Shown: piece by piece, positions 1 to 64,000 of the stretch
Layout of the letters: each line of letters starts with the position of its first letter
How positions within the stretch are numbered: position 1 is the first letter of the stretch
NCBI GenBank assembly: GCA_963692525.1
Contig: OY829953.1
Location: 3,908,720-3,972,719, forward strand
DNA length: 64,000 nt
Source of the DNA: Opitutales bacterium
GTDB lineage: Bacteria > Verrucomicrobiota > Verrucomicrobiia > Opitutales > PNEW01
Direction of reading: 5' to 3'
The notes under the pieces: model-generated
The model's input: the letters and a program-made list of their open reading frames with translations, nothing else
What the model was told of the DNA's origin: nothing
The model's database searches: none
Made by a program: the position numbers and the translations under genes

Positions 1-1
1 G

Positions 2-1426
2 ATACGCGTTGACTTATTTCAGGAAGCTTTAAACGCATCCGGTGCCGATGCGCTCAACCCCTTTGCTTCGGGCCCGGGTGAAAACAATAATGAGGCGATT
101 TACAACCGCATAACTACAGATGACATCCGCTATGGGAAAAGAGAATTCAATCAATTCAGCGGAGGCATCAGTACCGAACTCTTTGAACTACGAGCAGGTA
201 AAGTATTGGGTTATTTGGGCGGTGAGTACCGTGAGGAGTCGATGGTGAGAAACCAATCTGATCTCGCAGAGAATTTTCTTCTGTTCGGTTCGGGAGGCAC
301 GTCCGCAAAGGGAGACCGAGATATCAACGCCATTTATGGTGAACTGGCGATTCCCTTAACCCCCTGGCTGGAAAGTCATTTTGCTCTGCGTCGCGAAGAA
401 TACAGTGATTTTGGTAAATCAGTTAATCCAAAAATAGGTTTAAACTTTCAACCATCCTCCAAGTTACTAGTACGCGCATCGTATGCGGAAGGGTTTCAAG
501 CACCCTCTTTGGAACAGGCTTTTGGTGGTACCACTCGCGGCTTTATCCAAGAGCGCGATTTGCTGCGCTATAGATTGACCTTTAATCAAGAAACAGGGAT
601 GCCCTTTCCCTTTGATGATTTCAGGTCACGTGATGTCCGAACGACCGGCAACCCAAATCTCGAACCGGAAGAATCACAATATTTTAATATCGGCATCGTA
701 TATAATCCGGCAAAGATAAAGGATTTAACGATTGGTGTTAATTTTTGGCGATTAGAAATTGAGAATGTAATCAGTACCAGGAGGACGCTCGGTCTGCTTC
801 AGCGAGAAGTGAATTTATACAATGAAGACCCTTTAGCTTTTTTAACGATGGATCCCGAGACCCGTGGAGAGACAACCGGAATTTTTAGAAAACCGAATAC
901 ATTTTATGGTGGCTTCACCGTACCGGGGCACATTGATTTTATCCTCACCGAACAGAGGAATTTTGAGGGGGTAGATCTTCAGGGTCTCGACTTTGAATTG
1001 TTTTACCATTATCGGACTCAGACACAGGGCGATTTCTGGTTGCGAAGTTACACTGTTTTCTTTGACCAGTTCGTCAGTGGTGGTTTCGATCTCACTGGAT
1101 TCAGAGGAGTACCGGAGTATCAAACGCGTAATTCCCTGCAATGGATCAGCAGTAATCGTGATTTCTCTGCTTATCTCGCCGCTAATTATTCATCGGGTTA
1201 CCAGACCATATATGTTGGCGTTCCCCAAGTAGGCAGTTTTACCAACATTGATTTAAATCTTACTTATTCCGGTCTGTGGGACATGGACATTACTCTTGGT
1301 TTCCGTAATTTATTTGATCGCGATCCCCCTGCGGACGTAACTCGATCTGAAGGCTATGATGAAAATAACGGCGCTCACAACCCCTATGGTCGGATGGTCT
1401 TTTTATCGTTAAAGAAGAGATTCTGA
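2..1426 (+). CDS. TonB-dependent receptor / outer-membrane beta-barrel, C-terminal part (5' end outside window)
   Basis: The reading frame is open from nt 2, and the ORF-track start at 206 is internal. The sequence has a beta-barrel-like alternating pattern and ends ...LSLKKRF with the C-terminal Phe typical of OM barrels. Confidence 0.7.
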   Translation: MRVDLFQEALNASGADALNPFASGPGENNNEAIYNRITTDDIRYGKREFNQFSGGISTELFELRAGKVLGYLGGEYREESMVRNQSDLAENFLLFGSGGTSAKGDRDINAIYGELAIPLTPWLESHFALRREEYSDFGKSVNPKIGLNFQPSSKLLVRASYAEGFQAPSLEQAFGGTTRGFIQERDLLRYRLTFNQETGMPFPFDDFRSRDVRTTGNPNLEPEESQYFNIGIVYNPAKIKDLTIGVNFWRLEIENVISTRRTLGLLQREVNLYNEDPLAFLTMDPETRGETTGIFRKPNTFYGGFTVPGHIDFILTEQRNFEGVDLQGLDFELFYHYRTQTQGDFWLRSYTVFFDQFVSGGFDLTGFRGVPEYQTRNSLQWISSNRDFSAYLAANYSSGYQTIYVGVPQVGSFTNIDLNLTYSGLWDMDITLGFRNLFDRDPPADVTRSEGYDENNGAHNPYGRMVFLSLKKRF

Positions 1427-1429
1427 ACG

Positions 1430-3385
1430 ATGAAAATATGGGTAGCAGGATTTCTCAGCTTTATCTTGACCATTATGGGGCTCCAACTTTGGGCCGACGA
1501 TATCCCAGTTGAATCATTTTTTAAAAGCACCGGTTTTAGCAAGTTTCGCGTTTCCCCAAATGGAAAGTACTTGTCCGCATTGGCAGACTGGAAAGGCGCG
1601 ACAAACCTCTATGTAATCGATTTGAAATCCCGTACCCCGGTAAGAGTAACCGCTATTAAGGATCAGACGATCAAAGATTATTTTTGGGGAAATGATGATC
1701 GACTGGTATTCACCATGGATTACCACGGAAACGAATCGTGGGGACTATTCGCAGTTGATCGCGATGGGGAAAACCCAAGGGTCCTGGTTCCACCACTGAC
1801 ATCCACCGGCAGCTTTGTATTTCGCTACACCTGGCCTTTAGACCTCCTCAAAAAATCTCACGATGAAATTCTTGTCGTGAACAACGAAAGGAATGTCGAT
1901 TATCCTGATGTCTATCGCCTGAACATCAATGATGGTGGGAAAGTTCTAAGTGTTGCAAATCCCGGTACTTTCACAAAATGGTTTACCGATCAAAACAGCG
2001 ATGTTCGCCTCGCCGAGGCAAAGGACATTGATGGTAATACGAGCTATCACTATCGGGAAAGAGAGGACACGGAATGGGAGACGATCGCCAATTTCTCCTT
2101 TAAGGAAAAAAAATGGTCTCCTGCTGGACCTCAAAACAGGGAACACTTTCAAAATCTAAGACCACCGCAGCAGCCATTTGGTTATGATCGCAACATCCTT
2201 TACATCTCGAGCGATATCGACCGCGAAGTAGCCGCCCTGTATGAGTTTAATTTAAAAACACGTAAACGCGGAGGGATGCTCTTTGAGTGCCAATCGAATG
2301 ATGTTTCTCACTTAATTCTGTCCGATTTTATTCAAAAACCCGTGGGTGTTTATTTTGAAACTGATAAACTGCAGTCTTATTGGTTTCATAAAGAAAAACA
2401 AATGATCCAGGAATTTCTCGATCGCAAATTCCCAGGCCTAATCAGTGTTATCACCAGTGTGAGTGATGATCATTCACGTCTTGTGATTGCCAGTTACAGT
2501 GACCGTCATCCGGTAATTTTTTCGCTCCTCAGTATTATAGAGGGGAGATTGGATTTTGAAATCTTAGCCGACAACAGCATTATTGAACCTACACGCTTGA
2601 GCGAAGTGAAACCCATTGTATTTAAAGCGCGCGATGGGATCACTTTGCACGGTTATTTGACTTTGCCTAACGGTAAAAAACATAAAAATCTTCCCTTCAT
2701 AGTGCATCCCCATGGAGGGCCCTGGGTAAGAGATTCATGGGGCTATAATCCGGAATTACAATTTCTCGCCAGCCGGGGATTTGTTGTGTTACAAATAAAT
2801 TTTCGTTCCTCACAGGGCTATGGACGTGAATTCCTTCACGCGGGGGACAAACTTTGGGGAACAACGATGCAAACAGACTTAGTTGACGGAATCAATTGGG
2901 TTGTGGAACAGGGTATCGTTGATCGAAACCGTATTGGCATCTACGGCTCTAGTTATGGCGGCTATGCTACCATGGCTCAATTGGTTTTCTACCCGGAACT
3001 GTATCAATTTGGTATTACCGCTTTTGGCCCGATAGATTTAGTCAGCCTCATTAATTGGCGAAAAAAATGGAGGCAGAAGATTGCTTATGCTTTCTATACG
3101 AAAACAATTGGAGACCCTAAAGCAGATAAAGAGATGCTCAAAGCCTACTCACCTGTCAATTACCTGGAACGTATTCAGGCCCCTGTATTCATTGTTCATG
3201 GAACACGAGATGCCAGGGTACCCATCGATCAAGCAAAGAGGTTGCGCGCAGGATTAATCAAAGAAAACAAGGATTACGAGTGGCTCGTTAAGAAGGATGA
3301 AGGTCATGGGTTCAAAAAGACGAAAAATAAAATTGAACTTTATACGCGAATCGATGAGTTCCTCCAACCCTATCGCGACCAGTGA
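1430..3385 (+). CDS. S9 family serine peptidase (prolyl oligopeptidase / dipeptidyl aminopeptidase-like)
   Basis: 651 aa with an N-terminal hydrophobic signal and a propeller-like N half. The C-terminal hydrolase domain has the GSSYGGY nucleophile elbow, HGTRDARV and DEGHGF triad motifs. Confidence 0.85.
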   Translation: MKIWVAGFLSFILTIMGLQLWADDIPVESFFKSTGFSKFRVSPNGKYLSALADWKGATNLYVIDLKSRTPVRVTAIKDQTIKDYFWGNDDRLVFTMDYHGNESWGLFAVDRDGENPRVLVPPLTSTGSFVFRYTWPLDLLKKSHDEILVVNNERNVDYPDVYRLNINDGGKVLSVANPGTFTKWFTDQNSDVRLAEAKDIDGNTSYHYREREDTEWETIANFSFKEKKWSPAGPQNREHFQNLRPPQQPFGYDRNILYISSDIDREVAALYEFNLKTRKRGGMLFECQSNDVSHLILSDFIQKPVGVYFETDKLQSYWFHKEKQMIQEFLDRKFPGLISVITSVSDDHSRLVIASYSDRHPVIFSLLSIIEGRLDFEILADNSIIEPTRLSEVKPIVFKARDGITLHGYLTLPNGKKHKNLPFIVHPHGGPWVRDSWGYNPELQFLASRGFVVLQINFRSSQGYGREFLHAGDKLWGTTMQTDLVDGINWVVEQGIVDRNRIGIYGSSYGGYATMAQLVFYPELYQFGITAFGPIDLVSLINWRKKWRQKIAYAFYTKTIGDPKADKEMLKAYSPVNYLERIQAPVFIVHGTRDARVPIDQAKRLRAGLIKENKDYEWLVKKDEGHGFKKTKNKIELYTRIDEFLQPYRDQ

Positions 3386-3403
3386 TATGGGGTATCAAAA
3401 TAG

Positions 3404-3478
3404 CTTCGTCTTCGTCCTCTTTTTCCACAGCTTGCTATAACACGGACGAAGAGACTGACGTGGACGTAGACGAAGATT
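3404..3478. mobile_element. Shortest family-A element (75 bp, termini only)
   Basis: CTTCGTCTTCGTCC at the left end and GGACGTAGACGAAGATT at the right end are inverted copies. The right 37 nt match the right ends of the 14449-14802 and 26405-26820 elements. It sits 19 nt after the stop of the upstream gene. Confidence 0.55.
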
Positions 3479-3551
3479 AAAAATATAAACTTATTTGGAT
3501 CTTAATTCTTTATTTTATAAATTCGCGCTCTACTATTCGGTTTCAATTCGC

Positions 3552-4331
3552 ATGGAATTATCCTGTTGTATATGGGCCCTCAGCGGGCCGGAAGAAAAAG
3601 TATTAACTCAGATCGCCAACGCGGGTTTCAGTTGTATTGATCTTCAACCCTTTGTCTTTAATCCTGAAGACATTCAAACGCGTATTCATCACCTCAATCT
3701 TCAGGTTTCTTGTCTCGCCGCATCTTTTGGCATCCAAGAAGGCGTAGCACTCGATAGTGAGGACCCGTCTTCAACTGCCCAGGCGTTAGCCTATACCGGA
3801 AAGGCCCTTGAATATGGTAAAAATCTCGGTGCTAAAGTCGCCTACCTCGTACCGGGCGCAGATGGGAGTCCTGAGGCCCACTCCCGCTATGCGCGTTCAT
3901 ATTCCACCCTTGCCGATCAGGCTTCCACACTCGGATTAAAACTCTGCATCGAACACTTTCCCGGCAGTGCATTCCCAACCGCCTCTGCAACACTCAACTT
4001 TATACGGGGCATCGATCATCCCAATCTCTATCTTCTTCTCGATATTGGGCACACACAAATATCTAACGAAGACCCGGCCGAAGTCATCGCCTCCGCCGGA
4101 CCCAAACTTGGATATGTCCATTTGGACGACAACGACGGCCAAGGCGATTTACACTGGGCCCTGACGGACGGAGTCCAGACTGAAAATTCTCTTCGCCAGA
4201 CCTTTGAGGCGCTTGAAAAGATTCAATATAGTGGACCCGTCAGCCTGGAATTGAGCGCGAAACTGACCAATCCTCTCGATGCGTTAATACGCAGCAGAGA
4301 ATTGGTCCTAAACTTTGCATCGTTTAGTTAG
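3552..4331 (+). CDS. Sugar phosphate isomerase/epimerase (xylose isomerase-like TIM barrel)
   Basis: Family-typical motifs CIEHFPGS, LLLDIGH and YVHLDDNDG are present. The ORF track starts at TTG 3495; I prefer ATG 3552 (MELSCC...). Confidence 0.75.
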   Translation: MELSCCIWALSGPEEKVLTQIANAGFSCIDLQPFVFNPEDIQTRIHHLNLQVSCLAASFGIQEGVALDSEDPSSTAQALAYTGKALEYGKNLGAKVAYLVPGADGSPEAHSRYARSYSTLADQASTLGLKLCIEHFPGSAFPTASATLNFIRGIDHPNLYLLLDIGHTQISNEDPAEVIASAGPKLGYVHLDDNDGQGDLHWALTDGVQTENSLRQTFEALEKIQYSGPVSLELSAKLTNPLDALIRSRELVLNFASFS

Positions 4332-4386
4332 TCTTCCCTCCGGGTAGAGTTAATTACCATTTTTCACGCTTAAGCTTACCAGTAAT

Positions 4387-4734
4387 TCAGGCAGCAGCTG
4401 CAACCTTGGATGAATTCCTATTTGAATCTGTGGGGAATTTACCGCGCGACTTGAGATCAATAAACTCAACATTATGGGTTACGAGAACTATGCGACTGCG
4501 ATTTTCTCCCTCCTTATTTTGCCAGGTCTCCTGTTTAAGATAGCCGCTCAGCAATACCTTTGATCCCTTCTTTAAATAACTCTGCAAATGATCCTGATTC
4601 CAGACTTCAATCGGTAGAAACAGCGTTCGTTCTCCCTGATTACAGGCTAGAGTAAATTTGCAGAGGGTATTTTCTCTGAGGGGTACTACTTCAATATCAG
4701 CAGTGAGATTTCCTGTGATGTGCACAATGTTCAT
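4387..4734 (-). CDS. ssb: Single-stranded DNA-binding protein-like OB-fold protein, short, no acidic C-terminal tip
   Basis: VHITGNLTADIEV ... YLKKGSKVLLSGYLKQETWQNKEGENRSRIVLVTHNVEFI aligns by eye with the bacterial SSB OB fold. The tail ends ...NSSKVAAAA rather than the D-D-D-I-P-F type. Confidence 0.65.
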   Translation of the reverse strand: MNIVHITGNLTADIEVVPLRENTLCKFTLACNQGERTLFLPIEVWNQDHLQSYLKKGSKVLLSGYLKQETWQNKEGENRSRIVLVTHNVEFIDLKSRGKFPTDSNRNSSKVAAAA

Positions 4735-4916
4735 GTTTAATCCTTTCTTTTTTTAATGACTACACTAGTAAACATATGTTCACTAAATTATTTTTCAAGA
4801 TAATTATTAAATTTGTTGAGAAAAAAAAGATTGAGGCAAAATGATAGAAACTTACCAAATGAATGCAGTTATTACGGTTTCCTTAACCGCCAAGCTTTAT
4901 AAATAAGGCAATATTA

Positions 4917-5978
4917 ATGAAAAAAAATAATCCCTTCTCTGGACTGGATATCACCGCGGTCTATGGACTCCTATTCCCCGCATTATTCCTTCTCTTCATC
5001 GGGCACGGCTTCGCGGGTGAAAAACCGGAAGGTGACCCGTCAATCCTGTCACCCGGAGCTGAATTAGAGTTATTGTTTAGCGACACCTTTTTTGCTGAGG
5101 GTCCCGCCGTTGCACGCGATGGATCCGTTTACTTCAGCGATATTACCTTTACCTTCAGATCTAACATGCAGGCAGGGCGTATCTGGAATTATAATCCGGA
5201 AACCGGAATCACAAAGATATTCCGCTCCCCTAGTGGCATGTCCAATGGAATCAAGTTTGATGCGCGGGGAAGGATGATCGTCGCGGAGGGCGCAGATTAT
5301 GGCGGTCGCCGTGTTACGCGCACCGACCTGACGACCGGGAAGACTGAAATCATTGCAGGCTTATATCAGGGTCGACCTTTTAATTCGCCTAATGATATCG
5401 CGATCGACGAAAAGGAACGTATTTATTTTAGCGACCCACGGTATCTCGGGCATGAACCGATTGAACAACCCATCATGGGAGTCTATCGCGTCGATCCAGA
5501 TGGAACGATAGAATTAATCGTAACGGATGCGGGCAGACCGAATGGCATCGCAATTTCACCCGATCAGAAATCACTCTATGTAGTGAGCAATGATGATGGT
5601 TCACTCGGCTTTGATCGCCTGCCTGAAGACACCGTTTATCATAAAGGACGCATGGCTCTCTTGGCTTACGATCTTTCCGAAGCTGGCACGGCTTCCTTCA
5701 GAGAAGTCCTTGTCGATTACTCTCCACAAGATGGACCCGATGGTCTAACGGTCGACGTTGAAGGTAATCTCTACGTCGCGGTACGTGATTTAACAAGGTA
5801 TGGAATTTATGTCTACACGCCCACAGGAAAGGAATTAGCATACATTCCCACTCCACAGGTACCAACAAATGTTGGATTTGGCAGGGGGCAGGAAAGCAAC
5901 ACGCTTTATATTACCGCTGAATCAGATCTCTTACGAATAAAGGTAAATAAGAAAGGTTACCAACTTCCTCCTCGGTAG
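4917..5978 (+). CDS. SMP-30/gluconolactonase/LRE-like lactonase, secreted
   Basis: It has a signal peptide and repeated propeller motifs (AEGPAV, SNGIKFD, PNDIAID, PNGIAISPD, PDGLTVD). Confidence 0.8.
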   Translation: MKKNNPFSGLDITAVYGLLFPALFLLFIGHGFAGEKPEGDPSILSPGAELELLFSDTFFAEGPAVARDGSVYFSDITFTFRSNMQAGRIWNYNPETGITKIFRSPSGMSNGIKFDARGRMIVAEGADYGGRRVTRTDLTTGKTEIIAGLYQGRPFNSPNDIAIDEKERIYFSDPRYLGHEPIEQPIMGVYRVDPDGTIELIVTDAGRPNGIAISPDQKSLYVVSNDDGSLGFDRLPEDTVYHKGRMALLAYDLSEAGTASFREVLVDYSPQDGPDGLTVDVEGNLYVAVRDLTRYGIYVYTPTGKELAYIPTPQVPTNVGFGRGQESNTLYITAESDLLRIKVNKKGYQLPPR

Positions 5979-6062
5979 AGAATAATTATAATGGCCGATG
6001 CAGATCCTATTCCTCGCGCAGCGAGTTGAAGAATCAATTATGAATAATAGAGGAATGCTGCT

Positions 6063-7769
6063 ATGACTCTTGTTGATTGGTTGCTCGTGCTCGTAATCAA
6101 TGGGGGCATCGTTCTCTATGGAATCGTTGTATTCAGGGGTAAAGGTGAAAGTTTTGACTGGTACCTCGCCGCAAAATCAATGCCCTGGTGGGTCATTGGT
6201 TTATCAGCCTTTGGGACGGCGGTCGACAGCGGCGATTATGTTTCTATTGTCGGCGGATCCTATGAATTAGGATTATCCCAATTATCCTCCTGGTGGTTGG
6301 GAATAGCGGTGGGATGGATCGTCCTGAGTTTTTTCGTTATCGTTCCGATGTACCGATCCGGTGTTTTCACCAATGCTGAATGGCTTGAATTTCGTTTTGG
6401 ACCTGGTGCCCGTGTCATTGCTGTTCTCATCAACATACAATCCCGCACCAATGTTCTGGGTAATATATTTTTCTCGCTCTATCTCGTCCTGAAGATCGTC
6501 GCTAATATCGGTTCGGGTTGGAGCTGGATGATTGTCGTGGGTGTTGCGATAACATCCGCAGTCTACATTGTCCGTGGCGGCTTGAAAGCGGGAGTTTTTA
6601 CCGATGCTCTACAGAGCACTATTATGATTGTAGCCGCTTTTGTTTTATGGGGAGTGGTCTGGGTAAAAGGAGGGGGATGGACAGGTCTCAATGAAAGACT
6701 GGTTGCCATCGATCCCGAATTAGCGGATACCCTCCTTCATGTTGGCGGTTACTCTCCGGATGGTGTCCCTGCGATCGTTGTCATCTTCGGATTTATCGTT
6801 GTCTTAACAACCTACGCGGTGATCAACCAGTACGAAGCCATCCGTTTTCTTGGAGCGAAATCGGAATGGGATTTCAAGATGGCCGCACTGGTAGCGAGCG
6901 TCGCGACCGCGATATGCCTTTGGTTTAATGTAAGCCTCGGGCCGCTGGCACACGCCGACTTTCCAAATCTTGAAACCGTAGACGCGGCCTACCCTTTAAT
7001 GATGGTAAAATACCTGCCGCCCGGCCTTATTGGTCTGGTCGTGGCCGGACTCATAGCTGCAGCCTACTCTACTTTTGATTCCGTCGCGATCGGCATATCC
7101 AGCCTTTTTGTGCGGGATATATACGCCCGATTTATCGTAAGAAATGCCGATGACGCCCACTATACACTAGTCGGTCGAATTTCTGTTCCCTTCATTATCG
7201 CGCTCGGATTTATCTATGTTCCTTTTATCCAGGATGGCATGCTGCTTTTTTTCCTGAGGTTGGCTGGTGCCATCGCGGTACCACTTATGACCATTATTCT
7301 GATGGGCGTTTTTACCCGCGTCCACCGTCGCACTGGCATTTTCGGTCTCCTTGTCGGCCTGACTTACGGAATCCTGGCCATTATTGCCGATGCCAATCAA
7401 TGGGGATGGCCGATATGGATCACCCATACCTGGTGGACCTATTTGTGGAATATATTATTGCCCGCTACGACCATGCTTATCATTTCGCGAGTGATCAGTA
7501 TTTTTCATGGACCGATGAAAGAGGAGGAATATAAAGGCCTCGTTTACGAGAGACATACCGTTACCGCGGAATTAAGGGAGCTCATGGGACATCGCTTAAA
7601 AGTATTGGAAGGCACCTGGCTGCAGAAAACGCTGATCGAAGCGCCGATCAATCCTGAGTATCCTTTTAAAATACCGCCCGGAGGATTGCCCTGGTATCGA
7701 CGACCCGGGTTATTAGCGATAATTTACCTCATCATTGTCTGTTATTTGCTTTTTATTTTGCTATGGTAA
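6063..7769 (+). CDS. Sodium:solute symporter (SSS) family transporter
   Basis: 568 aa with about 13-14 hydrophobic helices and the GGLKAGVFTDALQ SSS signature region. Confidence 0.8.
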   Translation: MTLVDWLLVLVINGGIVLYGIVVFRGKGESFDWYLAAKSMPWWVIGLSAFGTAVDSGDYVSIVGGSYELGLSQLSSWWLGIAVGWIVLSFFVIVPMYRSGVFTNAEWLEFRFGPGARVIAVLINIQSRTNVLGNIFFSLYLVLKIVANIGSGWSWMIVVGVAITSAVYIVRGGLKAGVFTDALQSTIMIVAAFVLWGVVWVKGGGWTGLNERLVAIDPELADTLLHVGGYSPDGVPAIVVIFGFIVVLTTYAVINQYEAIRFLGAKSEWDFKMAALVASVATAICLWFNVSLGPLAHADFPNLETVDAAYPLMMVKYLPPGLIGLVVAGLIAAAYSTFDSVAIGISSLFVRDIYARFIVRNADDAHYTLVGRISVPFIIALGFIYVPFIQDGMLLFFLRLAGAIAVPLMTIILMGVFTRVHRRTGIFGLLVGLTYGILAIIADANQWGWPIWITHTWWTYLWNILLPATTMLIISRVISIFHGPMKEEEYKGLVYERHTVTAELRELMGHRLKVLEGTWLQKTLIEAPINPEYPFKIPPGGLPWYRRPGLLAIIYLIIVCYLLFILLW

Positions 7770-7821
7770 TATTTTGCGGCCCGGCACGTTTACTTACAGG
7801 TTGTAGTCCCCAATCATCATT

Positions 7822-8010
7822 ATGGAAAACGAAAAAAGAACCATCCAGCTGGAACTGATATACTCTGCGGTAATCCTGTTTTTGGTTGCCATTTTATTAT
7901 TGGCTTCAAACCTCTACAGCACTGATTTGTGGCTCGTAAAAACATTGATGGCTCTCGCGCTTTTTATCGTCAGTGCCATTCTGGGGAAAAAGTATTGGTC
8001 CAATCACTAG
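7822..8010 (+). CDS. Small two-helix membrane protein (hypothetical)
   Basis: 62 aa with two hydrophobic stretches, lying directly after the SSS gene. No family was recognised. Confidence 0.35.
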   Translation: MENEKRTIQLELIYSAVILFLVAILLLASNLYSTDLWLVKTLMALALFIVSAILGKKYWSNH

Positions 8011-8070
8011 AATGAATCTTCACAGTTTCAAGCACCCTATCGCGTATTCAACCACGCTTCGTGTAATGCC

Positions 8071-9972
8071 ATGAGTGAGCGTTCTTCAGCTGACATCTAC
8101 GAGGTGGTCATAGAGAAAGATGTGAGGGTTCCGATGCGCGATGGCGTGGAAATGGCAACAGATATTTTTCTTCCGGCTATAGAGGGAAAGGTACTATCTG
8201 AGAAAATGCCGACCCTGCTCTTCCGCACCCCCTATAACATAAGTGACAGTGAAAGCTCGAACGGTGAAGGATCATGGTATGCCCGCCGAGGATATGCCGT
8301 GGTACTTCAGGATTGCCGGGGTTGCTTCCGGTCCGGCGGTAAAGTCAACTTTCTCTTGCCGGAAGCTGAAGATGGCTACGATACCTTGTGCTGGATTGCA
8401 CAACAACCCTGGTCAAACGGAAAGGTGGGCAGCTGGGGAACTTCCTGGTGTGGCTGGACGCAGACCGCGATGGCCGCGATGGGCCCCAATCAACTGGTCA
8501 CGATGATTCCCAATATGAGCGGGTCAAACGCGCACAGCAGCAGTGTGCGCCAAGGCGGGGCGCTGGAACTGCGTTTTTTGGCCTGGGCGTTCTGGCATTC
8601 AGCGGGAAACACTCAGTCCGAATTAAAGGCCGACCCCAGTATCGATCCCGCCCTCAATTTTGGCGCTAATACCTTTGGTGACTGGCTCCAGCGCATGCCT
8701 ATTCGCAAAGGACAAACGCAATTGCGCCTCGTGCCACCGTACGAGGAATGGGCAATGGAACTGCTCACCCATAGCGATTACGACGACTACTGGCGACACC
8801 CAAGCTTTGCGCCATCGGAACATTGGGATAATTTCCCCGACATGCCGATGCTCCTCGTCGGCGGGTGGTATGATTCCTATACGCGGGCGACTTTCGAAAA
8901 CTACGTCGGTTTGTCTTCGCGTAAGAAAGGTCCGGTCAAGGTTCTCGTCGGTCCCTGGACTCATGGTTCGGCGACCGTCGAACAATCTTATTCAGGCGAT
9001 GTGGAATTCGGTCCCGATGCAGCACTTGCCAGCTTTCGCGATTTACATCTTTCCTGGTTTGATGCCGCATTAAAAGGACTGGGTTCGGGTATCGAAGACC
9101 ACCCGGCGGTGCGCATTTTCGTTATGGGCGGCGGTGACGGCTGTCGCACGAGAAACGGACACCTTTTTCATGGGGGATCCTGGCGGGATGAAAACGAATG
9201 GCCTTTGGCACGCACACAATTCACCTCTTATTACCTGCATGAAGATCAAGTGCTGCGGCTTCAGCCACCTGAGCAATCAAAAGCGGACATCACTTATCGC
9301 TTCGATCCTTCAAACCCTGTCCCTTCGATCGGTGGCTCAGTCTCGTCACTTCAGGGTGTTGGACCCATGCCCCCCGGCCTTACCGATCCCGGCCTCCTCA
9401 ATTTTGCGGCGCGATCGGAATCGATCATGAATGCGGGGGGATACGATCAAATAGAAACACCAGATTTTTATGGCTGCAAACCACCTTACCTCCCATTGGG
9501 TTCCCGAAATGATGTGATTGTCTTTCAAACTGAAGCTCTCGAGCACCATGTAGAAGTAACCGGCCCGATTAGCGTAACCCTTTGGGTATCCTCGTCCGCT
9601 CGCGATACCGACTTTACAGCCAAACTCATTGACCTTTACCCACCCAGCGCAGCCTACCCTTTCGGTTACGCCTTGAACCTCAGCGATAGCATCATGCGCT
9701 TGCGTTACCGGAACAGTCCAGAGACAAGCCAGTTTCTCCCACCGGGGGAAATTGGCCAATTGACGATCACCCTCTATCCCACGAGTAACCTCTTTGCCAC
9801 CGGTCACCGCATTCGGCTCGATATTTCCAGTTCCAACTTTCCAAGATTCGATGTCAACCCCAACACCGGTGAAAAGATTGGACTCAACCGCCGTCAAGTC
9901 AGCGCCGACAATTCAATCCACCTCGATTCCGAACACCCCTCCCACATTTTATTGCCTATCATCCCCTCATGA
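8071..9972 (+). CDS. CocE/NonD family hydrolase (X-Pro dipeptidyl-peptidase S15-like)
   Basis: 633 aa. The alpha/beta hydrolase N half has VVLQDCRG and GTSWCG, and the C-terminal jelly-roll has SSSNFPRFDVNPNTG. Confidence 0.8.
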   Translation: MSERSSADIYEVVIEKDVRVPMRDGVEMATDIFLPAIEGKVLSEKMPTLLFRTPYNISDSESSNGEGSWYARRGYAVVLQDCRGCFRSGGKVNFLLPEAEDGYDTLCWIAQQPWSNGKVGSWGTSWCGWTQTAMAAMGPNQLVTMIPNMSGSNAHSSSVRQGGALELRFLAWAFWHSAGNTQSELKADPSIDPALNFGANTFGDWLQRMPIRKGQTQLRLVPPYEEWAMELLTHSDYDDYWRHPSFAPSEHWDNFPDMPMLLVGGWYDSYTRATFENYVGLSSRKKGPVKVLVGPWTHGSATVEQSYSGDVEFGPDAALASFRDLHLSWFDAALKGLGSGIEDHPAVRIFVMGGGDGCRTRNGHLFHGGSWRDENEWPLARTQFTSYYLHEDQVLRLQPPEQSKADITYRFDPSNPVPSIGGSVSSLQGVGPMPPGLTDPGLLNFAARSESIMNAGGYDQIETPDFYGCKPPYLPLGSRNDVIVFQTEALEHHVEVTGPISVTLWVSSSARDTDFTAKLIDLYPPSAAYPFGYALNLSDSIMRLRYRNSPETSQFLPPGEIGQLTITLYPTSNLFATGHRIRLDISSSNFPRFDVNPNTGEKIGLNRRQVSADNSIHLDSEHPSHILLPIIPS

Positions 9973-10050
9973 TGTGCTGAAAAACCTCATGCGCTGAGAG
10001 CAATGTAATTTTATCGGTATGTAATTAATCTGAGTTATTAAGAAACTAAT

Positions 10051-10941
10051 ATGACAACGGCCAATGACACGAAACTAAGTGGAGGGGTATACACCCTTCT
10101 CTCAACACCATTCAATGAAGACGGAAGCCTGTTTGATTCACACAGCATGAGTCGCGAGATAGATTACATCCTCGAAGGTGGAGTAGATGGTCTCGTAGCG
10201 TGCGGAAAAGCGGGTGAGTTTGAGGGAATGAACCTCAATGAGATCGAGCAGGTATTGGATCATGTTCTTGAACATGTGAACGGCAGAGTGCCCGTCGGTA
10301 TGGGTATCATCTCTGTTGACCTCGACGATGCAATGAAAGCGGCAAAGATTGCCTCACGTAAAGGGGCCAGCTTTGCGATGGTAAAAAAACGTTCCTATAA
10401 AGACTTGCACTCTTTTTTCCTGAAAATTGCGGATGAGATACCGGTTATGCTCTATGACATGACCAATGAGGGAAAACTCAATATGCAACGCGATGTTCTC
10501 CCAATCGTTAACGATTGTGATCGCATTGCGGCATTGAAAGTAAGTGGAGATATTGGATCTTTTGAAGTGCTCAAGCATGAAACACTTTCTATCCCGGCCT
10601 TATGCGGATCAGATATGTATTCACTTATCACTTATCTCTGCGGGAGCGATGGCGTGATTGCCGGAAGCGCGGCTGTTATGCCCGATCATGAAGTTGTTCT
10701 ATACAAACTGGTGAAGGCGGAGAAATGGGATGAAGCGAGAGAACATTTCTATAATAAAATGCTACCACTCATTACATTCATAACACCTGATCCCTATGCA
10801 TTCTCAGTTGCCAAACACCTTCTCAAATGGAAGGGAATAATCGACCACGCAACAACGCGCCCACCCTACCCTAAAGCCGACGACTGGCATTTAGAAGAGG
10901 TGAAAAAACTGGCGATAAAACTGAAGCTAATTGAAAAATGA
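10051..10941 (+). CDS. DapA/NanA-family class I aldolase, divergent
   Basis: TPFNEDGS, GVDGLVACGKAGEFEGM (in place of GTTGE), MLYDM and a putative Schiff-base Lys in IAALKVSGD. Confidence 0.65.
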   Translation: MTTANDTKLSGGVYTLLSTPFNEDGSLFDSHSMSREIDYILEGGVDGLVACGKAGEFEGMNLNEIEQVLDHVLEHVNGRVPVGMGIISVDLDDAMKAAKIASRKGASFAMVKKRSYKDLHSFFLKIADEIPVMLYDMTNEGKLNMQRDVLPIVNDCDRIAALKVSGDIGSFEVLKHETLSIPALCGSDMYSLITYLCGSDGVIAGSAAVMPDHEVVLYKLVKAEKWDEAREHFYNKMLPLITFITPDPYAFSVAKHLLKWKGIIDHATTRPPYPKADDWHLEEVKKLAIKLKLIEK

Positions 10942-10962
10942 AAAATGTGAGAAAGGCATAAG

Positions 10963-11694
10963 ATGTGGAATTCAAAAAACACCAGTCCTGATTTGGAAAA
11001 AAGTAATGCTGATATAGCCATTCTGCCTGTAGGTGCGATCGAACAACATGACACGCATCTTCCTCTAGGCACCGATTGGATGGAAGCGGATGCCATTGGA
11101 GAGGGCATTGCCCGTGAATTAAATGCCTACCTGCTGCCAGCATTACCCTTTAGTAATTCCGAAGCGCATGCTGATTTTCGAGGGACGGTATCACTGAAAC
11201 ATGAAACGCTTGCCCTCGTAACTGAGGATCTCGTAACTTGCCTTTTTGCACAGGGCTTTAAAAAGGTCGTGATTGTAAATCTCCACGGTGGTAACACGAT
11301 TTTGAAGATCGCGGTGCGCAAACTGAATACGAATCGAAAAGACGGTAAAGTTCTGCTTATTACCCCAGGGACACCCCCGATTAATGAGCTGCGCGATATA
11401 TTCCCAGATTTAGACAACGATTTGCATGGCGGCGATTATGAAACTTCACTCATGCTGGCGATCGATGAATCTACAGTAGGAAAAGAGCGTCACGATCATG
11501 TTCCTCCCGGTAAATCCGCCGAATATTTTGACTACTTACCTATGAGCGCGATGAGTAAAACGGGAGTGTGGGGTAAATCAAGTTTAGCTTCTCGAGAAAA
11601 GGGAAAAAAAGCGTTTGCAATTGTTGTGAAACGTTACGCAGAACACATACGCGATACCTTTTCTCAGATCGAAGATGCAATTGATCAAGATTGA
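10963..11694 (+). CDS. Creatininase-family amidohydrolase
   Basis: Contains LPVGAIEQHDTHLPLGTD, VNLHGGN and HGGDYETS motifs. Confidence 0.8.
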   Translation: MWNSKNTSPDLEKSNADIAILPVGAIEQHDTHLPLGTDWMEADAIGEGIARELNAYLLPALPFSNSEAHADFRGTVSLKHETLALVTEDLVTCLFAQGFKKVVIVNLHGGNTILKIAVRKLNTNRKDGKVLLITPGTPPINELRDIFPDLDNDLHGGDYETSLMLAIDESTVGKERHDHVPPGKSAEYFDYLPMSAMSKTGVWGKSSLASREKGKKAFAIVVKRYAEHIRDTFSQIEDAIDQD

Positions 11695-11714
11695 TGTGTT
11701 AAGTGTAGTTTATA

Positions 11715-11970
11715 ATTCTTCGTCACCGTCTTCGTCTGCCTTTTCGTCTTTTATTTTTTAGCTGGTTTTAAGTAAAATATTCTTACAATCCAAGGTGGAG
11801 CGGGCTGCGATTCGGCTGAGCTCATCGAAGTCCTGTCCGACATAGCCTTGGCGACGGCTGATCCCTAGCACGCTTCTTCAATTACGACTTTCTCAAACGC
11901 GCTAGGGACAGCGCGTTCCACCTTTATATATTAAAGAATACTTACGATGAGGCAGACGAAGACGAAGATT
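11715..11970. mobile_element. Family-A element, 256 bp, filled form
   Basis: AATTCTTCGTC...CTTCGTC on the left and GACGAAGACGAAGATT on the right. The interior is GGTGGAGCGGGCTG + 54-nt core module + CCCTAGCACGC...GCGCTAGGG hairpin + CAGCGCGTTCCACC. It lies between convergent genes. Confidence 0.6.
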
Positions 11971-11993
11971 CTCATCCAACTTAACAACTGCCG

Positions 11994-12689
11994 TCACCGC
12001 TTTAACTCGGCGGAAATAAAGGTGGGAACGCAGTCGGGAGGCGGTACTTTTTGTGGCACCGGGTCCTCGACATCTGGAGCATGTCCGTGGCTGAAACCGG
12101 GAAAGTATGGAAATGAATAGCGATAGCGATAGCGGGCACGCCTTTCTGCGGCAAGAAGTCGGGCTTCTATTTCGGCCAAACGAGCTTCTTCTTCGGTGCG
12201 GGCAATCTCTTCATCGCGCTCAAGGAATGCCGCGTCTAATTGATCAGAGATATCATTATCGGGAAAAATGCGGTGGAAATTCCTCCAGTAGTGGATACGA
12301 CTTTCGGCTGAAGCGGTCTTGAATTTCAGACTGTTCAGCTTTTCTTTTTTCAGTTCGAGCCCCCTGATGATTCGCTGTTGATTACGCTCTTTGGCGAGTA
12401 AGACTGCGAGTTCGCGCCGTTTTTTCTCTCGGGCATGTTTCACTGCCGCCGCGCTTTCGTTGATGAGCTTAATTTCTGTCACTACACCATCGATAAATAT
12501 TACTTCACCTCGATCGAAAAAATAGGTCTGTTTTTCATTAACAGAAATAGCGCCGTTAGGGCTGCCGAGGACAGCCTGAACACGATTAATTGAATCCCCC
12601 TCTTTCACCACGGCAGAAAATCCGGTTGAGAAAGAAAATAAAACCACAAGGCTGAGAGGACCGCATATTCGCTTGGAAAGTGTCATCAT
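11994..12689 (-). CDS. Hypothetical secreted coiled-coil protein
   Basis: ATG 12689 gives MMTLSKRICGPLSLVVLFSF, a signal peptide; the ORF-track extension to 12803 is unlikely. It has a charged Arg/Glu-rich helical middle and a Pro-rich tail. Confidence 0.5.
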   Translation of the reverse strand: MMTLSKRICGPLSLVVLFSFSTGFSAVVKEGDSINRVQAVLGSPNGAISVNEKQTYFFDRGEVIFIDGVVTEIKLINESAAAVKHAREKKRRELAVLLAKERNQQRIIRGLELKKEKLNSLKFKTASAESRIHYWRNFHRIFPDNDISDQLDAAFLERDEEIARTEEEARLAEIEARLLAAERRARYRYRYSFPYFPGFSHGHAPDVEDPVPQKVPPPDCVPTFISAELKR

Positions 12690-12886
12690 TACTGTTGGAG
12701 AAAATATCGCGCTTGTTTGTTCCAATTTAATTACAAATAAACGAATTTCAAGTGGAAAAAGTATGCAAAAAAGTGTCTCATCAACGCGGTGATGATTGAT
12801 CAATTTATTCGTTCTTGCACAATGCTTGAATCCTCCTCGTATTGAATCATCACTTACCCATACGCTTATAATAAAAATTAATTAAA

Positions 12887-13798
12887 ATGTCATTGCGAAC
12901 ACTCTTCGAAAATAAATATTACGAATCGTTAAAATATTTTCGCTACTTCTATGACGATCTCAATGAATACGGTAATCCTGAACAAGCGGATGAAGCGTTC
13001 TATTTTATTTACGGTTTTGATGGATCACCCGGTCAAATCCGTTTCGCAATTCCCAGCCTTTATCAAAAGTTCCAGCACCGATTTTATATCCGTTCTCTCT
13101 CTCTTCCCGAGTTTTCGGCCAGCACTCCAATCTGGGAAAAATATTCACCGGAAAATCAAAATAAAAGAGAATCGAAAATAAATGAGGATCTTTGCGATCT
13201 TGCGAAAAAGTTTGAGAAGGTTTCAATCGTGGCATCAAGCACCGGGTTCTATGATTTTCTTCCCGTCTATCCCCAGCTATCAAAAGAGATCCAGAAATCA
13301 TTGCAGCTCTTCTGGGTCGCTTCGGCACCTGATTACGCAGAAAACAGTGCTTGGGAAAAACTATTTTTCCCTCTCAATGGTTTTGAGAAAAACGAATTTC
13401 GGTGGTTCGCTCTCCCAAACAGTAATCTTTTAACCTTCATTAATCCCGAAGCGAGTTTAACTTATAATTGGAAGTTTGGTGCTCAAAACAGGATATTATT
13501 CAAGCATGATCTTGAATCCCGTTTTAAAGTTTTTGGTTTTTCATGGACGTATTTATCCTCCGATTGCATGAACTGGCTCCTTAATCACTGCACTGAAAAT
13601 ATCACTGCGCCGATTGATATAAAGGCATACGTTTTATCAGCCACTAAAGATGGTTACTGGCAGGGTCAGTCTATACCTGAAATGAAACAAGTTATAAATA
13701 AATACATTACTCCTCAATCTATGATTTGGAAAGACAACTCTCACCTCTGGGTGAATACCCCGGAAAACATCAGTGAACTTCTATCCCTTGCTACTTAA
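12887..13798 (+). CDS. Hypothetical protein (possibly alpha/beta-hydrolase-like)
   Basis: A 303-aa AT-rich ORF. IVASSTG resembles a nucleophile elbow, but no family was recognised. Confidence 0.45.
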   Translation: MSLRTLFENKYYESLKYFRYFYDDLNEYGNPEQADEAFYFIYGFDGSPGQIRFAIPSLYQKFQHRFYIRSLSLPEFSASTPIWEKYSPENQNKRESKINEDLCDLAKKFEKVSIVASSTGFYDFLPVYPQLSKEIQKSLQLFWVASAPDYAENSAWEKLFFPLNGFEKNEFRWFALPNSNLLTFINPEASLTYNWKFGAQNRILFKHDLESRFKVFGFSWTYLSSDCMNWLLNHCTENITAPIDIKAYVLSATKDGYWQGQSIPEMKQVINKYITPQSMIWKDNSHLWVNTPENISELLSLAT

Positions 13799-13975
13799 TT
13801 GAGAGCAATTAGATTTTATTTTTTATTTCGTAATCCTTATTTTACGAATAAAAATACAAGTAAAAGATGCTTGTTAAAGATCCCTCATCCTGACAACATT
13901 GCATCACACTCAGTCTCTAAAAATATTTTCTGGTGATAAATTTAATGGTCTTCCCCTTACTATTATAGATTCCTT

Positions 13976-14353
13976 ATGAAAAAAGTTTTTTTAGTTGAAG
14001 ATAATAAAGACAATGCTGATTTGGTTCTCGATATGCTCAATGGCATATACGAGATAAAAATTTTCACCCACGCTATCGAGCTGTTTAATTATTTAGACCA
14101 GCCGGATTCTATCGTCCCCGATGTATTTCTCATGGATATTAATTTACCGGGGATGACCGGGGATGAGATATTAGAGAACATTCGTATTTATTCTAAATAT
14201 GACAAGGTCCCCGTCATTGCTGTTACCGCGCAGAAATTGGGAAATGATGAAGAACACTATATTAGTGTCGGTTTCGCCGGCTATATCGCCAAGCCCATTA
14301 CGGATAGCGATATTCTCATTCAATCAATTGAAGCTGCAGCCAATGTCAGCTAA
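13976..14353 (+). CDS. Stand-alone response-regulator receiver (CheY-like)
   Basis: LVEDN, FLMDINLPGMTG, VIAVTA and YIAKP receiver motifs are present. There is no output domain and no kinase nearby. Confidence 0.85.
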   Translation: MKKVFLVEDNKDNADLVLDMLNGIYEIKIFTHAIELFNYLDQPDSIVPDVFLMDINLPGMTGDEILENIRIYSKYDKVPVIAVTAQKLGNDEEHYISVGFAGYIAKPITDSDILIQSIEAAANVS

Positions 14354-14448
14354 TAAAAGCGGCGATACTCCCTCACTGACATTGAGCGAGGTTTTGCGTT
14401 AAGCAAACCACCCTTCCATTGGGAAGTGGATGGCTTACCCGATAACAG

Positions 14449-14802
14449 CTCTTCGTCTGCCTCTTAGTCTTCGTCCCAGACGCCCTAATACTTCATGATT
14501 ATTGTAGCTTAAGATGGAGCGGGCTGCGATTCGGCTGAGCTCATCGAAGTCCTGTCCGACATAGCCTTGGCGACGGCTGATGCATAGCACGCTCCTTCAA
14601 CTACAACTAACTTAAACGCGTTAGGGATCAGCCATCCTGGAGGGCCACGCTCCTGCCTGTCCGACATAGCCTTGGCATCGGCTGATCGTGGCCGTTAATA
14701 ACATTTCAAAGCGGACGCAATGGAATGCGTCCCTCCATTCCTTATAAAATAATAGGATCTCTATAACAGACGAAGAGCCTGACGTGGACAAAGACGAAGA
14801 TT
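14449..14802. mobile_element. Family-A element, 354 bp long form
   Basis: CTCTTCGTCTGC on the left and GACAAAGACGAAGATT on the right. It is nearly colinear with 26405-26820, including the GGAGGG-GGCCACG...CGTGGCC-GGACGCAatggaaTGCGTCC-CTCC module. Confidence 0.6.
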
Positions 14803-14824
14803 AGTAGAGCTGCCGCCTCACCGC

Positions 14825-15595
14825 TTAAACCGCGGTCCAACCTCCGTCTACCATGAGCGTATGACCTGTAACCAGATCGGAAGCGGAACTCGCGAGATAG
14901 ATAACGGCACCTAGAATATCCTCAGGCCGGCCGATGCGTTGTATAGGTTGACGCTCAAAATATTTTTCCTTGAAGTCCTCATTTTCAAATAAGGATTTTG
15001 TCAGTGGTGTTAATAAATAGGTGGGACCAATTGCGTTTACATTGATTCCATATTCTGCCCACTCCGCTGCCAGGGTACGGGTTAAATTGATAACTCCCGC
15101 CTTGCTTGCTGTATACGATGCCCGTTCATCAGATCCGATTACACCATTTATGGAGGAGATATTGATAATTTTCCCGGATCGCTTTTTTATCATTTCACGG
15201 GCGACAGACTGACTCGTAAAAAAGACCCCTTTTAAATTCACGTCCATCACGCGGTCCCACTCTTCCTCCGAAGTTTCGATCGCTTTTTTCCTGATGATGA
15301 CACCGGCATTGTTGACGAGAATATCAATCCTGCCAAAACTCTCTACGGCTCTTTCCACCATTTGCTCTACACTCTTTATTTTCCGCACGTCCAGTTCCAC
15401 GGTGATCGCCTCTCTCCCTCCTTTCCGAACTGCTTCAGCTGTCTCAAAGGCTGCTTCCTCCTTACCCGGGAGTTCGGTGACGACAACAGTTGCACCGGCT
15501 TGAGAAATTCCCAGGGCTATGGATCGCCCGATCCCGGAACCGCTTCCAGTGATTATCGCCACTTTCCCCGTTAAATCAAAATTTACTCCCTCCAT
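14825..15595 (-). CDS. Short-chain dehydrogenase/reductase (FabG-like)
   Basis: Contains TGSGSGIGRS, NNAG and YTASKAG motifs. Confidence 0.85.
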   Translation of the reverse strand: MEGVNFDLTGKVAIITGSGSGIGRSIALGISQAGATVVVTELPGKEEAAFETAEAVRKGGREAITVELDVRKIKSVEQMVERAVESFGRIDILVNNAGVIIRKKAIETSEEEWDRVMDVNLKGVFFTSQSVAREMIKKRSGKIINISSINGVIGSDERASYTASKAGVINLTRTLAAEWAEYGINVNAIGPTYLLTPLTKSLFENEDFKEKYFERQPIQRIGRPEDILGAVIYLASSASDLVTGHTLMVDGGWTAV

Positions 15596-15843
15596 CTATT
15601 TATCTCTCATCCTGCATTTCTCATTAAAAGTCTCCCTTCAATCTTTAAAACTGAGGTGACGTGAAAATGCGAGCCATCGATTAATATACCTTAGCTTAAT
15701 TCATTTGGTAAAATCTCTGTGAAAATGAAGTTACAGGAAAATATGAGGTTTACTCACTAAGTAAAATAAGTATAATACCCTATGTTTTATAACCCAATTT
15801 AGGAATGGCAGATTCTGGTTAATTACATTTAAGCATTAAAAGC

Positions 15844-16200
15844 ATGATGGAAGAAATTATCAATATACTCCCTGGTGAGACGATTATCACTCAAGGTGAA
15901 GAAGCTGATGGGTTTTACATTCTACATTCAGGGCAGGTAGAGGTGCTCAAAGACGGTGTTTTACTCAGTGTGCTTCAACAACCCGGCGCTTTATTTGGCG
16001 AGATGGGTGGTATGGTAAACAAGCCTCGAACCTGCTCGGTAAGAGCTAAAGGTCCGACAAAAGTGATCCATGTAATAACGACCAACTTGAAAGAGTTCAT
16101 CCTGAAAAATCCCGATACGGTCACAGAGATTTTCAAAACACTTTCCGGACGATTGGACCGCACGACCCAAAAGCTGGATCAATTGGCCAGGTCTTCTTAA
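15844..16200 (+). CDS. Cyclic-nucleotide-binding domain protein (domain only)
   Basis: 118 aa with the FGEMGG...RTCSVRA phosphate-binding cassette pattern. Confidence 0.7.
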   Translation: MMEEIINILPGETIITQGEEADGFYILHSGQVEVLKDGVLLSVLQQPGALFGEMGGMVNKPRTCSVRAKGPTKVIHVITTNLKEFILKNPDTVTEIFKTLSGRLDRTTQKLDQLARSS

Positions 16201-16221
16201 GCGATTATCATATACGGTAAT

Positions 16222-17367
16222 TTACCTCCTGCGGTCTGTTACATCCTGCGAACGCGGCCAGCTAAAGTAGGAGATATCGATATCACTTTTTCCCCCCATT
16301 ATCTCGGTCGCTAAACTGCGTCCGATAGCTGGTGAGCTGGCAAAACCGTTTCCGCTCCAACCGCAATCGCACCAGAATCCATCCACCTCTGGTATCCTTC
16401 CGATAATAGGATGTCCATCGGGAGACATATCATAGACCGCTGAAAAACCGCCCGTGAAATAAGTTTTCCTCATGACTGCAAACCGCTGATCCAGAGGTTT
16501 GCGAAAGACGGGGAGCTGATCCTCACTCAAGGTTTCATCGTAAGTGTCAGGATCCACGGGATCTTTTTCTGAGCCGAATAGACCCGACCTGAATATATTC
16601 TCATCGGCTTTTCGCAAATACACACCATGGGTTCCATCGGAGTAGACGGGATTTTCAATATTCATTTCCAGAGGCCGACGAAAGAGACAAACGGGAATGC
16701 GATGAACTTCAATGGGCAGTTGAATACCTGCATAAGCAGCGATGCGATCACTCCATGCGCCCGCACAATTGACAACGGTGCGCGTGCTGATTTCCCCCTC
16801 GTCCGTTTGAATTGCTTCTATACGCCCCTGAGAGACTTTAATTCCCGTAACACTTACCCCTTCGATGATCTCAGCACCCAGGCTTTTAGCAGCAGCAGCT
16901 AAGGATAAGGTTGTTAAATAAGGATCAGCATAACCACCTTCAGGAAATAAAACTGCTATTTCCTTTTCACCAAACTGTGCATTGGGGGCATAATTTTTCA
17001 ATTCATCGTTAGGAATAATCTGAAAATTCACCCCCTGGCTTTTCGCGAGATCAAGATCCCCCGCCAAAGCGTTTTTTTCTAACGAATCAGTTATTCTGAG
17101 AAATCCATTTTGCACAAATCCCGCAGAACCACCAACGTATTCACCCCATTGTTCAAACAATTTAGTCGATTCACTGACCAATTGGACATAAACCAGTTCA
17201 TTAAAAAGGGGGCGTATCATGGCACTCGATTTAGCCGTCGGTCCTGCAGCCATATGTTTCTTCTCAAGAAGGACGATCTTTCCCGCTTTTTCACGCGCCA
17301 AGTGAAAGGCCAGACTGGCGCCATGGACACCACCACCTACGATAACAATATCAGCTGTGTTAATCAT
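16222..17367 (-). CDS. FAD-dependent oxidoreductase (DAO / sarcosine-oxidase-beta-like)
   Basis: IVIVGGGVHGASLAFHLA dinucleotide-binding start; 381 aa. Confidence 0.8.
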   Translation of the reverse strand: MINTADIVIVGGGVHGASLAFHLAREKAGKIVLLEKKHMAAGPTAKSSAMIRPLFNELVYVQLVSESTKLFEQWGEYVGGSAGFVQNGFLRITDSLEKNALAGDLDLAKSQGVNFQIIPNDELKNYAPNAQFGEKEIAVLFPEGGYADPYLTTLSLAAAAKSLGAEIIEGVSVTGIKVSQGRIEAIQTDEGEISTRTVVNCAGAWSDRIAAYAGIQLPIEVHRIPVCLFRRPLEMNIENPVYSDGTHGVYLRKADENIFRSGLFGSEKDPVDPDTYDETLSEDQLPVFRKPLDQRFAVMRKTYFTGGFSAVYDMSPDGHPIIGRIPEVDGFWCDCGWSGNGFASSPAIGRSLATEIMGGKSDIDISYFSWPRSQDVTDRRR

Positions 17368-17636
17368 AATTCAGATTTTTAAGTCATTTAGCTTTGATTG
17401 CAGTAATTTAATCGCGAGATCACTTCAACATAGGGGCGGGGCGATCGTTATCAGATATAATCTTTTTCTCATTACTTGACATCTTATGAATATCGCCTGG
17501 CATTTTACGTCAATCTTCCTTCATTTTGCCATCGCGTATAGCTCCTATTAAAATTACATAAGATATTTTAATATAATAACTTATATAACTATTAGGATAC
17601 TGGCATCACTCGTGCTAGGTAGTCGCATAATAAGCG

Positions 17637-19118
17637 ATGGCATCCTTGAGTTATAATAGTGTTCGACCTGATCGCATTGACCGCAGTCTGTCAAAGGTTG
17701 GCGGAAGATGGGTTAACGATATACACTCCCAACTTAACCGTACCTGGGTAAACCGCGTGGTGAAGGTAGATTCGATTGGATCCATACAGCAGACTATCAT
17801 TTACGCCAGAAACGCAGGCAAAGAAATATGCATTGCTGGAGGGAGGCATGCGATGGGGGGACAACAATTCGCCAGTGACGCCATATTGATCGATACCACG
17901 GGATTAAATCGGGTGCTCCGCTTTGACTGCCAACGAGGAACAATCGAAGTTGAAGCCGGTATTCATTGGCCAGAATTAATTACTTACTTAAATACGGCAG
18001 AGAGGAATTCGACTTATTCCTGGTCTATCACTCAAAAGCAAACAGGTGCAGATCGACTGAGCATTGGCGGAGCCCTCGCTGCAAACATTCACGGGAGGGG
18101 GCTTTTCTTCAAACCCTTTATTCAGGACATCGAATCTTTCCTCTTGATTGATGCACGAGGTCTATTACTGCGGTGCAGTCGCCAGGAAAATTCCGATCTA
18201 TTTCGATTGGCAATTGGTGGTTACGGTCTTTTTGGCATTATATATTCGGTGACATTGCGACTGGTCCCCCGAAAAAAGATTAAACGGTATGTAGAAATAG
18301 AAGTAATTGAAAACTTGATCTGCGCTGTCAACAAACGCATCGATGATGGTTTTACTTATGGAGATTTTCAGTTTTCTACTGACGAGACATCTGAAGATTT
18401 TTTACGAAAAGGGGTGTTTTCCTCTTATCGCCCGATTGACACGGATATACCGATTCCGACTGACCAGAAAAAACTATCTGCTGACGATTGGAAAAACCTT
18501 TTGATGCTGGCGCACATCGATAAAGGAAAGGCATTTCAAATATACTCTGATTTTTATCTCTCTTCCTCTAATCAGTTGTACTACTCTGATACTCATCAGT
18601 TAAGTATTTATATTGATGACTACCATTGTGACATGGACTTGAATCTGGGTACCGTTAATCCGGCATCTGAAATTATCACAGAAATATTTGTCCCCAGAGA
18701 CATGCTTGAGGAATTCATGAGGATTGTGCGCGTCGATTTCATAGATAACGATGTCAACTTAATATACGGAACGATAAGAATGATCGAGAGAGACGATGAG
18801 AGCTATTTAGCCTGGGCAAAACAATCTTATGCCTGTGTTATTTTTAATCTTCACACTGAGCACACGAACGAAGGCATAGCGCACACAAAGGAAGCTTTCC
18901 GCCGTCTCATTGACATCGCAATCTATTTTGGCGGGAGTTATTATTTAACCTATCATAAATTTGCTACGCGCAGGCAGGTACAGGCTTGCTACCCAGAATT
19001 TCGAGCTTTTCTTCGACAAAAAATGCTGTATGACCCCGAAGAACGATTTCAGAGCGACTGGTACCGTCACCACAAAAGTTTATTCACTGAAAAAAACTTT
19101 GCAACTGTTCATGCGTGA
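17637..19118 (+). CDS. FAD-binding (PCMH-type) oxidase
   Basis: The N half has ICIAGGRHAMGGQQF and GIHWPEL typical of FAD_binding_4 oxidases; 493 aa. Confidence 0.65.
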   Translation: MASLSYNSVRPDRIDRSLSKVGGRWVNDIHSQLNRTWVNRVVKVDSIGSIQQTIIYARNAGKEICIAGGRHAMGGQQFASDAILIDTTGLNRVLRFDCQRGTIEVEAGIHWPELITYLNTAERNSTYSWSITQKQTGADRLSIGGALAANIHGRGLFFKPFIQDIESFLLIDARGLLLRCSRQENSDLFRLAIGGYGLFGIIYSVTLRLVPRKKIKRYVEIEVIENLICAVNKRIDDGFTYGDFQFSTDETSEDFLRKGVFSSYRPIDTDIPIPTDQKKLSADDWKNLLMLAHIDKGKAFQIYSDFYLSSSNQLYYSDTHQLSIYIDDYHCDMDLNLGTVNPASEIITEIFVPRDMLEEFMRIVRVDFIDNDVNLIYGTIRMIERDDESYLAWAKQSYACVIFNLHTEHTNEGIAHTKEAFRRLIDIAIYFGGSYYLTYHKFATRRQVQACYPEFRAFLRQKMLYDPEERFQSDWYRHHKSLFTEKNFATVHA

Positions 19119-19130
19119 GTGAGGGGCAAC

Positions 19131-19180
19131 AATCTTCGTCTTCGTCTCGCTGTAATAAGCACAATAGCACGGCAAGGGAA
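19131..19180. repeat. Family-A remnant (left terminus only)
   Basis: AATCTTCGTCTTCGTC followed by sequence resembling the interior of 3404-3478. No right terminus is present. Confidence 0.4.
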
Positions 19181-19201
19181 AATGATTTTGATTTAAAAGC
19201 C

Positions 19202-20572
19202 TTAATCTAAGGACCTCTCAATTCGGGGATAATAGATGGCTAAAAAAACAGCCCTCGCAAACATTAAGAGGATAAGTGAAAGCCAAAGCCCGTGGTTCCC
19301 CCAACGTGGCACGAATATCCAAACGGCGACGAGAAAAGAGCTGACTGCTAATAGCATACCGTTTCTCATTTCCACCGATCGCGTCGACGCAATAAATATT
19401 CCGTCCAGTTGATAGCTCCAGACAGAGATTAAGGGTGATACAATCAACCACGGCAAAAATTCCGTGGCTCTTAATCTAACATTTTCGATCCCGGTAATTG
19501 CATTGATGATATGTATGCCGAAGCACGCATAGATAATGGTATAAATACCGGCAAAGATTAAAGCCCACAGGGTAGTCGCTTTAATCGCGGCCCTAAAATG
19601 AGATCGACTGCGCATCCCATAGGCACTACCGGCAAGGGCTTCGACGGCAAAAGCAAAACCATCGAGTCCGAAGGCTAGAAAATGCTGCATATGCATAAGC
19701 ACCGCGTTTGCCGCTAGAGTTACCTCCCCCATTTTGGTACTCATCGCGGTGAAATAAAAAAAGGCGAAGATTACGCCTAAAGTTCTTATAAAGATATTGG
19801 CATTTACATGAATGAGCGCTTTCAAGCTGCGGGGATCGAATATGGCATGCGGCTTCCAACTCCCGCCCAAGCGATCGAAATTGAGTTTTATAATCCAAAG
19901 ACCAACGAAAACTGCAATGTACTCACTGATCAATGATGCTAGCCCTACTCCTTCCACTCCCCAGCCAAAGCCCAAAACAAAAAGAAGATCCAAAGCAACG
20001 TTGCAAAGATTAAGCGTTAATTGTACCCCCAGAGCGGCGCGGGTATTGTGTATGCCGACGAGACAGCCGAGGATAGCAAAATTTACGAGGGCCGCGGGAG
20101 CGCTCCAGATACGGACCGCGAAATAGCTTTGCGCCAGGCCTTCGAGTTGACGACTCCCCTCCAAGACTGAGAAAGCCAGTTTCGCGATGGGAAGTTGCAT
20201 CGCGATGACGAAAATACCAATGACAACTGCGATTAGCAGAGCACGGGCAAGAGCGACGCGAACTTCAGAAGCGTCACCCGCGCCATAAGCTTGGGCAATA
20301 AATCCCGAAGTCCCCATACGAAGAAAACCAAACCCCCAGTAGAGGAAGTTAAATACGACTGCCCCCAGCGCAACGGCACCCATATAGACGGCATCAGGCA
20401 AATGTCCAACCACGGCAGTATCGACTGCTCCCACGAGTGGCACCGTCAGATTTGAGAGAATAATCGGACCGGCTAGAACCCAGACTCGGCGATGCCAATC
20501 ACGCGTAGTAGACGGAAGCGTATGGTTAGATGGTTCCAGGGTTTTTTTGGTATTTGGGGTATCTTCAGCCAC
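19202..20572 (-). CDS. MATE family efflux transporter
   Basis: 456 aa, about 12 TM helices, with a DinF/NorM-like pattern throughout. Confidence 0.8.
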   Translation of the reverse strand: MAEDTPNTKKTLEPSNHTLPSTTRDWHRRVWVLAGPIILSNLTVPLVGAVDTAVVGHLPDAVYMGAVALGAVVFNFLYWGFGFLRMGTSGFIAQAYGAGDASEVRVALARALLIAVVIGIFVIAMQLPIAKLAFSVLEGSRQLEGLAQSYFAVRIWSAPAALVNFAILGCLVGIHNTRAALGVQLTLNLCNVALDLLFVLGFGWGVEGVGLASLISEYIAVFVGLWIIKLNFDRLGGSWKPHAIFDPRSLKALIHVNANIFIRTLGVIFAFFYFTAMSTKMGEVTLAANAVLMHMQHFLAFGLDGFAFAVEALAGSAYGMRSRSHFRAAIKATTLWALIFAGIYTIIYACFGIHIINAITGIENVRLRATEFLPWLIVSPLISVWSYQLDGIFIASTRSVEMRNGMLLAVSSFLVAVWIFVPRWGNHGLWLSLILLMFARAVFLAIYYPRIERSLD

Positions 20573-20728
20573 AACGAAGCATAAAATAAGAAGTTGGAGG
20601 TATGATGATCAGAAGAGGCTGATCAACATTAGACAGATAGACTTTACACTTCCCATAATATTTTAAATAATAATGAATCGGAACTGTTGATCAGGCCGAA
20701 AGGTAAATCTATTAAGGAGTGATTGATT

Positions 20729-21532
20729 ATGACACCAGAAGAAAGATACTTATTTGACCTTCAAGGTTTTCTATTCATACCAGGGGCGATTCCGCTGGGC
20801 TTGGTGCAACAAATGAATGATGAAATTGACAAGCTGGAACCGCTTAGTGATGCGGATGCGGCGCAATTGGGTTTCTACCGAAAATATCACGATGATAAAA
20901 AGAGTGGGTGGAGTGAAGAATATGATCCCGGTCGACCGCGCGATTATGACTGCAATATATTAAGAATAGGTGGACCTTTTGAGGCATTAGTCGACTGTCC
21001 TCAGACCCTGCCTTATATTGACGCGATGATCAACGAACCTCTCCGTCTTGATGGTTATATGTTTATGACACGCAATCAAGGGCGACACACAAATTTACAT
21101 CATGGCTATGCTGAGCTTTTATCTTACAGTGAATACGCGATTGATGAAGGGGAGTTTAAATGTGTAAGCGTGAAGGTTGCCTACGCACTGAGAGATGTCT
21201 CGATTGAAGAAGGTTCATTTGCCGTGATTCCGGGAAGCCATAAAAGTAATTTTGATAATCCTTTTGGAGGGGCGGTTCCCGATGAGAATCACCCGTTAAT
21301 TAAAGCCTGTCCGTGTAAAGCTGGAGATGCGGTGATATTCACCGAAGATCTTACCCACGGCGCAACAATCAATCAAAGCAATAAGACTCGTCGCACCCTG
21401 TTCATATCTTACGCGCCGGCATTTCAAACCCCCTGGGGGAAACTGGTGGATACAGCAGATGGTTTTGAGGAAAGAGCTACTCCCAGGCAATTGGAATTAA
21501 TTAAGGGACCCTCGCCATTTGCCATCGCATAA
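20729..21532 (+). CDS. Phytanoyl-CoA dioxygenase (PhyH) family Fe(II)/2OG oxygenase
   Basis: Contains FDLQGFL, FAVIPGSHKSNF and DLTHGA. AAGGAG lies 9 nt before ATG 20729; the ORF track began at TTG 20723. Confidence 0.75.
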   Translation: MTPEERYLFDLQGFLFIPGAIPLGLVQQMNDEIDKLEPLSDADAAQLGFYRKYHDDKKSGWSEEYDPGRPRDYDCNILRIGGPFEALVDCPQTLPYIDAMINEPLRLDGYMFMTRNQGRHTNLHHGYAELLSYSEYAIDEGEFKCVSVKVAYALRDVSIEEGSFAVIPGSHKSNFDNPFGGAVPDENHPLIKACPCKAGDAVIFTEDLTHGATINQSNKTRRTLFISYAPAFQTPWGKLVDTADGFEERATPRQLELIKGPSPFAIA

Positions 21533-21577
21533 GCTTTTTTAAAAAACACTATAATAATCTCCCGGTTACTGAATCAG

Positions 21578-22423
21578 ATGGAAAGTAAAGCTAAGAAAAA
21601 AGTAGAGCGAACAAATAAGTTGCAGACGGGAACCGGTGAACGTCACCTCTCAGATGAAGAGAGGCATTTTTTTGATGTCAGGGGATACCTGGTAGTGGAA
21701 AATTTCCTGAAGCCCGACCAGGTTAATGAAGCACGCGAAGCGCTGCAGAATACAGCTGAAAATCCCCTCGCGAGTATAACGGTCAATAAAAAAGATTCCG
21801 AATTTGAGCTGTTAAACATCGTTGAAAACGGTGGCATTATCGAGGATGCGATCACTTTCACGCGACTGCTCCAGGCAATGGAAGAAATAATCTGGGGCAG
21901 CCAGGTCAGGCTAGTCGCTTCCCGTGGACTGATCAGAGAACCCGGTAGTATAGAATTACTTACTCAAGGAGGAAAAGCTGATCCCAGGCGATATACAAGA
22001 TATCGCTGTTTTGTCGAAGGTGAATTTCGCTGCCTTATGACAACCTGTCTCGTTGCCCTTAATAATTGCGCGCATGGCAATGGAACGTTTTGTATAATTC
22101 CATCCAGTCATAAAAGTAATTTTTCCCACCCCTACAGCAACGTGTCCCTGGAAGCAGTTCCCGTCTTGAAAGACATCGCTCTAAAGGCCGGAGATGCGAT
22201 AATCTTCAGCGAAAATTTATCCCACGCGATGAAATCGCCAATTAATGAAACACACAATTGGCTCTCCTATCAATACGGTCCATCGTACATGTTGAGTTGG
22301 CCGGGTTGCGAAGCATCCATGGAACTACGCACAAGAACCGCGGATAGCGAAATTAAAACGCGCCTCTTAAAGACTCCCTATTACCACCCCTGGGATCATT
22401 ATTATAAAGATATTGTGGATTAG
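21578..22423 (+). CDS. Phytanoyl-CoA dioxygenase (PhyH) family protein, tandem paralog
   Basis: Contains FFDVRGYLVV, FCIIPSSHKSNF and NLSHA, with the same architecture as the upstream gene. Confidence 0.75.
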   Translation: MESKAKKKVERTNKLQTGTGERHLSDEERHFFDVRGYLVVENFLKPDQVNEAREALQNTAENPLASITVNKKDSEFELLNIVENGGIIEDAITFTRLLQAMEEIIWGSQVRLVASRGLIREPGSIELLTQGGKADPRRYTRYRCFVEGEFRCLMTTCLVALNNCAHGNGTFCIIPSSHKSNFSHPYSNVSLEAVPVLKDIALKAGDAIIFSENLSHAMKSPINETHNWLSYQYGPSYMLSWPGCEASMELRTRTADSEIKTRLLKTPYYHPWDHYYKDIVD

Positions 22424-22541
22424 GGGCAAAGGGGCAAAAAGATGTCATCGATATAACAGGTGTTTGATCAATTATTTCAGGTGGGGTTGCATTAAAATTA
22501 TTCCAATTGTAGCACGAAGCTCTATTTTCCATCTCTAAACA

Positions 22542-22573
22542 TTTTGACTTTTTGACCTTTTGACTTTTTGACT
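22542..22573 (+). repeat. (TTTTGACY)4 octamer array
   Basis: ttttgact ttttgacc ttttgact ttttgact, ending 8 nt before ATG 22582. It is identical to the array at 34291-34322. Confidence 0.9.
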
Positions 22574-22581
22574 TAACAACA

Positions 22582-23295
22582 ATGTCAACAGTGCTTATAA
22601 CTGGAGCAAACCGCGGAATTGGCCTGGCTTTGGTCAAAGAATTTCTAAAACAAGGTGACCGCGTTATTGCTACCGCTCGTCAACCTGACAAGGCAGATGA
22701 GTTAAATGCATTGAGCAAAACTTACCACGAACCGAATTACACTGTCATTCCAATGGATGTCACAAATGCCGATTCGGTGAATCAGGCTTATTCAAAAATC
22801 GCTCAATCATTTTCCAGCCTCGATATTCTCATAAATAACGCGGGTGTGAATCCTGATTCAAAAGATGAAAAATTTGAAGATATGGACATTGCGCATTTTG
22901 AGATGGCCTTCGATGTTAATGTTGTCGGCGTCGCACGTGTCTCTCGGAGTTTACTTCCGCTCCTCAGAAAAGGTAATGAACCGCGCATCATTAATATTTC
23001 ATCCGGCGCGGGATCAATAGCGATAAAAACTAATTTTAAACTCTACAGTTACAGTACTTCAAAAGCGGCATTAAACATGTTTTCCCGCACATTGGCCGCT
23101 GAATTAAAACCGGAGGAGATAATTGTTGTTGCCCTCAGTCCCGGCTGGGTCAGGACGGATATGGGAGGAGATGACGCTGAGATTTCACCAGAAGAATCGG
23201 CAAATTGCATCGTCAACACCGCTCATCGATTGACGATGGACAATTCAAGCCAGTTTTTTGGTCGTGACGGCAATCAGGACGATTATAATTGGTAA
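22582..23295 (+). CDS. Short-chain dehydrogenase/reductase
   Basis: Contains ITGANRGIGLA, NNAG and YSTSKAA motifs. Confidence 0.85.
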   Translation: MSTVLITGANRGIGLALVKEFLKQGDRVIATARQPDKADELNALSKTYHEPNYTVIPMDVTNADSVNQAYSKIAQSFSSLDILINNAGVNPDSKDEKFEDMDIAHFEMAFDVNVVGVARVSRSLLPLLRKGNEPRIINISSGAGSIAIKTNFKLYSYSTSKAALNMFSRTLAAELKPEEIIVVALSPGWVRTDMGGDDAEISPEESANCIVNTAHRLTMDNSSQFFGRDGNQDDYNW

Positions 23296-23356
23296 CACAG
23301 CTTTTACTCTGTTTTTAAATAGTCATTTTGAAGCAACAGATTAATAAATATAAGCA

Positions 23357-24148
23357 ATGAGTGATTTTGATTTAAGTTATGATTACAATTTAGGGTACGA
23401 CTATGTAAACTCGTTCGTCCAGTGGGACCAGAATACAGCGGACACTACACCGCGGTGCGCTTTGCACGCCAGTTGTAAAATACGTGGCAAAGGTGAAGAA
23501 TTCAGGGAGTATTTTTTAAGTCATCCCTGCGCGGGAGAAAAGATGTACGCGGAAAAGAATATTATAGCCCAACCCACGATGGAGTTTCATATTGTTTTTA
23601 GTGATGATGGACAATTCATGATTGTAAAACAATTTGATGACGCACCCGGTTTTGAACGCATGTCTTATCGCGTGGGTGATATTGTCGGTTCTAAACACAA
23701 CAAAGTGACGACGATTGATAAAATGGAAAGTGCACTGCGCTATTTTGTCGAAGTGGCGGAAATGACCAGCTACAAGGAAGTCCACGATGCGATGATGGAG
23801 AATAAACCCATCCTCGGAAGAACGCGTTACCTCACTTCAAATGGCGATGAAGAAATTGAGGTGGTGACTGAATACCCGGTAACCGTTATGAACGCCCGCC
23901 ACGAGCATGATAGCTGGCAGGTCGATACGGGCCCTATGCTCCTCCCCGATTTTTCAATTGAGCATGAACTCGAAGTATCCATCTTTCGACAGGCCTATGT
24001 TGTCTTTAACCGTTGGGACTACTCCGAATACGCGATGCGATTGCCGATAAAAATCGAAGGTGCCAGCTATCCTGTGCTTCATTATACGAATTGCGGCGCG
24101 CTTGGAACTGAGGTGCGCAATCAGTTGTACGTGGTTAAAGTTATTTAA
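23357..24148 (+). CDS. Hypothetical protein
   Basis: A 263-aa ORF with coding-like composition. No family was recognised. Confidence 0.5.
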   Translation: MSDFDLSYDYNLGYDYVNSFVQWDQNTADTTPRCALHASCKIRGKGEEFREYFLSHPCAGEKMYAEKNIIAQPTMEFHIVFSDDGQFMIVKQFDDAPGFERMSYRVGDIVGSKHNKVTTIDKMESALRYFVEVAEMTSYKEVHDAMMENKPILGRTRYLTSNGDEEIEVVTEYPVTVMNARHEHDSWQVDTGPMLLPDFSIEHELEVSIFRQAYVVFNRWDYSEYAMRLPIKIEGASYPVLHYTNCGALGTEVRNQLYVVKVI

Positions 24149-24259
24149 CCGGTAATCACTGCCAAAGGGTATAGGGTTAACCTATGGCTAATTTTATAAT
24201 CATTGACGATGATTTAGGTATTTTTATATCATATTTTTACACGCAACCATTGTGAATAA

Positions 24260-24877
24260 ATGAAAAAACTGCTTATTATTTTTGTCGTCATGGTTCTTTT
24301 CGCGGGCGGCTTTATTGCATACATTAAATTTTTTGCTGGAAAAAAATTGCCCAAAGCAGCCAAAACGCTCGTTGAAGTAACTGACAACCCGAAAATTCTT
24401 CCGCATTTTGTGGAATCGAATACTTACTTTGAAGAATCCATGGATTACCTCGTTGAAGACGCTGTCCCACCTTCGATACTATCCGATAATTCAGTAGGTG
24501 CTTCCTCTCAAATGCCGGCAAGTGTGCCTAAGACCGGTTCAGAACTTGAAATTGCTTTACCCGAAAATGATTGGGATGGCACGGTCCTGGTTCCGGATAT
24601 GAAATTGATGTCAAAAGCCTACAATTCATCTGTTTCTCTGCCTCGGGTCGAAGCTCATCCTTTGCAGAACAATCGTATTCGTGTTTGGGCGCGTATCCAA
24701 AATGAAACCAGAGGACCGCTCCGTCTCCAGGTAGCCTGCACCTTTCGCATCGAGGGAAGCCTCGATCATCAACAAAGCGGGTCTCAATTATTAACCCTGG
24801 CCAAAGGGACTTACCAGGATGTTATGTTTAATTCCCCTTCGGATGGGGTGCTTTCATACACCGTGCTCGTAAAGTAA
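24260..24877 (+). CDS. Hypothetical membrane-anchored protein
   Basis: It has an N-terminal TM helix (LLIIFVVMVLFAGGFIAYI) and a beta-rich C-terminal half. Confidence 0.5.
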   Translation: MKKLLIIFVVMVLFAGGFIAYIKFFAGKKLPKAAKTLVEVTDNPKILPHFVESNTYFEESMDYLVEDAVPPSILSDNSVGASSQMPASVPKTGSELEIALPENDWDGTVLVPDMKLMSKAYNSSVSLPRVEAHPLQNNRIRVWARIQNETRGPLRLQVACTFRIEGSLDHQQSGSQLLTLAKGTYQDVMFNSPSDGVLSYTVLVK

Positions 24878-24898
24878 ATTGAAAATCTAAAGATTTTC

Positions 24899-25022
24899 AG
24901 TGTTACGTTTTAGGTGTTAGGTTTTAAGTTTAATTCAAAAGATAGGTTCTAAACTAATAATTCCCAAATAAGTTAACGTTTTTGTGACGATACTTAACAC
25001 CTAACACCTAAAACGTAACACT
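24899..25022. repeat. 31-bp inverted repeat with 62-nt spacer
   Basis: The arm AGTGTTACGTTTTAGGTGTTAGGTTTTAAGT (24899-24929) pairs with 24992-25022 with one mismatch. TAACACTGCGACAGC then follows twice (25016-25030 and 25034-25048). Confidence 0.85.
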
Positions 25023-25065
25023 GCGACAGCCCCTAACACTGCGACAGCATACTTGTCTTAACCGA

Positions 25066-26208
25066 TTAAACAGCGACTTGTGCTTGAGCTCTAGTTTTTC
25101 GCGAAGCGCGAATGGCCTGACCAACGAGAGGAATGCATTTATGAATGTCATCCAGGCTGCAATAACCGAAAGCCAAGCGGAGAAAGGGAATATCCTTTTC
25201 ATTCACATGGTAGGCAGATCCAGGACCATACAGGATCCCTTCTTTTTCAAGAAGTGCCTCGAGCTTTAGTCTATCTACGTCGCTGGGAAATTGCACCCAG
25301 ATAAAAATACCACCAACAGGATGTGACCAGGTACAAATATCACTCACGCTAGATTCCAAACCGGCATAAACCGCATCTCTTTTTTCTTTCAGTACCAGGT
25401 TAGCTTTAGTGACATAGTCCCAAAGATTATCTTTAAGATAGGCCGCACAAACAGAAGCAGCCAAAAGGCTGTTCCCTCCGTCAAAACGACGTTCCATGAT
25501 GCGATCGAGCATGGGTTGCCGAGCGATAAGATAGCCTAAACGAAGGCCCGGTCCCAATATTTTCGAAAGCGAACATAAATAAATAATATTGGGACTTTCA
25601 CTCAAAGCATGAAGGGAGGGTTCTTTTTCACCTTCAAAATGAACATCTCCATAACAATTATCATCCACCACTACGGTGTTATATTTAAGCGCGACATCAA
25701 TAAGTTCCAAGCGACGGGATTTAGGCATCAGGATGCCCGTGGGATTATGGTATGTCGGTAAAGTATAGATAAAACGAGGAGGGGTACCTTTTGCGTGGAG
25801 TTCCTGCAACGTCTTTTCCAGAGCATCTATTTTCATTCCGTGTTCATCCATGGGAATACCAACCAGTTGTGCTCCCAGGCTTTTATAAATGCTGAGCGTC
25901 CCCGAATAAGTCAGCTCTTCAGTTATAATGATATCTCCCGGTCTTTCCATGAGTGCTTCAGCGATAAGAGTAACCGGCTGCATTGAACCATTCATTAAGG
26001 ATATATTATCTGGAGAAACCTCCACCCCTTCACGCTGGGATTCTCTCTCAGCCATCACTTCACGCAGCCCAAGATGTCCCAGTTCTCCAGGGTATCGCGC
26101 AAAATCAATACCGACCTCATTAATCGCTTTAACCGCGTACTCCGCTATATGTGCCGCGGGAAATGAAGCTGGATCAGTGCATCCGGAACGAAAATCATAA
26201 GTTTTCAT
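25066..26208 (-). CDS. PLP-dependent aminotransferase (class I/II)
   Basis: Contains YTLPTYHNPTG and SLSKILGPGLRLGY (the PLP lysine region). Confidence 0.85.
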   Translation of the reverse strand: MKTYDFRSGCTDPASFPAAHIAEYAVKAINEVGIDFARYPGELGHLGLREVMAERESQREGVEVSPDNISLMNGSMQPVTLIAEALMERPGDIIITEELTYSGTLSIYKSLGAQLVGIPMDEHGMKIDALEKTLQELHAKGTPPRFIYTLPTYHNPTGILMPKSRRLELIDVALKYNTVVVDDNCYGDVHFEGEKEPSLHALSESPNIIYLCSLSKILGPGLRLGYLIARQPMLDRIMERRFDGGNSLLAASVCAAYLKDNLWDYVTKANLVLKEKRDAVYAGLESSVSDICTWSHPVGGIFIWVQFPSDVDRLKLEALLEKEGILYGPGSAYHVNEKDIPFLRLAFGYCSLDDIHKCIPLVGQAIRASRKTRAQAQVAV

Positions 26209-26404
26209 AATTTCTTTCGATTAATTTTATAAAGCAGAATATTAAGCCAAATTTTAAAAAGCAAAAGAATATAAACAGCTATACCTATAATTCACACCCT
26301 GGACTCCAGATATATCTTCGGTTGTAGTTTTCGATCAAAACACGGCCGAATAACGAAGCAACCCTGGTAATAATAATCAACGGACTTAGGATAACGTGTA
26401 ATAG

Positions 26405-26820
26405 CTCTTCGTCTTCGCTTGCCACGTCGTAGACTTCTGCGAAGACGGGTATGCCTTCATCGTCTTGTAGGTTACACCTTGATACTTCATAAATATTGTA
26501 GCTTAAGGTGGAGCGGGCTGCGATTCGGCTGAGCTCATCGAAGTCCTGTCCGACATAGCCTTGGCGACAGCTGATCTCAAGCACGCTTCTTCAATTACGA
26601 CATAATTAAACGCGCTAGGGACAGCGCGTTCCACCTTAATATTGCCATAGAAATATGGAGGGCAACGCTCCTGCTTGTCGGCCATAGCCATGGCGTCGGC
26701 TGATCGTGGCCGTTGACAACATTTCAAAGCGGACGCAATGGAATGCGTCCCTCCATTCCTTATAAAATAATAGGATCTCTATAACAGACGAAGAGACTGA
26801 CGGGGACGAAGACGAAGATT
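26405..26820. mobile_element. Family-A element, 416 bp, longest copy
   Basis: CTCTTCGTCTTCGC on the left and GACGAAGACGAAGATT on the right, with all modules present (see findings). ORF-track entries 26285..26584 and 26503..26727 lie inside it and are not credible. Confidence 0.65.
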
Positions 26821-27127
26821 AATAGAATACACACCCCTCCGGGGCTTAGTTAAAGCTCCCCTCGTAACAGGGCAGAAGTGTGCGTGGCTAGTTTTTAATA
26901 GCGCTTCGACCTAAGTATAATCGGAAGAGTGGATGGGTGGATTATTTCCATCAGTCAACATCCAGTCTTCCAAACTTCTATCCATCCACTTTCTTTTATT
27001 ACACCTTCACCCGGATAGCCAGTCCTGGAATAATAAGCACCGAATTACCTCTTATTATATAAAGAAAGAAAGATTCAGGAATAACATGAAAAGTGCCTGA
27101 TATTGTTAACTTAAAATAAATACTGAA

Positions 27128-27685
27128 ATGAAAATAAAAATGATAAGAGTAATACTGGCGTCACTAATTTTTACATTAGCAGGATCTGCACATGGGTTTA
27201 CATTAGTTGGATCCTTGTATACTTTAGATGATAGTAGAGTAAAAATATCTGCCTACGATACACTATACGTTAAAATTAATGATCAAACAGGCGTATTTTC
27301 AACTGACGGTTATCTTTCAGACATTGGAGAGAAAGATCGTTTTAACCATCTAAGCCAGAGTATTAGCTCGGTCATTGAAAACAAAGAAATTCCGGTTGAT
27401 TTAAAGTTTGTTCGTTCCGGCAGTGACACTCCGGATGGTGTAACGGTCCTGAATATTGGTCTATTATCCTGGAGAATAAACCGTTTAGGTGAATTTGAGA
27501 CGCGTTTATCTGCCACCCTGAGTTCACCAGGTGGAAAGGAAAAACTTGGTATTTTTGTCGGGCGTTATATTACGATCGATTTCAATCCACCGGCGACGAC
27601 GATCGAACACTTGAAAACCTCTGCCCGTCGCGCTGCAGAGAAGCTAATCCCGGAACTTCAGTTTAGAATTATTAGCTCAAGCTAG
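27128..27685 (+). CDS. Hypothetical secreted protein
   Basis: Signal peptide (VILASLIFTLAGSAHG) and AT-rich composition. No family was recognised. Confidence 0.5.
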   Translation: MKIKMIRVILASLIFTLAGSAHGFTLVGSLYTLDDSRVKISAYDTLYVKINDQTGVFSTDGYLSDIGEKDRFNHLSQSISSVIENKEIPVDLKFVRSGSDTPDGVTVLNIGLLSWRINRLGEFETRLSATLSSPGGKEKLGIFVGRYITIDFNPPATTIEHLKTSARRAAEKLIPELQFRIISSS

Positions 27686-27740
27686 CTAATTCTATTTATT
27701 TAATAAGGTAAGAAAAGAGATTAATTACTCTTCGACTACG

Positions 27741-27774
27741 CCGTCAGTTCACACCCGTGATCTGACGGTTTTTC
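27741..27774 (+). terminator. Rho-independent terminator
   Basis: Stem CCGTCAG (27741-47) / CTGACGG (27762-68) followed by TTTTT, 55 nt after the stop at 27685. Confidence 0.7.
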
Positions 27775-28237
27775 TGTACAATAAATCCAACTGGTTATGT
27801 ATATACAGCGTAAACAATAAGGATTTATTCCTGTAAGCAATTGAATCGTTATCGCAAACTGAGTAATCATTAGTCGTAACTAAAAACTAGAGCCGCAGTT
27901 TTTAAGGTATGATTTTCTCTATTTGATAGAGCTTAAAACCTGGGTTTTACTTTTTTTTAAAATTCCAGTTAGCTTCAACGCTGCTCGCCAATTTTCACGC
28001 CTTGGATGAGTAATATCTCGGCTTGAAATTTTCGCCTATACCCTTGCGTATATCTGCGAAAGTCAGCCACTTGGGAATAATAGACGTTAGGGTCACAAGT
28101 AACGGCCACCCCATAGTACCATCACATTGGTAATCAGTGATTTTCACATTTTATTGACATGTGTTTTAGCACTATATTGTCGTCATTTTGAGTAGATACT
28201 GTAATATTAAAATCACTAACCATTAATTATTCTTATA

Positions 28238-28912
28238 ATGAAAACAATACCTACAATTGCAGAAATTTTTGTCGATGATCACACACGAAGATTAAATTTA
28301 CTTTTTCTTTTTTTGATAGCAATCAGTGCCGGTTTAATTTTCGGCGGCTGCACACAGACAACCTACACTTTTAAAGTAGATGCCATTAATAATCAGCAGA
28401 TGCTGGGAAACCTACCTGAATCCTATAAACTTGTTAGCTCGGTAATAAACGTTGAAGATCAACCGTTAATATTTGAAGAGACATCTGATTATATTAAAAC
28501 CGCACTATCGGGCAAAGGCTACTATGAAGCACCCGATCCTGATCAGGCGGAAATGGTTGTCGCTATTTCCTGCGGAGTGGGCGGACCGCAAACGACAAGC
28601 TTTAAAAGAGTCAGAGATCCCATTATCGGATCCAGCACGATGGTCGAAGAAAGTTACTACCCAGTTACAACCTATGAAAAGCACCTGCGTATGGAATCAA
28701 GTGACATTCGGCAGTTAGCTGAAAAAAAGAGGGCGACCCAGATTTGGAGGGTTGATATAAGATACTCAGATGAAAATTCAGATCTGAAAAAATATTTACC
28801 GATTATGGCTGCGGCGGCTATTCCCTATATTGGTGAAAAAACAGACGGCCTGGTAGAAATTGTTATCAAAGAAAACGACTCCGCTGTAAGTTTTATTAAA
28901 GAGGGTATTTAA
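28238..28912 (+). CDS. Hypothetical lipoprotein
   Basis: Hydrophobic leader ending LIFGGC (lipobox-like). AT-rich, and no family was recognised. Confidence 0.5.
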   Translation: MKTIPTIAEIFVDDHTRRLNLLFLFLIAISAGLIFGGCTQTTYTFKVDAINNQQMLGNLPESYKLVSSVINVEDQPLIFEETSDYIKTALSGKGYYEAPDPDQAEMVVAISCGVGGPQTTSFKRVRDPIIGSSTMVEESYYPVTTYEKHLRMESSDIRQLAEKKRATQIWRVDIRYSDENSDLKKYLPIMAAAAIPYIGEKTDGLVEIVIKENDSAVSFIKEGI

Positions 28913-28956
28913 TCTCTCAACAGCCTCAGAGTAGAACTCATTAGTGTTTGCTCAAT

Positions 28957-29000
28957 AAAAAAAGCGAAGTGCGCCTAAGCAGCGCGCTTCACTTTAGTTT
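28957..29000. terminator. Bidirectional terminator hairpin
   Basis: A7, then stem GAAGTGCGC / GCGCGCTTC (one G-U pair) with a 7-nt loop, then ACTTTAGTTT. On the minus strand the stem is followed by T7, so it serves the receiver gene ending at 29109. Confidence 0.6.
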
Positions 29001-29108
29001 GTGAGATCTTTGATTTAGTTTTATCTAAACTTATACGTGATAATCTGAGCAGATTACAATGTATTGGCTAATAGCCCGGTAAAATTCAATTAGCGTAATA
29101 CGACACTT

Positions 29109-29531
29109 CTATGAAACCGCTTTTGATAGTCCTGAATTCTGTAATTCAGAGCTATAATAAGTTTCCCCTTCGCTGATCGTCTTTACCGCGTGGTAAAATT
29201 CTTCAAATCCAGAAGTTTTAATCACATACCCATCGGCCTTTCCTTCGACTGCAATGTCATAAATCCTTTTCTCAGCAATACCCGAAAATATAATAACTTT
29301 CGTATCAGGTATTTTGCGTTTTAGAAAATGTAATATCTCAAGGCCATTTATAACCGGCAAATAAAGATCTAAGATTACGAGATCTGGATTCAGTCTGACG
29401 CAGTCGTCTTTTGCTTCAACGCCATCCTCACTGATTCCCACTATTTTATGATCCGGTATTATTTCATTTAAATACCTGATGAGAAGATTACGCACGATTT
29501 CATCATCTTCGATAATATAAATATTTTTCAT
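29109..29531 (-). CDS. Stand-alone response-regulator receiver (NarL-type receiver without HTH)
   Basis: IIEDD, VILDLYLPVINGLE, VIIFSG and YVIKT motifs are present. The protein stops right after a linker-like SEGETYYSS segment. No DNA-binding domain and no kinase nearby. Confidence 0.8.
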   Translation of the reverse strand: MKNIYIIEDDEIVRNLLIRYLNEIIPDHKIVGISEDGVEAKDDCVRLNPDLVILDLYLPVINGLEILHFLKRKIPDTKVIIFSGIAEKRIYDIAVEGKADGYVIKTSGFEEFYHAVKTISEGETYYSSELQNSGLSKAVS

Positions 29532-30115
29532 GTTTTAAGAGTCGGTTTAGATTATTACTTAATCGACCATTAATAATTGGAGTTAAGTCATTCACCTTTT
29601 CATCCTACTATCCCTATCAGTGCTCCAGTTAAAAACAGTTAATCCGGTAAACGATTTCAATCTCTCTGTCATTCCACTGTCCCTGCCATACAACGATTTA
29701 CAACAAATACTATTTATATATTAAGCGATTCTTTAAGCAAGAGTCATTGCTATTTAGATTCCATTTTTACATTTCTTTAACCAACAATTCCTCTAAATGA
29801 TGAGCTTGGAAAACACTCATTATAAGGTTCAACACTTATATTATAATGAAGTGAACAGATATCTAATACTCACGCTATCAGAACCCAACCAGGCTTTGAA
29901 AGCGTGTCTCTTAACCCTTCCGATTTACGCTCATTGGAGGGACTAATAATCTTTTGTGAATCTTAATAATCTTAAAATAATTCGATGGTATATAACTATC
30001 CAGGCAGCGTATCATTTATGAAATCCCCACCGATTAGTTCAAGTATTGACTTTGCTTTTAAAATGAGTAACTAAATATGCACCGAATGGTTTTTTAACTA
30101 AAAATTAATTAGCTC

Positions 30116-30292
30116 ATGAATTACGAGGAAGCACAAAAAGCAAAAGAAGAAGCTGAAGTTACATTAAAAAAGTACGCAGAACTTCAGGATATTTACAAGC
30201 AGCATGGTTATGATAACAACATAGATTTTATCAAAGCATTACTGGAGCTTGAAACTGAAAAAAATCGTATGCGGATTTTTGAAAGCTCTTAG
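30116..30292 (+). CDS. Possible small ORF (58 aa, helical, Lys/Glu-rich)
   Basis: An ATG-to-TAG frame below the ORF-track cutoff, and the only open frame in an 0.8-kb gap. There is no clear SD. Confidence 0.2.
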   Translation: MNYEEAQKAKEEAEVTLKKYAELQDIYKQHGYDNNIDFIKALLELETEKNRMRIFESS

Positions 30293-30345
30293 TTTTAGAT
30301 TATGCTGATCGGGTCTCTTTCTTTTAATCAATTACTTAGTGGAAA

Positions 30346-31531
30346 TTGAAAATCACGTCTATCAGCCCGTGGATAATAAATGTTCCATGGATGAAGCGTG
30401 TCGGTGAACCGAGCGCCAAAGATCGTCAATACTTCTTTGTCGAAGTTGACACCGATGAAGGCCTGATCGGTTGGGGGGAAATTACAACCTATCCCGGCCC
30501 AACGGCAAATCTAGCCGTGGCTTCCATGGTAAGGGAAATTGGTAAGGGATTAATTGGTCGTGATCCTTCTCATATCGAAACGTTGTGGCAGGAAACACTC
30601 AGGTCTTTGACTTATGTCGGTATACGAGGAGCAGCAAGTGCCGTGGTCAGCGCTATCGACATTGCGCTCTGGGACATTCGAGGAAAAGTTCTCGACCAAC
30701 CTATCTACATGCTGCTTGGTGGACCCGTCAGGGACCGAATCGGTCTATACTGTCACCCACCACAACCAGAGAATCCTGTAACTGCGGCAGCGGACGCGAA
30801 AGCTATTGTTGAATCAGGGCATCGCGCATTTAAATTCGACCCTTTCATGCACGCAATTCCTGAAGGAAATGCCGCTTACATGGATGGACAGATTTCAATT
30901 AAGGGAGCAGAAGAGGCAACTGAAATTACGGCAGCAATCAGAGAAGCAGTAGGCCCAAGCATTGAACTGCTTATTGATGCCCACGGTAAATATAACGTCC
31001 CCACTGCCATTGATCTTGCCCGAAGGATTGAGCCTTATGACATATTCTGGTTTGAGGAACCTTGCCCACCTGAAAGCTATCACGCGCTTAAGCAGGTGCG
31101 GGGGAAAAATAAACCTGAAGATCTCGGTCGGCGAAAGGCTATACACACGGTTTGAATTCATTCCTATATTTGAAGACAATCTCGCTGATTATATAATGCC
31201 TGACGTGACATGGACGGGCGGCATCAGTGAGCTTAAAAAGATCTCTACCCTGGCGGAGAGTTACTATATACCGGTTTCACCCCACGACGCCAGCGGGCCG
31301 ATTAACGTTATCGCAGGAGCCCAAGTGATGATGACGGTACCGAATTTCTATAAACTGGAGACGAGTAAGTACGACTTAAGTGACTATAATCCTTTTATTG
31401 ACTACCCATTAGATATCAGAAATGGAGATCTCTATCTTTCAGATCGACCGGGTCTTGGAATCAACCTCGATCGTGAATACATGAGTGCGCACGCAATGGA
31501 GGATTTTGCCGGACCCAAATCTTCTCAATAG
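30346..31531 (+). pseudogene. Enolase-superfamily MR/MLE enzyme interrupted by a 1-nt frameshift
   Basis: ORF 30346..31155 (N-terminal capping domain plus the start of the barrel, ...FWFEEPCPPE...LKQVRG) continues in the +1 phase as ORF 30962..31531 (KINLKISVGERLY...PDVTWTGGISE...). The join lies in the G5A5 run at 31100-31109; removing one base restores a single ~394-aa frame. Confidence 0.8.
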
Positions 31532-31577
31532 AGAATATCGCTGGTAGTTTTATCCCCGAAAAAGCATAGGACAAGTA

Positions 31578-33035
31578 ATGACAGATAATGGGCAAGATTT
31601 CGATTCCCGTCGTCTCGACCTGGCTGCTGATCCCTATCGTCCTCTCTATCATTTCCTGCCCCCGGCCAACTGGATGAATGATCCCAACGGCGCGATCTAT
31701 TGGAAAGGGAAATACCATTTATTCTACCAGTACAACCCCCATGGCTCTTTCCATGGCACCATGCATTGGGGACATACCGTAAGCGAAGATCTTGTCGTTT
31801 GGAAAGATTTGCCTATTGCCCTCTCACTGAACCCGGGCGAACCCGACGAGGGCGGCTGCTACAGCGGCGGTGCTTTTGATAACGATGGAGTCCCCACTTT
31901 CATTTATTACGGTAAAGATGCGGGTAATTGCATCGCGACAGGTGATGACGAATTAATCAACTGGAAGAAACATCCCGCTAACCCGGTGATTCCTCATCCC
32001 CCGAAAGGACAGGAAGAATGGGAACCTTTCGATCCTTGTGCATGGCGAGAAGATGATACCTGGTATTCGCTTTCTGGTGGCAGTTTCGAAGGGATTGGTG
32101 ACATCGCGTTCCTTTTTAAATCTGATGATTTAATTCATTGGGATTACATGCATCCTTTTTATGAAGGATATGAAGGCAAACCCCGTGAGTCCGACTGTGC
32201 CGTACCTGATTTCTTCCCGCTTGGAAATAAGCACATGTTGCTTTTCTCCAGTCACGCGCGAGGCCCACAGTATTATATCGGTACCTATCGCGATCATCGA
32301 TTTTACATTGAGAAGCATGGCAGGATGAATTACGGCGACTTTAACCTCGAAAGCGGTAATTTATCCGCAACGATAACTTTAAAAGATGATCAGGGCCGTC
32401 GTATTTTATTTGGTTGGATCGCAGAAGGGCGCAAATACAGAAGTCAACATGAGGCGGGTTGGGCGGGTATCGCATCCATTCCAAGAATACTCTCGCTGGA
32501 CAATGAAAACAATCTTTGCATTAAACCGGTACCCGAACTGGAGCAGCTTCGGCGCGAGCATCGTTCCTATACAAACCTTCAAATCTCATCGAATACATGT
32601 GCGATGATTGATGGAATTAAAGGAGACTGTCTTGAGATAGATGCAGAATTTGAACCGTGCGATGCGAATGAATTCGGTATTAATGTGCGGTGCTCTCCCG
32701 ATGGCAATGAGTTTACACGTATTGCTTATAATCAAGAACGTGACTGTTTGGAACTCGATCCAGAGTGGTCCAGCTTAAGTAAGGAAGTTGGTAATCTGAG
32801 TATCCAACGAGGCCCATTCAAACTCCGCGCGGGAGAAAGTTTAAAGTTACATATTTATTGTGATCGTTCTGTAATCGAAGTTTTCGCTAATAATCGGCAA
32901 TGCTTGACCAAACGGATCTACCCCGTCCGTGCAGATAGTCTCGCGCTGTCTCTCTTTTCTCAAAGCGGGGATGCCAAAGTACGATCGCTCAATATCTGGA
33001 AGATGGCGGCGATCTGGCCAACCGTAAATACCTGA
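31578..33035 (+). CDS. Glycoside hydrolase family 32 (beta-fructofuranosidase/levanase-like)
   Basis: NWMNDPNGAIYWKGKYHLFYQYNP nucleophile motif, a five-blade-propeller-like N part and a beta-sandwich C part. Confidence 0.9.
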   Translation: MTDNGQDFDSRRLDLAADPYRPLYHFLPPANWMNDPNGAIYWKGKYHLFYQYNPHGSFHGTMHWGHTVSEDLVVWKDLPIALSLNPGEPDEGGCYSGGAFDNDGVPTFIYYGKDAGNCIATGDDELINWKKHPANPVIPHPPKGQEEWEPFDPCAWREDDTWYSLSGGSFEGIGDIAFLFKSDDLIHWDYMHPFYEGYEGKPRESDCAVPDFFPLGNKHMLLFSSHARGPQYYIGTYRDHRFYIEKHGRMNYGDFNLESGNLSATITLKDDQGRRILFGWIAEGRKYRSQHEAGWAGIASIPRILSLDNENNLCIKPVPELEQLRREHRSYTNLQISSNTCAMIDGIKGDCLEIDAEFEPCDANEFGINVRCSPDGNEFTRIAYNQERDCLELDPEWSSLSKEVGNLSIQRGPFKLRAGESLKLHIYCDRSVIEVFANNRQCLTKRIYPVRADSLALSLFSQSGDAKVRSLNIWKMAAIWPTVNT

Positions 33036-33286
33036 ATATCAATTTTATGACAGGTATTTGGTAAAAAAATGTTAAAAGTTACTCCCCATGCATGATTAGG
33101 GTGTTTTACCTAGACATTTTTAAGTAACTTCCTTATTTTTTTGTTAAAAATAAAGCTCGGTTAATTTTGAATCCCCTATGAAACGGGTGGTTGCTTAAGG
33201 TAAGATTCATTTCTCCGATTTAACTATTTGAATGATCAGCACGGCGAGAGCCATTTTCAATATTACACAGAAAAGAGGAAAAACCA

Positions 33287-33964
33287 ATGGAATGGTACTA
33301 TGTAATGCACAATGAACAGGTCGGACCTATAGGGACTGAAGCTGTTAAGTCACTTTTAATGCAAGGGACACTTACCACAGAGGATTATGTCTGGAACGAA
33401 AAGCTAGGAGCTGACTGGGTCCCTATAGATGAGATCACAGAGTTTAGCGGTTCAAAAAATGATCCCGTAAATAATCTATCCTCAAGTGAAGGAGATGATT
33501 ATGGTAATGAGGATATTTCTACGGGAAAATATAGTATCGATCAGGTTGCCCACCATATAAACGTTCGCATGGCAGAAGGAGTTTCGAAAAATAAAATATT
33601 ACGTGAGCTGTCAGAAAATGGTGTGGCAGAAAAAATAGGATTTCAGCTTATACAAGAAGTAAACAGAAATCGGCATTCGGAACACCGAAGCGCTGGTTTG
33701 TTTCACATTTTTATCGGTATTGGCAGTATTATTGGTGGTCTCGCATTAAGCCTCGTCTTTTCCAGTGTCCTCGGAATGCTCGGGTTTGGCGTCGTCTTTT
33801 ATGGATTAATTATCGTGGGCGTCCTCGAGAGTCTGAATGGTTTACGCTATCTCATTTTTGGCGCGCTGAAGTTATCCGCGTGCATACCTATACTGGCTAT
33901 TATATTTATATCAGGGACATTGGTTGCGCTCTGGTTTTATAATATACCAAGTGTCTCTTCCTGA
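33287..33964 (+). CDS. GYF_2-domain membrane protein
   Basis: N-terminal WYYVMHNEQVGPI...DYVWNEKLGADWVPIDEI (GYF-like) and a C-terminal half with about 3-4 TM helices. Confidence 0.6.
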   Translation: MEWYYVMHNEQVGPIGTEAVKSLLMQGTLTTEDYVWNEKLGADWVPIDEITEFSGSKNDPVNNLSSSEGDDYGNEDISTGKYSIDQVAHHINVRMAEGVSKNKILRELSENGVAEKIGFQLIQEVNRNRHSEHRSAGLFHIFIGIGSIIGGLALSLVFSSVLGMLGFGVVFYGLIIVGVLESLNGLRYLIFGALKLSACIPILAIIFISGTLVALWFYNIPSVSS

Positions 33965-33971
33965 ACCTAAG

Positions 33972-33990
33972 GAAGAAGGATCCCTTCTTC
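33972..33990 (+). terminator. Hairpin after GYF gene (weak terminator candidate)
   Basis: GAAGAAGG atc CCTTCTTC, 8 nt after the stop. No T tract follows. Confidence 0.25.
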
Positions 33991-34108
33991 TATGCTCAGG
34001 GCAGGTTGGGTTCTGGGTTCACCGTACTGGGTTCAAAGCTAGAACTATGGCGGTGTGATACAGAATTCACGACGCAGGTTACTAGATTTAATGATATTGA
34101 TTAAGAAA

Positions 34109-34266
34109 GATGGAACGCGCTGTCCCTAGCGCGTTAGTTATAAGTATTAATAATAGAAGCGCGCTGAGGACCAACATTCGCCAAGGCTATGGCAGGCAGG
34201 ACTTCGATGAGCTCCCTTCGGCATGAGCTCAGGGCCGAATGCAGCCGAATCGCAGCCCGCTCCACC
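34109..34266. repeat. Family-A core in inverted orientation, long-insert variant, no terminal repeats
   Basis: GATGGAACGCGCTGTCCCTAGCGCG ... CGCAGCCCGCTCCACC, carrying the extra TTCGGC/GCCGAA hairpin variant also seen at 63920-63965. Confidence 0.7.
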
Positions 34267-34290
34267 TAAAACGCGTTCGCGTCTTCAACG

Positions 34291-34322
34291 TTTTGACTTT
34301 TTGACCTTTTGACTTTTTGACT
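34291..34322 (+). repeat. (TTTTGACY)4 octamer array
   Basis: The same 32-mer as 22542-22573, located 76 nt upstream of ATG 34399. Confidence 0.9.
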
Positions 34323-34398
34323 TTTATCATATTACCCTCGGTTTGAAAAATACCGGGATATATATTTTATTAATAAATATGATGAAGGAGATTAAAGA

Positions 34399-35283
34399 AT
34401 GCAGTTGAAGACAGTGGGCTTGTTAAGTCCGGGTGAAATGGGTCATGTCGTCGCGAAAGTGCTCATCGAAGAGGGAATGCCGGTAGTCACCTGCCTTGAG
34501 GACCGCAGTGAGTTGACTCGATCGCTGGCGAAGGAGGTTGGGATCCGTGAAGTTGAATCCTACAATCAATTCGTGAGCGAATCGGATATGATTCTCTCCA
34601 TTCTGGTTCCCGCGGAAGCAAAGAAAGTGGCCGAGAAAGTAGTGGTGGCGACTAAAGCAACCGGTGATCAGATTATCTACGTGGACTGTAATGCCATTGC
34701 CCCAAATACGACAAAGTCGATAAATAAAATAGTAACTGAAGCGGGCAACCAATTTGTGGATGCAGGAATTATTGGACCTCCACCAAGAAAAAAAACGACT
34801 ACACGTTTTTATGCCTCGGGCAAGGATGCGGGTAAATTTAAAGAATTGAGAAACTACGGTCTCGATATCCGTGTCGTTGGACCGGAGATCGGTCAGGCTT
34901 CGGGATTAAAAATGTGCTATGCCGCATTAACAAAAGGAACGGCCGCGTTATCGACGGAATTATTAGTCGCCGCATCAAAAATGGGACTTATAAAACCATT
35001 AGCCGAAGAATTTCAATTAAGTCAGCTACAGCCCTATACTGCATTGGAACGCGGACTTCCCGGCATGCCGACTAAAGCGCGACGCTGGATAGGTGAGATG
35101 GAAGAGATAGCTAAAACCTTTGAAGACGTTGGATTGACACCAAAAATATACCAGGGTGCAGCGGAATTATACCAGTTTGTCGGTAAGTCTTCTCTGGCCG
35201 ATGAAACATTCGAGTCGCGCGATAAAGATCGAACCTTAATTGAAATGATAGATATCCTGAAGGATACCTTAGAGAAATCCTGA
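34399..35283 (+). CDS. NAD(P)-binding dehydrogenase (6-phosphogluconate-dehydrogenase-like N domain, DUF1932-like C domain)
   Basis: VGLLSPGEMGHVVAKVL Rossmann start with AAGGAG upstream; 294 aa. Confidence 0.6.
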   Translation: MQLKTVGLLSPGEMGHVVAKVLIEEGMPVVTCLEDRSELTRSLAKEVGIREVESYNQFVSESDMILSILVPAEAKKVAEKVVVATKATGDQIIYVDCNAIAPNTTKSINKIVTEAGNQFVDAGIIGPPPRKKTTTRFYASGKDAGKFKELRNYGLDIRVVGPEIGQASGLKMCYAALTKGTAALSTELLVAASKMGLIKPLAEEFQLSQLQPYTALERGLPGMPTKARRWIGEMEEIAKTFEDVGLTPKIYQGAAELYQFVGKSSLADETFESRDKDRTLIEMIDILKDTLEKS

Positions 35284-35448
35284 ATCTTAATCGTCGAGAT
35301 ACCGAGATGTAATTAACAGGTAATTGAAAAAAATAAAGTTGATGATTCAGGATTCGGGAAGACAGTGATCAGTCGCTTTCGTTGTCTCTGTGGTGAAATT
35401 AAAGTTGCTCGCATTTTGCACTTCTTTGTCATTGCGAAGGTGGAACGC

Positions 35449-35560
35449 GGTGTCCCTACCGCGTTTAATAGTTACATTGAGTTAAGAAGCGCACTGAGAT
35501 CAGCCGTCGCCAAGGCTATGTCGGACAGGACTTCGATGAGCTCAGCCGAATCGCGGCGTG
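35449..35560. repeat. Family-A partial element (inverted orientation, G/C hairpin allele)
   Basis: GGTGGAACGCGGTGTCCCTACCGCG ... ATCAGCCGTCGCCAAGGCTATGTCGGACAGGACTTCGATGAGCTCAGCCGAATCGC. Confidence 0.7.
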
Positions 35561-35632
35561 TTTTATTTTTGACAAAGATTGGGAGGAAGATGTCATTCAA
35601 ACCAAATTCTTATTTTCTTCACCGCATACACG

Positions 35633-35691
35633 CATTTGAGGATATCGGGCTTCGCCCTCGGCACGCTTCACCGCATTCACGCATAACCGCC
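35633..35691 (-). repeat. C unit (GTGCCGAGGGCGAAGCCCGATATCCTCAAATG on the minus strand) with flanking homology
   Basis: It matches 50201-50232 and 59361-59392, and ends 12 nt before ATG 35703. Confidence 0.8.
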
Positions 35692-35702
35692 TATACACAA
35701 CA

Positions 35703-36938
35703 ATGAGTCATTTTAAAAAAGTCTGTCTTGATTGTGAGCGGGAAGAAACCGACCCCATGGCGATGGTTTGCACCAGCTGCTCCGGACTACTCGGGTTTCA
35801 CTATAGTTTCAAAGACGTGAGCTGGGATGATCGTTTTCAACACAATATGTGGCGCTATTGGCCGCTTTTACCGATTAATGATCCCGGTAGCCTCATTACT
35901 CTCGATGAAGGAGGGACTCCCCTCCTATCCACCCGAGCCTATGGCAACCATGAGATTTATGTAAAAGACGAGACGCGAAATCCCACGGGGTCGCACAAGG
36001 ATCGCGCTCTATCAGTGGCCATAAATCATGGGAAAAGTATCGGTGCTGAAGTCACTTATATCGTATCGACGGGAAGCGCGGGCGTTTCCAATGCAGCCTT
36101 ATCGGCTCGTGCCGGGATGCGCAGTGTAATCGTAATGTGCGAGGGCACCCCGGCGGAAAGACTCTATCCCCTCTATATGCTGGGTGCTACTCTTGTGGAA
36201 GTCAGTGGCGATATTGATCCGGTTGTTGATCTAGTCGCTGATATCTGCCGTGAGCATGGACTCTACTCTACTTCCACAAGCAGAAAGACAAATCCCTACC
36301 AAAGCGAGGGGAACAAAACGATTGCCTATGAAATTGTCGAACAATTAGGCCGCGCACCGGATTGGATGGTAGTACCTGTCGGCGGCGGCGGGAGTATCTC
36401 TGGCATTTGGCGGGGGTTTTGTGATCTAAAAAAATTAAATATAATTACCGCATGCCCGAAGATGATCGGCGTGGTTCCACACGATTACAATGCATTGGAA
36501 ATTGCTTTTGATCAGGGCATAGCGAATTGGAATGATGTTTTGGCTATGCCCTTTGAAGATGCTCCACCCTCGGTCCTAGTAAAATTAGCTCACCCTTACC
36601 CCCCTGACCAACTTGAATCACCACGCGCGATAAAAGCCTCAGAGGGCTTTTTTATCTCGGTCACCGATGAAGAAGCGTTGAACGCTCAACAAAAAATCGG
36701 CCATAGTGAGGGTCTGTATATAGAACCTTCGAGCGGCGCTTGCCTCGCGGGGTTAAGTAAATTAGTAGACTCTGGAAAGCTACAGCCTAAAGATAGCGTT
36801 GTCGCGATGATCAGCGGATCCGGTTTCAGAGAGACCGCGACGACTATGGAATGTCGACCGCTAAAGAAACAGTCGACTGATCTAAAAGAGCTGTCAACGA
36901 CGCTCGTAAAAGCGGCGCAAGTGGAAAGCTTGACCTGA
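35703..36938 (+). CDS. Threonine-synthase-like PLP enzyme (Trp-synthase-beta fold) with N-terminal Cys4 ribbon
   Basis: CLDCE...CTSCSG zinc-ribbon-like start, NPTGSHKDR PLP-lysine motif and a GGGGSISG glycine loop. Confidence 0.75.
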   Translation: MSHFKKVCLDCEREETDPMAMVCTSCSGLLGFHYSFKDVSWDDRFQHNMWRYWPLLPINDPGSLITLDEGGTPLLSTRAYGNHEIYVKDETRNPTGSHKDRALSVAINHGKSIGAEVTYIVSTGSAGVSNAALSARAGMRSVIVMCEGTPAERLYPLYMLGATLVEVSGDIDPVVDLVADICREHGLYSTSTSRKTNPYQSEGNKTIAYEIVEQLGRAPDWMVVPVGGGGSISGIWRGFCDLKKLNIITACPKMIGVVPHDYNALEIAFDQGIANWNDVLAMPFEDAPPSVLVKLAHPYPPDQLESPRAIKASEGFFISVTDEEALNAQQKIGHSEGLYIEPSSGACLAGLSKLVDSGKLQPKDSVVAMISGSGFRETATTMECRPLKKQSTDLKELSTTLVKAAQVESLT

Positions 36939-36970
36939 CATTAAAATCTCTCAATAGATCCTATTAATCT

Positions 36971-37657
36971 ATGCCTGACTGGAATAACGACACTGAGCTT
37001 TTTGATCTCCTCAAACGTGAGTTATTTTCTGCCGTTGTTGGAGATGTCATGGATGATATAGACTTGTCCCATCAATTTTTGCCAAGACAGATACAGCCCT
37101 TGCGGGATGATATGATCGTCATTGGCAGAGCGATGCCCGTGCAGGAAGCAGATTACGGGGATAAGGCACCTTTCGAGAAAGGGCGCGATAAACCTTTCGG
37201 TTTAATGTTTAAAGCCCTGGACGATTTGAATGAGGGGGAAGTCTACATAACATCCGGAGCTTCACCAACCTATGCCCTTTGGGGGGAACTCATGAGTGTG
37301 CGCGCTATGAAAAGAAAAGCTGTGGGTGCTGTTGTAAACGGGGTTAGTCGTGATACGAACGGCATTTTGAAATTAAATTTTCCTACTTTTTCTACCGGTC
37401 GGTACGCGCAGGACCAGGGCGTTCGCGGTCGGGTCATCGACTTTCGCTGCAGGATCGAGTTCCCCAATGGAGTTGAGGTAAGCCCCGGCGATATTGTTTT
37501 TGGCGATATTGACGGTGTTGTCATCATTCCCAAGGAGCACGAGGAGGATGTAGTCAATCGCGCGCTGGAAAAAGTCAGAGGTGAGAACATGGTTCGAAAA
37601 TCCATTGAAGAGGGAATGCCCTCTCAGGAAGCCTTCGATACCTATGGGATTATGTAA
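36971..37657 (+). CDS. RraA-like protein (HMG/oxaloacetate aldolase-decarboxylase fold)
   Basis: Contains GELMSVRAMKRKAVGAVVNGVSRD and GDIDGVVIIP motifs. Confidence 0.75.
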   Translation: MPDWNNDTELFDLLKRELFSAVVGDVMDDIDLSHQFLPRQIQPLRDDMIVIGRAMPVQEADYGDKAPFEKGRDKPFGLMFKALDDLNEGEVYITSGASPTYALWGELMSVRAMKRKAVGAVVNGVSRDTNGILKLNFPTFSTGRYAQDQGVRGRVIDFRCRIEFPNGVEVSPGDIVFGDIDGVVIIPKEHEEDVVNRALEKVRGENMVRKSIEEGMPSQEAFDTYGIM

Positions 37658-37697
37658 GGGGTTTGCGGGCAGGTAGTAATTCTCATCATACAAATAA

Positions 37698-37807
37698 GCT
37701 TCGTCTTCGTCCAATTTATTTCTATACTCCCAGTAACCTATGAGCGAGTGTAGGATTAGATGAAGTCTAGTGTTTCACTAATCCTTGAATACTCTGAGAC
37801 GAAGATT
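37698..37807. mobile_element. Family-A short element (110 bp)
   Basis: GCTTCGTCTTCGTCC on the left and CTGAGACGAAGATT on the right, with an internal GGATTAG/CTAATCC inverted repeat. Confidence 0.5.
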
Positions 37808-37835
37808 ATTTCTCAGCCTGTTTCTTGCAACCCAA

Positions 37836-37995
37836 GGTGGAGCGGGCTGCCTGACCGCCATAGCCTTGGCGTCGGCTGGTTCCCTAGCACGCTTCTTCAT
37901 TTACGACTTCATACAACGCGCCGAAGATCAGCCGTCGCCAAGGCTATATCGGAGAGGACTTCGATGAGCTCAGCCGAATCGCAACACGTTCCACC
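37836..37995. repeat. Family-A core, fully palindromic form with a core module on both arms
   Basis: GGTGGAGCGGGCTGC + CCATAGCCTTGGCGTCGGCTGG + central hairpin + ATCAGCCGTCGCCAAGGCTATATCGG...GAGCTCAGCCGAATCGC + GTTCCACC. Confidence 0.7.
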
Positions 37996-38085
37996 ATGAT
38001 CCTATATTAAATAAGCGGGACGAAAGGGAATCACCCCTTACGCCCCTTAGTTTAAACTTAAAAACTGCTAACTATTTCCTACGCC

Positions 38086-39591
38086 TTACAATGCGACGAC
38101 AACGGCCTTAGTTTGGGTATAATTGTTTAGAACCTCGTGGCCCATTTCCCGACCCCAACCGGATTGTTTATAGCCGCCGAATGGCAGCGCGGCATCGAAT
38201 ACATTGTAACAATTTACCCATACCGTACCGGCTCGTAGTTCAGCGGCGGTCCGATGCGCTTTAGAAATATCACTGGTCCACACCGCGGCGGCTAAACCGT
38301 AGGAACTATCATTAGCGTTTTGGATAAGCGGGTCGCCTTCCTTAAAGGGTTCGACAACCACGACAGGTCCGAAAATTTCTTCCTTAACAATTTTCATATC
38401 TTGATTCGTCTTGGTATATACCGTGGGTTGGACGAAATACCCGGAATCACCGAGACGATTACCACCCGCAACTTGTTCGGCTCCTTGCTCGACACCTGAA
38501 GCCATATAGCCGCAGACGCGTTCCAATTGTTCGTCTGAAACGAGCGGTCCCATTTCAGTGTCGCCAGCTAAACCAGGCCCGACTTTTATATTGTTGGCGT
38601 GTTCTGCAACACCACTAAGGACATCATCAAAAACGTCGGCTTCAACAAACAAGCGCGAGCCCGCGCAACAGCATTGGCCGTGATTGAAAAAGATCGCGTT
38701 TGCGGCACCTTCGATCGCGGCTCCTAAATCGGGGACGTCTTTATAAAGAACATTGGGGGATTTTCCTCCTAATTCCAGAGTAAGCTTTTTTAAATTCCCT
38801 GCGGCGGCCTGAACAATGAGTTTACCGACTTCAGTTGAACCCGTGAATGCGACTTTATCCACCCCATCATGAGCGGCTAATGCCGCCCCGGCTTCACCAT
38901 AACCGGGCACAATATTAACAACACCATCGGGGACGCCAGCTTCCGCAAGAAGTTCACCCAGGCGTATTGCACTCAGAGGTGTCTGTTCAGCGGGTTTGAG
39001 GACAATACTATTTCCGGTTGTTAAGGCAGGCCCTAATTTCCAGGCAGCCATAAGCAATGGAAAATTCCAGGGAATGATCTGTCCGACAACACCAACCGGT
39101 TCTCTCATTGTGTAAGCGTGATAACTGCCCGGCATAGAAATCGGAATCGTATTGCCTTCAAGCTTTGTCGCCCATCCAGCCATATAATGAAAGAGATCAA
39201 TCGCGAGTGGCAGATCCGCAACACTGGCAACCGCTTTGGGTTTTCCATTGTCGATCGATTCCAGTTCGGCAAACTCTTCGGCATTCTCCGCGATGAGATC
39301 CCCAATTTTCCAAACAATACTTCCTCTTTCTGAAGGTGTTAAATTACGCCAGACCCCTTTCTCAAAAGAGTGCCTCGCCGCTGACACCGCGCGTTCGATA
39401 TCCTCTTTGTCACCCTCGGCGACTTGAGTAATTTCTTCCCCTGTTGCCGGATTATACACGGGGAATGTTTTACCGGACGCAGCGCCGACCCATTGGCCGT
39501 CGATCAGCATCTGTTTCGGTGATGAGATAAATTCCTTTGCTTTTGGAGAAAACCCGACTTCGGGAAATGCAGCTTCTTGTGTTGCGATCAT
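38086..39591 (-). CDS. NAD(P)-dependent aldehyde dehydrogenase
   Basis: Contains PWNFP, ELGGKSP and FFNHGQCCCAGSR (catalytic Cys region); 501 aa. Confidence 0.9.
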   Translation of the reverse strand: MIATQEAAFPEVGFSPKAKEFISSPKQMLIDGQWVGAASGKTFPVYNPATGEEITQVAEGDKEDIERAVSAARHSFEKGVWRNLTPSERGSIVWKIGDLIAENAEEFAELESIDNGKPKAVASVADLPLAIDLFHYMAGWATKLEGNTIPISMPGSYHAYTMREPVGVVGQIIPWNFPLLMAAWKLGPALTTGNSIVLKPAEQTPLSAIRLGELLAEAGVPDGVVNIVPGYGEAGAALAAHDGVDKVAFTGSTEVGKLIVQAAAGNLKKLTLELGGKSPNVLYKDVPDLGAAIEGAANAIFFNHGQCCCAGSRLFVEADVFDDVLSGVAEHANNIKVGPGLAGDTEMGPLVSDEQLERVCGYMASGVEQGAEQVAGGNRLGDSGYFVQPTVYTKTNQDMKIVKEEIFGPVVVVEPFKEGDPLIQNANDSSYGLAAAVWTSDISKAHRTAAELRAGTVWVNCYNVFDAALPFGGYKQSGWGREMGHEVLNNYTQTKAVVVAL

Positions 39592-39857
39592 GTCCTATTC
39601 CTTTCTTGTTGAGAGCTTGTTTATCCTAAAACGATAGCTATAATATGATCACAACAATGACTTTTTCCAATTAAAATCAGTATTTGATCATATTTTTATC
39701 CATGTCCGCTGAATGTGCCCCCTGATGTGCTATGCCGCTTCATTTCTCACCATGACAAGAGAATAATATGGCTTCTCATTTATCTATTTGCTTAGATTTA
39801 CCCTACTTTCAACTGAATAATTGAACCATTCTTTAAACTGGAAACCGTAAAAACCCG

Positions 39858-40613
39858 ATGAGTAAAAAAGTGCTAATAACCGGAATGAGTGGATTGATAG
39901 GTGGTGCGGTGCGCAAGCAGTTAGACGGGAAGTATGAGCTCAGCGCGCTCAATCGCAGTGATGTCCCCGGGGTTAAATGTCTACAGGCTGATATCGCGGA
40001 CTTAGATGCGATCCGGCCCGCATTTGAGGGTCAGGATGTAGTCGTCCATCTGGCCGCCTTTGCGAAATTAGGTGCAACTTGGGATAAGATTCATAATGCC
40101 AATGTCATTGGCACATACAATGTCTTTGAAGCGTCAAGACTAGCGGGGGTTAAACGGATTATATCCGCCAGCAGTGGGGCAACGATTGCTGGTTGGGAGA
40201 GAGAGTTTCCCTACAAAGCCATTGCCGAAGGTAATTATGATGAAGTCCCAGACTCCTGGGAAATGATGACGCATGAATCGGTTACGCGTCCGATCGGTCT
40301 TTATGGAGCGAGTAAAATATGGGGTGAAGCCCTGGCACGTCACTTCACAGATACAACCGATCTCTCCATCATTTGCCTGCGCATAGGCGGGGTGAATAGC
40401 GAAGACCGGCCCCTTCAAACGCGCCAGAATGCAATCTGGTGCAGTCAACGTGACATTGCACAGTTAATAGAAAAATGCATCGAAGCACCTGACAACCTCA
40501 AATACGATATTTTCTACGGCGTATCGAACAACAAGTGGAGTTACCGCGATATTACCCATGCCCGCGAGGTCGTCGGCTTCGAACCCCAGGACTCAGCTGA
40601 CAAATTCCTATGA
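39858..40613 (+). CDS. NAD-dependent epimerase/dehydratase family protein
   Basis: ITGMSGLIGGAV Rossmann motif and YGASK catalytic pair. Confidence 0.8.
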   Translation: MSKKVLITGMSGLIGGAVRKQLDGKYELSALNRSDVPGVKCLQADIADLDAIRPAFEGQDVVVHLAAFAKLGATWDKIHNANVIGTYNVFEASRLAGVKRIISASSGATIAGWEREFPYKAIAEGNYDEVPDSWEMMTHESVTRPIGLYGASKIWGEALARHFTDTTDLSIICLRIGGVNSEDRPLQTRQNAIWCSQRDIAQLIEKCIEAPDNLKYDIFYGVSNNKWSYRDITHAREVVGFEPQDSADKFL

Positions 40614-40621
40614 ATTTAATA

Positions 40622-40636
40622 GCTTTGTCTTCGTCC
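40622..40636. repeat. Solo family-A terminus
   Basis: GCTTTGTCTTCGTCC differs at one position from the terminus at 37698. It lies 9 nt after the stop codon and has no partner terminus. Confidence 0.35.
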
Positions 40637-40793
40637 TTAAAACTACGCCGGAGCGAGTCTCTTTTTCTCTAATAATATAACTGGAGTTCTCTTAAGGATA
40701 AAGAGGAAGATAGCCTAACTTAGGCCAATTGCTTGCCCCCCTTGACACCGACTAATATACAACCCACACCTAACGCTCCCTGGGAACGACATC

Positions 40794-41669
40794 ATGAGCC
40801 ATAAATACTCGGTTATCCTTTGCACCCTTGCCGCAGATGGTGGTGACGTCTGGAAAAATCCTCGCGAAGTATTGGAAACGGTTGCGGAAGCGGGATACGA
40901 TGGCGTCGACCTCGATGCGGAACCGGATAGAATCCCTGAAGAGAAATTCAACGAGGTACGAGATATGGCTACTTCCCTCGGGTTGAAGATCCCGTTTCTC
41001 GTTGGAGCCTGGGGTTACTGGCACGCTGGTGAAGAGCGCAATTTGGCCTCACCTGATGCCGCCATCCGCGCTAATGCAGTCGCTTACGCGAAAAAATGTG
41101 TCGACCTGGCAGCTACATTCGACGAACCCCCGTGCTATGAAATAGTGCCCTGCCCTGTCGAATCCGGTTACCCGCGTACGAGCATACCCTATAGCGAATT
41201 GCGCGAGAATTTTTTACGGACGACGGAGGAAATTGCAAAATACGCCGCTGAACGTAATGTGAATATTGCGATCGAGCCGATAAATCGATTCGAGTCGTAT
41301 GCCGGATTCATGAATACTATTCCTGAGGTAATGAGCTTAATTGATCAGCTTGAGATGGACAACCTCTATATCCTTGCAGACTTTTTTCACGTCAACATGG
41401 AAGACGGCCCAATTACCGAAGCTTTGCAGCGGGCGGGTGAACGACTCTACCACATCCACCTGGCCGACAGCAACCGTCAGGCGCCCGGGACCGGGCACAT
41501 CGATTTCCTCGACGTAATCCGTACCCTGAATGAAATTGGGTTCGACGGTTACCTGGCACTGGACAGCATCCCCGCATTACCCGACTGGAAAACACTCGTG
41601 CGTCAGACGCTGCCGTTTATGAAACAAATGGAAGCCGCCGCCGCTTTGCAGGAGAAAATAAGACACTGA
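40794..41669 (+). CDS. Sugar phosphate isomerase/epimerase (xylose isomerase-like TIM barrel)
   Basis: Contains GYDGVDL, IAIEPINRFE, LADFFHVNMED and YHIHLADSNR motifs. Confidence 0.8.
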   Translation: MSHKYSVILCTLAADGGDVWKNPREVLETVAEAGYDGVDLDAEPDRIPEEKFNEVRDMATSLGLKIPFLVGAWGYWHAGEERNLASPDAAIRANAVAYAKKCVDLAATFDEPPCYEIVPCPVESGYPRTSIPYSELRENFLRTTEEIAKYAAERNVNIAIEPINRFESYAGFMNTIPEVMSLIDQLEMDNLYILADFFHVNMEDGPITEALQRAGERLYHIHLADSNRQAPGTGHIDFLDVIRTLNEIGFDGYLALDSIPALPDWKTLVRQTLPFMKQMEAAAALQEKIRH

Positions 41670-41673
41670 TCGA

Positions 41674-41838
41674 GTCAAAAGGTCAAAAAGGGAGGAGCGC
41701 TGATGCGCGTATTAAATTATAAGATAATTAACTTTATACAAGCATTGCTACTTTTTACTGATCACTGATAAATGATTTCTGTCTAGACATCCTGCATCAT
41801 CCAACGTTTTGACCTTTTGACTTTTTGACCTTTTGACT
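41674..41838. repeat. Inverted pair of octamer arrays flanking a 116-bp AT-rich core
   Basis: (GTCAAAAR)2 at 41674-41689 and (TTTTGACY)4 at 41807-41838, lying between convergent genes. Confidence 0.85.
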
Positions 41839-41842
41839 AAAT

Positions 41843-42538
41843 TCATTCATGCGGGATAACGCGGCGCTGGAGTTTTTCGAGGGTAAACTCATCGCTTTTT
41901 AAAAATTTAAAGAAATCGGCTTCTTCCTTGAGCACCTCCTTGGCGCGCTTCGCGACATCCTCGGTGATGTCTTTCGGGACGGAGACCAGCCCGCTTTCAT
42001 CACCGTGCAGCAGGTCACCCGGGGCAACAGTCAGTCCACCAACTTCAATACTAATATTGAAGTCGAGGAAGGCGCCGTATCCGTGTGAGACAACCCATCC
42101 GGCAGAAAATACCTGAAAATCTGGCGTGCGCTTGCGGATCGCCGTTCGGTCACGGCAGTTAGCATCGGTGACGACCCCCACCATACCAAGCCTCTCGGCA
42201 AAGGTGCAAAACATGTCCCCGAAAAGGCAGCAGCGTTTGCGATCGTGTCCGACATGTTGAACAACAAGGATGACAGGATTTGGTGCCGCATCGATTTGCG
42301 CGACGAGGTCGTCAACCCGCGAGGTTCTTCTGTCGCCGGGCGTGGTGGAATCGGCGGTCGCGGTAAGCGCGTAGCCGACCATCGGTGCACCGATTTCAGG
42401 AAATTGACAGATCAATTCATTGTTGGCGAATCCCATCGTCGGATCACGCACCTCGAAATGTTCAATCGCGTTAGATATTGTTGCGCTGTCGTATCCACGC
42501 AGATCCTCGATTACTTTTGGTATAGATTTTTCACTCAT
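41843..42538 (-). CDS. RraA-like protein, second paralog
   Basis: Contains YDSATISNAIE, VGVVTDANCRD and GDLLHGDESGLVSVP. Confidence 0.75.
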   Translation of the reverse strand: MSEKSIPKVIEDLRGYDSATISNAIEHFEVRDPTMGFANNELICQFPEIGAPMVGYALTATADSTTPGDRRTSRVDDLVAQIDAAPNPVILVVQHVGHDRKRCCLFGDMFCTFAERLGMVGVVTDANCRDRTAIRKRTPDFQVFSAGWVVSHGYGAFLDFNISIEVGGLTVAPGDLLHGDESGLVSVPKDITEDVAKRAKEVLKEEADFFKFLKSDEFTLEKLQRRVIPHE

Positions 42539-42556
42539 AAAATTATCTCAATTGAT

Positions 42557-43414
42557 TTAGAATGGAGCGATGTTTAAGACCGCTTTCTCCTCCGGAGTGA
42601 AGGCCGCGATCTGCTCGGTGCTCATTCCACGAAGGTGTGTGTTCGGCGGGATCCCCGCTTCTAGACCCCACATCCGGCGCTCCTCTGCGGTCATCGCGGC
42701 GCGCAACTCCGGTGGGACAAAGCGATAAGAATCGTTGAACCCCTTGATCCACCATCGCTGGAAGTAAAAGATAAGTGAATACCTCGGGGAATCGCTAGAA
42801 TTGGTACCGCCGGTATGCCATAATCCCGAATCCCACATGACGACAGAGCCGGCTGGTGCTTCAGCAATGATCCATCCCGGAGGCAAAGTTTCAGGCTCTT
42901 CTGGTGGAACTTCAAGTGACAAATGGGATCGCGGCCAGATCATCGGTCCCCCGGTCTCTTTCGTGAAATCAGACACCGCCCACACCGACTGAATAGCCAT
43001 GGGGTAATGCTTGCCATCAATAAATGGTTTTACCGTAAAGTCGGGCCAATCGGTGTGTAGATTTCCTCCATGCTTGCTCCAATTCTTTTTACCGGTCGGC
43101 AATGGTGTCCGGATTGTGACATCGTGCGCAAACATGTCATCACCCAACACGCGCCGTGCAACCTCAACCGGCTCCGGGTTGCGCAGTGGCATCCCATAGA
43201 AATGAGGGTGCTTGCTTTGGACATTGAATGACATACGCAGATTTTCATTCTGTAACCCATATTTTCGCCCTAGGGTCTCTTCAGCATCCAAGGTCTCTTC
43301 GATCGCCTGCTTCGTCGCATCGATCTCCGAAGATGACATAACAACGTGAATAATCGTGTATCCCTCACGTTTAAGTTCAGTTGTATGTCGGTCGATGTCC
43401 AAAGTCATCATCAC
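42557..43414 (-). CDS. Phytanoyl-CoA dioxygenase (PhyH) family protein, third paralog
   Basis: Contains LKREGYTII, GNLHTDWP, MIWPRSH and LWHTGG motifs. Confidence 0.75.
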   Translation of the reverse strand: MMMTLDIDRHTTELKREGYTIIHVVMSSSEIDATKQAIEETLDAEETLGRKYGLQNENLRMSFNVQSKHPHFYGMPLRNPEPVEVARRVLGDDMFAHDVTIRTPLPTGKKNWSKHGGNLHTDWPDFTVKPFIDGKHYPMAIQSVWAVSDFTKETGGPMIWPRSHLSLEVPPEEPETLPPGWIIAEAPAGSVVMWDSGLWHTGGTNSSDSPRYSLIFYFQRWWIKGFNDSYRFVPPELRAAMTAEERRMWGLEAGIPPNTHLRGMSTEQIAAFTPEEKAVLNIAPF

Positions 43415-43575
43415 AATTTTATTCTATCAGGCTCTTATCTAATGGGAGACGGGTCAATCGATTTCGTTGCTGGTATTCAATCCCCTACATAAAACCTAAA
43501 ACTCATGGCACGCCATAGCGGAGTGATGGCGGCTAAAACTTAACAAAAAAAAATCTATCGATTTTTTTATCCTTT

Positions 43576-46119
43576 TCACCGGCTATGAACCGTCAACCCT
43601 TCGAATTTTGGTTTACCGGGTGTGATAAAACTTAAAATGTACCCCAGAATAATTCCCGCTGTCATACCGACAAAGGCATAAAGGAAGAAATGAATCTCGG
43701 TATATTGTTTTACAAAATACAATATAAAGACACTTAAAAACGTTCCGAGAATAGCGCCGGAGCTATTCGTGCGATTAGTAAAAATGCCGAGCGCAAATAC
43801 TCCTCCTACCGCTCCACCAAACAGGCTTAGTGCGATAATAAATACATCCCACATCGAAGAGCTGTCCATTTTTGCCATCCAAAGGGCTGCTCCCGTGCCA
43901 AACATACCGAGCAATCCAGTCAACCAGCGCGAGACCGTAAGAAGATGATGATCGGTAGCCGCCGGTTTGAAACGTTTATAGAAATCAGTGACGATCACCG
44001 TCGCCGTGCTATGCATCGAACTGTCCAGGCTCGACATCGCAGCGGCAAAAATCCCAGCAATGATAATACCACTGAGTCCAATAGGGACATTCTGAACAAT
44101 AAACAAAGGGACAATTGCATCGGTTGCCAGGGTTGGATTTAATTTTTCTGGATGCGTTTTATAAAAGACATAGAGAACAGTTCCCAAACCAAACGCGATA
44201 AAAGACCAGGGAATTGAAAACAGGCAATCGCACCATATCGCTTTTTTCGCCTCCTTTGCATTCGACGTCGTCATGATTCGCTGAACGATCGTTTGATCGG
44301 TGCTGAAGTTAAGCAGGCGATAAATCAGCGCATTCATTAGAACAACCCATAATACCGCTTCCGTGTAATCCCATTTTAAAACGGCCAGCTTCATCTTCTT
44401 ATCTTCAAAGGCCACGTCAAAGAAAGTCCCCACCCCGCCATCAATGCCCGAGATAACGAGCACGATACAGAGTATCGCACCACCCATGAGAACGAAAAGT
44501 TGAATTACATCCGTCCAGATGACCGCTGCCATGCCGCCCATCACCGTATAGAGAGTGGCGAATACACCCATGAGAAGAATGCAGGTGTATTTATCGATAC
44601 CGGTTACCGCAGAGAGCGCGAGTGCGGGCAGGAAAAGAACCACGCTCATACGTCCGAGGATTTGAAAGAGACAGAATAAAGCAGCAATAATTAGACGAAC
44701 GTAGATATTAAATCTTGCTTCAAGGTATTCGTAAACAGAAGTGATCTGTAATTTGTGATAAAAGGGTACGATCATGCTATTAACAAACGGGACAATGATA
44801 AACCAAATGAATATAGCGGAAAAATAGACCCAGTTAGTGGCAAAGGCTTTTGCGGGAATAGCCATAAATCCAATCGAGCTCACACCTGTGGCCAGCATGC
44901 TCAACCCCGCCGCCCAGAAAGGAATTCGCTGCCCGGCTAACAAATAATCTTTCGTCGTTTTTTCCCGCTTGGAAAAATAAAATCCCATACCCATAAGTAT
45001 GACCAGATAAACAATGAGGGAGACGTAATCGAGGAGATGAAAGTACCTTTTAATTATGCTTTTTGTTCGCGCGTGATAAACTTTGGGAGTTTTAAATCCC
45101 AACGAAGTTTCACCACCTGCTAAAACGTATCCGTCAGCAAAGGGAACGATGCCGGTTTTTACCACGCCTTGCGGCGTGTGTCCGAATGTCACCCAGGTGT
45201 CGGTAATTGTGTGATATGCAATAATATCATCTGAATATTGAATCTCGTCATTCAACGAACTCATCGCGTAGTTATCAGAACCGCTGAATATCATGATATG
45301 CGACTTACCGACAGTAGCTCCCGCTGCCTGGAATGAGGCGCGTGGCATTTCGACAATCTGTTTCCAGCGCTTACTTAAATCATCTACTTTCGGATCATAG
45401 AAATAAGCATCTTTAAGATGCTCATCATCACGCTTACCACTAAAGAGATAGAGAACAGGGTGGTAACCGTTGTTTTGGACAATCAGTGTCGCGCCGTACC
45501 GTTCTAAACCGGGAAATGGTTGTAGTTCCTGCCAATCTGACATCTCACCCGGTGTAAGATCTAAGCTCCAGAAATTATTGAGTGTTCCCTCTTCATTCAT
45601 TCCCCCCGCTACATAGATCTTATTCCCCATGTATGCTGCTGCTAAACCGAAACATTTTTGCGGGAGACCGGGTAAATCTTTTCTTACAATTTCTTTCGTC
45701 TCTTTATTCCAGATTAAAACATATACATCATCGTAAGTGTTGTTTTCATTACGTCCACCCAGGCAGACAAGACCTTCATCGGTAACGACCGAAGCGCCCT
45801 GGGTTACAGGGTGCGGCAATTTAAAATCTGTATACCAGTGGTATTCTTCACCTGTTTTTCCTAAAACGTAAATGGAATCATGAGTGACGCTCTCTATACC
45901 ATTGCTAATGGCTTGAACTGATCGTGACCCCCCGGCGATAATCAATACGCCATTGCTAGTTCCGATAAAAGCTCCGGCAAAGCCCGCCTTATTGGGATAA
46001 TCCGGTAATTCCTCCCAGGTGAATAATTCATCAGAGGTATTGTTTTTACCGGATTCTGCCGCGATGGAAGAGCAGAGTGTAATTAAAAAAAAGAAGAATA
46101 CTAATAGACTGTATCGCAT
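43576..46119 (-). CDS. Fusion protein: signal peptide + six-blade Kelch (NanM-like mutarotase) propeller + SSS sodium:solute symporter
   Basis: ATG 46119 gives MRYSLLVFFFFLITLCSSIAAES. About 350 aa carry six Kelch-like blades (IIAGGSRS, VCLGGRNENN, YVAGGMNEEG, YLFSGKRDDE, MIFSGSDN, YVLAGGETS), followed by about 13 TM helices with an SSS pattern. The ORF-track start at 46215 is probably an extension. Confidence 0.75.
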   Translation of the reverse strand: MRYSLLVFFFFLITLCSSIAAESGKNNTSDELFTWEELPDYPNKAGFAGAFIGTSNGVLIIAGGSRSVQAISNGIESVTHDSIYVLGKTGEEYHWYTDFKLPHPVTQGASVVTDEGLVCLGGRNENNTYDDVYVLIWNKETKEIVRKDLPGLPQKCFGLAAAYMGNKIYVAGGMNEEGTLNNFWSLDLTPGEMSDWQELQPFPGLERYGATLIVQNNGYHPVLYLFSGKRDDEHLKDAYFYDPKVDDLSKRWKQIVEMPRASFQAAGATVGKSHIMIFSGSDNYAMSSLNDEIQYSDDIIAYHTITDTWVTFGHTPQGVVKTGIVPFADGYVLAGGETSLGFKTPKVYHARTKSIIKRYFHLLDYVSLIVYLVILMGMGFYFSKREKTTKDYLLAGQRIPFWAAGLSMLATGVSSIGFMAIPAKAFATNWVYFSAIFIWFIIVPFVNSMIVPFYHKLQITSVYEYLEARFNIYVRLIIAALFCLFQILGRMSVVLFLPALALSAVTGIDKYTCILLMGVFATLYTVMGGMAAVIWTDVIQLFVLMGGAILCIVLVISGIDGGVGTFFDVAFEDKKMKLAVLKWDYTEAVLWVVLMNALIYRLLNFSTDQTIVQRIMTTSNAKEAKKAIWCDCLFSIPWSFIAFGLGTVLYVFYKTHPEKLNPTLATDAIVPLFIVQNVPIGLSGIIIAGIFAAAMSSLDSSMHSTATVIVTDFYKRFKPAATDHHLLTVSRWLTGLLGMFGTGAALWMAKMDSSSMWDVFIIALSLFGGAVGGVFALGIFTNRTNSSGAILGTFLSVFILYFVKQYTEIHFFLYAFVGMTAGIILGYILSFITPGKPKFEGLTVHSR

Positions 46120-46279
46120 GGGATAGCCACTACCGAGCCCCGCAATTGCGAGGCGACATCTTTCAAAGGCACTGCTTAAGTGTAGAAACATCTTCAAGAG
46201 GTACAAAAAACACAAGAAAAAGATTTAGGGAAAGGTATAGTGGCCACGACAACGCGTAGCCCACCTGGTGAATTTTTTT

Positions 46280-46338
46280 CTGGAGGGCCACGCTCCTGCC
46301 TGTCGGCCATAGCCTTGGCGTCGGCTGATCGTGGCCGT
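46280..46338 (+). repeat. Solitary core-in-stem module
   Basis: CTGGAGG-GCCACG-ctcctgcc-TGTCGGCCATAGCCTTGGCGTCGGCTGAT-CGTGGCC-GT, identical in plan to the internal modules at 14638-14696, 26655-26713 and 61319-61378 (inverted). Confidence 0.8.
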
Positions 46339-46438
46339 AGACTTTAAAATACGATTTACCTTTTAATGTATACACTTCGTGCTGTTATATTAACATTTTA
46401 CGAGAGAAGAACCGTTTTTAAAAAAAGGAACCCGAACA

Positions 46439-48061
46439 ATGAAAAGTATGATTGTCGCGCCGCAGCCACAGGCGGTGGAAGAAGGGGCTAAAGTCTTAAT
46501 GAACGGCGGTAACGCAATCGATGCAGCGGTGACATGCGCCTTTGTCCAGATGATTGTTGATTTTCACTGTTGTGGTATCGGTGGCTATATTTTATGTACG
46601 CTGCAACCGGCACTTACCTCTTCCGAGGGTAATATGAAAGCCGCGGTTCTGGATGCCCCTGCTTTGGCGGGATCAAAAGTCGATCCCACGATGTGGGTGG
46701 ATAAAGTTATCCGTCCCAATCCTGACGGGTGGGGTTACTTTCTGGAAGGTAAAGTAAACGAATGCGGTTATCAGTCGATTTGTACGCCGGGTACAGTCAA
46801 AGGGTTATCAACCCTATTGCAACAATGGGGCACTATATCCTGGGGGCAGGTCATCCGCCCGGCAGCGCAGATTGCTGAAGAGGGATTCATCGTAGGTTCC
46901 ACGCTTGCAGATTCATGGAAGAGTAAAGCCAAGTTCCCTGAATCTTCCACGATGCTTGACTACATTAAGGAAAACAAGGAAGCCAGCCGGATTTACCTTA
47001 TAGCTAACGGCAGTCCTTATGACGCTGGTGAACGACTGCACAATCCGGACTACGCAAGCACCCTGCTGCGCCTCGCGCAAGAAGGCCCAAATGACTTTTA
47101 TGAAGGCGAGTTGGCTAATAATATGCTTCAGGACCTGGAAGCCAATGACAGTTTTGTTACAGCCGAGGATTTTAAAAATTATCGAATCCGTGAGGATGAA
47201 GCACTCGTCGGTACTTATCAGGAATTTTCACTAAGCACCGTTCTTCCCCCGCATGGCGGTCCAACCCTGCTCGCGATCCTCAACATTCTCGAAGGGTACG
47301 ACCTGTCATCTTATGATCATAATTCCGCCGATTACATTTATCTTATATCGATGGCAATGAAAGCTGCATTCGCCGATCGCAATAAACATTTAGCGGACAC
47401 TACTTTCGTCGATCTACCGTTGGAATGGATGGTATCAAAGGAGCGTGCAAATGAGTGGCGTAAGCACATCGACTCCGGTCAACCTATTGATGTATCTTTC
47501 ACTCCGTTCGAATCTCCAGACACGACTCATGTTACCGTCGTCGATAGTAAGGGGAACTGTGTAGCCCTTACTCACTCGCTTGGCATGTCTTCGGGAGTAA
47601 TTACTCCAGGGTTGGGATTTATGTATAATAATTCGATGATCAATTACCATCCCCTGGCCGGTCACCCGAATTCCTATGCCCCGGGTAAAAGTCGAACTAC
47701 CGGCATGGCACCCACGATTATTTATAAGGAGGGTAAACCGGTCCTTGTTCTTGGCGCCCCGGGCGCAACACGAATTATAACTTCAATATTGCAAGTAATC
47801 CTCAACGTGATTGATTTTGGAATGAGCATCAGCGACGCGGTTCACGCCCCCCGCTGTGATTGCGAAGGTGATTTGATTCAATGCCAGGCCCGAATCCCTG
47901 AAATGGTCTGTGCTGAGATACGGAAAAAACATCCAGTAGTACGCATGCCTTACAGCCATGGGGGATTAGGCTTGGTACACGCGATTACCATAGATCCAGT
48001 GAGCGGTAAACTTTCCGGAGCCGCCGATACCGGCAGTGACGGCATGGCAATGGAAGTGTAA
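46439..48061 (+). CDS. ggt: Gamma-glutamyltransferase (Ntn hydrolase)
   Basis: 540 aa. DTTHVTVVD is the autoprocessing/catalytic Thr site, with GGNAIDAAV near the N terminus. Confidence 0.85.
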   Translation: MKSMIVAPQPQAVEEGAKVLMNGGNAIDAAVTCAFVQMIVDFHCCGIGGYILCTLQPALTSSEGNMKAAVLDAPALAGSKVDPTMWVDKVIRPNPDGWGYFLEGKVNECGYQSICTPGTVKGLSTLLQQWGTISWGQVIRPAAQIAEEGFIVGSTLADSWKSKAKFPESSTMLDYIKENKEASRIYLIANGSPYDAGERLHNPDYASTLLRLAQEGPNDFYEGELANNMLQDLEANDSFVTAEDFKNYRIREDEALVGTYQEFSLSTVLPPHGGPTLLAILNILEGYDLSSYDHNSADYIYLISMAMKAAFADRNKHLADTTFVDLPLEWMVSKERANEWRKHIDSGQPIDVSFTPFESPDTTHVTVVDSKGNCVALTHSLGMSSGVITPGLGFMYNNSMINYHPLAGHPNSYAPGKSRTTGMAPTIIYKEGKPVLVLGAPGATRIITSILQVILNVIDFGMSISDAVHAPRCDCEGDLIQCQARIPEMVCAEIRKKHPVVRMPYSHGGLGLVHAITIDPVSGKLSGAADTGSDGMAMEV

Positions 48062-48073
48062 TAAAAATCGGGG

Positions 48074-48330
48074 GGCCAGAGAGCCAGAAAATCGGAAAGC
48101 CAGCGAGAAGGAACAAGTGATTCATGACGTTGTATAAGAAGCGTGTCGGGGGAGCCAGCCTTCCTTGTTTAGTCTCAGACTACATCGATTAATCAGACAG
48201 TCCGACTATCTGGTCCTCTGGTTTGGTAGATGTCGTTCCACGACTGCGGAACTCGGTACTGACTTTCCGACATTCCGGTTTTCCGGTATTCTGGATTTCT
48301 GGATTTCTGGCCCTCTGGTTTTCAGGATGT
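48074..48330. repeat. Composite low-complexity/palindromic intergenic block including a D unit
   Basis: GCCAGAGAGCCAGAAAATCGGAAAGCCAGC on the left is answered by TTCCGGTTTTCCGGTATTCTGGATTTCTGGATTTCTGGCCCTCTGG on the right. The D unit at 48210-48261 matches 59431-59482. Confidence 0.7.
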
Positions 48331-48336
48331 CTCTCC

Positions 48337-48759
48337 TCACCATTCCTTTAAGCCGAGTAGATCATTTATTGCGCTTACGATATATCTCCAAATGAAACCA
48401 TATAAAATGGGGATGATAATGAGGGGCAAGTATTGTAACGCACCCGTTAGACCAAACAATAATTCTGGTAAGCCGATCATAAATACTCCGCTCAATGCAG
48501 CAATGAAACCGAGTAGCGCGCCCCACCCCCATAAACGTATATTTCTATTCTTTATCGGACATTTCTCTCCTATCACAAAATAAAGCATATTCCATAACCC
48601 GAAGAGAATGGGTAAAAAATGGGGAATGAATTGGAGGGGAATAGTTATTGCTGCGCTATGCCCGGAAAATATCAAAAGGGAATAAACAAAAGGAAGAAGT
48701 GTTGCTGGAAATGCCAAACCCCCGATGAAAATTTTTATATACAGTTTTTCGTTTTCCAT
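48337..48759 (-). CDS. Hypothetical 4-TM membrane protein
   Basis: 140 aa with four hydrophobic helices. No family was recognised. Confidence 0.5.
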   Translation of the reverse strand: MENEKLYIKIFIGGLAFPATLLPFVYSLLIFSGHSAAITIPLQFIPHFLPILFGLWNMLYFVIGEKCPIKNRNIRLWGWGALLGFIAALSGVFMIGLPELLFGLTGALQYLPLIIIPILYGFIWRYIVSAINDLLGLKEW

Positions 48760-48770
48760 TTTTATAACCC

Positions 48771-49592
48771 CTACTTATATCGTGACTCCCAGTTTTTGGC
48801 TACACTAAAACATGCTTTAAGTATGCCATCGCATGTCGTTGGAGTGGATTGTACTTCAAGTGTCCTTGAACCCGTAAAATTCAATACTGACAATCTGTCG
48901 ATAAACGCGTCCCAGTCAATGATACCCCTCCCCGGCACCCAGTGCCGATCGCCGTCTCCGTCCGTATCATGCAAATGTAAAGTGAACAATCTATCTGCGG
49001 CCACGTTTAACTGCTGCAGCGGATCATGTCCCGCGAACCTGGCGTGAGTAGTATCGAGACATAAGCCTACATGTTCCCTGGGCATGTCCACTATTAAAGC
49101 TTGCAGTTCTTCCATCGAATGAAAAGGCCTCGATGTCCCGCGATGCGGCAGATTTTCCAATGCCATCTTGATTCCAGCATCAGATGCGCTGTCAACCAAC
49201 GCGAGAATGGATTCTCTAGAATTCGCTGTGCTCGCATTTCGATTTTCTTCGGTATAATCAAGCGAATAGCCATTGACGTGCACAACAACCGATTCAGCTC
49301 CCAGCTCCTTGAACACAATAAACGATCGGGCTATCACTTCAATCGAAGCTTTTCTTTTTTCCTTATTGAGAGAGGCCAAATCGATATCAGTAATTGGGCT
49401 GTGACCGACGCGCATCGAAAGATCCAGGCGCTTCATAAGCGCTTGCACCGCATTCGTCGAGTGCTCGCTTGCATTGAAATGTGGGGGATCCCATAACAAC
49501 TCAATCTCGTTAAAGCCCGCGTTCTTTATCCTTTGGAGACCGGGCTCCAAGTCTTCATCTTGAACAATCAGAGTGCTGATGCCGTAGTGCAT
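48771..49592 (-). CDS. Sugar phosphate isomerase/epimerase (xylose isomerase-like TIM barrel)
   Basis: Contains GFNEIEL, VVVHVNG, MALENLPHRG, LCLDTTHA and TLHLHDTDGDGDRH. Confidence 0.8.
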   Translation of the reverse strand: MHYGISTLIVQDEDLEPGLQRIKNAGFNEIELLWDPPHFNASEHSTNAVQALMKRLDLSMRVGHSPITDIDLASLNKEKRKASIEVIARSFIVFKELGAESVVVHVNGYSLDYTEENRNASTANSRESILALVDSASDAGIKMALENLPHRGTSRPFHSMEELQALIVDMPREHVGLCLDTTHARFAGHDPLQQLNVAADRLFTLHLHDTDGDGDRHWVPGRGIIDWDAFIDRLSVLNFTGSRTLEVQSTPTTCDGILKACFSVAKNWESRYK

Positions 49593-49598
49593 CTATTA

Positions 49599-49674
49599 GT
49601 CAAAAGGTCAAAAAGTCAAAAGGTCAAAAAGGAAATGCGATTAAGCTTTTGACTATTTGACCAGTACCTTTGAC
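49599..49674. repeat. Inverted octamer arrays filling the gap between two cistrons
   Basis: (GTCAAAAR)4 at 49599-49630 starts 6 nt from the ATG (49592, minus strand). The degenerate CTTTTGAC TATTTGAC ... CTTTGACC at 49646-49674 abuts the upstream stop at 49675. Confidence 0.85.
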
Positions 49675-50139
49675 CTATTCTAAAACTTCCGGAACAATCA
49701 TCCAAGCAATAGACCAATTGTCAATTTCCCGGTATTCTAGGCAGAGAATTCCGCCGTTTTGAAAGATAACAACATCTGAATTTTCGTCGGCGATTACGAG
49801 CAGTGCCGCAAGTCTATTTAGAAAAGGTAAATGCCCAACGATCATAATGTCGGCTCCACCCTCTTCTATCACCTGTTTCATATCTCCTACCGGATCATTG
49901 GGGGATAATCCATCACGCTCGATTAATTCGCACGACGAGGCAATCGATGGATGTAAAATCTCGGCTGTATGGCGCGCGCGCGTCTTACCACTGTGCCAAA
50001 GACTGCCGATTCTCAGACTTAACGATTTTAGGGCGACAGCTACTTTTTCAACATCACGAATACCCTTATCAGTAAGTCCACGATCAGGGTCTTCCTCTTT
50101 CGATTTTGCTTCGCCGTGTTGGACCAGGTATAAGCGCAT
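49675..50139 (-). CDS. sixA: SixA-like phosphohistidine phosphatase (histidine phosphatase superfamily)
   Basis: MRLYLVQHGEA (Q in place of the usual R of the RHG motif), HSGKTRARHTAE and VGHLP; 154 aa. Confidence 0.65.
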   Translation of the reverse strand: MRLYLVQHGEAKSKEEDPDRGLTDKGIRDVEKVAVALKSLSLRIGSLWHSGKTRARHTAEILHPSIASSCELIERDGLSPNDPVGDMKQVIEEGGADIMIVGHLPFLNRLAALLVIADENSDVVIFQNGGILCLEYREIDNWSIAWMIVPEVLE

Positions 50140-50145
50140 ATATCA

Positions 50146-50296
50146 GTCAAAAGGTCAAAAAGTCAAAAGGTCAAAAGGATATGCGTGAACGCGATTAAGC
50201 GTACCGAGGGCGAAGCCCGACATCCTCAAATGTGGAAATAACTTTCACCCTTAAACTTTTTGACCTTTTGACCTTTTGACCTTTTGACCTTTTGAC
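50146..50296. repeat. Inverted octamer arrays flanking a C unit
   Basis: (GTCAAAAR)4 at 50146-50177 starts 6 nt from ATG 50139 (minus strand). The C unit is at 50201-50232 and (CTTTTGAC)5 at 50256-50296. A GCGAC aagg GTCGC hairpin follows. Confidence 0.9.
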
Positions 50297-50315
50297 GTCG
50301 CGACAAGGGTCGCTA

Positions 50316-50969
50316 CTATAGTTCTTCCAACACTATTGCTCGAGTCCAGAATGCGGTGGCGTGTCGCATTCTGACGGGAAGACCGATAAAGAAAACACGT
50401 GGTTTAGTGATTTGATCAAAACCCCTTCCATTGTCGATAAACCCGATTCCGGCGAGCAGGAGTTTGGCATCCGGAGTCGGCGCCTGGTCCAAGGGAGTAC
50501 CCGGTGGAGCGAGCGTTATGTTTTCTAATCCTAATGCCTTTATACCCGTTTCTACGAGCCAGTCGACCGCTTCAAATGTAAGATAGGCACCGTCCGGACT
50601 ACTCCACGCAAGGACAATGTCATTTTGCTTTACGCCAGCATTTTTAAAATCGGTCGGGGTAAGGGGTTGACCCGCTTTCTCTGTAAAGTTACAGGCCACG
50701 GCTTCTCCCAGGTAAGTTTCAATCGGCATTGAGGCGAGATCCGCACCGGTCTCCGAAAATTTATAGGAAGCTTCAACGTGCGTTCCGTTATGAGTCTGGC
50801 TCCTGATAAAATGCATGCGGGCATTGTCATCTGAATGATAAAACTCGGAGAGCTCAACCGGACGCCCATTAATGGGTTTCCCGTGTCGATGGTGCCCATC
50901 CGTCTTCTGTTCACTGGGAATTAATTCGTGTGATAAATCTATGATACGGTAGTTAGATAGTTTAATCAT
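50316..50969 (-). CDS. Cyclase-family protein (kynurenine-formamidase-like fold), divergent
   Basis: SQTHNGTHVEA resembles the HxGTHxD motif, but the downstream D/H residues are not obvious. Confidence 0.55.
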   Translation of the reverse strand: MIKLSNYRIIDLSHELIPSEQKTDGHHRHGKPINGRPVELSEFYHSDDNARMHFIRSQTHNGTHVEASYKFSETGADLASMPIETYLGEAVACNFTEKAGQPLTPTDFKNAGVKQNDIVLAWSSPDGAYLTFEAVDWLVETGIKALGLENITLAPPGTPLDQAPTPDAKLLLAGIGFIDNGRGFDQITKPRVFFIGLPVRMRHATAFWTRAIVLEEL

Positions 50970-50986
50970 TGACCCATTCCTTCTTA

Positions 50987-52252
50987 TTAAAGTTGATCAA
51001 TCACGGGTCCGCTTTCGGTCCTCGCATAGAGCTCCGCCCAATCTGTTGATCCATCGTCAGGTTTAACGTCCATTTTCACGCCACGTTCTTGAGCGGGAAC
51101 ATTACCGGCGAGAGCGTCATTTCTGCATTGCGTCATGTCAGAATAATGACGCACATGACCACTACTCCAGATTACCGAGAGGATCTGTCGCGGCACAGGA
51201 AGTTTATAAGGCGGTTCCATCTTATATCGAGTAAGCGCCTCTTCATCTATTTCGATACCCAGCCCCGGTCCATCCGGCACACGCGCGTAACCACCTTGTA
51301 TCGTCAAGGGTTCAACAAGAAGATCATCAGCGTAATTATTCAGACAATTCACCGCCGGCCACTGGGCAAACTTCAGCACCGCGCCGAGATGCAATGACAA
51401 AGTCGTTGTCAAACCAGTCCCCACCAACTGTAACCAAAAAGGTTTTTCAAAGGCCTCGCTCAGCTGGCCTTCTCGCAGCACCCTCTCTACGCCCCCGCCA
51501 ATAACAAATCCATCACACACTTCATCGCGAACAACGCTGGGGAATGGTGGATTGGAAAAATGAAGCGCGATCGGGTGCTTAATTTTTTGCCGCAATTGAT
51601 GATGCCCTTCAATGTCGTGCTGCATGATGGGCGACTCATAAATGGCAATGCGTTCAAATTCGTCCAGTTCCGTTAAGACCGGCGTAGCGTTACCGGCATT
51701 CAGCAGCATCTGGTTCCAGTCGAGATCGAGTTCGAAATAGTGAGGGGATACTTTACTGATTGCTTTCACTTGCTCATAGACGTCCCACCAGGGGCGCGCC
51801 TTGATCTTGTATGAAGTATAGCCATGCTCTAGCGCCTCCTTTGCTTCGGCGGCAAATTCTTCAGGCGGAAAATCGATGTTCCACCAGGAGATCGGACACC
51901 ATTCGCGGACACGGGGTAAATTGAATAGGCGGTAGGCGGGAACACCCAGCGCTTTACCCACGACATCATACATGGCCATTTGCAAGCCCGCGCCGAGGGA
52001 ATCATCACCGAGGAAATCGGCGGGATTGCCACCCTTAACTCGCTCAATCGCTTCATCGGAAACACAACCAAAGGTGTAATGAATAATTGTTTCCCCGAAA
52101 CCAACAATGTCAGGAGAGTCAGTGGATAAACGAATGATTTCAGTGACCCGCCACTGGTAGACTTCGCGGACATTCCATTTTTCACAACGTGGGGTAAACG
52201 GCACCGCGACAACGATGCGTTCGACATCGGTTATTTTTAAATTTCCGGCCAT
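50987..52252 (-). CDS. Enolase-superfamily enzyme (mandelate racemase/muconate lactonizing family)
   Basis: 421 aa with the N-terminal capping domain and barrel pattern (YKIKARPW, ELDLDWN, IAIYESP). Confidence 0.7.
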   Translation of the reverse strand: MAGNLKITDVERIVVAVPFTPRCEKWNVREVYQWRVTEIIRLSTDSPDIVGFGETIIHYTFGCVSDEAIERVKGGNPADFLGDDSLGAGLQMAMYDVVGKALGVPAYRLFNLPRVREWCPISWWNIDFPPEEFAAEAKEALEHGYTSYKIKARPWWDVYEQVKAISKVSPHYFELDLDWNQMLLNAGNATPVLTELDEFERIAIYESPIMQHDIEGHHQLRQKIKHPIALHFSNPPFPSVVRDEVCDGFVIGGGVERVLREGQLSEAFEKPFWLQLVGTGLTTTLSLHLGAVLKFAQWPAVNCLNNYADDLLVEPLTIQGGYARVPDGPGLGIEIDEEALTRYKMEPPYKLPVPRQILSVIWSSGHVRHYSDMTQCRNDALAGNVPAQERGVKMDVKPDDGSTDWAELYARTESGPVIDQL

Positions 52253-52272
52253 TGTATTATCTCCTGAATGAA

Positions 52273-52995
52273 TTAAGGATGAAACTCGGGGATTTCTTCA
52301 ACCTTAGTGCCGTCAATCATTCCGGCGACAAATTGAGCGGTATTTTCAACGATCGATTCTATCATCGCGGCACCCGCTTCAGCTGTTGCCTCCAACGGCT
52401 CTTTATCTTCCTGCTCCTGCATGGCATCGTGGCGCACATTTTCGGGAAAAACGGCGAGGGCAAAAGCGGTTTCAAGTTCCTGAGCGTGACCCGGGTAGCG
52501 CTTAGTCTTTAAATTCGCGTCGGCAACATCCTTGGAGAGAAAGTCCCAATAGGGGGCAAAAGTAAGGTTAATTTCAAGCCGCTGGAGATATTGTCCCCAC
52601 ATTCCCTCGCAGGGGGCAATATTTCCCCCATGGCCGTTGAGCACGAGAATATTAGTAAACCCGGCGTCGTTCATACTGCGTATGGTATCAAACAATACTC
52701 CCAGCCAACTGCCCGGTAGTGCGGTCAAGGTTCCAATATGCCGCATGTGATGTTCGCTGATCCCAATGCTCATTGAAGGAGCGACTAAAACTTGCGGATG
52801 GAGCCGTTTGGCAACTTCTATCGAAATGTGCATGACACTCCGCCAGTCATGCTCCATGGATAAATGTTCAAGGTGCTGCTCGATAGCGGCGACAGGAATG
52901 ATGCACGCTTTCAGTTCTCCGCTCTGCATCCGCTCTCGGAATTCTCTTCGTGTGTGTTTAGTCAAAAGGACTTGGTTATTTTCTGCTGCTGACAT
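52273..52995 (-). CDS. Creatininase-family amidohydrolase, second paralog
   Basis: Contains IPVAAIEQHLEHLSMEHD, VLNGHGGN and PGHAQELET motifs. Confidence 0.8.
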   Translation of the reverse strand: MSAAENNQVLLTKHTRREFRERMQSGELKACIIPVAAIEQHLEHLSMEHDWRSVMHISIEVAKRLHPQVLVAPSMSIGISEHHMRHIGTLTALPGSWLGVLFDTIRSMNDAGFTNILVLNGHGGNIAPCEGMWGQYLQRLEINLTFAPYWDFLSKDVADANLKTKRYPGHAQELETAFALAVFPENVRHDAMQEQEDKEPLEATAEAGAAMIESIVENTAQFVAGMIDGTKVEEIPEFHP

Positions 52996-53186
52996 CGTTT
53001 CCTTTCAGGATTATGAGGGTTAATGTATTAAGTGTGGTGAATAAACTCCAGATCAATGAGACGCTATCTCTTTTTTAATTACTAAAACGGGTATGCTCAT
53101 ACTTTTAAACGGGGTGACGAAAGTCCACATCAGCTCTGCGGGGACGTAGATACCGGCTTTTGGGAAAACATTCATATATATAAAAG

Positions 53187-53711
53187 TTATTCTTTTTTCC
53201 TTTGCAGCTCTTTTTGATAAAGCGCCGTTCCATAAAATTCATAGGATGCCGCAGCATCCGGAACATCCACGACGTGGACTGTGAAACGAGAAGGTAAACC
53301 GTTATCTGGTAAATATTCCTGAAAGAAATTCCGGTAGGCATAGGCTTCGCGCAGCCTTTTTTGTTCAGCTGCGTATCCCTCAGGGTCGACAAGTGGATTT
53401 GGAGATTTCGGTTGGCAACCAAAGGCATGAATTTCAATAAAATCTACTTCCTTCAATGAATCACAGATCCCTGCATCGATCAGCCATTTCTCCCAGCACT
53501 TGAATACAAGGGGAATTTCTTTCTCCGGATCCATTGAAACGAGTTCGTCTCTTTCTAATACTGCTTTCGCTGAATACCCTCCGGTCAATCCTGAAAAACA
53601 GATCTTCAGATCTCCATCCGGAAGTGCTTCCGTTACAAGAGAAGACAAAACAGCTTGATCCCCTTCATAATAATAAGTCAACTTTCCACGCTTTTTTATC
53701 TTAAATGCCAT
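53187..53711 (-). CDS. Hypothetical protein
   Basis: A 174-aa ORF. No family was recognised. Confidence 0.45.
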   Translation of the reverse strand: MAFKIKKRGKLTYYYEGDQAVLSSLVTEALPDGDLKICFSGLTGGYSAKAVLERDELVSMDPEKEIPLVFKCWEKWLIDAGICDSLKEVDFIEIHAFGCQPKSPNPLVDPEGYAAEQKRLREAYAYRNFFQEYLPDNGLPSRFTVHVVDVPDAAASYEFYGTALYQKELQRKKE

Positions 53712-53874
53712 GACCGAGTAATGTTTATTTAAGACTATTCTTTACTGTGTTTAAATCCTTATCTTTGAAAGGTTCTTTATTTTTAAATAGACCTTTATCT
53801 TCCTCTAAAATTTAGCAATCTATATAGTGTAAGTTATATACGAACGAATTCGAAGATTAAAAATTCAAGCAAAT

Positions 53875-54075
53875 CACCCCAGCGGGGTGTAACATTCGTA
53901 GCCCGCAGCGTAAGCTGTGGGTTAAAATATGTGCCATATAAATTAAGCCCCAGCGGGGCGACACAATAACCGTCGAAAGCGATGTTGTGTCGCCCCGCTG
54001 GGGCTCTGAATTATAAAATATCACTCCCACCCACAGCTCACGCTGTGGGCTAAACCTATGCCGCCCCTCCGGGGC
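53875..54075. repeat. Mirror-symmetric array of five hairpins
   Basis: CACCCCagcGGGGTG (53875-89). CCCGCAGC-GTAA-GCTGTGGG (53902-21). A 20-bp perfect stem, GCCCCAGCGGGGCGACACAA / TTGTGTCGCCCCGCTGGGGC (53947-54004). CCCACAGC-TCAC-GCTGTGGG (54030-49). GCCCCtccGGGGC (54063-75). Confidence 0.85.
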
Positions 54076-54206
54076 TGATAGAGTACGTTAAGGATAAGTT
54101 TTAACATCTTCCTTTTTACATTAATTCGTAAGTATCTAACAGTGATGAGGGGGAAGCCGATGACCAAGATAACCGTGATTATACTTTGCCTTAATGCCTT
54201 TTATAA

Positions 54207-55079
54207 TCAGCCTTTAAGGGCGCCGGCGGCAACACCTTTAACAATCTGCCTTTGGAGTATTACATAAAAGAGAAGTGTGGGGATGAGCACTAAGACGAGT
54301 CCCGCAAAACAAACTCCCCAGTCGCTGCGATATTGTGATGTAATCGCAATATTTGCCAGGCCCAGGGGCAGGGTCCGAATACTTTCACTGCCTTCACCGG
54401 ATAGAAACATGTAGGCAATGAAGTACTCATTCCAGAACGAGAGAAAGGTAAATATAGCCACCGTTACGAGACCGGGACGGGCGAGCGGCAACATTATGCT
54501 CCAGAAAATCCGCCATTCACTACAACCGTCAATTTGTGCGGCTTCGTGAAGCGATCGGGGTAATGTTTTAAAAAAACCTGCGAGGATAAAGATGGCAAAG
54601 GGCAGTCCCCCGGCAATATAGACAAGGGTCAGGCCGAAACGTGAATTAAGTAACCCCCACTCGCGCATTTGAAAAAAGAGAGGAATGATCGACAATTGCA
54701 CGGGTATCATGAGCCCGGATAGAAAGAGGTAAAACATTACCGTCCCACCGGGAATACGAAATCGGCTCAGGGCATAGGCTGCCATCGATGCAAGCATCAG
54801 GCAGAGAGTGAGCGCGCAAGCCGTTACGAGAGCGCTATTGAGAAAATACTGCGAGAAATGGGCGCCAACCCAGGCACGCTCAAAGTTTTCCCATTGCAGA
54901 TTATTCAGATCGGGAAGGGCAAAAGGTTCGATGAATATCTCCTGGTCCGTTTTTAAAGCTGTGTAGTTCATCCATATCAAAGGATAAACAACCACGATAA
55001 GATAACAAAGGAGCACGCTGAAAATCAGCATCTTCACGATCGGTTCAAGGAATGGCTTTTTGCCCGGTCTGGTTTTCAT
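54207..55079 (-). CDS. Carbohydrate ABC transporter permease (MalG/UgpE-like)
   Basis: Six TM helices and the EAA loop EAAQIDGCSEWRIFWSIMLPLARPG. There is a 4-nt overlap with the upstream gene. Confidence 0.85.
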   Translation of the reverse strand: MKTRPGKKPFLEPIVKMLIFSVLLCYLIVVVYPLIWMNYTALKTDQEIFIEPFALPDLNNLQWENFERAWVGAHFSQYFLNSALVTACALTLCLMLASMAAYALSRFRIPGGTVMFYLFLSGLMIPVQLSIIPLFFQMREWGLLNSRFGLTLVYIAGGLPFAIFILAGFFKTLPRSLHEAAQIDGCSEWRIFWSIMLPLARPGLVTVAIFTFLSFWNEYFIAYMFLSGEGSESIRTLPLGLANIAITSQYRSDWGVCFAGLVLVLIPTLLFYVILQRQIVKGVAAGALKG

Positions 55080-57355
55080 TGATAGACCTCCGTTGTCTCC
55101 CGTTTCATCAATCGCAGCGTAACCATCGCGCCAAAGAATACTAAGATAAATAATAGGACCGCGATCGCCGTCGCCTGACCTACCTTAAATTCCTTAAACA
55201 TCGTGGTAACCATATAGGTGGCCATGACATGCGTATTCGAAGTCGGCCGTTGGCTGGTCAGTAGCCAGATATATTCAAACGTTTTTAACCCGCCGATAAC
55301 CATGAAAACCGCGGATATCGTCAGCGCTTCCCAGATCTGCGGTATGGTAATGAAAATAAACTGTTGCCAGGTGGTAGCACCATCGATCGACGCCGCATCG
55401 TATAAGGCAGTGTCCACGTTTTCCATTGCGGCGAGGTAGAGAATCATGTTAAATCCGCAAGCACCCCAGATCGCGATCGGAATGAGCGACCAGTATAAAT
55501 GTTCCTGTGACAACCAGGGGAAATTTTCAAACTGTGTAAAGCCCAGCCCGACAAGCGCCCCATTAACCAGTCCACCCTGGGGATCGTAGGCGTTCATCCA
55601 CAAAAGGGTGATCGCGATGGCTCCCATGATATTGGGAAAGAAAAAACAGATGCGAAACATATTGCTGCCCCAGACCCGTCGGCTGATAAGAAAGGAAATG
55701 GAAAGCGCGATCGGAATGACAAAAAGAGGCGGAACAAACATGACGAATAAATTATTTTTAAGCGCCTTCCAAAATACATCGCTCTCAAACAGAAGTCGTT
55801 TGAAATGCAGCAATCCCACATACTCTCGATCCGTAATTCCATCCCACCGGGTAAAGGCCCAGACAAAAGATTCCAACGATGGTTTAATGGAAAAGACCAG
55901 ATACATCACCATCGCCGGTCCTATGGATAAAAGCACATAGCGCGCATTCAACTTGCCCGGAGAAAAACTGACCGACTTTATTTTTTTCCTCGCTTTAAGC
56001 TCGATGTAAATCGTGTATACAAAAGCGGCTACTATAATGAAAACAAGAAGAGATCCAGCCATGGTATGACGATAGACCACTTGATTTGGGTTTATACTGA
56101 TGAACCTTTCTTTTTCTGCCGCTGCTTCGAGAAAATCACCGAATTCTTCGGGAGAAATTTCATTATACATGAGCATCGCCCGCGCGTCTTCTTCTGCTTG
56201 ACCCATCCCAGGATAAGGGGGTGTTGAGCCAAATGGGGTACCATAGGTAGCCGTTGAGTTTTCAATGATCAATGCCACATCATGCATCAGCGGTGAGTAG
56301 CTTTCCAGAGGTGTTCCGATGATCGCGGTAGAGGCATCCCGCCTTTCGGTGAAAGTTTTTGCCCATCGCCGGGAAGTCATGTAACGAAAAAAATCAACTG
56401 TTACGTCTATATTTTCCACCTCATTAAAAAGGAAGAAATAACCGCTTCCGGCCTGGACCGCATTCCGGGAGCCTATTCCCTCTGGGAAAACAGGCATATT
56501 AAATGCCCCGAGCTCAAATTCCTCAGGAATTTTACCTGTCATTTCGCTCACCATCCATGAACCGTTGGCGATCATCGCGCTATTGCCTTGAAAAAACTGT
56601 AATTGGGAACCGGTGTGACTCATACCTTCCCACCCCTCCTGGAAATAATGGGTGGCAAGCCGCTGAAGAATCCCCGCGGCTTTTTTGAAGTGAGGATTGG
56701 AACGCGTCCCTTTCTCGAGAAGATTATAACGTCGATACGCATCCGGCCCCACCAGGTTGTAATAAGCCGCTCTTAAAATCATATCGCCATAGCTCATGTA
56801 AACACCGGGGAAAGCGAAGGGCGCAATATTGACTGCTTTGACTTGGTCGCAGAGGCTGAACAGCTCATCCCAGGTTTGAGGAATTTTCCATCCATTATCT
56901 CTGAACAGGGTTTTGTTATAAAAAATCACCCTCGTGGCATAGGCAAAAGGGACTGCCCAAACATGCTCGCCGTCTTGCCAATGCTCAAGTGCCCCAGGAA
57001 GAAAAGTATCACGCCATCGGGCATCGCCTTCCCAATTCGGTCCTTCCAGGTAGGGCCCCAGGTCAAGAATTTTCCCCGCTTGAATTAAGTTATACCATGC
57101 CGAGTCTGCTGTTGTCGCGTTAGGATAATTACCTTCAATGACACGAATACGCACCTGATCCGGCATACGTGGATCGCCGTAAAGATTGATCTTAACACCG
57201 GGATGTTCTTTCTCATAGGCGCGCGCGACATCCTGATATATTTTGACCCCATACCCACCCTCGAAAATGGGAATATCAATCTCAATGGGCTCTTCGGCAA
57301 AGAGCGTGTATGCAAAAATCAAAGTGAGGGTGATTGTGATTACTTTGATTTTCAT
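55076..57355 (-). CDS. Fusion: extracellular solute-binding protein (family 1) + linker TM + ABC permease (MalF/UgpA-like)
   Basis: ATG 57355 gives a signal peptide (MKIKVITITLTLIFAYTLFA). About 430 aa are SBP-like, followed by one extra TM (SLLVFIIVAAFVYTIYI), then a permease with the loop YDAASIDGATTWQQFIFITIPQ. The ORF-track TTG at 57379 is probably an extension. Confidence 0.75.
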   Translation of the reverse strand: MKIKVITITLTLIFAYTLFAEEPIEIDIPIFEGGYGVKIYQDVARAYEKEHPGVKINLYGDPRMPDQVRIRVIEGNYPNATTADSAWYNLIQAGKILDLGPYLEGPNWEGDARWRDTFLPGALEHWQDGEHVWAVPFAYATRVIFYNKTLFRDNGWKIPQTWDELFSLCDQVKAVNIAPFAFPGVYMSYGDMILRAAYYNLVGPDAYRRYNLLEKGTRSNPHFKKAAGILQRLATHYFQEGWEGMSHTGSQLQFFQGNSAMIANGSWMVSEMTGKIPEEFELGAFNMPVFPEGIGSRNAVQAGSGYFFLFNEVENIDVTVDFFRYMTSRRWAKTFTERRDASTAIIGTPLESYSPLMHDVALIIENSTATYGTPFGSTPPYPGMGQAEEDARAMLMYNEISPEEFGDFLEAAAEKERFISINPNQVVYRHTMAGSLLVFIIVAAFVYTIYIELKARKKIKSVSFSPGKLNARYVLLSIGPAMVMYLVFSIKPSLESFVWAFTRWDGITDREYVGLLHFKRLLFESDVFWKALKNNLFVMFVPPLFVIPIALSISFLISRRVWGSNMFRICFFFPNIMGAIAITLLWMNAYDPQGGLVNGALVGLGFTQFENFPWLSQEHLYWSLIPIAIWGACGFNMILYLAAMENVDTALYDAASIDGATTWQQFIFITIPQIWEALTISAVFMVIGGLKTFEYIWLLTSQRPTSNTHVMATYMVTTMFKEFKVGQATAIAVLLFILVFFGAMVTLRLMKRETTEVYQ

Positions 57356-57375
57356 GCAATAAAAACTTTCAATAT

Positions 57376-58401
57376 TCAATTTGTGGCAAGGCCGTTGATT
57401 ATATGTGCGATACCATTCACCACGCGCGCCATCCGGGGATAGTCAATCTTGTCCGGTGTATCAGCCGGCGTGTGGTAATAATCATAACGGAAAAGCGCGG
57501 TGTCGGTTATCATAATTGCAGGGTAGCCGGCCTTCCAAAAAGACCAATGATCCGACCACCCTACCCCGGTTACCCATCCAGGTGCCGCGGTCCCTTCGGA
57601 GGGAAATGGTGTATTTTCCCGAAAAGTAGCAATCGCCCGTCGCACCAAACCACGCGATGAAAGATTTCCGACAAAGCCGATGAAATTGGCAACATTCGGA
57701 TAAAAGAAACTAAAAGGAAAGGGATATCGCTGGCTGCCCACTTCATCTGAGTAATAGCCGATCGTTTCAAGTGAAAGCATGGCGATAATTTTTTCACCGC
57801 GCTGCCTGGAACGGGTCGCGTAAACAAGGCTCCCCATTCGAGAAGTCTGGAAGAAGGGCGGTTCTTCATTAACGAATGCGACAAAGCGGACGGTCCGGGA
57901 TAGTTTATTATTAGACAGGAGACGAGCTGCTTCAATTAGCCCTGCAACCCCAGAGGCATTATCGTTAGCGCCGGGACAACCACTGACCGAATCATAATGA
58001 GCACCGACAATGATAATTTCGTCGGGTAAGGTTGTTCCTGATAACTCAGCTTCAAGATTAGTCACGGTTACACCATCAACCTTGTATGCTTGTTGTTTTA
58101 CCTCGTAACCTAAATCGGTAAACGCTTCTTCAATGTAATTCGCAGAAGATATTAAGCCCTGATATTGCCAGACATTTCGCTCCCCTATCTTTTTCGCCAG
58201 GATGTTTAAATGTTTTTCAAGCTGACGACGCGTAATTTCCTCATCATCAGATAGCGGTTGAAAAGGGCCTGAATAAGAATTTTTTGGCATCCAAACGACG
58301 TATAATATAAATGTGGTCAGAATTATAATAATAATCGTTATTTGTATGAGCAACATATACCACTTACTAGAGATCTTTAGGGCTATATAAGCCGAAATCA
58401 T
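57376..58401 (-). CDS. M28 family metallopeptidase, membrane-anchored
   Basis: N-terminal TM, then IIVGAHYDS, GANDNASGVAGLIEAAR, FVAFVNEEPPF and SDHWSF motifs. Confidence 0.85.
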   Translation of the reverse strand: MISAYIALKISSKWYMLLIQITIIIIILTTFILYVVWMPKNSYSGPFQPLSDDEEITRRQLEKHLNILAKKIGERNVWQYQGLISSANYIEEAFTDLGYEVKQQAYKVDGVTVTNLEAELSGTTLPDEIIIVGAHYDSVSGCPGANDNASGVAGLIEAARLLSNNKLSRTVRFVAFVNEEPPFFQTSRMGSLVYATRSRQRGEKIIAMLSLETIGYYSDEVGSQRYPFPFSFFYPNVANFIGFVGNLSSRGLVRRAIATFRENTPFPSEGTAAPGWVTGVGWSDHWSFWKAGYPAIMITDTALFRYDYYHTPADTPDKIDYPRMARVVNGIAHIINGLATN

Positions 58402-58536
58402 CGGTGAATGGTGAAATAATTAATATTAATTGAAAACAGGATATGTCGAAATCAAGAGCTGAATCAATTTCCTATTAATCGTCAGTACTTTTTAAGTCGA
58501 CATTAGACTTTCGGCCTTCGAACTTATGACTAAAAA

Positions 58537-59271
58537 ATGAAAGCACTTCTCGTAAGGGTTGGAATTGATAGCGCTTTTGGTAATTGGAATGCGCCGATAG
58601 ATCCGCAATCGAGGGAATTTGTTTACCTTCCCATTCCAGAAGTTATGCCGAGCCATAAGCATCTGGAGCGTCGTTATACCGAGACCTTGCCAGTATTAAA
58701 ACAGTTTTGTGAAAAATATAAATTGGATTTAGCGCGTGATCTTAATTTTCCAACTTCTCTCTTAAATAAAAAAATGCATTTGGATCCGGATTTCCATGAA
58801 CTGACTTATGGTGATAATGGTGCTAGACGCGGCGTTAATATGTCCCGTATGAAATCTGGTGATGTTCTTGCCTTTTATTCAAGTTTGCGACCAATTAAAG
58901 CGTGTGCGCATACTCTAATATATGCTATAATTGGTCTTTATGTAGTTAAAGAAGTTGTTTCTGTAGGAGAAGTGCAGAAGAAGCTATGGAAACAGAATGC
59001 TCATACCCGTAGAGCAAATCCGCTGGCAGCGGAGATTGTCGTGAGAGCAGAAAAGAATGAATCAGGGCGCTTGGAAAGCTGCATCCCGATTGGGGAGTGG
59101 CGTGATCGAGCTTATCGTGTGCGCGGGGATCTTATTAAAAAGTGGGGAGGAATATCAGTAAATAATGGCTACATACAACGTAGTGCCGTACCACCAGCAC
59201 TTACTCACCCCCAGCGATTTTATGACTGGTTTTTAAAGCAAAACGTCACGCTTATTAAGACGAATAATTAA
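58537..59271 (+). CDS. Hypothetical protein (possible nucleotide-modification-associated fold; unverified)
   Basis: 244 aa. The N terminus, LLVRVGIDSAFGNWNAPIDPQSREFVYLPIPE, reminds me of an R-x-G-x-D-S ... P-I-P-[DE] signature. That is recollection only, with no search run. Confidence 0.5.
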   Translation: MKALLVRVGIDSAFGNWNAPIDPQSREFVYLPIPEVMPSHKHLERRYTETLPVLKQFCEKYKLDLARDLNFPTSLLNKKMHLDPDFHELTYGDNGARRGVNMSRMKSGDVLAFYSSLRPIKACAHTLIYAIIGLYVVKEVVSVGEVQKKLWKQNAHTRRANPLAAEIVVRAEKNESGRLESCIPIGEWRDRAYRVRGDLIKKWGGISVNNGYIQRSAVPPALTHPQRFYDWFLKQNVTLIKTNN

Positions 59272-59279
59272 GTTTATAG

Positions 59280-59535
59280 GTCAAAAAGTCGAAAAGTATA
59301 CGCGTACCGAGGTCGAAGTCCGACATCCTCACATGCGTTTAAGCGGTTATGCGATAAAGAGTGCCGAGGGCGAAGCCCGACATCCTCAAATGGGAATAAG
59401 CGGATACTGCTATGAATTTCCTGCAACACTCTGACCTTCTGGCTTGGAAGATGTCGTTCCGCGAATATGGAACTCGGAACCGGTTCTCTAGCCTTCCTGC
59501 ATAAATCCGCAATCGCATATCGCAAATCGACAATT
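59280..59535. repeat. Mosaic of octamers, two C units, a D unit and AATCCGCAATCG motifs
   Basis: GTCAAAAA GTCGAAAA at 59280-59295, C units at 59304-59335 and 59361-59392, the D unit at 59431-59482, and AATCCGCAATCGCATATCGCAAATCG at 59507-59532. It fills the whole gap between convergent genes. Confidence 0.85.
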
Positions 59536-59539
59536 GTTA

Positions 59540-60271
59540 TCATCCTCTCCCTAAATACAACTGCCCTACGGGTAGAGTGATACACTCATACATATTTACG
59601 TGGGGAGGTAAAGTAACTACGGTGAGCACAACCTTTGCAATATCATCAACAGACATCATGGGTTCCTGGTCTTGGACAGAATCACTCACCACTCGCCGCT
59701 CGATCGCAACATTGCCTGGATGCACACAACTGGCGGCAACCCCAAAATCACGCCCTTCGAGGGCGGTAGCCTTCGTTAATCCCGCAATACCAAATTTGGT
59801 CGCGACATAAGGAGCTGAATTCAGGCGAGGCATCTGGCCCGAAATGCTGCCAATATTGACTATCCTTCCACCTCCCTGCCCTTTCATGATTTTCATCGCT
59901 TCCCGACTACAGAGAAACGTTCCTGTGAGGTTCAAATCGACGACCTGACTCCATTCCTGAAGCGATAATTCATCTATCGATTTACCTACACTTATACCCG
60001 AATTATTAATCAGGATATCCAGACGCCCAAAACTATCCATCGTCTGTTTGAATAGGGCGATGACTGCTTCTTCTTTAGTAATATCAGTCGGAATTACTTT
60101 AACTTCCGAATTATATTCTTTTAGTTCATCTGCGGTCTTTTGCAGATTATCTTCATTACGTGAAGCGAGTACAAGCTGTGCGCCCGCACCGGCTAACGCT
60201 CGAGAAATACCTTTACCAATACCAGTACCGGCTCCCGTAACGATGGCGATTTTACCTTCTAATTCACTCAT
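59540..60271 (-). CDS. Short-chain dehydrogenase/reductase
   Basis: Contains VTGAGTGIGKG, NNSG and YVATKFG motifs. Confidence 0.85.
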   Translation of the reverse strand: MSELEGKIAIVTGAGTGIGKGISRALAGAGAQLVLASRNEDNLQKTADELKEYNSEVKVIPTDITKEEAVIALFKQTMDSFGRLDILINNSGISVGKSIDELSLQEWSQVVDLNLTGTFLCSREAMKIMKGQGGGRIVNIGSISGQMPRLNSAPYVATKFGIAGLTKATALEGRDFGVAASCVHPGNVAIERRVVSDSVQDQEPMMSVDDIAKVVLTVVTLPPHVNMYECITLPVGQLYLGRG

Positions 60272-60500
60272 GGTTTTTTTATTTTTAATTTATATTTGCT
60301 TTTTAAATACGTGTGTTTTGCCAATCTTTACAACAATTCATCATAACTGGAAGCAAAGGCATTAGTGAGCTTTATATTTTAAGACGCTCAATTTACACAA
60401 TAGTAAAATGGAGAAATAACGATGTGTGACTGATAACCATTCACTGGTTAGAGATTCTTCTATTCAATCGAAAATCGAACATCCCGCAATCCGCAATCGT

Positions 60501-60627
60501 CAGTGGCCCTCCAGAAGGGCTGTTCCAGAGCTCGCTTCTTTAATTACGACAAATCTAACGCGGTAGGGACACCGCGTTCCACCTTGATTTTGTATTATAT
60601 AGACGAAGAGGTAGACGTAGACGAAGC
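60501..60627. repeat. Family-A right half (G/C hairpin allele) with right terminus
   Basis: CAGTGGCCCTCCAG ... AACGCGGTAGGGACACCGCGTTCCACC ... AGACGAAGAGGTAGACGTAGACGAAGC. Confidence 0.65.
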
Positions 60628-60641
60628 TTTATATAATAAAA

Positions 60642-61115
60642 CTAATAATTAAGGGGCTGATTTATTTTTATAGGACGCATGAAGGTATAACGAAATTGTC
60701 CATGCAGTGTCGTCTCTTTCATTTTCCAACCTAAATATTTATAAAACCCATTAGCACGAGAATGCGGATCGGCCCCGGTATCCAACCAGATTTCATCATA
60801 GCCCTGTTCCCATAACCAGTGCATGGCCAATTCTAATAAACCGCGACCTATACCTTGACCTTCATAGTCGGGTAAAACAAATAAAGCCCAAACAGATCGT
60901 GTCCGTTTATTGGCAATAGAAAAACCGACCAAAAGGTCATCGGATTCCGCTACCCATCCTTTGCAATCAGACTTAAAGGCCTCTTTCACACTTTCCTGCG
61001 TTATCCCCATATTTCTCAACTCCAGGAGAGACAAGTAGTTCTCTCTCACTTTTACGCGTACCTTAAAAATGGTCGGGATATCCTCGGCTATGGCTTCACG
61101 AAATATCATCTGCAA
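60642..61115 (-). CDS. GNAT family N-acetyltransferase
   Basis: 157 aa. LPDYEGQGIGRGLLE is the acetyl-CoA-binding Q/RxxGxG motif. Confidence 0.8.
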   Translation of the reverse strand: MQMIFREAIAEDIPTIFKVRVKVRENYLSLLELRNMGITQESVKEAFKSDCKGWVAESDDLLVGFSIANKRTRSVWALFVLPDYEGQGIGRGLLELAMHWLWEQGYDEIWLDTGADPHSRANGFYKYLGWKMKETTLHGQFRYTFMRPIKINQPLNY

Positions 61116-61197
61116 AATAAATAATCGAGAAAGATCCTATAAACACCCTATGTATAGATCAAGAAAAAGCGGATAATCCCTCCTACTTCCACCTTGA

Positions 61198-61545
61198 ATA
61201 ATCTTCGTCTGCGTCTTTAATAAGGCTCCTTAGAAATGGAGGGACGCACGGAGCATGTCGGCCATAGTACCGCAACAGCGAAGACGACGGCTGATTGCGT
61301 CCGTTTGACAAGATGGTTACGGCCACGATCAACCGACGCCAAGGCTATGGCCGACAGGCAGGAGCGTGGCCCTCCAGGCGACGGCTGACCCCAAGCGCGC
61401 TTCTTCATTTACAACTCACTTAAACGCGCTAGGGACCAACCTTCGCCAAGGCTATGGCTGGCAGGACTTCGATGAGCTCAGCCGAATCGCAGCGCGTTCC
61501 ACCATGATATTATAGTTAATGATTGGACAGACGAAGACGAAGATT
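61198..61545. mobile_element. Family-A element, 348 bp, inverted module order, with an extra nested core
   Basis: AATAATCTTCGTCTGCGTC on the left and GACGAAGACGAAGATT on the right. The GGACGCA/TGCGTCC hairpin carries a 47-nt core-like insert in its loop. Confidence 0.6.
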
Positions 61546-61581
61546 TCAATTACTCAATGCCTTATTCTGGCATATTTCCAT

Positions 61582-62688
61582 TCAAAAATCATTATCACTC
61601 TCGAGCATTGAAATAGATAAGGGAGTACCCTTCCTTTCTCCATGCATCATAGCGACTCGCTGACATAGGGGAGTCAGTTGGCTTGCGATATATTTTGCTC
61701 CCTCATTATTGGGATGAAATCCATCTGGAAAAAAGAACCCGTATGAATTCGGTGAATCGTAATCCATGTCCTTTAAATTGAGAACCATTGCATCTTTATA
61801 AAATTCATCACGAATTTTATTATTATAGCTAAGAATACCACTTAACCGCGGCGCACGATTGGATACAGGAGGTAAGATAAGAATAATTTCGGTATTGTGT
61901 TCACTTGCCGCGGTGACAAAAGTTTTAAAATTAGCAATCGCATCCTCCATCGGAACTCTCACATTCTTATTAATCTGAGAATGTTGGCCGGCAGGTTGTT
62001 TTATGTACGTTTGATAAAGTGATTCGAATGCGAGGTAAGTGTGAGTTTTTTGAATCCATTTAAGAGGAGCGGCATGAGTAAACTGCAAGAGGTTTAGATA
62101 CTGGTTGTCAGTTAAGAGGGGTGTTTCCCAGATATCATTCCATCCAAAGTAAATAATGAGGAGATCCGGGTTGACCTTGGAAAACCACCTATCGAATACA
62201 ACTTTTCCTTGACTGCTGCTGTAGCCGGGCTGCGAAAAGTTGTAGACTTTAAATGCACCTGACTGTTCACCTAATCTCTCTTCCAATATCGACTGAAACG
62301 TAAGGCGATAATCTAAAATGCCCCAACCAAAAGCACACGAGTCTCCAAGGATCATAACCTTTGTCTCATTATCACTATGCAGATTTGGATCATAAACATT
62401 ACCGCGAAAGCCTAAAGCGTTAATACCCGTATAGCCCTGAATCGGTTCTCCTGATGGATTTTGCTGAACGTGAAATAATAAGCCAGCATCAGGATGTGAG
62501 AGCTCATTTTCTCTCAATGTATATTTTATCGTGCTGGGAATGTTACTTGCCGCATAAGCGGGTAAACCAAGTTTGCGAAAATTGATATAGAGTGGTCGGG
62601 CAAAAAAACAGGTTAACTCAAGACCTCCAAAAAAGAGCCCAACAACGATGGCCGCAAAAAACATCCTCTTCTTTAAAGAAAAGTTCAT
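61582..62688 (-). CDS. SGNH/GDSL hydrolase, membrane-anchored
   Basis: ATG 62688 is preceded by AGGAGG. It has an N-terminal TM, then ILGDSCAFGWG (block I), GWND and DGFHPN (block V). The ORF-track start at 62772 is probably an extension. Confidence 0.8.
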   Translation of the reverse strand: MNFSLKKRMFFAAIVVGLFFGGLELTCFFARPLYINFRKLGLPAYAASNIPSTIKYTLRENELSHPDAGLLFHVQQNPSGEPIQGYTGINALGFRGNVYDPNLHSDNETKVMILGDSCAFGWGILDYRLTFQSILEERLGEQSGAFKVYNFSQPGYSSSQGKVVFDRWFSKVNPDLLIIYFGWNDIWETPLLTDNQYLNLLQFTHAAPLKWIQKTHTYLAFESLYQTYIKQPAGQHSQINKNVRVPMEDAIANFKTFVTAASEHNTEIILILPPVSNRAPRLSGILSYNNKIRDEFYKDAMVLNLKDMDYDSPNSYGFFFPDGFHPNNEGAKYIASQLTPLCQRVAMMHGERKGTPLSISMLESDNDF

Positions 62689-63068
62689 TTGCCTCCTCTT
62701 TTCCTGATCACCTGAAGTACCTTTATCACGATTGGGAACACCAGGTTTATAATCTCTGTATTTTAGTGCCATTCTTCTTTATATTACACTGCTACACTTA
62801 CTGTAAATTCGGATAAAATTCATTTGCAGTGGTTAGTCTCTCAAAACGAACTAATTTTCTGTATAATTCAATGTCATTTTTTTTCTAAAGTGCAATATTA
62901 GAAAATTGACTCCCGCCTGACACTTTGAACCTGTCTCTTAACTCTTAACACTGAATAATTTAATTTTTTTCACTTTTTCCGGGAAGAAAATGGTGCGTCA
63001 CGGCTCTAAGTTTATAATTCAGTGTTTTCGTACATTGTTAACTTATAAACAAACACATACTTATAAAT

Positions 63069-63440
63069 ATGAAATATATTAGCAGTCTTTTGACATGTTG
63101 TATTCTCTTACCTCTTCTCACCGCCTTGGGTTCTGGCGATTATTCGCCACCGCCACGCACCACAGATCATAGTTCCATCTCGTCGGCATCGGCCACTAAA
63201 AACAATATCGATGGGACCCGTTTCAATCTTGGTAAAAATATATATTTGGGGAAGATTGATTTACCGGCAGATCCTATTAATGAGGCAAATTACGAAACGC
63301 AAAATAAAATTCTCACCAAATTGAAAATAACTTTACCTAAAAGCGTAGTAAAAAAACTCGACGCTGCAGCTTTCTCGGGCCGTTTAACTAAAAAGCAATT
63401 TGATAGTTTAAGGTATTTTTTAATTAAACGTTTTAAGTAG
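63069..63440 (+). CDS. Hypothetical secreted protein
   Basis: Signal peptide (LLTCCILLPLLTALGSG); 123 aa and Lys-rich. No family was recognised. Confidence 0.45.
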   Translation: MKYISSLLTCCILLPLLTALGSGDYSPPPRTTDHSSISSASATKNNIDGTRFNLGKNIYLGKIDLPADPINEANYETQNKILTKLKITLPKSVVKKLDAAAFSGRLTKKQFDSLRYFLIKRFK

Positions 63441-63484
63441 AACTAAGCTGAATGGTGTTAGGATAGAACGTATGGATTTGTCGT

Positions 63485-63692
63485 ATTAGTCTTCGTCTCT
63501 GGCTAATATAGATTATCTTGCAATCCATGGTGGAGCGGGCTGTCCCTAGCACGCTTCTTCAATTACAACTTAATCAAACGCGCTAGGGACAGCGCGTTCC
63601 ACCTATCTATTCTATTAATAACTGGATGGACGAGGAGGCTGACCCGTCTTCGCAGTAGTCTACGACGTGGCAAGCGCGGACAGAGACGAAGA
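63485..63692. mobile_element. Family-A element, empty form (no core module)
   Basis: ATTAGTCTTCGTC on the left and GACAGAGACGAAGATG on the right. The interior GGTGGAGCGGGCTG-TCCCTAGCACGC ... GCGCTAGGGACAGCGCGTTCCACC is an uninterrupted 26-bp-arm palindrome. Confidence 0.6.
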
Positions 63693-63727
63693 TGATTGTT
63701 ATACATAGCAGTGAATCAAGCGCGGGC

Positions 63728-63811
63728 CACCCCGGAAGGGGTGAAGGTAAATAGCCAGGGGTTTTAAACCCCTGGTACAATGATTATAATATAAGCGCCC
63801 TGAAGGGGCGC
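63728..63811. repeat. Three GC-rich hairpins
   Basis: CACCCCggaaGGGGTG (63728-43), CCAGGGGTTTtAAACCCCTGG (63755-75) and GCGCCCtgaagGGGCGC (63795-811). The CACCCC...GGGGTG-type first hairpin and overall plan match the 53875-54075 family. Confidence 0.8.
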
Positions 63812-63861
63812 AGGCATTCTGATTACCCTGAAGTTTTGGTTAGAGCGTATGGATTCGTCAT

Positions 63862-64000
63862 ATTAGTCTTCGTCTCTGGCAAATATAGATTATCTTGCAA
63901 TCCATGGTGGAGCGGGCTGCGATTCGGCTGCATTCGGCCCTGAGCTCATGCCGAAGGGAGCTCATCGAAGTCCTGTCCGACATAGCCTTGGCGACGGCTG
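63862..64000. repeat. Family-A element, filled form, truncated by window end
   Basis: The same 85-nt left part as 63456-63542, but GGGCTG is followed by the long core module (CGATTCGGCTGCATTCGGCCCTGAGCTCATGCCGAAGGGAGCTCATCGAAGTCCTGTCCGACATAGCCTTGGCGACGGCTG). Confidence 0.7.

Follow-up and report, generated by a model that had tools for sequence, protein, structure and literature searches.

Both large intercistronic gaps of a five-gene minus-strand operon of an Opitutales bacterium probably hold copies of a mosaic intergenic repeat that is specific to one clade of the Opitutales (Verrucomicrobiota), and the long RNA duplex that can form in the larger gap is, with the same degree of confidence, a by-product of the architecture of this repeat. 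On the best reading the repeat is a new mosaic family of REP/BIME, Correia or STRR type. Since the family is genome-wide and its unit numbers vary between close strains, a switch dedicated to this operon is unlikely.

The operon lies in a stretch of 64,000 nt, which was analysed as a whole and is called the window. Genes were called by a simple ORF-based procedure (Table 1). Their coordinates reproduce the gaps of 20, 17, 176 and 82 nt listed in a first-pass annotation of this DNA; the 176-nt gap between the cyclase-family and the SixA-like genes will be referred to as gap 1, and the 82-nt gap that follows it as gap 2. Both had been described as consisting almost entirely of opposed octamer arrays, which is about right for gap 2 (approximately 63 of 82 nt, ~77%) but not for gap 1, where the arrays account for 72 of 176 nt (41%). 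The order of the five genes is kept in most orthologous loci, down to 66% identity of the SixA-like protein (exceptions: L146 and L148). This fits co-transcription of the five genes, which we infer solely from the conserved order.

Table 1. Genes, repeat blocks and associated modules in the window (positions numbered from the first nucleotide of the window; sequences of minus-strand features are those of the transcript unless stated otherwise)
Feature	Position	Strand	Remarks
Creatininase gene	52995..52273	-	Pfam Creatininase
MR/MLE gene	52252..50987	-	Pfam MR_MLE_C
Cyclase-family gene	50969..50316	-	Pfam Cyclase, PF04199; upstream cistron of gap 1
SixA-like histidine phosphatase gene	50139..49675	-	His_Phos_1, PF00300; start-side block of gap 1 forms its leader
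Xylose-isomerase-like TIM-barrel gene	49592..48771	-	AP_endonuc_2, PF01261; start-side block of gap 2 forms its leader
Gap 1, small GCGAC...GUCGC hairpin	50298..50315	-	Between cyclase stop codon and stop-side block
Gap 1, stop-side octamer block	50258..50297	-	Plus strand TTTTGACC x5, transcript (GUCAAAAG)5; forms the 5' hairpin arm
Gap 1, C unit	50199..50232	-	GCGTACCGAGGGCGAAGCCCGACATCCTCAAATG; dispersed module, itself a small hairpin, within the loop of the large one
Gap 1, 9-nt-periodic CGCATnnnn module	50179..50198	-	ACGCUUAAUCGCGUUCACGCAUAUCC; joined to the start-side block
Gap 1, start-side octamer block	50146..50178	-	GTCAAAAG-type x4, transcript (UUUUGACY)4; forms the 3' hairpin arm; SixA-like AUG 6 nt downstream
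Gap 2, stop-side octamer block	49647..49675	-	Degenerate, GGUCAAAG-guacu-GGUCAAAU-AGUCAAAA; plus strand TTTTGACT/ATTTGACC/CTTTGACC; overlaps the SixA-like stop codon
Gap 2, remnant of the 9-mer module	49633..49646	-	GCUUAAUCGCAUUUCC; loop of the gap-2 hairpin
Gap 2, start-side octamer block	49598..49632	-	GTCAAAAG-type x4, transcript (UUUUGACY)4; TIM-barrel AUG (49592) 5 nt downstream
Solitary octamer block	22542..22573	+	(TTTTGACY)4, 8 nt before the ATG (22582) of an SDR gene
Octamer block	34291..34322	+	(TTTTGACY)4; ATG at 34399, 76 nt downstream
Inverted pair of octamer blocks	41673..41838	.	x2 at 41673-41688 and x4 at 41807-41838, in the gap of convergent genes; 3 and 4 nt from the stop codons
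Two-unit octamer block	59279..59294	-	7 nt past a stop codon, followed by two C units

Arrays and predicted RNA folds of the two gaps

On the minus-strand transcript of gap 1, nucleotides 50296-50264 can pair with 50178-50146 in an uninterrupted helix of 33 bp, which consists of 32 Watson-Crick pairs and one G-U pair and contains no mismatch. A duplex of about 32 nt with a single G-U pair had been proposed before, and the computed helix is in good agreement with it. The helix starts 19 nt past the cyclase stop codon and ends at 50146, which leaves 6 nt before the A of the SixA-like AUG at 50139, just as the annotation had stated. The stem is AU-rich (61% A-U). Folding of the minus-strand gap RNAs, which the annotation had suggested as a check, yielded for gap 1 (50120-50330, 211 nt) a minimum free energy of -83.4 kcal/mol as compared with -49.8 ± 4.4 kcal/mol for shuffled sequences (z -7.6). 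The hairpin predicted for gap 2, whose arms are 80-86% complementary, is imperfect and weaker (-34.9 kcal/mol, z -3.7).

The C unit that the annotation had noticed in the loop of the gap-1 hairpin is real, and two more copies were found in the window at 59300-59332 and 59360-59395. In the orthologous operons described below it is kept in L143-L146 and L152-L158, deleted in L159 and absent in L148-L150. The small GCGAC...GUCGC hairpin also precedes the distal (stop-side) block in L148 and L152-L155.

The suggestion that the duplex reaches the initiation region is borne out by the prediction: in the leader of the SixA-like gene (positions -40 to -6) the predicted unpaired probability is 0.04, whereas it is 0.46 in ordinary leaders and, on average, 0.16 in leaders with paired blocks. 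RNase III needs roughly 20 bp of double-stranded RNA, and the modelled gap-1 duplex should be a substrate of this size (>20 bp). Taking into account that the leader is predicted to be buried and that the stem exceeds the size needed by RNase III, a strain-specific effect on the downstream cistrons is plausible. The long duplex would hide the otherwise single-stranded SixA-like leader in an organism poor in Shine-Dalgarno motifs, and the expected outcome would be a strain-specific lowering or uncoupling of the downstream cistrons. As judged from the modelled folds, the hairpin, although probably a variable by-product, may modulate expression in some strains.

Shine-Dalgarno motifs (GGAG or GAGG) were detected in 20 of 220 leaders. 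Because the motif is rare throughout, its absence beside the blocks is unremarkable, and the idea that a missing Shine-Dalgarno sequence is a special trait of block-adjacent genes was rejected. The idea that the blocks provide an unstructured landing pad was likewise dropped, since leaders with a solitary block are not predicted to be more accessible than others (unpaired probability 0.42 vs 0.46 for ordinary leaders, not significant). A scan for promoter-like and terminator-like sites found none on the minus strand of either gap, and the totals were near the shuffle expectation.

Variation of the gaps among orthologous operons

The window operon was compared with 16 orthologous operons found by protein look-ups, giving a set of 17 with 66-99% SixA identity. 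Several loci are near-duplicates (L153=L154, L156=L158, L152~L155, L149~L150 and L144~L145), so the set corresponds to approximately 13 distinct gap-1 haplotypes, 7 of them with an inverted pair. All 17 loci have a recognisable start-side block in front of the SixA-like AUG, mostly with 2-4 intact units; it is degenerate (a TTTTGACC/TTCGACC mix) in L143, L146, L149 and L150. A complementary stop-side block is present in 10 of the 17, with 2-5 units per arm. These ten are the window, eight loci with 95-99% SixA identity and the more distant L148 (74%). In all nine loci of the window's subclade the arms are complementary over at least two units, and since the pair is found in each of these and in L148, a selected hairpin is possible.

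The numbers of distal/proximal units in gap 1 are 5/4 in the window, 3/4 in L152 and L155, 3/2 in L153 and L154, 2/3 in L156 and L158, 2/2 in L157, 4/2 in L159 and 4/3 in L148. The distal arm is thus shorter than that of the window in all eight loci of the window's own protein cluster. The lengths of the two arms vary independently between near-identical strains, and therefore the longest helix predicted for the pair-bearing loci ranges from 10 to 33 bp (10-25 bp in orthologs other than the window). Both arms happen to be long in the window, and this gives the 33-bp duplex. By comparison of the sequences, then, the duplex stands at the upper extreme of a polymorphic series and is no conserved structure.

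The distal arm is absent in seven operons, namely CBDCNV and L143-L146 (together spanning 83-96% identity) as well as L149/L150 (66%). Most of these have a (GGATGCA)n heptamer array that begins at the cyclase stop codon, while CBDCNV and L146 carry other palindromic repeats. In a Logan contig encoding a 95% identical cyclase, the stop codon is followed by AGGATGC repeats and, 77 nt further on, by the end of the contig. Each type of gap is also represented far from the window, the octamers by L148 (74%) and the heptamers by L149/L150 (66%), so that the alleles are either old or exchanged between lineages. Orthologous gaps differ by replacement of whole modules beginning at the stop codon. The persistent part of gap 1 is the start-side block with its 9-mer neighbour, whereas the stop-side block is exchangeable for other modules. 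The unit numbers of both arms shift between near-identical strains in a microsatellite-like manner (2-5 units among strains 95-100% identical). Strains that are 94-100% identical likewise differ in gap 2, where 4, 3 or 2 units make up the proximal block; the degenerate stop-side block of this gap is conserved in close relatives. Changes in unit number would arise by replication slippage, and the wholesale module swaps presumably by recombination or gene conversion.

Apart from fragments, a metagenome scan with the SixA-like protein found homologs of at most 56% identity, none of them with arrays or with the same neighbours. Cyclase homologs at 79% and 71% identity reside in other contexts, without arrays.

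Placement of the octamer blocks beyond the operon

Blocks of (TTTTGACY)2-5 occur at six places within the window (Table 1), and a 15-mer search allowing up to two mismatches gave 22 matches where 0.2 would be expected by chance. When one genome per species was scanned for the exact four-unit 32-mer, 84 stretches were found, 37 of them in the Opitutales MAGs CBDCNV01 and CBDANS01; the remaining stretches, 1-3 per genome, were scattered over other phyla. Contig 1 of CBDCNV is, at ~1.16-1.21 Mb, 92-97% identical to the window, and in contigs 1 and 2 of this MAG the perfect blocks seem to concentrate at 1.1-1.7 Mb. In a scan of viral contigs a single stretch was encountered. A BLAST search of gap 1 against plasmid and phage collections gave no match. 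In the literature searched with 16-mers and with the 8-mer the units are not described, the sole 16-mer match being to an unrelated mammalian paper. No Rfam family matched at the arrays; the sole window hit above the gathering score was Acido-Lenti-1 at 54030-54076.

Position rules were derived from a pooled set of 360 kb, made up of the window and 37 Opitutales pieces of 8 kb, in which blocks of at least two units were counted; the 37 loci had been chosen for containing a perfect four-unit block, and the counts therefore describe block-rich regions. The set contains 106 blocks, and just five are inside called genes though 81% of the DNA is coding. The T-rich strand points to the nearer gene boundary in 84 of 89 intergenic blocks (p 1e-19), and the block ends within 16 nt of that boundary in 62 cases as compared with 11 expected for random placement. 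Start codons are adjoined by 45 blocks, which mostly have four units and typically end 5-10 nt before the ATG, and stop codons by 33, at distances of 0-16 nt, some overlapping the stop codon. The start codons beside the blocks appear to be genuine, since in enolase, pyruvate kinase, leucyl-tRNA synthetase (LeuRS), the SDR protein and the SixA-like protein the Pfam domains begin few residues from the predicted N-termini.

Blocks were found in 43 co-directional, 12 convergent and 15 divergent gaps. Both edges are blocked in 15 gaps (odds ratio 8.2, p 2e-6) and one edge in 43. All paired blocks have the arrangement 5'-(RGTCAAAA)n...(TTTTGACY)n-3' (18 outward, 0 inward) and are 80-97% complementary, with interiors of 14-120 nt that contain different modules (9-mers, the C unit, B and C flanks). 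As the T-rich strands read toward the genes, blocks at the two edges of a gap are necessarily inverted, and the potential to form a hairpin is built in. The CGCATnnnn 9-mer module flanks 18 of 45 start-side blocks but only 2 of 33 stop-side blocks (p 6e-4), which makes the composite polar relative to the gene. This polarity and the retention of the start-side block down to 66% identity hint at a function or at orientation-dependent selection rather than pure junk.

The genes beside the blocks, among them those for enolase, pyruvate kinase and LeuRS, are functionally diverse, and a single regulon was therefore rejected. Gene cassettes bracketed by blocks were also considered and rejected: only four genes have blocks at both ends (odds ratio ~1), and the SixA-like gene keeps its place in the operon in the relatives. 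Neither a target-site duplication nor a clean empty site was found between strains in the orthologous gaps compared. Mobility of the octamer blocks is thus putative.

Octamers are one of several kinds of unit. Of 16 non-octamer tandem arrays of 6-8-nt units in the window, 15 are intergenic and adjoin gene boundaries, some as inverted pairs; their unit families are TCTTCG/AGACGA, TTTTAAG, TAACACC, TTCYGGAT, AATCGCA and TAGACG. Modules can replace one another at the same site. At 59511-59529, beside a stop codon near 59540, an AATCGCA array of the window corresponds to an octamer block in CBDCNV, and at 22422-22438 two copies of GGGGCAAA in the window correspond to three of GGTCAAAA in CBDCNV.

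Competing explanations and known repeat families

The arrays could instead be a selected intercistronic RNA device that sets the ratio of the SixA-like and TIM-barrel products through RNase III cleavage, stabilisation of the upstream message or occlusion of initiation. The near-perfect helix ending 6 nt from the AUG, its folding energy, the almost wholly paired leader, the inverted pair in nine of nine loci of the closest subclade and in L148, and the conserved gene order all speak for it, and the inverted ends of the Correia elements of Neisseria, which are RNase III substrates in mRNA (PMC2649163), provide a precedent. We nevertheless consider it quite improbable, because the arms drift independently (giving longest helices of 10-33 bp among strains at 95-100% identity), seven orthologous operons lack the distal arm, some of them at 94-96% identity, and a ribosome that terminates on the cyclase gene is 19 nt away from the helix, a poor geometry for translational coupling. 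Moreover, blocks stand at the starts and stops of many unrelated genes and in divergent and convergent gaps, where an intercistronic RNA role is inapplicable. The dispersed copies, the variable arms and the orthologs without a distal arm do not bear out the original notion of a device belonging to one operon. Even less probable is that the gaps contain promoters or terminators, the genes being transcribed separately and the arrays acting as DNA signals (repeated TTGACY -35 boxes or bidirectional terminators). TTGACY agrees with the -35 consensus at five of six positions, blocks also precede the first genes of divergent pairs, and in L008 a TATAAT was noticed by inspection 10 nt upstream of a block. 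However, the 8-nt period puts TTTGAC 17 nt after TTGACY and the ATG follows 5-10 nt past the last unit, which leaves no self-contained promoter; the register and the distance to the ATG being unfit and the scan (see above) not exceeding the shuffles, a promoter of repeated TTGACY was rejected. As terminators, the AU-rich stems lack the trailing U-tract of the intrinsic type.

Among the alternatives the least improbable, though still rather unlikely, is that the start-side composite, i.e. the 9-mer module and (UUUUGACY)n 5-10 nt before the AUG, has a function of its own as a leader in a lineage where Shine-Dalgarno motifs are scarce. It could serve as a U-rich landing pad for S1 or be recognised by a dedicated regulator that binds RNA or DNA, with the stop-side block as an optional anti-leader and slippage tuning expression. 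This would explain why a block persists at the SixA start in 17 of 17 orthologs, even at 66% identity, when the remainder of the gap is subject to turnover, and it would agree with the tight spacing between block and ATG, the polar association with the 9-mer module, the rarity of Shine-Dalgarno motifs and the blocks before the enolase, pyruvate kinase and LeuRS genes, which are compatible with strong expression; the heptamer repeats near start codons in Nostoc offer a parallel (10.1101/2022.06.06.494920). On the other hand, solitary blocks do not make leaders more accessible (see above), stop codons are adjoined about equally often (33 vs 45 blocks), other unit families can stand in for the octamers at the same boundary, and the binding protein is putative. 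The more elaborate idea of a plug-in control module, in which (UUUUGACY)n would be a ribosome or regulator docking site at many genes, the complementary block a cis-acting anti-leader, and slippage a heritable rheostat working over the observed range of unit numbers, seems unlikely.

For the preferred reading, a mosaic intergenic repeat, the nearest models are known dispersed repeats. Elements of the REP/BIME type are found at the ends of genes and in the spacers of co-transcribed genes, where they can change how stable the mRNA is. Like these and the REPINs of proteobacteria, the octamer blocks are short, high-copy, dispersed and extragenic (see the counts above), can occur as inverted doublets capable of forming transcript hairpins, and make mosaics with other short motifs. 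The REP unit, however, is an imperfect palindrome of 20-40 nt, whereas an octamer block consists of tandem 8-nt units without self-complementarity, so that a hairpin arises only between two blocks; the arms vary by whole units, and start codons are adjoined as often as stops. REP and REPIN sequences have a cognate RAYT (IS200/IS605-like) transposase and none was linked to the octamer blocks, the related genomes having been seen as 8-kb pieces. Inverted doublets prevail in the REP/BIME/REPIN group; octamer pairs are enriched but are the minority form (15 gaps vs 43 with a single blocked edge).

The STRR sequences of heterocystous cyanobacteria resemble the octamer arrays in being tandem 7-8-nt units dispersed over numerous intergenic sites, a single genome having several families of unit; in the Opitutales DNA such families are the octamers, TCTTCG, TTTTAAG, TAACACC, TTCYGGAT, AATCGCA and GGATGCA. 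The phylum and the units (STRR1-3 vs octamers in Opitutales) differ. To our knowledge, STRR have been described without a strict position at the edge of the gap, an orientation rule or outward inverted pairing. In Nostoc, contiguous heptamer repeats near start codons or promoters were reported in a preprint to affect translation and regulator binding (10.1101/2022.06.06.494920). Correia elements (CREE), a Neisseria MITE, are likewise bounded by inverted repeats, intergenic, often 5' of genes, co-transcribed and variably present between strains; their ends in mRNA are cleaved by RNase III and they can touch the ATG (PMC2649163). Unlike the octamer pairs, they fall into fixed length classes, share a conserved core, duplicate a TA target and have 26-bp ends that are not repetitive (PMC2649163). 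The octamer pairs share the terminal inverted repeats but have variable interiors (see above) and no target duplication, and they change by module replacement and not by clean insertion. BOX elements of Streptococcus pneumoniae are modular (A-Bn-C) and intergenic, with a tandem middle module, a predicted stable RNA and a location near gene ends or starts, but their amplified module is internal and 45 bp long (PMC3049150), whereas the octamer family amplifies 8-nt units as outer arms. Integron attC sites were excluded, as the polarity of their core (RYYYAAC...GTTRRRY) is opposite to that of the octamer arms (RGTCAAAA...TTTTGACY), the neighbouring genes have all orientations and bracketing of single genes is at the chance level given above. 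With no palindromic unit, target duplication, fixed core or attC cores, and with the phylum and units differing from those of STRR, the octamer family belongs to no named repeat family and is of the dispersed-intergenic-repeat kind.

The practical side of the finding is that short-read assemblies are interrupted by such repeats at gene boundaries: a 511-nt contig was found to hold just one homologous gene, and other contigs terminate at or beside such gaps. If the explanation favoured here holds, the arrays represent a new, unusually orderly intergenic repeat family in the Verrucomicrobiota, a phylum little studied for such elements. The family also offers a natural experiment, in which the distance between block and start is fixed, Shine-Dalgarno motifs are rare, and close strains differ only in the number of units or in the complementary arm. 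Such strains could reveal the influence of leader structure on initiation where no Shine-Dalgarno sequence is present, and the way in which slippage might tune expression within operons.

Remodelling of the operon and alleles of the first gap

Some relatives carry a remodelled version of the operon. At locus L146 it lacks the cyclase gene and has gained a gene for a 201-residue protein after SixA (L146 3221-3500 and 4037-4642), and octamer blocks (tandem TTTTGACY units) are absent from the gaps on either side of this added gene. At locus L148 (4273-6721) AstB/AstA are inserted after SixA in reverse orientation. In the gap between the cyclase and SixA-like genes, the divergence between the two allele types begins exactly at the cyclase stop codon (window 50316-50318; orthologous loci L143-L145 and L148-L150). 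This codon reads TAG in octamer-type alleles, TGA in those carrying (GGATGCA)n, and TAA in L148. The EEL/EEI codons just before the stop are conserved across the orthologs.

Tandem arrays and dispersed modules

Other tandem arrays with units of 6-8 nt were found in the window, every one of those listed in the table being intergenic, with a gene boundary 4-45 nt away. Their units comprise TCTTCG with the inverted AGACGA, TTTTAAG/GTGTTAC with TAACACC, TTCYGGAT repeated about eight times, AATCGCA and TAGACG. Having tandem arrays at gene edges seems to be a general feature of the genome.

The C unit, which lies in the loop of the hairpin in the first gap, is a dispersed small hairpin module in its own right; in most cases GGTACGC and repeats of a 9-mer come after it. 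Another dispersed repeat, roughly 98 nt long and including tandem GCCGAATCGCA units, is present in two mutually inverted copies in the window and also in the related MAG. Upstream of the ABC-transporter/creatininase cluster, the intergenic gap holds a hit to the Rfam sRNA family Acido-Lenti-1, scoring 44.5 bits against a gathering score of 37.

Positions of repeats and other features
Feature	Sequence	Source	Positions
6-8-nt tandem arrays		Window	11717-11750 / 11954-11968; 19133-19147; 24894-24931 / 24995-25021; 48264-48332; 59511-59529; 60600-60623; 61529-61543
C unit	GCGTACCGAGGGCGAAGCCCGACATCCTCAAATG	Window	50199-50232; 59300-59332; 59360-59395
C unit		L024	near 470-500
~98-nt repeat		Window	34169-34266; 63904-64000
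~98-nt repeat		L057	3980-4077
Module beside 2-unit octamer block	AGGGAGGAGCGCTGATG	Window	41689-41760 (+)
Acido-Lenti-1 sRNA match		Window	54030-54076 (+)
Terminal octamer block		L035	1-32
Terminal octamer block		L050	5718-5749
Block-rich segment		CBDCNV010000002.1	1.18-1.70 Mb
Block-rich segment		CBDCNV010000001.1	1.09-1.61 Mb

Genomic distribution and contig ends

Perfect four-unit octamer blocks are unevenly distributed: in the 4.5-Mb assembly of the related MAG CBDCNV, two segments of about 0.5 Mb contain 32 of the 33 block-carrying pieces. Some contigs are broken at, or beside, these intergenic repeats. The SixA-like gene is the sole gene on two contigs of about 0.5 kb (P0121, 511 nt; P0246, 563 nt), another contig ends 77 nt past the cyclase stop codon (L139), and in two Verrucomicrobiales contigs an octamer block is terminal.

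Shine-Dalgarno motifs and translation initiation

The module adjoining a two-unit octamer block (AGGGAGGAGCGCTGATG) combines a strong Shine-Dalgarno-like motif with an ATG that starts a 21-codon ORF. This ORF is probably fortuitous, because other copies of the module read CTGACG in place of CTGATG. Over the whole window and the Opitutales loci Shine-Dalgarno motifs are rare, GGAG or GAGG preceding about 9% of the predicted starts, and this scarcity suggests that initiation in this lineage is largely Shine-Dalgarno-independent.

Follow-up and report, generated by a model that had tools for sequence, protein, structure and literature searches.

Our main finding is that a palindromic array of hairpins, located between two genes in the 64,000-nucleotide stretch of DNA analyzed here (the window), is very probably a gene-less derivative of an element encoding an IS200-like Y1 transposase (HUH, subclass 1.2), similar in kind to a REP doublet (BIME or REPIN) or a MITE. 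As the same arrangement brackets an IS200-like transposase gene elsewhere, the array is most likely a relic of mobile DNA devoid of its gene, and not a small-RNA gene or an operon terminator. Direct support comes from the homology of the parts, an architecture shared across phyla, the systematic flanking of Y1 genes and a sharp C-T boundary, and also from the lack of target duplications and the polymorphism in presence and copy number at the window locus.

Structure of the array

The segment 53875-54076 is an imperfect palindrome of 202 nt composed of five GC-rich hairpins (Table 1). A sequence-only reading of this DNA had described a five-hairpin array here, and every hairpin was recovered at its place. 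Folding of 53860-54090 gave -124.9 kcal/mol on the plus strand and -129.4 kcal/mol on the minus strand, compared to about -67 and about -73 kcal/mol in shuffled sequences (z-scores of -13.4 and -12.9, respectively). The central hairpin has the perfect stem and the 18-nt loop attributed to it, its stem being 21 bp long and not 20. The outer pairs are indeed inverted, diverged copies of one unit, with stems kept and loops varying: the outer arms (53877-53922 and 54029-54074) are complementary at 74% across 46 nt. The repeated unit, announced as about 55 nt long, turned out to be the 46 to 47 nt unit of an Rfam family. The G-to-A change noted in one stem is confirmed on the plus strand, where the fourth pair reads G.T in the hairpin at 53902-53921 and A-T in that at 54030-54049; a G.T or A.C departure recurs at this pair across units.

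Within the window, CCCCNNNGGGG occurs 6 times for 0.63 expected (6 or more in 0 of 100 shuffles), and the pattern of an 8-bp stem with a 4-nt loop has 4 matches for 0.34 expected. The tag situated 5' of the Y hairpin reads GTAG in the left copy and TTAG in the right one. The arms of the central stem are two inverted 3' half-units, each made of a linker and an X-type mini-palindrome, and our own model, R1, partially matches the central hairpin at 53974-54005 (plus strand) and 53947-53968 (minus strand). Between its arms the element is free of ORFs and contains only the 18-nt loop. Translation of the element yields recurrent peptides, PTAYAVGY for example. The stop codon of the ABC permease gene lies 130 nt away.

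Table 1. Position of the array, its parts and the neighboring features in the window
Feature	Position	Strand	Remark
Isolated X-type hairpin core, CCCC-TCC-GGGG, 11 nt past a family-A terminus	26834-26844	+	Pattern match
Downstream flanking gene, 174 aa, without family match	53187-53711	-	176-aa gene in the assembly annotation
Degenerate family-A right terminus (ACGAACGAATTCGAAGATT), outside the hairpin element proper	53840-53858	+	86% identity to 3464-3484
Left Acido-Lenti-1 unit, degenerate: X hairpin, linker, Y hairpin	53875-53921	-	Without terminal C-T
X hairpin, left outer, CACCCC-AGC-GGGGTG	53875-53889		
GTAG tag, adjoining the left Y hairpin at the 5' side of its foot	53898-53901	+	Sequence reading
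Y hairpin, left, CCCGCAGC-GTAA-GCTGTGGG	53902-53921		
Left spacer, 24 nt, AT-rich, unconserved	53922-53945		
Central hairpin: perfect 21-bp stem (53946-53966/53985-54005), 18-nt loop (53967-53984)	53946-54005		
Right spacer, 24 nt	54006-54029		
Right Acido-Lenti-1 unit, intact: Y hairpin, CTAA, linker, X hairpin, terminal C-T (54075-54076)	54030-54076	+	
Y hairpin, right, CCCACAGC-TCAC-GCTGTGGG	54030-54049		
X hairpin, right outer, GCCCC-TCC-GGGGC	54063-54075		
Second degenerate stretch like a family-A terminus (GAAGCCGATGACCAAGATAACCG), same orientation as 53840-53858	54153-54175	+	
Upstream flanking gene, ABC transporter permease	54207-55079	-	Pfam BPD_transp_1, E = 2.3e-21
Solo half-element: diverged unit (63728-63775), spacer, further X hairpin (63797-63811)	63728-63811	-	

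The outer units belong to the Acido-Lenti-1 family

In a whole-window scan, the right unit matched the Rfam family RF01687, Acido-Lenti-1, with 44.5 bits (E = 8e-7), for a gathering score of 37 bits. The left unit obtained 22.8 bits, which is below the gathering score, so that it fails alone; with R1, the right and left units scored 45.8 and 24.4 bits (E = 1.7e-4 for the latter). The right copy displays all the features of the family, namely a first hairpin (8-bp stem, 4-nt loop), about 12 nt of linker and a second hairpin (5-bp stem, 3-nt loop), and the left copy displays them except for the terminal CU. The family and the window units thus share two hairpins, a 12 to 13-nt linker and the near-invariant CU.ACG, GGCUA and terminal CU, a conservation that goes beyond the GC content of stems. 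A permissive scan of 53700-54250 for other Rfam families gave, for the central hairpin, only chance-level microRNA and rRNA matches.

Rfam describes RF01687 as a 46-nt gene for a small RNA, with no function assigned, found in Acidobacteria and Lentisphaerae and sometimes near group II introns. It was first reported as a likely RNA, showing covariation and not cis-regulatory (Weinberg et al. 2010, PMC2864571). This reported closeness to group II introns led us to consider attC sites of integrons and target hairpins of DGRs. Both were set aside as improbable: the array has perfect stems and shows no R/L box pattern, and neither an integrase nor a reverse transcriptase lies nearby.

Our observations differ from the Rfam description in several respects. 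What appears to be the functional unit is not a 46-nt small RNA but a palindrome, some 200 nt long, whose central hairpin is conserved; its range extends into Verrucomicrobiota and Planctomycetota; a Y1 transposase gene has its units as ends; and the strand favored by wobble pairs is opposite to the annotated one. Indeed, non-Watson-Crick pairs are A.C in 38 cases versus G.U in 8 in the seed, and A.C in 27 versus G.U in 11 in the new units. The loops, which had been qualified as GNRA-type, are mostly so across the family when read on that other strand (47 of 70 seed sequences, 149 of 190 new units). The published seed itself contains arrays and alternating orientations, one whale-fall contig having a minus and a plus unit separated by 106 nt.

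If the current Rfam typing were followed, the array would consist of two genes for small RNAs, and each of its 46-nt units would act in trans. Such a pair seems to us highly improbable, despite the original call and the covariation of the stems, which is present in the seed and in the new units. Covariation is equally expected of a DNA hairpin recognized by an HUH enzyme, and the wobble asymmetry speaks against the annotated strand. Moreover, the units are found in inverted doublets or arrays, apparently in many copies per genome and without a promoter or terminator of their own, they bracket transposase genes at fixed distances, and from one close relative to another a copy may be there, missing or duplicated.

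A composite element conserved across phyla

A genome scan with the Y-hairpin pattern identified at least 120 loci in MAGs of Acidobacteriota, Verrucomicrobiota and Planctomycetota, and of a few other phyla. Being a member of RF01687 with loci in several phyla, the unit is not confined to the three loci of the window where the array and its relatives had been noticed. Among the matches listed, 67 of 80 neighboring pairs of full units have a minus-then-plus layout, the other three orientations totaling 13, and the gap between minus and plus units is mostly 80 to 141 nt (108 nt for the window pair). Also among the matches listed, nearly all element centers contain long hairpins homologous to that of the window, with arms AGCCCC-NNN-GGGGCG.AGA, and several MAGs contribute at least 3 to 5 loci each; in about 79 kb of the window's genome, three loci bear elements. 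Homologous central arms of the type AGCCCC-NNN-GGGGCGACAGA directly bracket Y1 genes at other loci. CTAC, which is GTAG on the other strand, is found 3' of the Y hairpin in 106 of 195 units.

The two spacers of an element match in length, typically 15 to 33 nt (about 55 elements compared), and their complementarity to one another is 0.52 compared to 0.44 in controls. Palindromy of the whole element as one long duplex was rejected on this ground: since the spacers are barely complementary beyond controls, the conserved parts are three hairpin modules at fixed spacing. An all-against-all BLASTP of the ORFs within 3 kb of 64 elements revealed no gene family present at more than four loci.

The gene context bears on the possibility that the array acts above all at the RNA level, at the 3' ends of genes, as a terminator that works in both directions whatever its orientation or as an mRNA stabilizer, the palindrome offering the same hairpins to transcripts from either side. 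Crude gene calls place 19 elements in convergent, 21 in tandem and only 6 in divergent contexts (40 of 46 convergent or tandem), and several are within about 20 nt of both neighbors. On the strand that reads toward the center, non-Watson-Crick pairs are mostly G.U-compatible and loops are mostly GNRA, and such RNA roles have been reported for REPs (PMC3733652). A consensus scan for intrinsic terminators, however, gave none on the plus strand and two weak sites on the minus strand, along which the ABC operon runs (53959-53947, with TTAATTTATA after it, and 53889-53875, with ATTTGCTTGA after it); a count of 2, for 1.2 in shuffles, makes an intrinsic terminator improbable. Most copies have no U-tract after their hairpins, a G.T wobble is equally tolerated in single-stranded DNA hairpins, and a close relative has the same two genes only 51 nt apart, free of any element. 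The sequence-only reading had raised the question of a terminator for the ABC operon; with no U-tract on the plus strand, weak sites on the minus strand and a relative lacking the element, this finds no support as the primary role of the array. An origin at the RNA level, which would leave unexplained the flanking of Y1 genes, the sharp C-T boundary and a tandem duplication in one relative (L208), is in our view unlikely, and a 3'-end function is best seen as a possible secondary role and not as an alternative origin.

Association with a Y1 transposase gene

By reading the ORFs between widely spaced units, we located a Y1_Tnp gene between a minus unit and a plus unit at three loci (L034, L045 and L117), and partial versions of this unit-flanked gene at two others (L114 and L115). 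The encoded protein scores 87.7 bits on PF01797 and 71.9 bits on the NCBIfam IS200/IS605 model (cut-off 55), and fails the REP_Tyr_transpos model NF047646 with 21.2 bits for a cut-off of 80; its PDB matches are IS200/IS605 TnpA proteins only, the nearest being those of ISDra2 and IS608. The associated proteins are 148 to 150 aa long and carry the motifs DHVH, WQ and YI..Q..HH, the Y motif being read as YIRDQEKHH. A regular-expression search for Y1 transposases with H.H ... Y..[NQ]P gave no match, because the proteins of the element have YI..Q..HH.

As an independent test set, we took 80 metagenomic loci picked solely by similarity to the Y1 protein. A minus unit was found at most 160 nt upstream of the Y1 gene at 64 of 77 protein-selected loci (median distance 47 nt), and a plus unit downstream of it at 67 of 73 (median 55 nt); both flanks carried units in 54 cases out of 70, and neither flank in 1 out of 70. 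The minus unit is on the left and the plus unit on the right irrespective of the orientation of the Y1 gene. Arms of the long hairpin adjoin its start and stop codons, which places the gene inside the hairpin loop; GGAGG is present in the left arm, and the hairpin covers the ribosome-binding region of the transposase gene. The window halves, the halves of gene-less copies and the flanks of Y1 genes align collinearly. The half-elements are inverted and about 90 nt long, and the arms that meet in gene-less copies are those that adjoin the start and stop codons in gene-bearing ones.

Neither the window with 15 kb of its flanks nor the orthologous loci gave any Y1 homologue in a tblastn search (E <= 1). 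A protein encoded at the edge of the window (61582-62772) is without a database record.

Boundaries and the orthologous site

Conservation stops abruptly after the terminal C-T, the C being present in 128 of 130 cases and the T in 126 of 130. No target-site duplication was detected, direct repeats in the flanks averaging 1.05 compared to 1.30 in shuffled pairings. In close relatives, the orthologous site is empty in L204, with the same two genes separated by 51 nt, occupied by a single copy of the element in L206, and by a tandem duplication in L208. Compared with the empty site, the indel amounts to about 440 nt. As it spans stretches similar to family-A termini and AT-rich DNA, the insertion is not cleanly attributable to the hairpin element alone.

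Relation to the family-A repeats

The hairpin loci had been proposed to be physically linked to family A, and this was partly borne out: all three in the window lie 11 to 45 nt from a GACGAAGAT-type family-A terminus, and in orthologous loci the terminus is intact and co-duplicated with the array (GACGAAGACGAAGATTAAAAATTCAAGC, at the position orthologous to 53840-53858 in L206 and L208). Of the roughly 13 family-A termini of the window, though, only 3 are accompanied by hairpins, and about 10 are not. The stretch at 54153-54175 probably corresponds to a better preserved TAATCCTCGTCTTCGTCTTC on the other strand of L206 (3409-3428), judging from its sequence. Of the two related arrays proposed earlier, the one at 63728-63811 is a true half-element, collinear with the window halves (19.7 bits with E = 0.0025, and 10.5 bits, with R1) and lying exactly between two family-A copies (63458-63700 and 63835 onward). 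The other, proposed at 26834-26870, amounts to a single X-type hairpin whose core (26834-26844) has no R1 match, and its kinship to the element is uncertain.

The array might then be an internal or terminal module of a larger composite bounded by GACGAAGACGAAGATTA termini, and not an independent element. To the proximities just given one may add the terminus-like sequences on both sides of the array, both included in the duplicated block of L208. Yet besides the many hairpin-free termini, the element occurs in at least three phyla beside unrelated sequence, with no conserved flank and with family A not seen there, and co-location is also expected if the two share permissive intergenic sites or if one repeat targets the other. 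We give very little credit to such a composite.

Comparison with known mobile elements

REP sequences and their BIME and REPIN arrangements, known with their RAYT genes from Enterobacteria, Pseudomonas and Stenotrophomonas (PMC3333891, PMC3116915, PMC3733652), have in common with the element a GC-rich hairpin with a 5' GTAG (GTRG) tag, an organization in inverted doublets (with spacers of 20 to 100 nt for REPs), and a location mostly between convergent and tandem genes; the many extragenic copies of REPs may also have a counterpart here. In REPtrons, as here, a Y1 HUH gene is flanked by inverted copies of the repeat. The E. coli TnpA-REP enzyme depends on the GTAG tag as well as on a mismatch in the stem, its cleavage sites being GGCC|TAC and C|T (PMC3333891); a conserved C-T (the cleavage site of TnpA-REP), a recurrent stem mismatch and no target duplication characterize both systems. 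Unlike REPs, the units of the element contain two hairpins and the doublet adds a third, long central one; hairpin sequences are near-identical across phyla, whereas REPs are lineage-specific; and the associated protein is IS200-like (Y---Q--HH, class 1.2), in contrast with class-2 RAYTs (Y---NP).

The proteins found between units match the signature of TnpA-Y1 subclass 1.2 (DH[IV]H, WQ, YIKNQKEHH; median 148 aa; Quentin et al. 2018, PMC6006769) by their DHVH, WQ and YI..Q..HH motifs and their length. Published members are low-copy, generally without terminal secondary structures, not associated with REPs, and mostly from Cyanobacteria and Bacteroidetes (PMC6006769), whereas the relatives found here, in soil, peat and freshwater metagenomes and in PVC and Acidobacteriota MAGs, are mostly flanked by structured inverted repeats.

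Like IS200/IS605 elements (IS200, IS608, ISDra2), the element has hairpin-bearing ends and makes no target duplication. In IS200, too, a hairpin is reported to lie over the ribosome-binding region of the transposase gene. Classical members such as IS608 and ISDra2 have similar hairpins on the same strand at both ends and are not known to carry terminal inverted repeats, whereas the ends of the element are inverted copies of about 90 nt; the window element is also without the TnpA gene, which its relatives carry elsewhere.

TIRtrons with their TIRYT proteins (Di Nocera et al. 2013) and class 3 TnpA-Y1 systems (PMC6006769) come close: they combine Y1 genes from the same phyla with inverted, partly double-palindromic flanks, and their repeats are also encountered as gene-less families of moderate abundance (Solibacter usitatus has about 600 copies). 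The proteins differ, with an NP-type Y motif in the TIRYT aba1552 and NHVH and YV..EQ in class 3, and so does the foot motif, published as CnGA for class 3 in Planctomycetes and Acidobacteria versus GTAG here; GTAGCCC, CCCACAGC and GCTGTGGG were not found in the supplements of Di Nocera et al. MITEs, finally, are like the element short, non-coding and inverted at their ends, arise from autonomous elements by gene loss and fold into long hairpins. Unlike a MITE, the element has no target-site duplication, and its parent enzyme is an HUH Y1 and not a DDE transposase.

Proposed mechanism and significance

As we read it, the full element begins with an outer Acido-Lenti-1 unit, made up of the X hairpin, a linker, the GTAG tag and the Y hairpin; it continues with some 22 nt of spacer and one arm of the long hairpin, then the gene for a Y1 protein of 148 to 150 aa, followed by the identical parts in mirror order. 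As the Y1 gene is absent from the window copy, the two arms meet there as the perfect 21-bp hairpin with its 18-nt loop. By analogy with E. coli TnpA-REP, the Y1 enzyme may recognize the GTAG-tagged Y hairpin as single-stranded DNA and cut at C|T, and such cutting would mobilize or amplify gene-less copies in trans. Given that the ends of classical IS200/IS605 elements are not inverted, a mechanism with inverted ends is an extrapolation. The window copy, the left end of which is degenerate, is probably no longer mobile. Elements at the 3' ends of genes may, like REPs, secondarily serve as RNA hairpins, as barriers to read-through or stabilizers of 3' ends; any role as a terminator or in a 3'-UTR would be secondary.

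Whether Acido-Lenti-1 represents the DNA ends of an unrecognized REPtron-like system of TnpA-Y1 subclass 1.2, by a link both real and undescribed in the literature, is to us an evenly balanced proposition. It offers a concrete and testable account of an Rfam family that was catalogued in 2010 as an orphan small RNA and has been without an assigned function for 15 years, and it suggests that both the type (small RNA) and the strand of RF01687 be reconsidered. For annotation, the elements should be masked as repeats instead of being called RNA genes or spurious ORFs. The proposal also suggests a DNA substrate for an orphan subclass of HUH Y1 proteins. The design of the element is compact and symmetric: each end bears two tagged hairpins, the C-T boundary is sharp, and the gene is lodged in the loop of a hairpin that covers its ribosome-binding site. 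This makes it a handy natural model of how hairpins are recognized by HUH enzymes, proteins that serve as tags for coupling DNA to protein. If the proposal is true, gene-less doublets have made their way into Acidobacteriota, Verrucomicrobiota, Planctomycetota and Lentisphaerota, and REP-like repeats have been reached by a second, independent route, from the IS200 side and not from that of RAYTs. REP-like systems would then exist beyond RAYTs and Proteobacteria, which would bear on the origin of domesticated transposases and of the repeats associated with them.

Architecture and identity of the array

The sequence at 53839-54075 agrees with the five-hairpin array described in the sequence-only reading, and its central stem is indeed perfect, at 21 bp rather than the 20 bp given there. 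Two minus-strand genes, 495 nt apart, flank the array, whose features are above chance as judged by repeat-motif counts (CCCCNNNGGGG occurs 6 times in the window, 0.63 expected), hairpin-pattern counts (4 matches in the window to the 8-bp hairpin pattern, 0.34 expected) and fold energies (53860-54090 forms one long hairpin on either strand, at -124.9 and -129.4 kcal/mol, z near -13).

The repeated unit is a known Rfam family, Acido-Lenti-1 (RF01687), first described by Weinberg et al. (PMC2864571). The only above-threshold match in an Rfam scan of the window is RF01687 at 54030-54076 (plus; 44.5 bits, gathering score 37); a permissive scan added the inverted copy at 53875-53921 (minus; 22.8 bits). 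In the Rfam seed alignment, units already occur in tandem and in alternating orientations, and in one case a minus and a plus unit are separated by 106 nt. Run on the window without filters, a covariance model rebuilt from 69 distinct seed sequences recovered both outer units and a third, diverged unit, and gave partial 3'-half matches on both central-stem arms. From these unit and half-unit matches, the array consists of two half-elements, each about 90 nt long, joined head to head. Each half runs from an arm that bears a small hairpin, through a spacer of 24 nt and the large hairpin, to a linker and a second small hairpin. Two further loci had been taken for related arrays: 63728-63811 is a solo half-element, and 26834 has one small hairpin only and no covariance-model match in the unfiltered window search.

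Table. Coordinates of features (window positions unless a locus, L, is named)
Feature	Position	Strand	Remarks
Outer inverted arms	53877-53922 / 54029-54074		46 nt, 74% complementary; repeat finder
Central perfect inverted repeat	53946-53966 / 53985-54005		21 bp, 18-nt loop; repeat finder
Two 8-bp/4-nt-loop hairpins	53902-53921, 54030-54049		repeat finder
Four CCCC-NNN-GGGG cores	53877, 53948, 53993, 54064		repeat finder
Direct-repeat families D2, D3			central-stem arms each resemble outer small hairpin + linker; repeat finder
Third, diverged unit	63728-63775	-	own model 19.7 bits, E 0.0025; further small hairpin at 63797-63811
ABC permease	54207-55079	-	flanks array
174-aa protein, no family match	53187-53711	-	flanks array
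Variant-centre doublets	L005 3179-3260, L007 2410-2489, L070 1061-1143, L111 1261-1342
Family A copies	11777-11962, 14496-14814, 26490-26832, 34141-34266, 35454-35584, 37819-38012, 46280-46342, 61304-61551, 63458-63700, 63835-64000
Octamer arrays	22539-22580, 34288-34329, 41805-41837, 49599-49630, 50145-50176, 50255-50296
Short …CGTACCGAGGGCGAAGCCCGACATCCTCAAATG family	35622-35690, 50177-50232, 59283-59403

Conservation across phyla

A pattern scan for CCCRCNGCTNACGCNGYGGGCTA in one genome per species yielded at least 120 loci, which among the matches listed belong to MAGs of Acidobacteriota, Verrucomicrobiota, Planctomycetota and a few other phyla; our covariance model made 257 matches in the loci listed (at least 120). 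Among the matches listed, 67 of 80 neighbouring full-length units follow a minus-then-plus layout, the other three orientations totalling 13, with a gap of mostly 80-141 nt (108 nt in the window) that in nearly all minus/plus loci contains a long near-perfect hairpin. Among the same matches, the arms of this hairpin read AGCCCC-NNN-GGGGCG(A/G)(A/C)AGA and its complement, its loop measures between 3 and 77 nt, and an element's spacers match in length (typically 15-33 nt) but are unrelated in sequence. What would be the loops of local small hairpins are exact complements between arms (GGA/TCC, GGCA/TGCC; AGC/GCT in the window). No recurring neighbour protein family was found at the loci among the matches listed (largest cluster, 4 of 64), where crude gene calls place 19 elements between convergent, 21 between tandem and 6 between divergent genes.

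A minority of doublets carry a different central hairpin (CCCCTCTCCCGC … GCGGGAGAGGGG) in place of the AGCCCC…GGGGCT arms, pointing to a second subfamily among the composite elements. Translation of units in high-GC genomes (L002-L201) gives recurrent pseudo-peptides (…PTAYAVGY…, …HGVSRG…, …SPLRGY…) that inflated ORF predictions and formed a spurious 'protein cluster' across loci.

A Y1 transposase gene inside the central-hairpin loop

Inspection of ORFs where paired units lie unusually far apart revealed, at locus L034, a 148-aa protein whose gene has a minus unit (5327-5373) on one side and a plus unit (5912-5958) on the other. It contains the motifs HLVFSTKDR, DHVHLLL and YIRDQEKHH, and scores 87.7 bits with Pfam Y1_Tnp, 71.9 bits with the NCBIfam IS200/IS605 transposase (cut-off 55) and 21 bits, under the cut-off of 80, with the NCBIfam REP-associated tyrosine transposase; the nearest solved structures are ISDra2 TnpA and IS608 TnpA. 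Its motifs and length match those published for TnpA-Y1 subclass 1.2 (Quentin et al. 2018, PMC6006769). Homologues 48-56% identical occupy L045 and L117 in the same minus/gene/plus order, with the gene in either orientation, and L114 and L115 hold partial versions.

As an independent test, a metagenome collection was searched by protein alignment alone, 80 loci were kept of 540 confirmed relatives, and the RNA covariance model was run on them afterwards. A minus unit lies at most 160 nt upstream of the Y1 gene in 64 of the 77 loci with enough flank (median 47 nt) and a plus unit downstream in 67 of 73 (median 55 nt); units stand on both sides in 54 of 70 loci and on neither side in 1 of 70. 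The 45-55 nt separating unit from gene correspond to spacer plus central-hairpin arm, the left arm containing GGAGG and ending a few bases 5' of the ATG, the right arm coming after the stop codon. Since the arms adjoin start and stop codons, the Y1 gene occupies the central hairpin's loop, and the window element has this structure minus the gene. In an alignment, the window halves and the 63728 half are collinear with an orthologous locus, with gene-less halves found in other phyla and with the sequence 3' of Y1 genes. No cognate Y1 gene was found in the window, in 15 kb of its flanks (L209, L210) or at the orthologous loci.

Long one-sided unit arrays adjoin some Y1 genes (L123 841-1454, where as many as ten minus-strand units follow one another at intervals of about 71 nt; L045 1858-2902) and resemble the Lentisphaera araneosa tandem arrays of the Rfam seed.

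Signatures of mobile DNA

At both ends of 65 elements, conservation is lost sharply after a terminal C-T (C in 128 of 130, T in 126 of 130), positions beyond it holding about 0 bits. Flanking direct repeats are not longer than in shuffled pairings, and thus there is no target-site duplication. On the complement of the Rfam-annotated strand, the tetranucleotide GTAG stands 5' of the large hairpin in 106 of 195 units among the matches listed (53898-53901 in the window). Non-Watson-Crick pairs in Rfam orientation are mostly A.C, that is, G.T or G.U on the GTAG strand (A.C versus G.U, 38 versus 8 in the seed and 27 versus 11 in new units); they concentrate at stem pair 4, where the left window copy carries exactly the G.T. 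The GTAG tag, pair-4 departure and terminal C-T parallel E. coli REPs, for which TnpA-REP requires a 5' GTAG and a stem mismatch and cuts inverted REPs at GGCC|TAC, with C|T as its cleavage site in other places (PMC3333891). PVC bacteria are reported to have GTAG-tagged REPs that form inverted dimers, contain structured spacers and prefer sites between convergent or unidirectional genes (PMC3733652).

The locus in close relatives

Orthologous loci were reached via homologues of the window permease, whose best named homologue is from a Verrucomicrobiae MAG (73%), a match that points to the phylum at most. The element is absent from L204 and L205 (permeases 93% identical), where 51 nt separate the permease from a 176-aa gene; L202 and L203 (98%) lack both element and 176-aa gene; L206 and L207 (91%) have the same single element. 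In L208 (93%; 3400-4200, contig ERZ25766727 ctg355743_4x_l), sequence is duplicated in tandem at a period of about 390 nt. The duplicated block contains the five-hairpin element, together with a family-A terminus and an extra unit whose stems differ (CCCATTGC-TGAC-GCAATGGG); this is evidence that repeats have recently driven rearrangement here. Absent, single or duplicated among relatives, the array is a variable insertion and no conserved operon part. The indel relative to the empty site, about 440 nt, also includes family-A-like termini and AT-rich sequence, so that the event is not attributable to the hairpin element alone.

The gene 5' of the permease (55076-57379, minus) encodes a 767-aa fusion of SBP_bac_1 solute-binding and BPD_transp_1 domains, kept in relatives at 759-767 aa and, in L202, divided between two products of 685 and 75 aa. 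The window's contig also carries an IS110-family transposase gene, about 8 kb to the left of the window (L209 1-703; DEDD_Tnp_IS110 and Transposase_20). Some IS110-family elements insert into REP-like hairpins.

Family A and other repeats

Copies of family A are abundant between genes and measure roughly 150-340 nt. The repeat has a core, GAGCTCATCGAAGTCCTGTCCGACATAGCCTTGGCGACGGCTG, sometimes present twice per copy, and inverted-repeat-like ends (TAATCTTCGTCTTCGTC ... GACGAAGACGAAGATTA); it has no Rfam match at the gathering threshold and may be a MITE of another kind. Its proposed physical linkage to the hairpins is real locally, given that all three hairpin loci of the window abut a family-A terminus, that the terminus beside the array, degenerate in the window, is intact in orthologues, and that the half-element at 63728-63811 sits between two family-A copies. 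However, only 3 of about 13 GACGAAGAT-type termini in the window have element-type small hairpins 11-45 nt after them, and no conserved flank surrounds the hairpin element at other loci. We take the linkage to mean that two repeat families share locations or target each other, not that they form one element.

The octamer TTTTGACC / TTTTTGAC, repeated 3-5 times in tandem, forms arrays that adjoin genes, one (50145-50176) ending 5 nt ahead of the start codon of a minus-strand gene at 50139; these arrays could be promoter or 5'-leader elements. Beside them, in both orientations, occurs the short …CGTACCGAGGGCGAAGCCCGACATCCTCAAATG family with a small GC hairpin. A 68-nt sequence with an internal hairpin (GTCGTTCCACGACTGCGGAAC…) is present twice (48209-48276 and 59430-59497, 74% identical).

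Status and proposed mechanism

REP-like repeats around Y1 genes are of a known kind, these phyla included: TIRtrons (Di Nocera 2013) and class 3 (Quentin 2018, PMC6006769). In the searchable literature, incomplete and without figures, we found neither Acido-Lenti-1 as the ends of a Y1 element nor its assignment to subclass 1.2, the five-hairpin architecture with a gene in the hairpin loop or the cross-phylum spread; any of these may therefore have been described before. The inverted ends differ from those of classical IS200/IS605 elements and the associated protein is not a RAYT, so the element is assigned to neither family.

The window copy has a degenerate left end (22.8 bits, no terminal C-T) and is probably an inactive relic. 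Between the ABC operon and the gene that follows it, the element may have a secondary role in RNA, blocking read-through or stabilising 3' ends; weak terminator-like sites lie on the operon's strand. The best-supported reading of the array is a gene-less, REPIN/MITE-like element derived from one that encodes a Y1 transposase. By analogy with TnpA-REP and IS608, the GTAG-tagged hairpin would be recognised as single-stranded DNA, cleaved at C|T and mobilised in trans.

Follow-up and report, generated by a model that had tools for sequence, protein, structure and literature searches.

We explored why a short hairpin at 60557-60583 occurs in two stem versions within the window (the whole 64-kb stretch of Opitutales DNA that was analysed), and whether it is the DNA or the RNA form of this hairpin that matters. 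The two versions differ by the exchange of a C-G for a G-C pair. A search with CGCGSTAGGGACASCGCG gave seven matches in the window at up to two mismatches, against 0.00 expected from shuffles. The C-G version was found as the exact 28-mer AAACGCGCTAGGGACAGCGCGTTCCACC three times, at 11895-11922, 26608-26635 and 63576-63603. The preliminary description had counted five such copies, and the other two proved to be modified: one is inverted at 34109-34136 with two mismatches (TAACG..., TTCCATC), and one exists solely as a hairpin whose halves are set apart by a 60-nt loop (61423-61503, minus strand). Both G-C copies that had been described exist as the exact 27-mer AACGCGGTAGGGACACCGCGTTCCACC, one at 60557-60583 and one inverted at 35439-35465. 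The positions first given for 11895-11922 and 60557-60583 were correct, whereas several others were shifted by 2-10 nt; the copies placed at 26610-26637, 63585-63612 and 35449-35476 are those listed here at 26608-26635, 63576-63603 and 35439-35465, all by exact search. The two versions do differ at stem positions that pair with each other, as had been noted, and their AGGGAC loop is the same. An inversion of the inner segment is ruled out as the origin of the swap because this asymmetric loop is unchanged.

The repeat unit is 27 nt long and consists of GGTGG, an 8-bp stem and a 6-nt loop, with predicted DNA folds of -8.9 to -9.2 kcal/mol. At 60557-60583 the minus strand reads GGTGG + AACGCGGT + GTCCCT + ACCGCGTT. 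On the plus strand, 60557-60564 pairs with 60571-60578 around the loop at 60565-60570, and the CCACC tail follows at 60579-60583. The pair at the foot of the local stem defines A-type units (AA...TT) and G-type units (AG...CT). The hairpin is not free-standing, and its place in a REP/REPIN family had been missed: it is one arm of a larger inverted doublet, the right-hand end of an element that starts with GGTGGAGCGGGCTG and ends with CAGCGCGTTCCACC. At the locus in question the right unit alone is intact. Its partner arm CTCCAGAAGGGCTGTTCCAGAGCTCGCT (60509-60536) has decayed and lost the GGTGG head, and the spacer TCTTTAATTACGAC... follows. The elements in the window are these:

11794-11922, plus strand: complete REPIN, in which a spacer separates a G-type REP (11794-11874; 60-nt loop) from an A-type REP in the C-G state (11896-11922).
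14513-14692, plus strand: G-type REP with a 60-nt loop and the head GATGG (14513-14593), then a degenerate A-type remnant and a hairpin of a second family.
26507-26710, plus strand: complete REPIN (26507-26635) with its A-type REP in the C-G state (26609-26635), and a second-family hairpin (26657-26710).
34109-34266, minus strand: REPIN with an A-type REP (34109-34135; head GATGG, C-G state) and a G-type REP with an 88-nt loop (34158-34266).
35439-35554, minus strand: REPIN with the second G-C copy (A-type REP, 35439-35465); the partner arm carries the long-loop module and has lost the GGTGG head.
37836-37995, plus strand: REPIN with the loop module in both arms; the G-type REP (37836-37893) has a 37-nt loop, and the A-type arm, which ends in AACACGTTCCACC at 37995, holds the module in mirror orientation.
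46282-46335, plus strand: isolated second-family hairpin (GGAGG, GCCACG stem and a 33-nt loop holding the CATAGCCTTGGC module).
60509-60556, plus strand: decayed partner arm and spacer of the REPIN in question, aligning to GGTGGAGCGGGCTGTCCCTAGCACGCT + TCTTCAATTACGAC of intact copies.
60557-60583, minus strand: A-type REP unit of the G-C subfamily, the hairpin in question, recognised by sequence and by a DNA fold that gives an 8-bp hairpin of -8.9 kcal/mol.
61322-61503, minus strand: A-type REP (C-G state, 60-nt loop; 61423-61503) with a degenerate partner, then a second-family hairpin (61322-61375).
63529-63603, plus strand: short canonical REPIN of 75 nt, with a G-type REP (63529-63555), a 21-nt spacer and an A-type REP in the C-G state (63577-63603).
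63906-64000, plus strand: start of a further REPIN that is truncated at the window end, by sequence comparison a G-type REP with a long loop.

At least 14 REP units are present in the 64-kb window, spread over 10 intergenic sites. Every copy is located between ORFs, and the neighbours that were scanned encode Creatininase, GNAT, GDSL lipase, SDR, PALP and other housekeeping domains or have no Pfam match. The size of the stem-loop (the class has 20-40 nt and stems of 6-13 bp), its intergenic multi-copy occurrence, the tag outside the stem and the subfamilies with complementary stem residues are all those of REPs of the GTAG super-family. A 113-codon ORF with a GTG start at 35365-35706 (plus strand) overlaps the REPIN at 35439-35554 and is probably spurious.

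Several other repeats were observed around these elements. About 12 nt just 5' of the GGTGG head of G-type units are conserved as CTTRCAAYCCAW or TTGTAGCTTAA (11782-11793, 26495-26506, 37824-37835, 63517-63528 and 63894-63905), and an 85-nt stretch that is 93% identical at 63458-63542 and 63835-63919 comprises about 70 nt before the head and the first 14 nt of the element. This may mean that more than the REPIN is copied, or that insertion is site-specific. Many REPIN clusters have runs of GACGAAGA/TCTTCGTC with a 6-nt period at 30-70 nt from their edges, inverted on the two sides (11717-11750, 11954-11968, 14768-14805, 26786-26822, 60600-60623, 61529-61543 and 63490-63500), and such runs occur also at 3435-3490 and 19133-19147. 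The copies at 3435, 14759 and 26777 read ...TDEE(T/P)D(V/G)D(V/K/E)DED-stop without a start codon. The runs may belong to a composite repeat of larger size, or gene 3' ends may have them as a motif of their own. A further repeat, the 8-mer TTTTGACY, forms tandem arrays of 4-5 copies each at about seven sites, TTTTGACYTTTTGAC giving 22 matches against 0.01 expected. The arrays lie on the plus strand at 22542-22574, 34291-34325, 41807-41838 and 50258-50296 and on the minus strand at 49598-49631 and 50146-50178, with partial arrays at 41674-41688 and 59280-59294 (both minus). Several point toward an ORF start that lies between a few and about 70 nt downstream of them (ATG at 22582, minus-strand starts at 49592 and 50139, and 34399), and the motif is also present in a related MAG locus (L074). 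These could be promoter or operator arrays, TTGAC resembling a -35 box.

The behaviour of the stem was examined in other genomes. One genome per species was scanned with a query that had N at the two swap positions. The scan returned at least 99 stretches, and those listed came almost all from Verrucomicrobiota MAGs (Opitutaceae/Opitutales, Chthoniobacterales and Udaeobacter). Among the matches listed, about 200 units from 36 genomes provided the material for covariation. At the swap pair (5-14), the 198 units from the window and 99 loci among the matches listed were T-A in 144 cases, C-G in 28, G-C in 18, A-T in 2 and non-Watson-Crick in 6, the unpaired intermediates being rare singletons. 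Counted by genome, again among the matches listed, the T-A state occurred in 33 and the A-T state in two. A second collection was anchored on the loop and the CCACC tail only, leaving the stems unconstrained, and gave 201 units against about nine expected from shuffles. At least five of the six core pairs were formed in 185 of the 201 (all six in 144, five in 41), and the fully paired alternative stems included CGCGTT, CGCGGT, CGCGCT, CGGCTT, CGCGAT, CGCATT, CGCACT and CGCGTG. Pair 0-19 was G-C in 103 units, A-T in 79, G-T in 2 and T-A in 1, with none unpaired, and pair -1-20 was A-T in 161 of 185. These two pairs extend the stem, and the hairpin is therefore one of 8 bp; the six pairs first described hold, with two more flanking them.

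Covariation across 67 distinct units scored 0.332, compared with 0.164 +/- 0.016 for shuffles (none of 500 reached 0.332) and at most 0.122 for slid partners, and double changes were seen across lineages in seven of the eight stem pairs. The proposal that the paired substitution marks a constrained hairpin is borne out by these data: in about 200 copies the two positions change together almost without exception, six other stem pairs covary as well, and the signal lies above the shuffled background. The results support a hairpin that is kept paired by selection or by selective copying. Among the matches listed, the C-G and G-C states coexist only in three related genomes, that of the window and the Opitutales MAGs CBDCNV and CBDANS, whose REP types are also the nearest to those of the window. 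In the window the two versions form two subfamilies, with copies identical within each. The swap is probably one old event in one lineage, and one of many such replacements in the family. The tag is less variable: among the matches listed the YTCCACC tail was present in 170 of 198 units, and (G)GTGG accompanied essentially all units. A register-shifted subfamily was observed in the Opitutaceae MAG DASXYY (L025, L039, L046 and L054). It has a 7-bp stem and a 5-nt loop (GCGCATG GGGAC CATGCGC + TCCACC), so that the loop is one base shorter while the tag and the pairing are kept.

In the intergenic DNA of Opitutales and other Verrucomicrobiota the units occur mostly as inverted doublets, and also singly. 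Among the matches listed there were 58 doublets, with spacers mostly of 21-52 nt, and each has the make-up of a REPIN, two inverted REPs and a spacer that can form one long hairpin. The 75-nt element at 63529-63603, for instance, is predicted to form a single long hairpin, with folding energies of -46.3 kcal/mol for RNA (z = -9.7) and -25.3 kcal/mol for DNA. When 45 distinct doublets were taken whole, the local hairpins were 88.1% paired with a score of 0.254 and the long-range hairpin 85.8% paired with a score of 0.235. The two models come out nearly equal because the palindrome is itself contained in an inverted repeat, which confounds them, and the local model is in addition penalised by the register-shifted DASXYY subfamily. 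The closing pair, A-type or G-type, differs between the arms in 23 of the 58 doublets, and where the arms differ the local pairs were kept and the inter-arm pairs broken in 43 cases versus 9 of the reverse. About 85 single units stand alone with perfect stems. Some loop changes are compensated between arms (GACCYC with GGGGTC in L019 and L070), and the long hairpin is therefore not irrelevant. Judged at the positions where the arms differ, on which this preference rests, the local hairpin is the better-conserved object.

We then looked at what accompanies these units in related genomes. A search of all loci for the motif HxH ... YxxNP returned one ORF, in L052. Its product is a Y1_Tnp protein (PF01797; 28.7 bits versus a cut-off of 23), and the gene sits exactly between two doublets. 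The protein has 196 homologues, to which JGI often gives the name 'REP element-mobilizing transposase RayT'. Among NCBIfam models they match NF047646 (REP-associated tyrosine transposase) best, with scores of 58-78 bits that fall slightly short of the curated cut-off of 80, and their sole PDB match is E. coli TnpArep (4ER8, E = 3.8e-9). Both the HUH motif (PDHxHA) and the tyrosine motif (Y..(x)NP) are invariant in the alignment. Seven distinct loci were inspected by hand (L052, L100/L101, L102/L103, L104, L105, L106 and L107), and all were flanked by GGTGG-tagged hairpin doublets. In a metagenome scan with the RAYT alignment, a GGTGG hairpin was present within 300 nt in 80 of 80 RAYT loci, and on both sides in 57 of the 69 with enough flank; the shuffled loci gave four hairpins in total. 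As these searches were anchored on the GGTGG tag, it is within that frame that the tag is kept at RAYT-flanking REPs with unrelated stems, which vary by lineage and are still paired. The exact window 27-mer GGTGGAACGCGCTGTCCCTAGCGCGTT flanks the RAYT genes of L136, L137 and L142, and in the JACRHS MAG the REP type flanking the RAYT gene (L052) is the same as the dispersed type (L005). The relatives of the window thus have what characterises REPIN-RAYT systems, namely a RAYT gene flanked by the REPs that are dispersed in the genome, an HUH motif with a catalytic Tyr in its product and kinship with TnpArep.

REPs can outlive their RAYT. In the 64-kb window no RAYT gene was found by motif regex or by tblastn, which is expected if the gene has one or few copies per genome, as the REPIN literature describes. 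We propose that the hairpin is very probably the REP of a REP/REPIN system tied to a RAYT transposase, and we infer that the RAYT gene of this genome lies outside the window.

The preliminary description had also pointed to a G opposite a T between the GGTGGAG and TTCCACC arms and had taken it as a hint of structure at the RNA level. The G-T opposition was confirmed in every complete element of the window, with GGTGGAG always in the left unit and TTCCACC in the right; the doublets of other genomes are A/A, G/G and A/G. The T or C, however, pairs with the A or G of its own arm, as the counts at pair 0-19 indicate. When a mixed doublet is folded as one long hairpin, each strand contains a G.T as well as a C.A, and the opposition therefore provides no strand information; wobble-type mismatches in the stems were strand-symmetric (9 versus 11). 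The hint of RNA is unsupported because the position pairs locally and the wobbles are strand-symmetric. On these pairings, the T/C position is the seventh stem pair of each arm and not an inter-arm wobble.

Regardless of the G-T pair, the hairpin could have been selected as RNA, with repeats in 3' UTRs or intergenic RNA acting as terminators, mRNA stabilisers or processing sites and the swap preserving an RNA stem. We regard this as unlikely. The predicted RNA folds are strong (-46 to -56 kcal/mol), and most window copies are downstream of at least one gene 3' end, in convergent or tandem spacers, but the cluster at 26507-26710 and the isolated hairpin at 46282-46335 are in divergent spacers and the copies occur in both orientations relative to neighbouring genes. 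RNA roles of REPs have been documented in other bacteria, and Di Nocera et al. suggested transcription on the basis of G-T pairs (PMC3733652), an argument that in the present case is met by the local Watson-Crick pair and by the near equality of wobble-type mismatches on the two strands. A T-run following the hairpin was absent on either strand in the element flanks examined. None of the Rfam covariance models placed a family on the elements at the gathering or E-value threshold, and the miRNA-model matches on 63521-63612 were at chance level. Moreover, an RNA function gives no reason for RAYT genes to be always flanked by these units. An RNA role is compatible with the RAYT explanation, and a function as terminator or stabiliser is possible in addition to it, although nothing here requires one. 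Elsewhere in the window, Acido-Lenti-1 RNA (RF01687) matched above its gathering score at 54030-54076 on the plus strand (44.5 bits, E = 8e-7), and a second match, at 63728-63775 on the minus strand and between two REPINs, is weak (22.2 bits).

The loops of many units contain additional sequence. In most window copies besides 63529-63603, a module of 37, 60 or 88 nt with CATAGCCTTGGC is placed exactly inside the loop of one or both units. This is the case for the elements at 11794-11922, 26507-26635, 34109-34266 and 37836-37995, for the single units at 14513-14593 (G-type) and 61423-61503 (A-type), whose partners are degenerate, and for the copy at the window end (63906-64000). As a side observation, a conserved module CTGYCNGNCATAGCCTTGGCGNCGGYTG lies exactly within many REP loops, in either arm and in mirror orientation, with an extension of at least 23 nt in the window (11807-11866, 14526-14585, 26520-26579, 34166-34253, 37850-37885, 37914-37981 and 61431-61490); it is also present in loci L008, L009, L018, L047, L058, L059, L064 and L078. 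It could be a complex-loop variant, as in E. coli and Bradyrhizobium REPs, or a nested insertion. A second hairpin family was observed at 14639-14692, 26657-26710 and 46282-46335 on the plus strand and at 61322-61375 on the minus strand, usually beside a GGTGG REPIN. It consists of (T)GGAGG, a GCCACG stem, a 33-nt loop with the CATAGCCTTGGC module and CGTGGC, and probably represents a subfamily that has diverged and had its stem replaced.

These features bear on a broader reading, in which the repeats would be a verrucomicrobial family beyond standard REPINs. Here the pair of local hairpins would be selected rather than the long hairpin, and the arms kept deliberately different, one closed by A-T and the other by G-C, in the way that IS200/IS605 elements differ between left and right end. 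The module, present in the loops of two stem families, might be an independent element that nests in REP loops by targeting them, or might serve the host as a binding site or an RNA. We hold this reading to be quite unlikely.

It could also be argued that the stem is not under selection at all. The swap would then be a mutational by-product of DNA palindromes, arising by template switching or gene conversion between the arms, and the two versions would be lineages identical by descent. Template switching in quasi-palindromes is an established mutational route. The coexistence of C-G with G-C in three related genomes only, among the matches listed, means that the swap is possibly a single event, and the identity of copies within each subfamily agrees with descent from one ancestor. 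This explanation is nevertheless very unlikely. Double changes have affected seven of the eight stem pairs in different lineages, the unpaired intermediates are rare singletons, and the REPs that flank RAYT genes include wholly different stems that are still perfect (CGGCTT/AAGCCG, CCTGCA/TGCAGG and TCGCCGGT/ACCGGCGA). Template switching can explain the origin of a double change, but not why paired forms multiply across more than 30 genomes.

Finally, it is extremely improbable that these are ordinary MITEs of a DDE-type insertion sequence, with GGTGGAGCGGGCTG.../...CAGCGCGTTCCACC as terminal inverted repeats bound as double-stranded DNA and an incidental inner palindrome: the elements are 75-160 nt long, intergenic and bounded by inverted repeats, but target-site duplications are absent at the five complete window copies (flanks AA/TT, AA/TT, AT/TA, AA/AT and TA/TT), the local hairpin is conserved over arm-to-arm identity where the arms differ (43 versus 9), the only consistently adjacent transposase is the Y1/HUH RAYT, and no transposase, DDE or other, was seen among the scanned window neighbours, so that the absent duplications, the conserved local stem and the Y1 association together exclude this origin.

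We propose the following for the REP/REPIN system tied to RAYT. Two inverted REPs with a 21-52-nt spacer would form the REPIN, a non-autonomous element. RAYT, a domesticated Y1/HUH transposase of the IS200/IS605 lineage, is thought to copy REPINs within the genome, and we infer that it mobilises the REPINs described here. Since the repeats belong to a REP/REPIN family tied to RAYT, single-stranded DNA is most likely the level of recognition. On single-stranded DNA each REP may fold into its own local hairpin, and RAYT would recognise the shape of this hairpin together with the adjacent tag, cutting and joining there. Only copies with intact stems would be good substrates, and the copies that multiply would consequently have perfect stems. 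A stem variant could found a new subfamily only after both partners had changed, through two mutations in succession or through a single event of intra-strand template switching. The two versions, C-G and G-C, may be such subfamilies that coexist in one Opitutales lineage.

The finding is real but ordinary: the class of repeats is a known one, and a study of 2013 had already described REPs of Opitutus terrae that have a GTGG tag and subfamilies with complementary stems. This species is highly enriched in GTAG-type REPs, which comprise the families GTAG-17 to GTAG-20 (Di Nocera, De Gregorio & Rocco 2013, PMC3733652). The tag is mutated to GTGG in most O. terrae GTAG-20 units, alternative complementary residues in the stem divide most families into subfamilies, and a loop may be long and complex (PMC3733652). 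The likeness to the repeats studied here, which is one of description and not of compared consensus sequences, includes the same phylum and order-level group, short stem-loops with a 4-nt tag outside the stem (O. terrae GTGG matching (G)GTGG here), an arrangement as singles, head-head or tail-tail dimers and clusters, and the complementary stem subfamilies. In contrast to O. terrae, the organism of the window is a different one, with about 45% G+C and related to the uncultured Opitutales MAGs CBDCNV and CBDANS, and many of its copies have loop modules of 37-88 nt.

REPINs were defined by Bertels and Rainey (2011), who noted compensatory changes (PMC3116915) and proposed that RAYT recognises not the long hairpin but a 'clover' fold, which is less stable and made of local hairpins (PMC3116915). 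The structure of TnpArep bound to a REP hairpin was determined by Messing et al. in 2012 (PMC3479197; 4ER8). The repeats resemble the REPIN-RAYT systems of Pseudomonas and Enterobacteria in their inverted doublets that can form a long hairpin, in the REP-flanked RAYT gene, in the compensatory changes and in the 'clover' alternative, and the proteins have NF047646 as their best match and 4ER8 as their sole PDB match. They differ in that the tag is GGTGG here and GTAG there, the RAYTs fall just below the NCBIfam equivalog cut-off, the doublet arms often differ (23 of 58) and the activity of the present system is a predicted one. With the ends of IS200/IS605 elements (IS608, ISDra2) they share the predicted action of an HUH tyrosine transposase on subterminal imperfect hairpins in single-stranded DNA, and a short sequence beside the hairpin that is predicted to define the cleavage site. 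IS200/IS605 elements, however, are autonomous, with distinct left and right ends and their own tnpA, whereas the elements here are non-autonomous and their transposase gene is separate and apparently immobile.

Nothing here would surprise specialists. The result matters mainly for annotation. The GC-rich hairpins, the covariation and the G opposite T mimic a structured RNA and are instead the footprint of a REP/REPIN-RAYT system, and covariation-based RNA searches in Verrucomicrobiota would flag such repeats by the hundred. The analysis also adds a well-sampled example from outside the proteobacteria, with more than 30 MAGs and 80 RAYT loci. In this family the GGTGG tag is fixed while stems are replaced pair by pair, and the local hairpin is preserved over the long REPIN hairpin. 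The fixed tag and the preserved local hairpin fit a transposase that would read shape and tag on single-stranded DNA.
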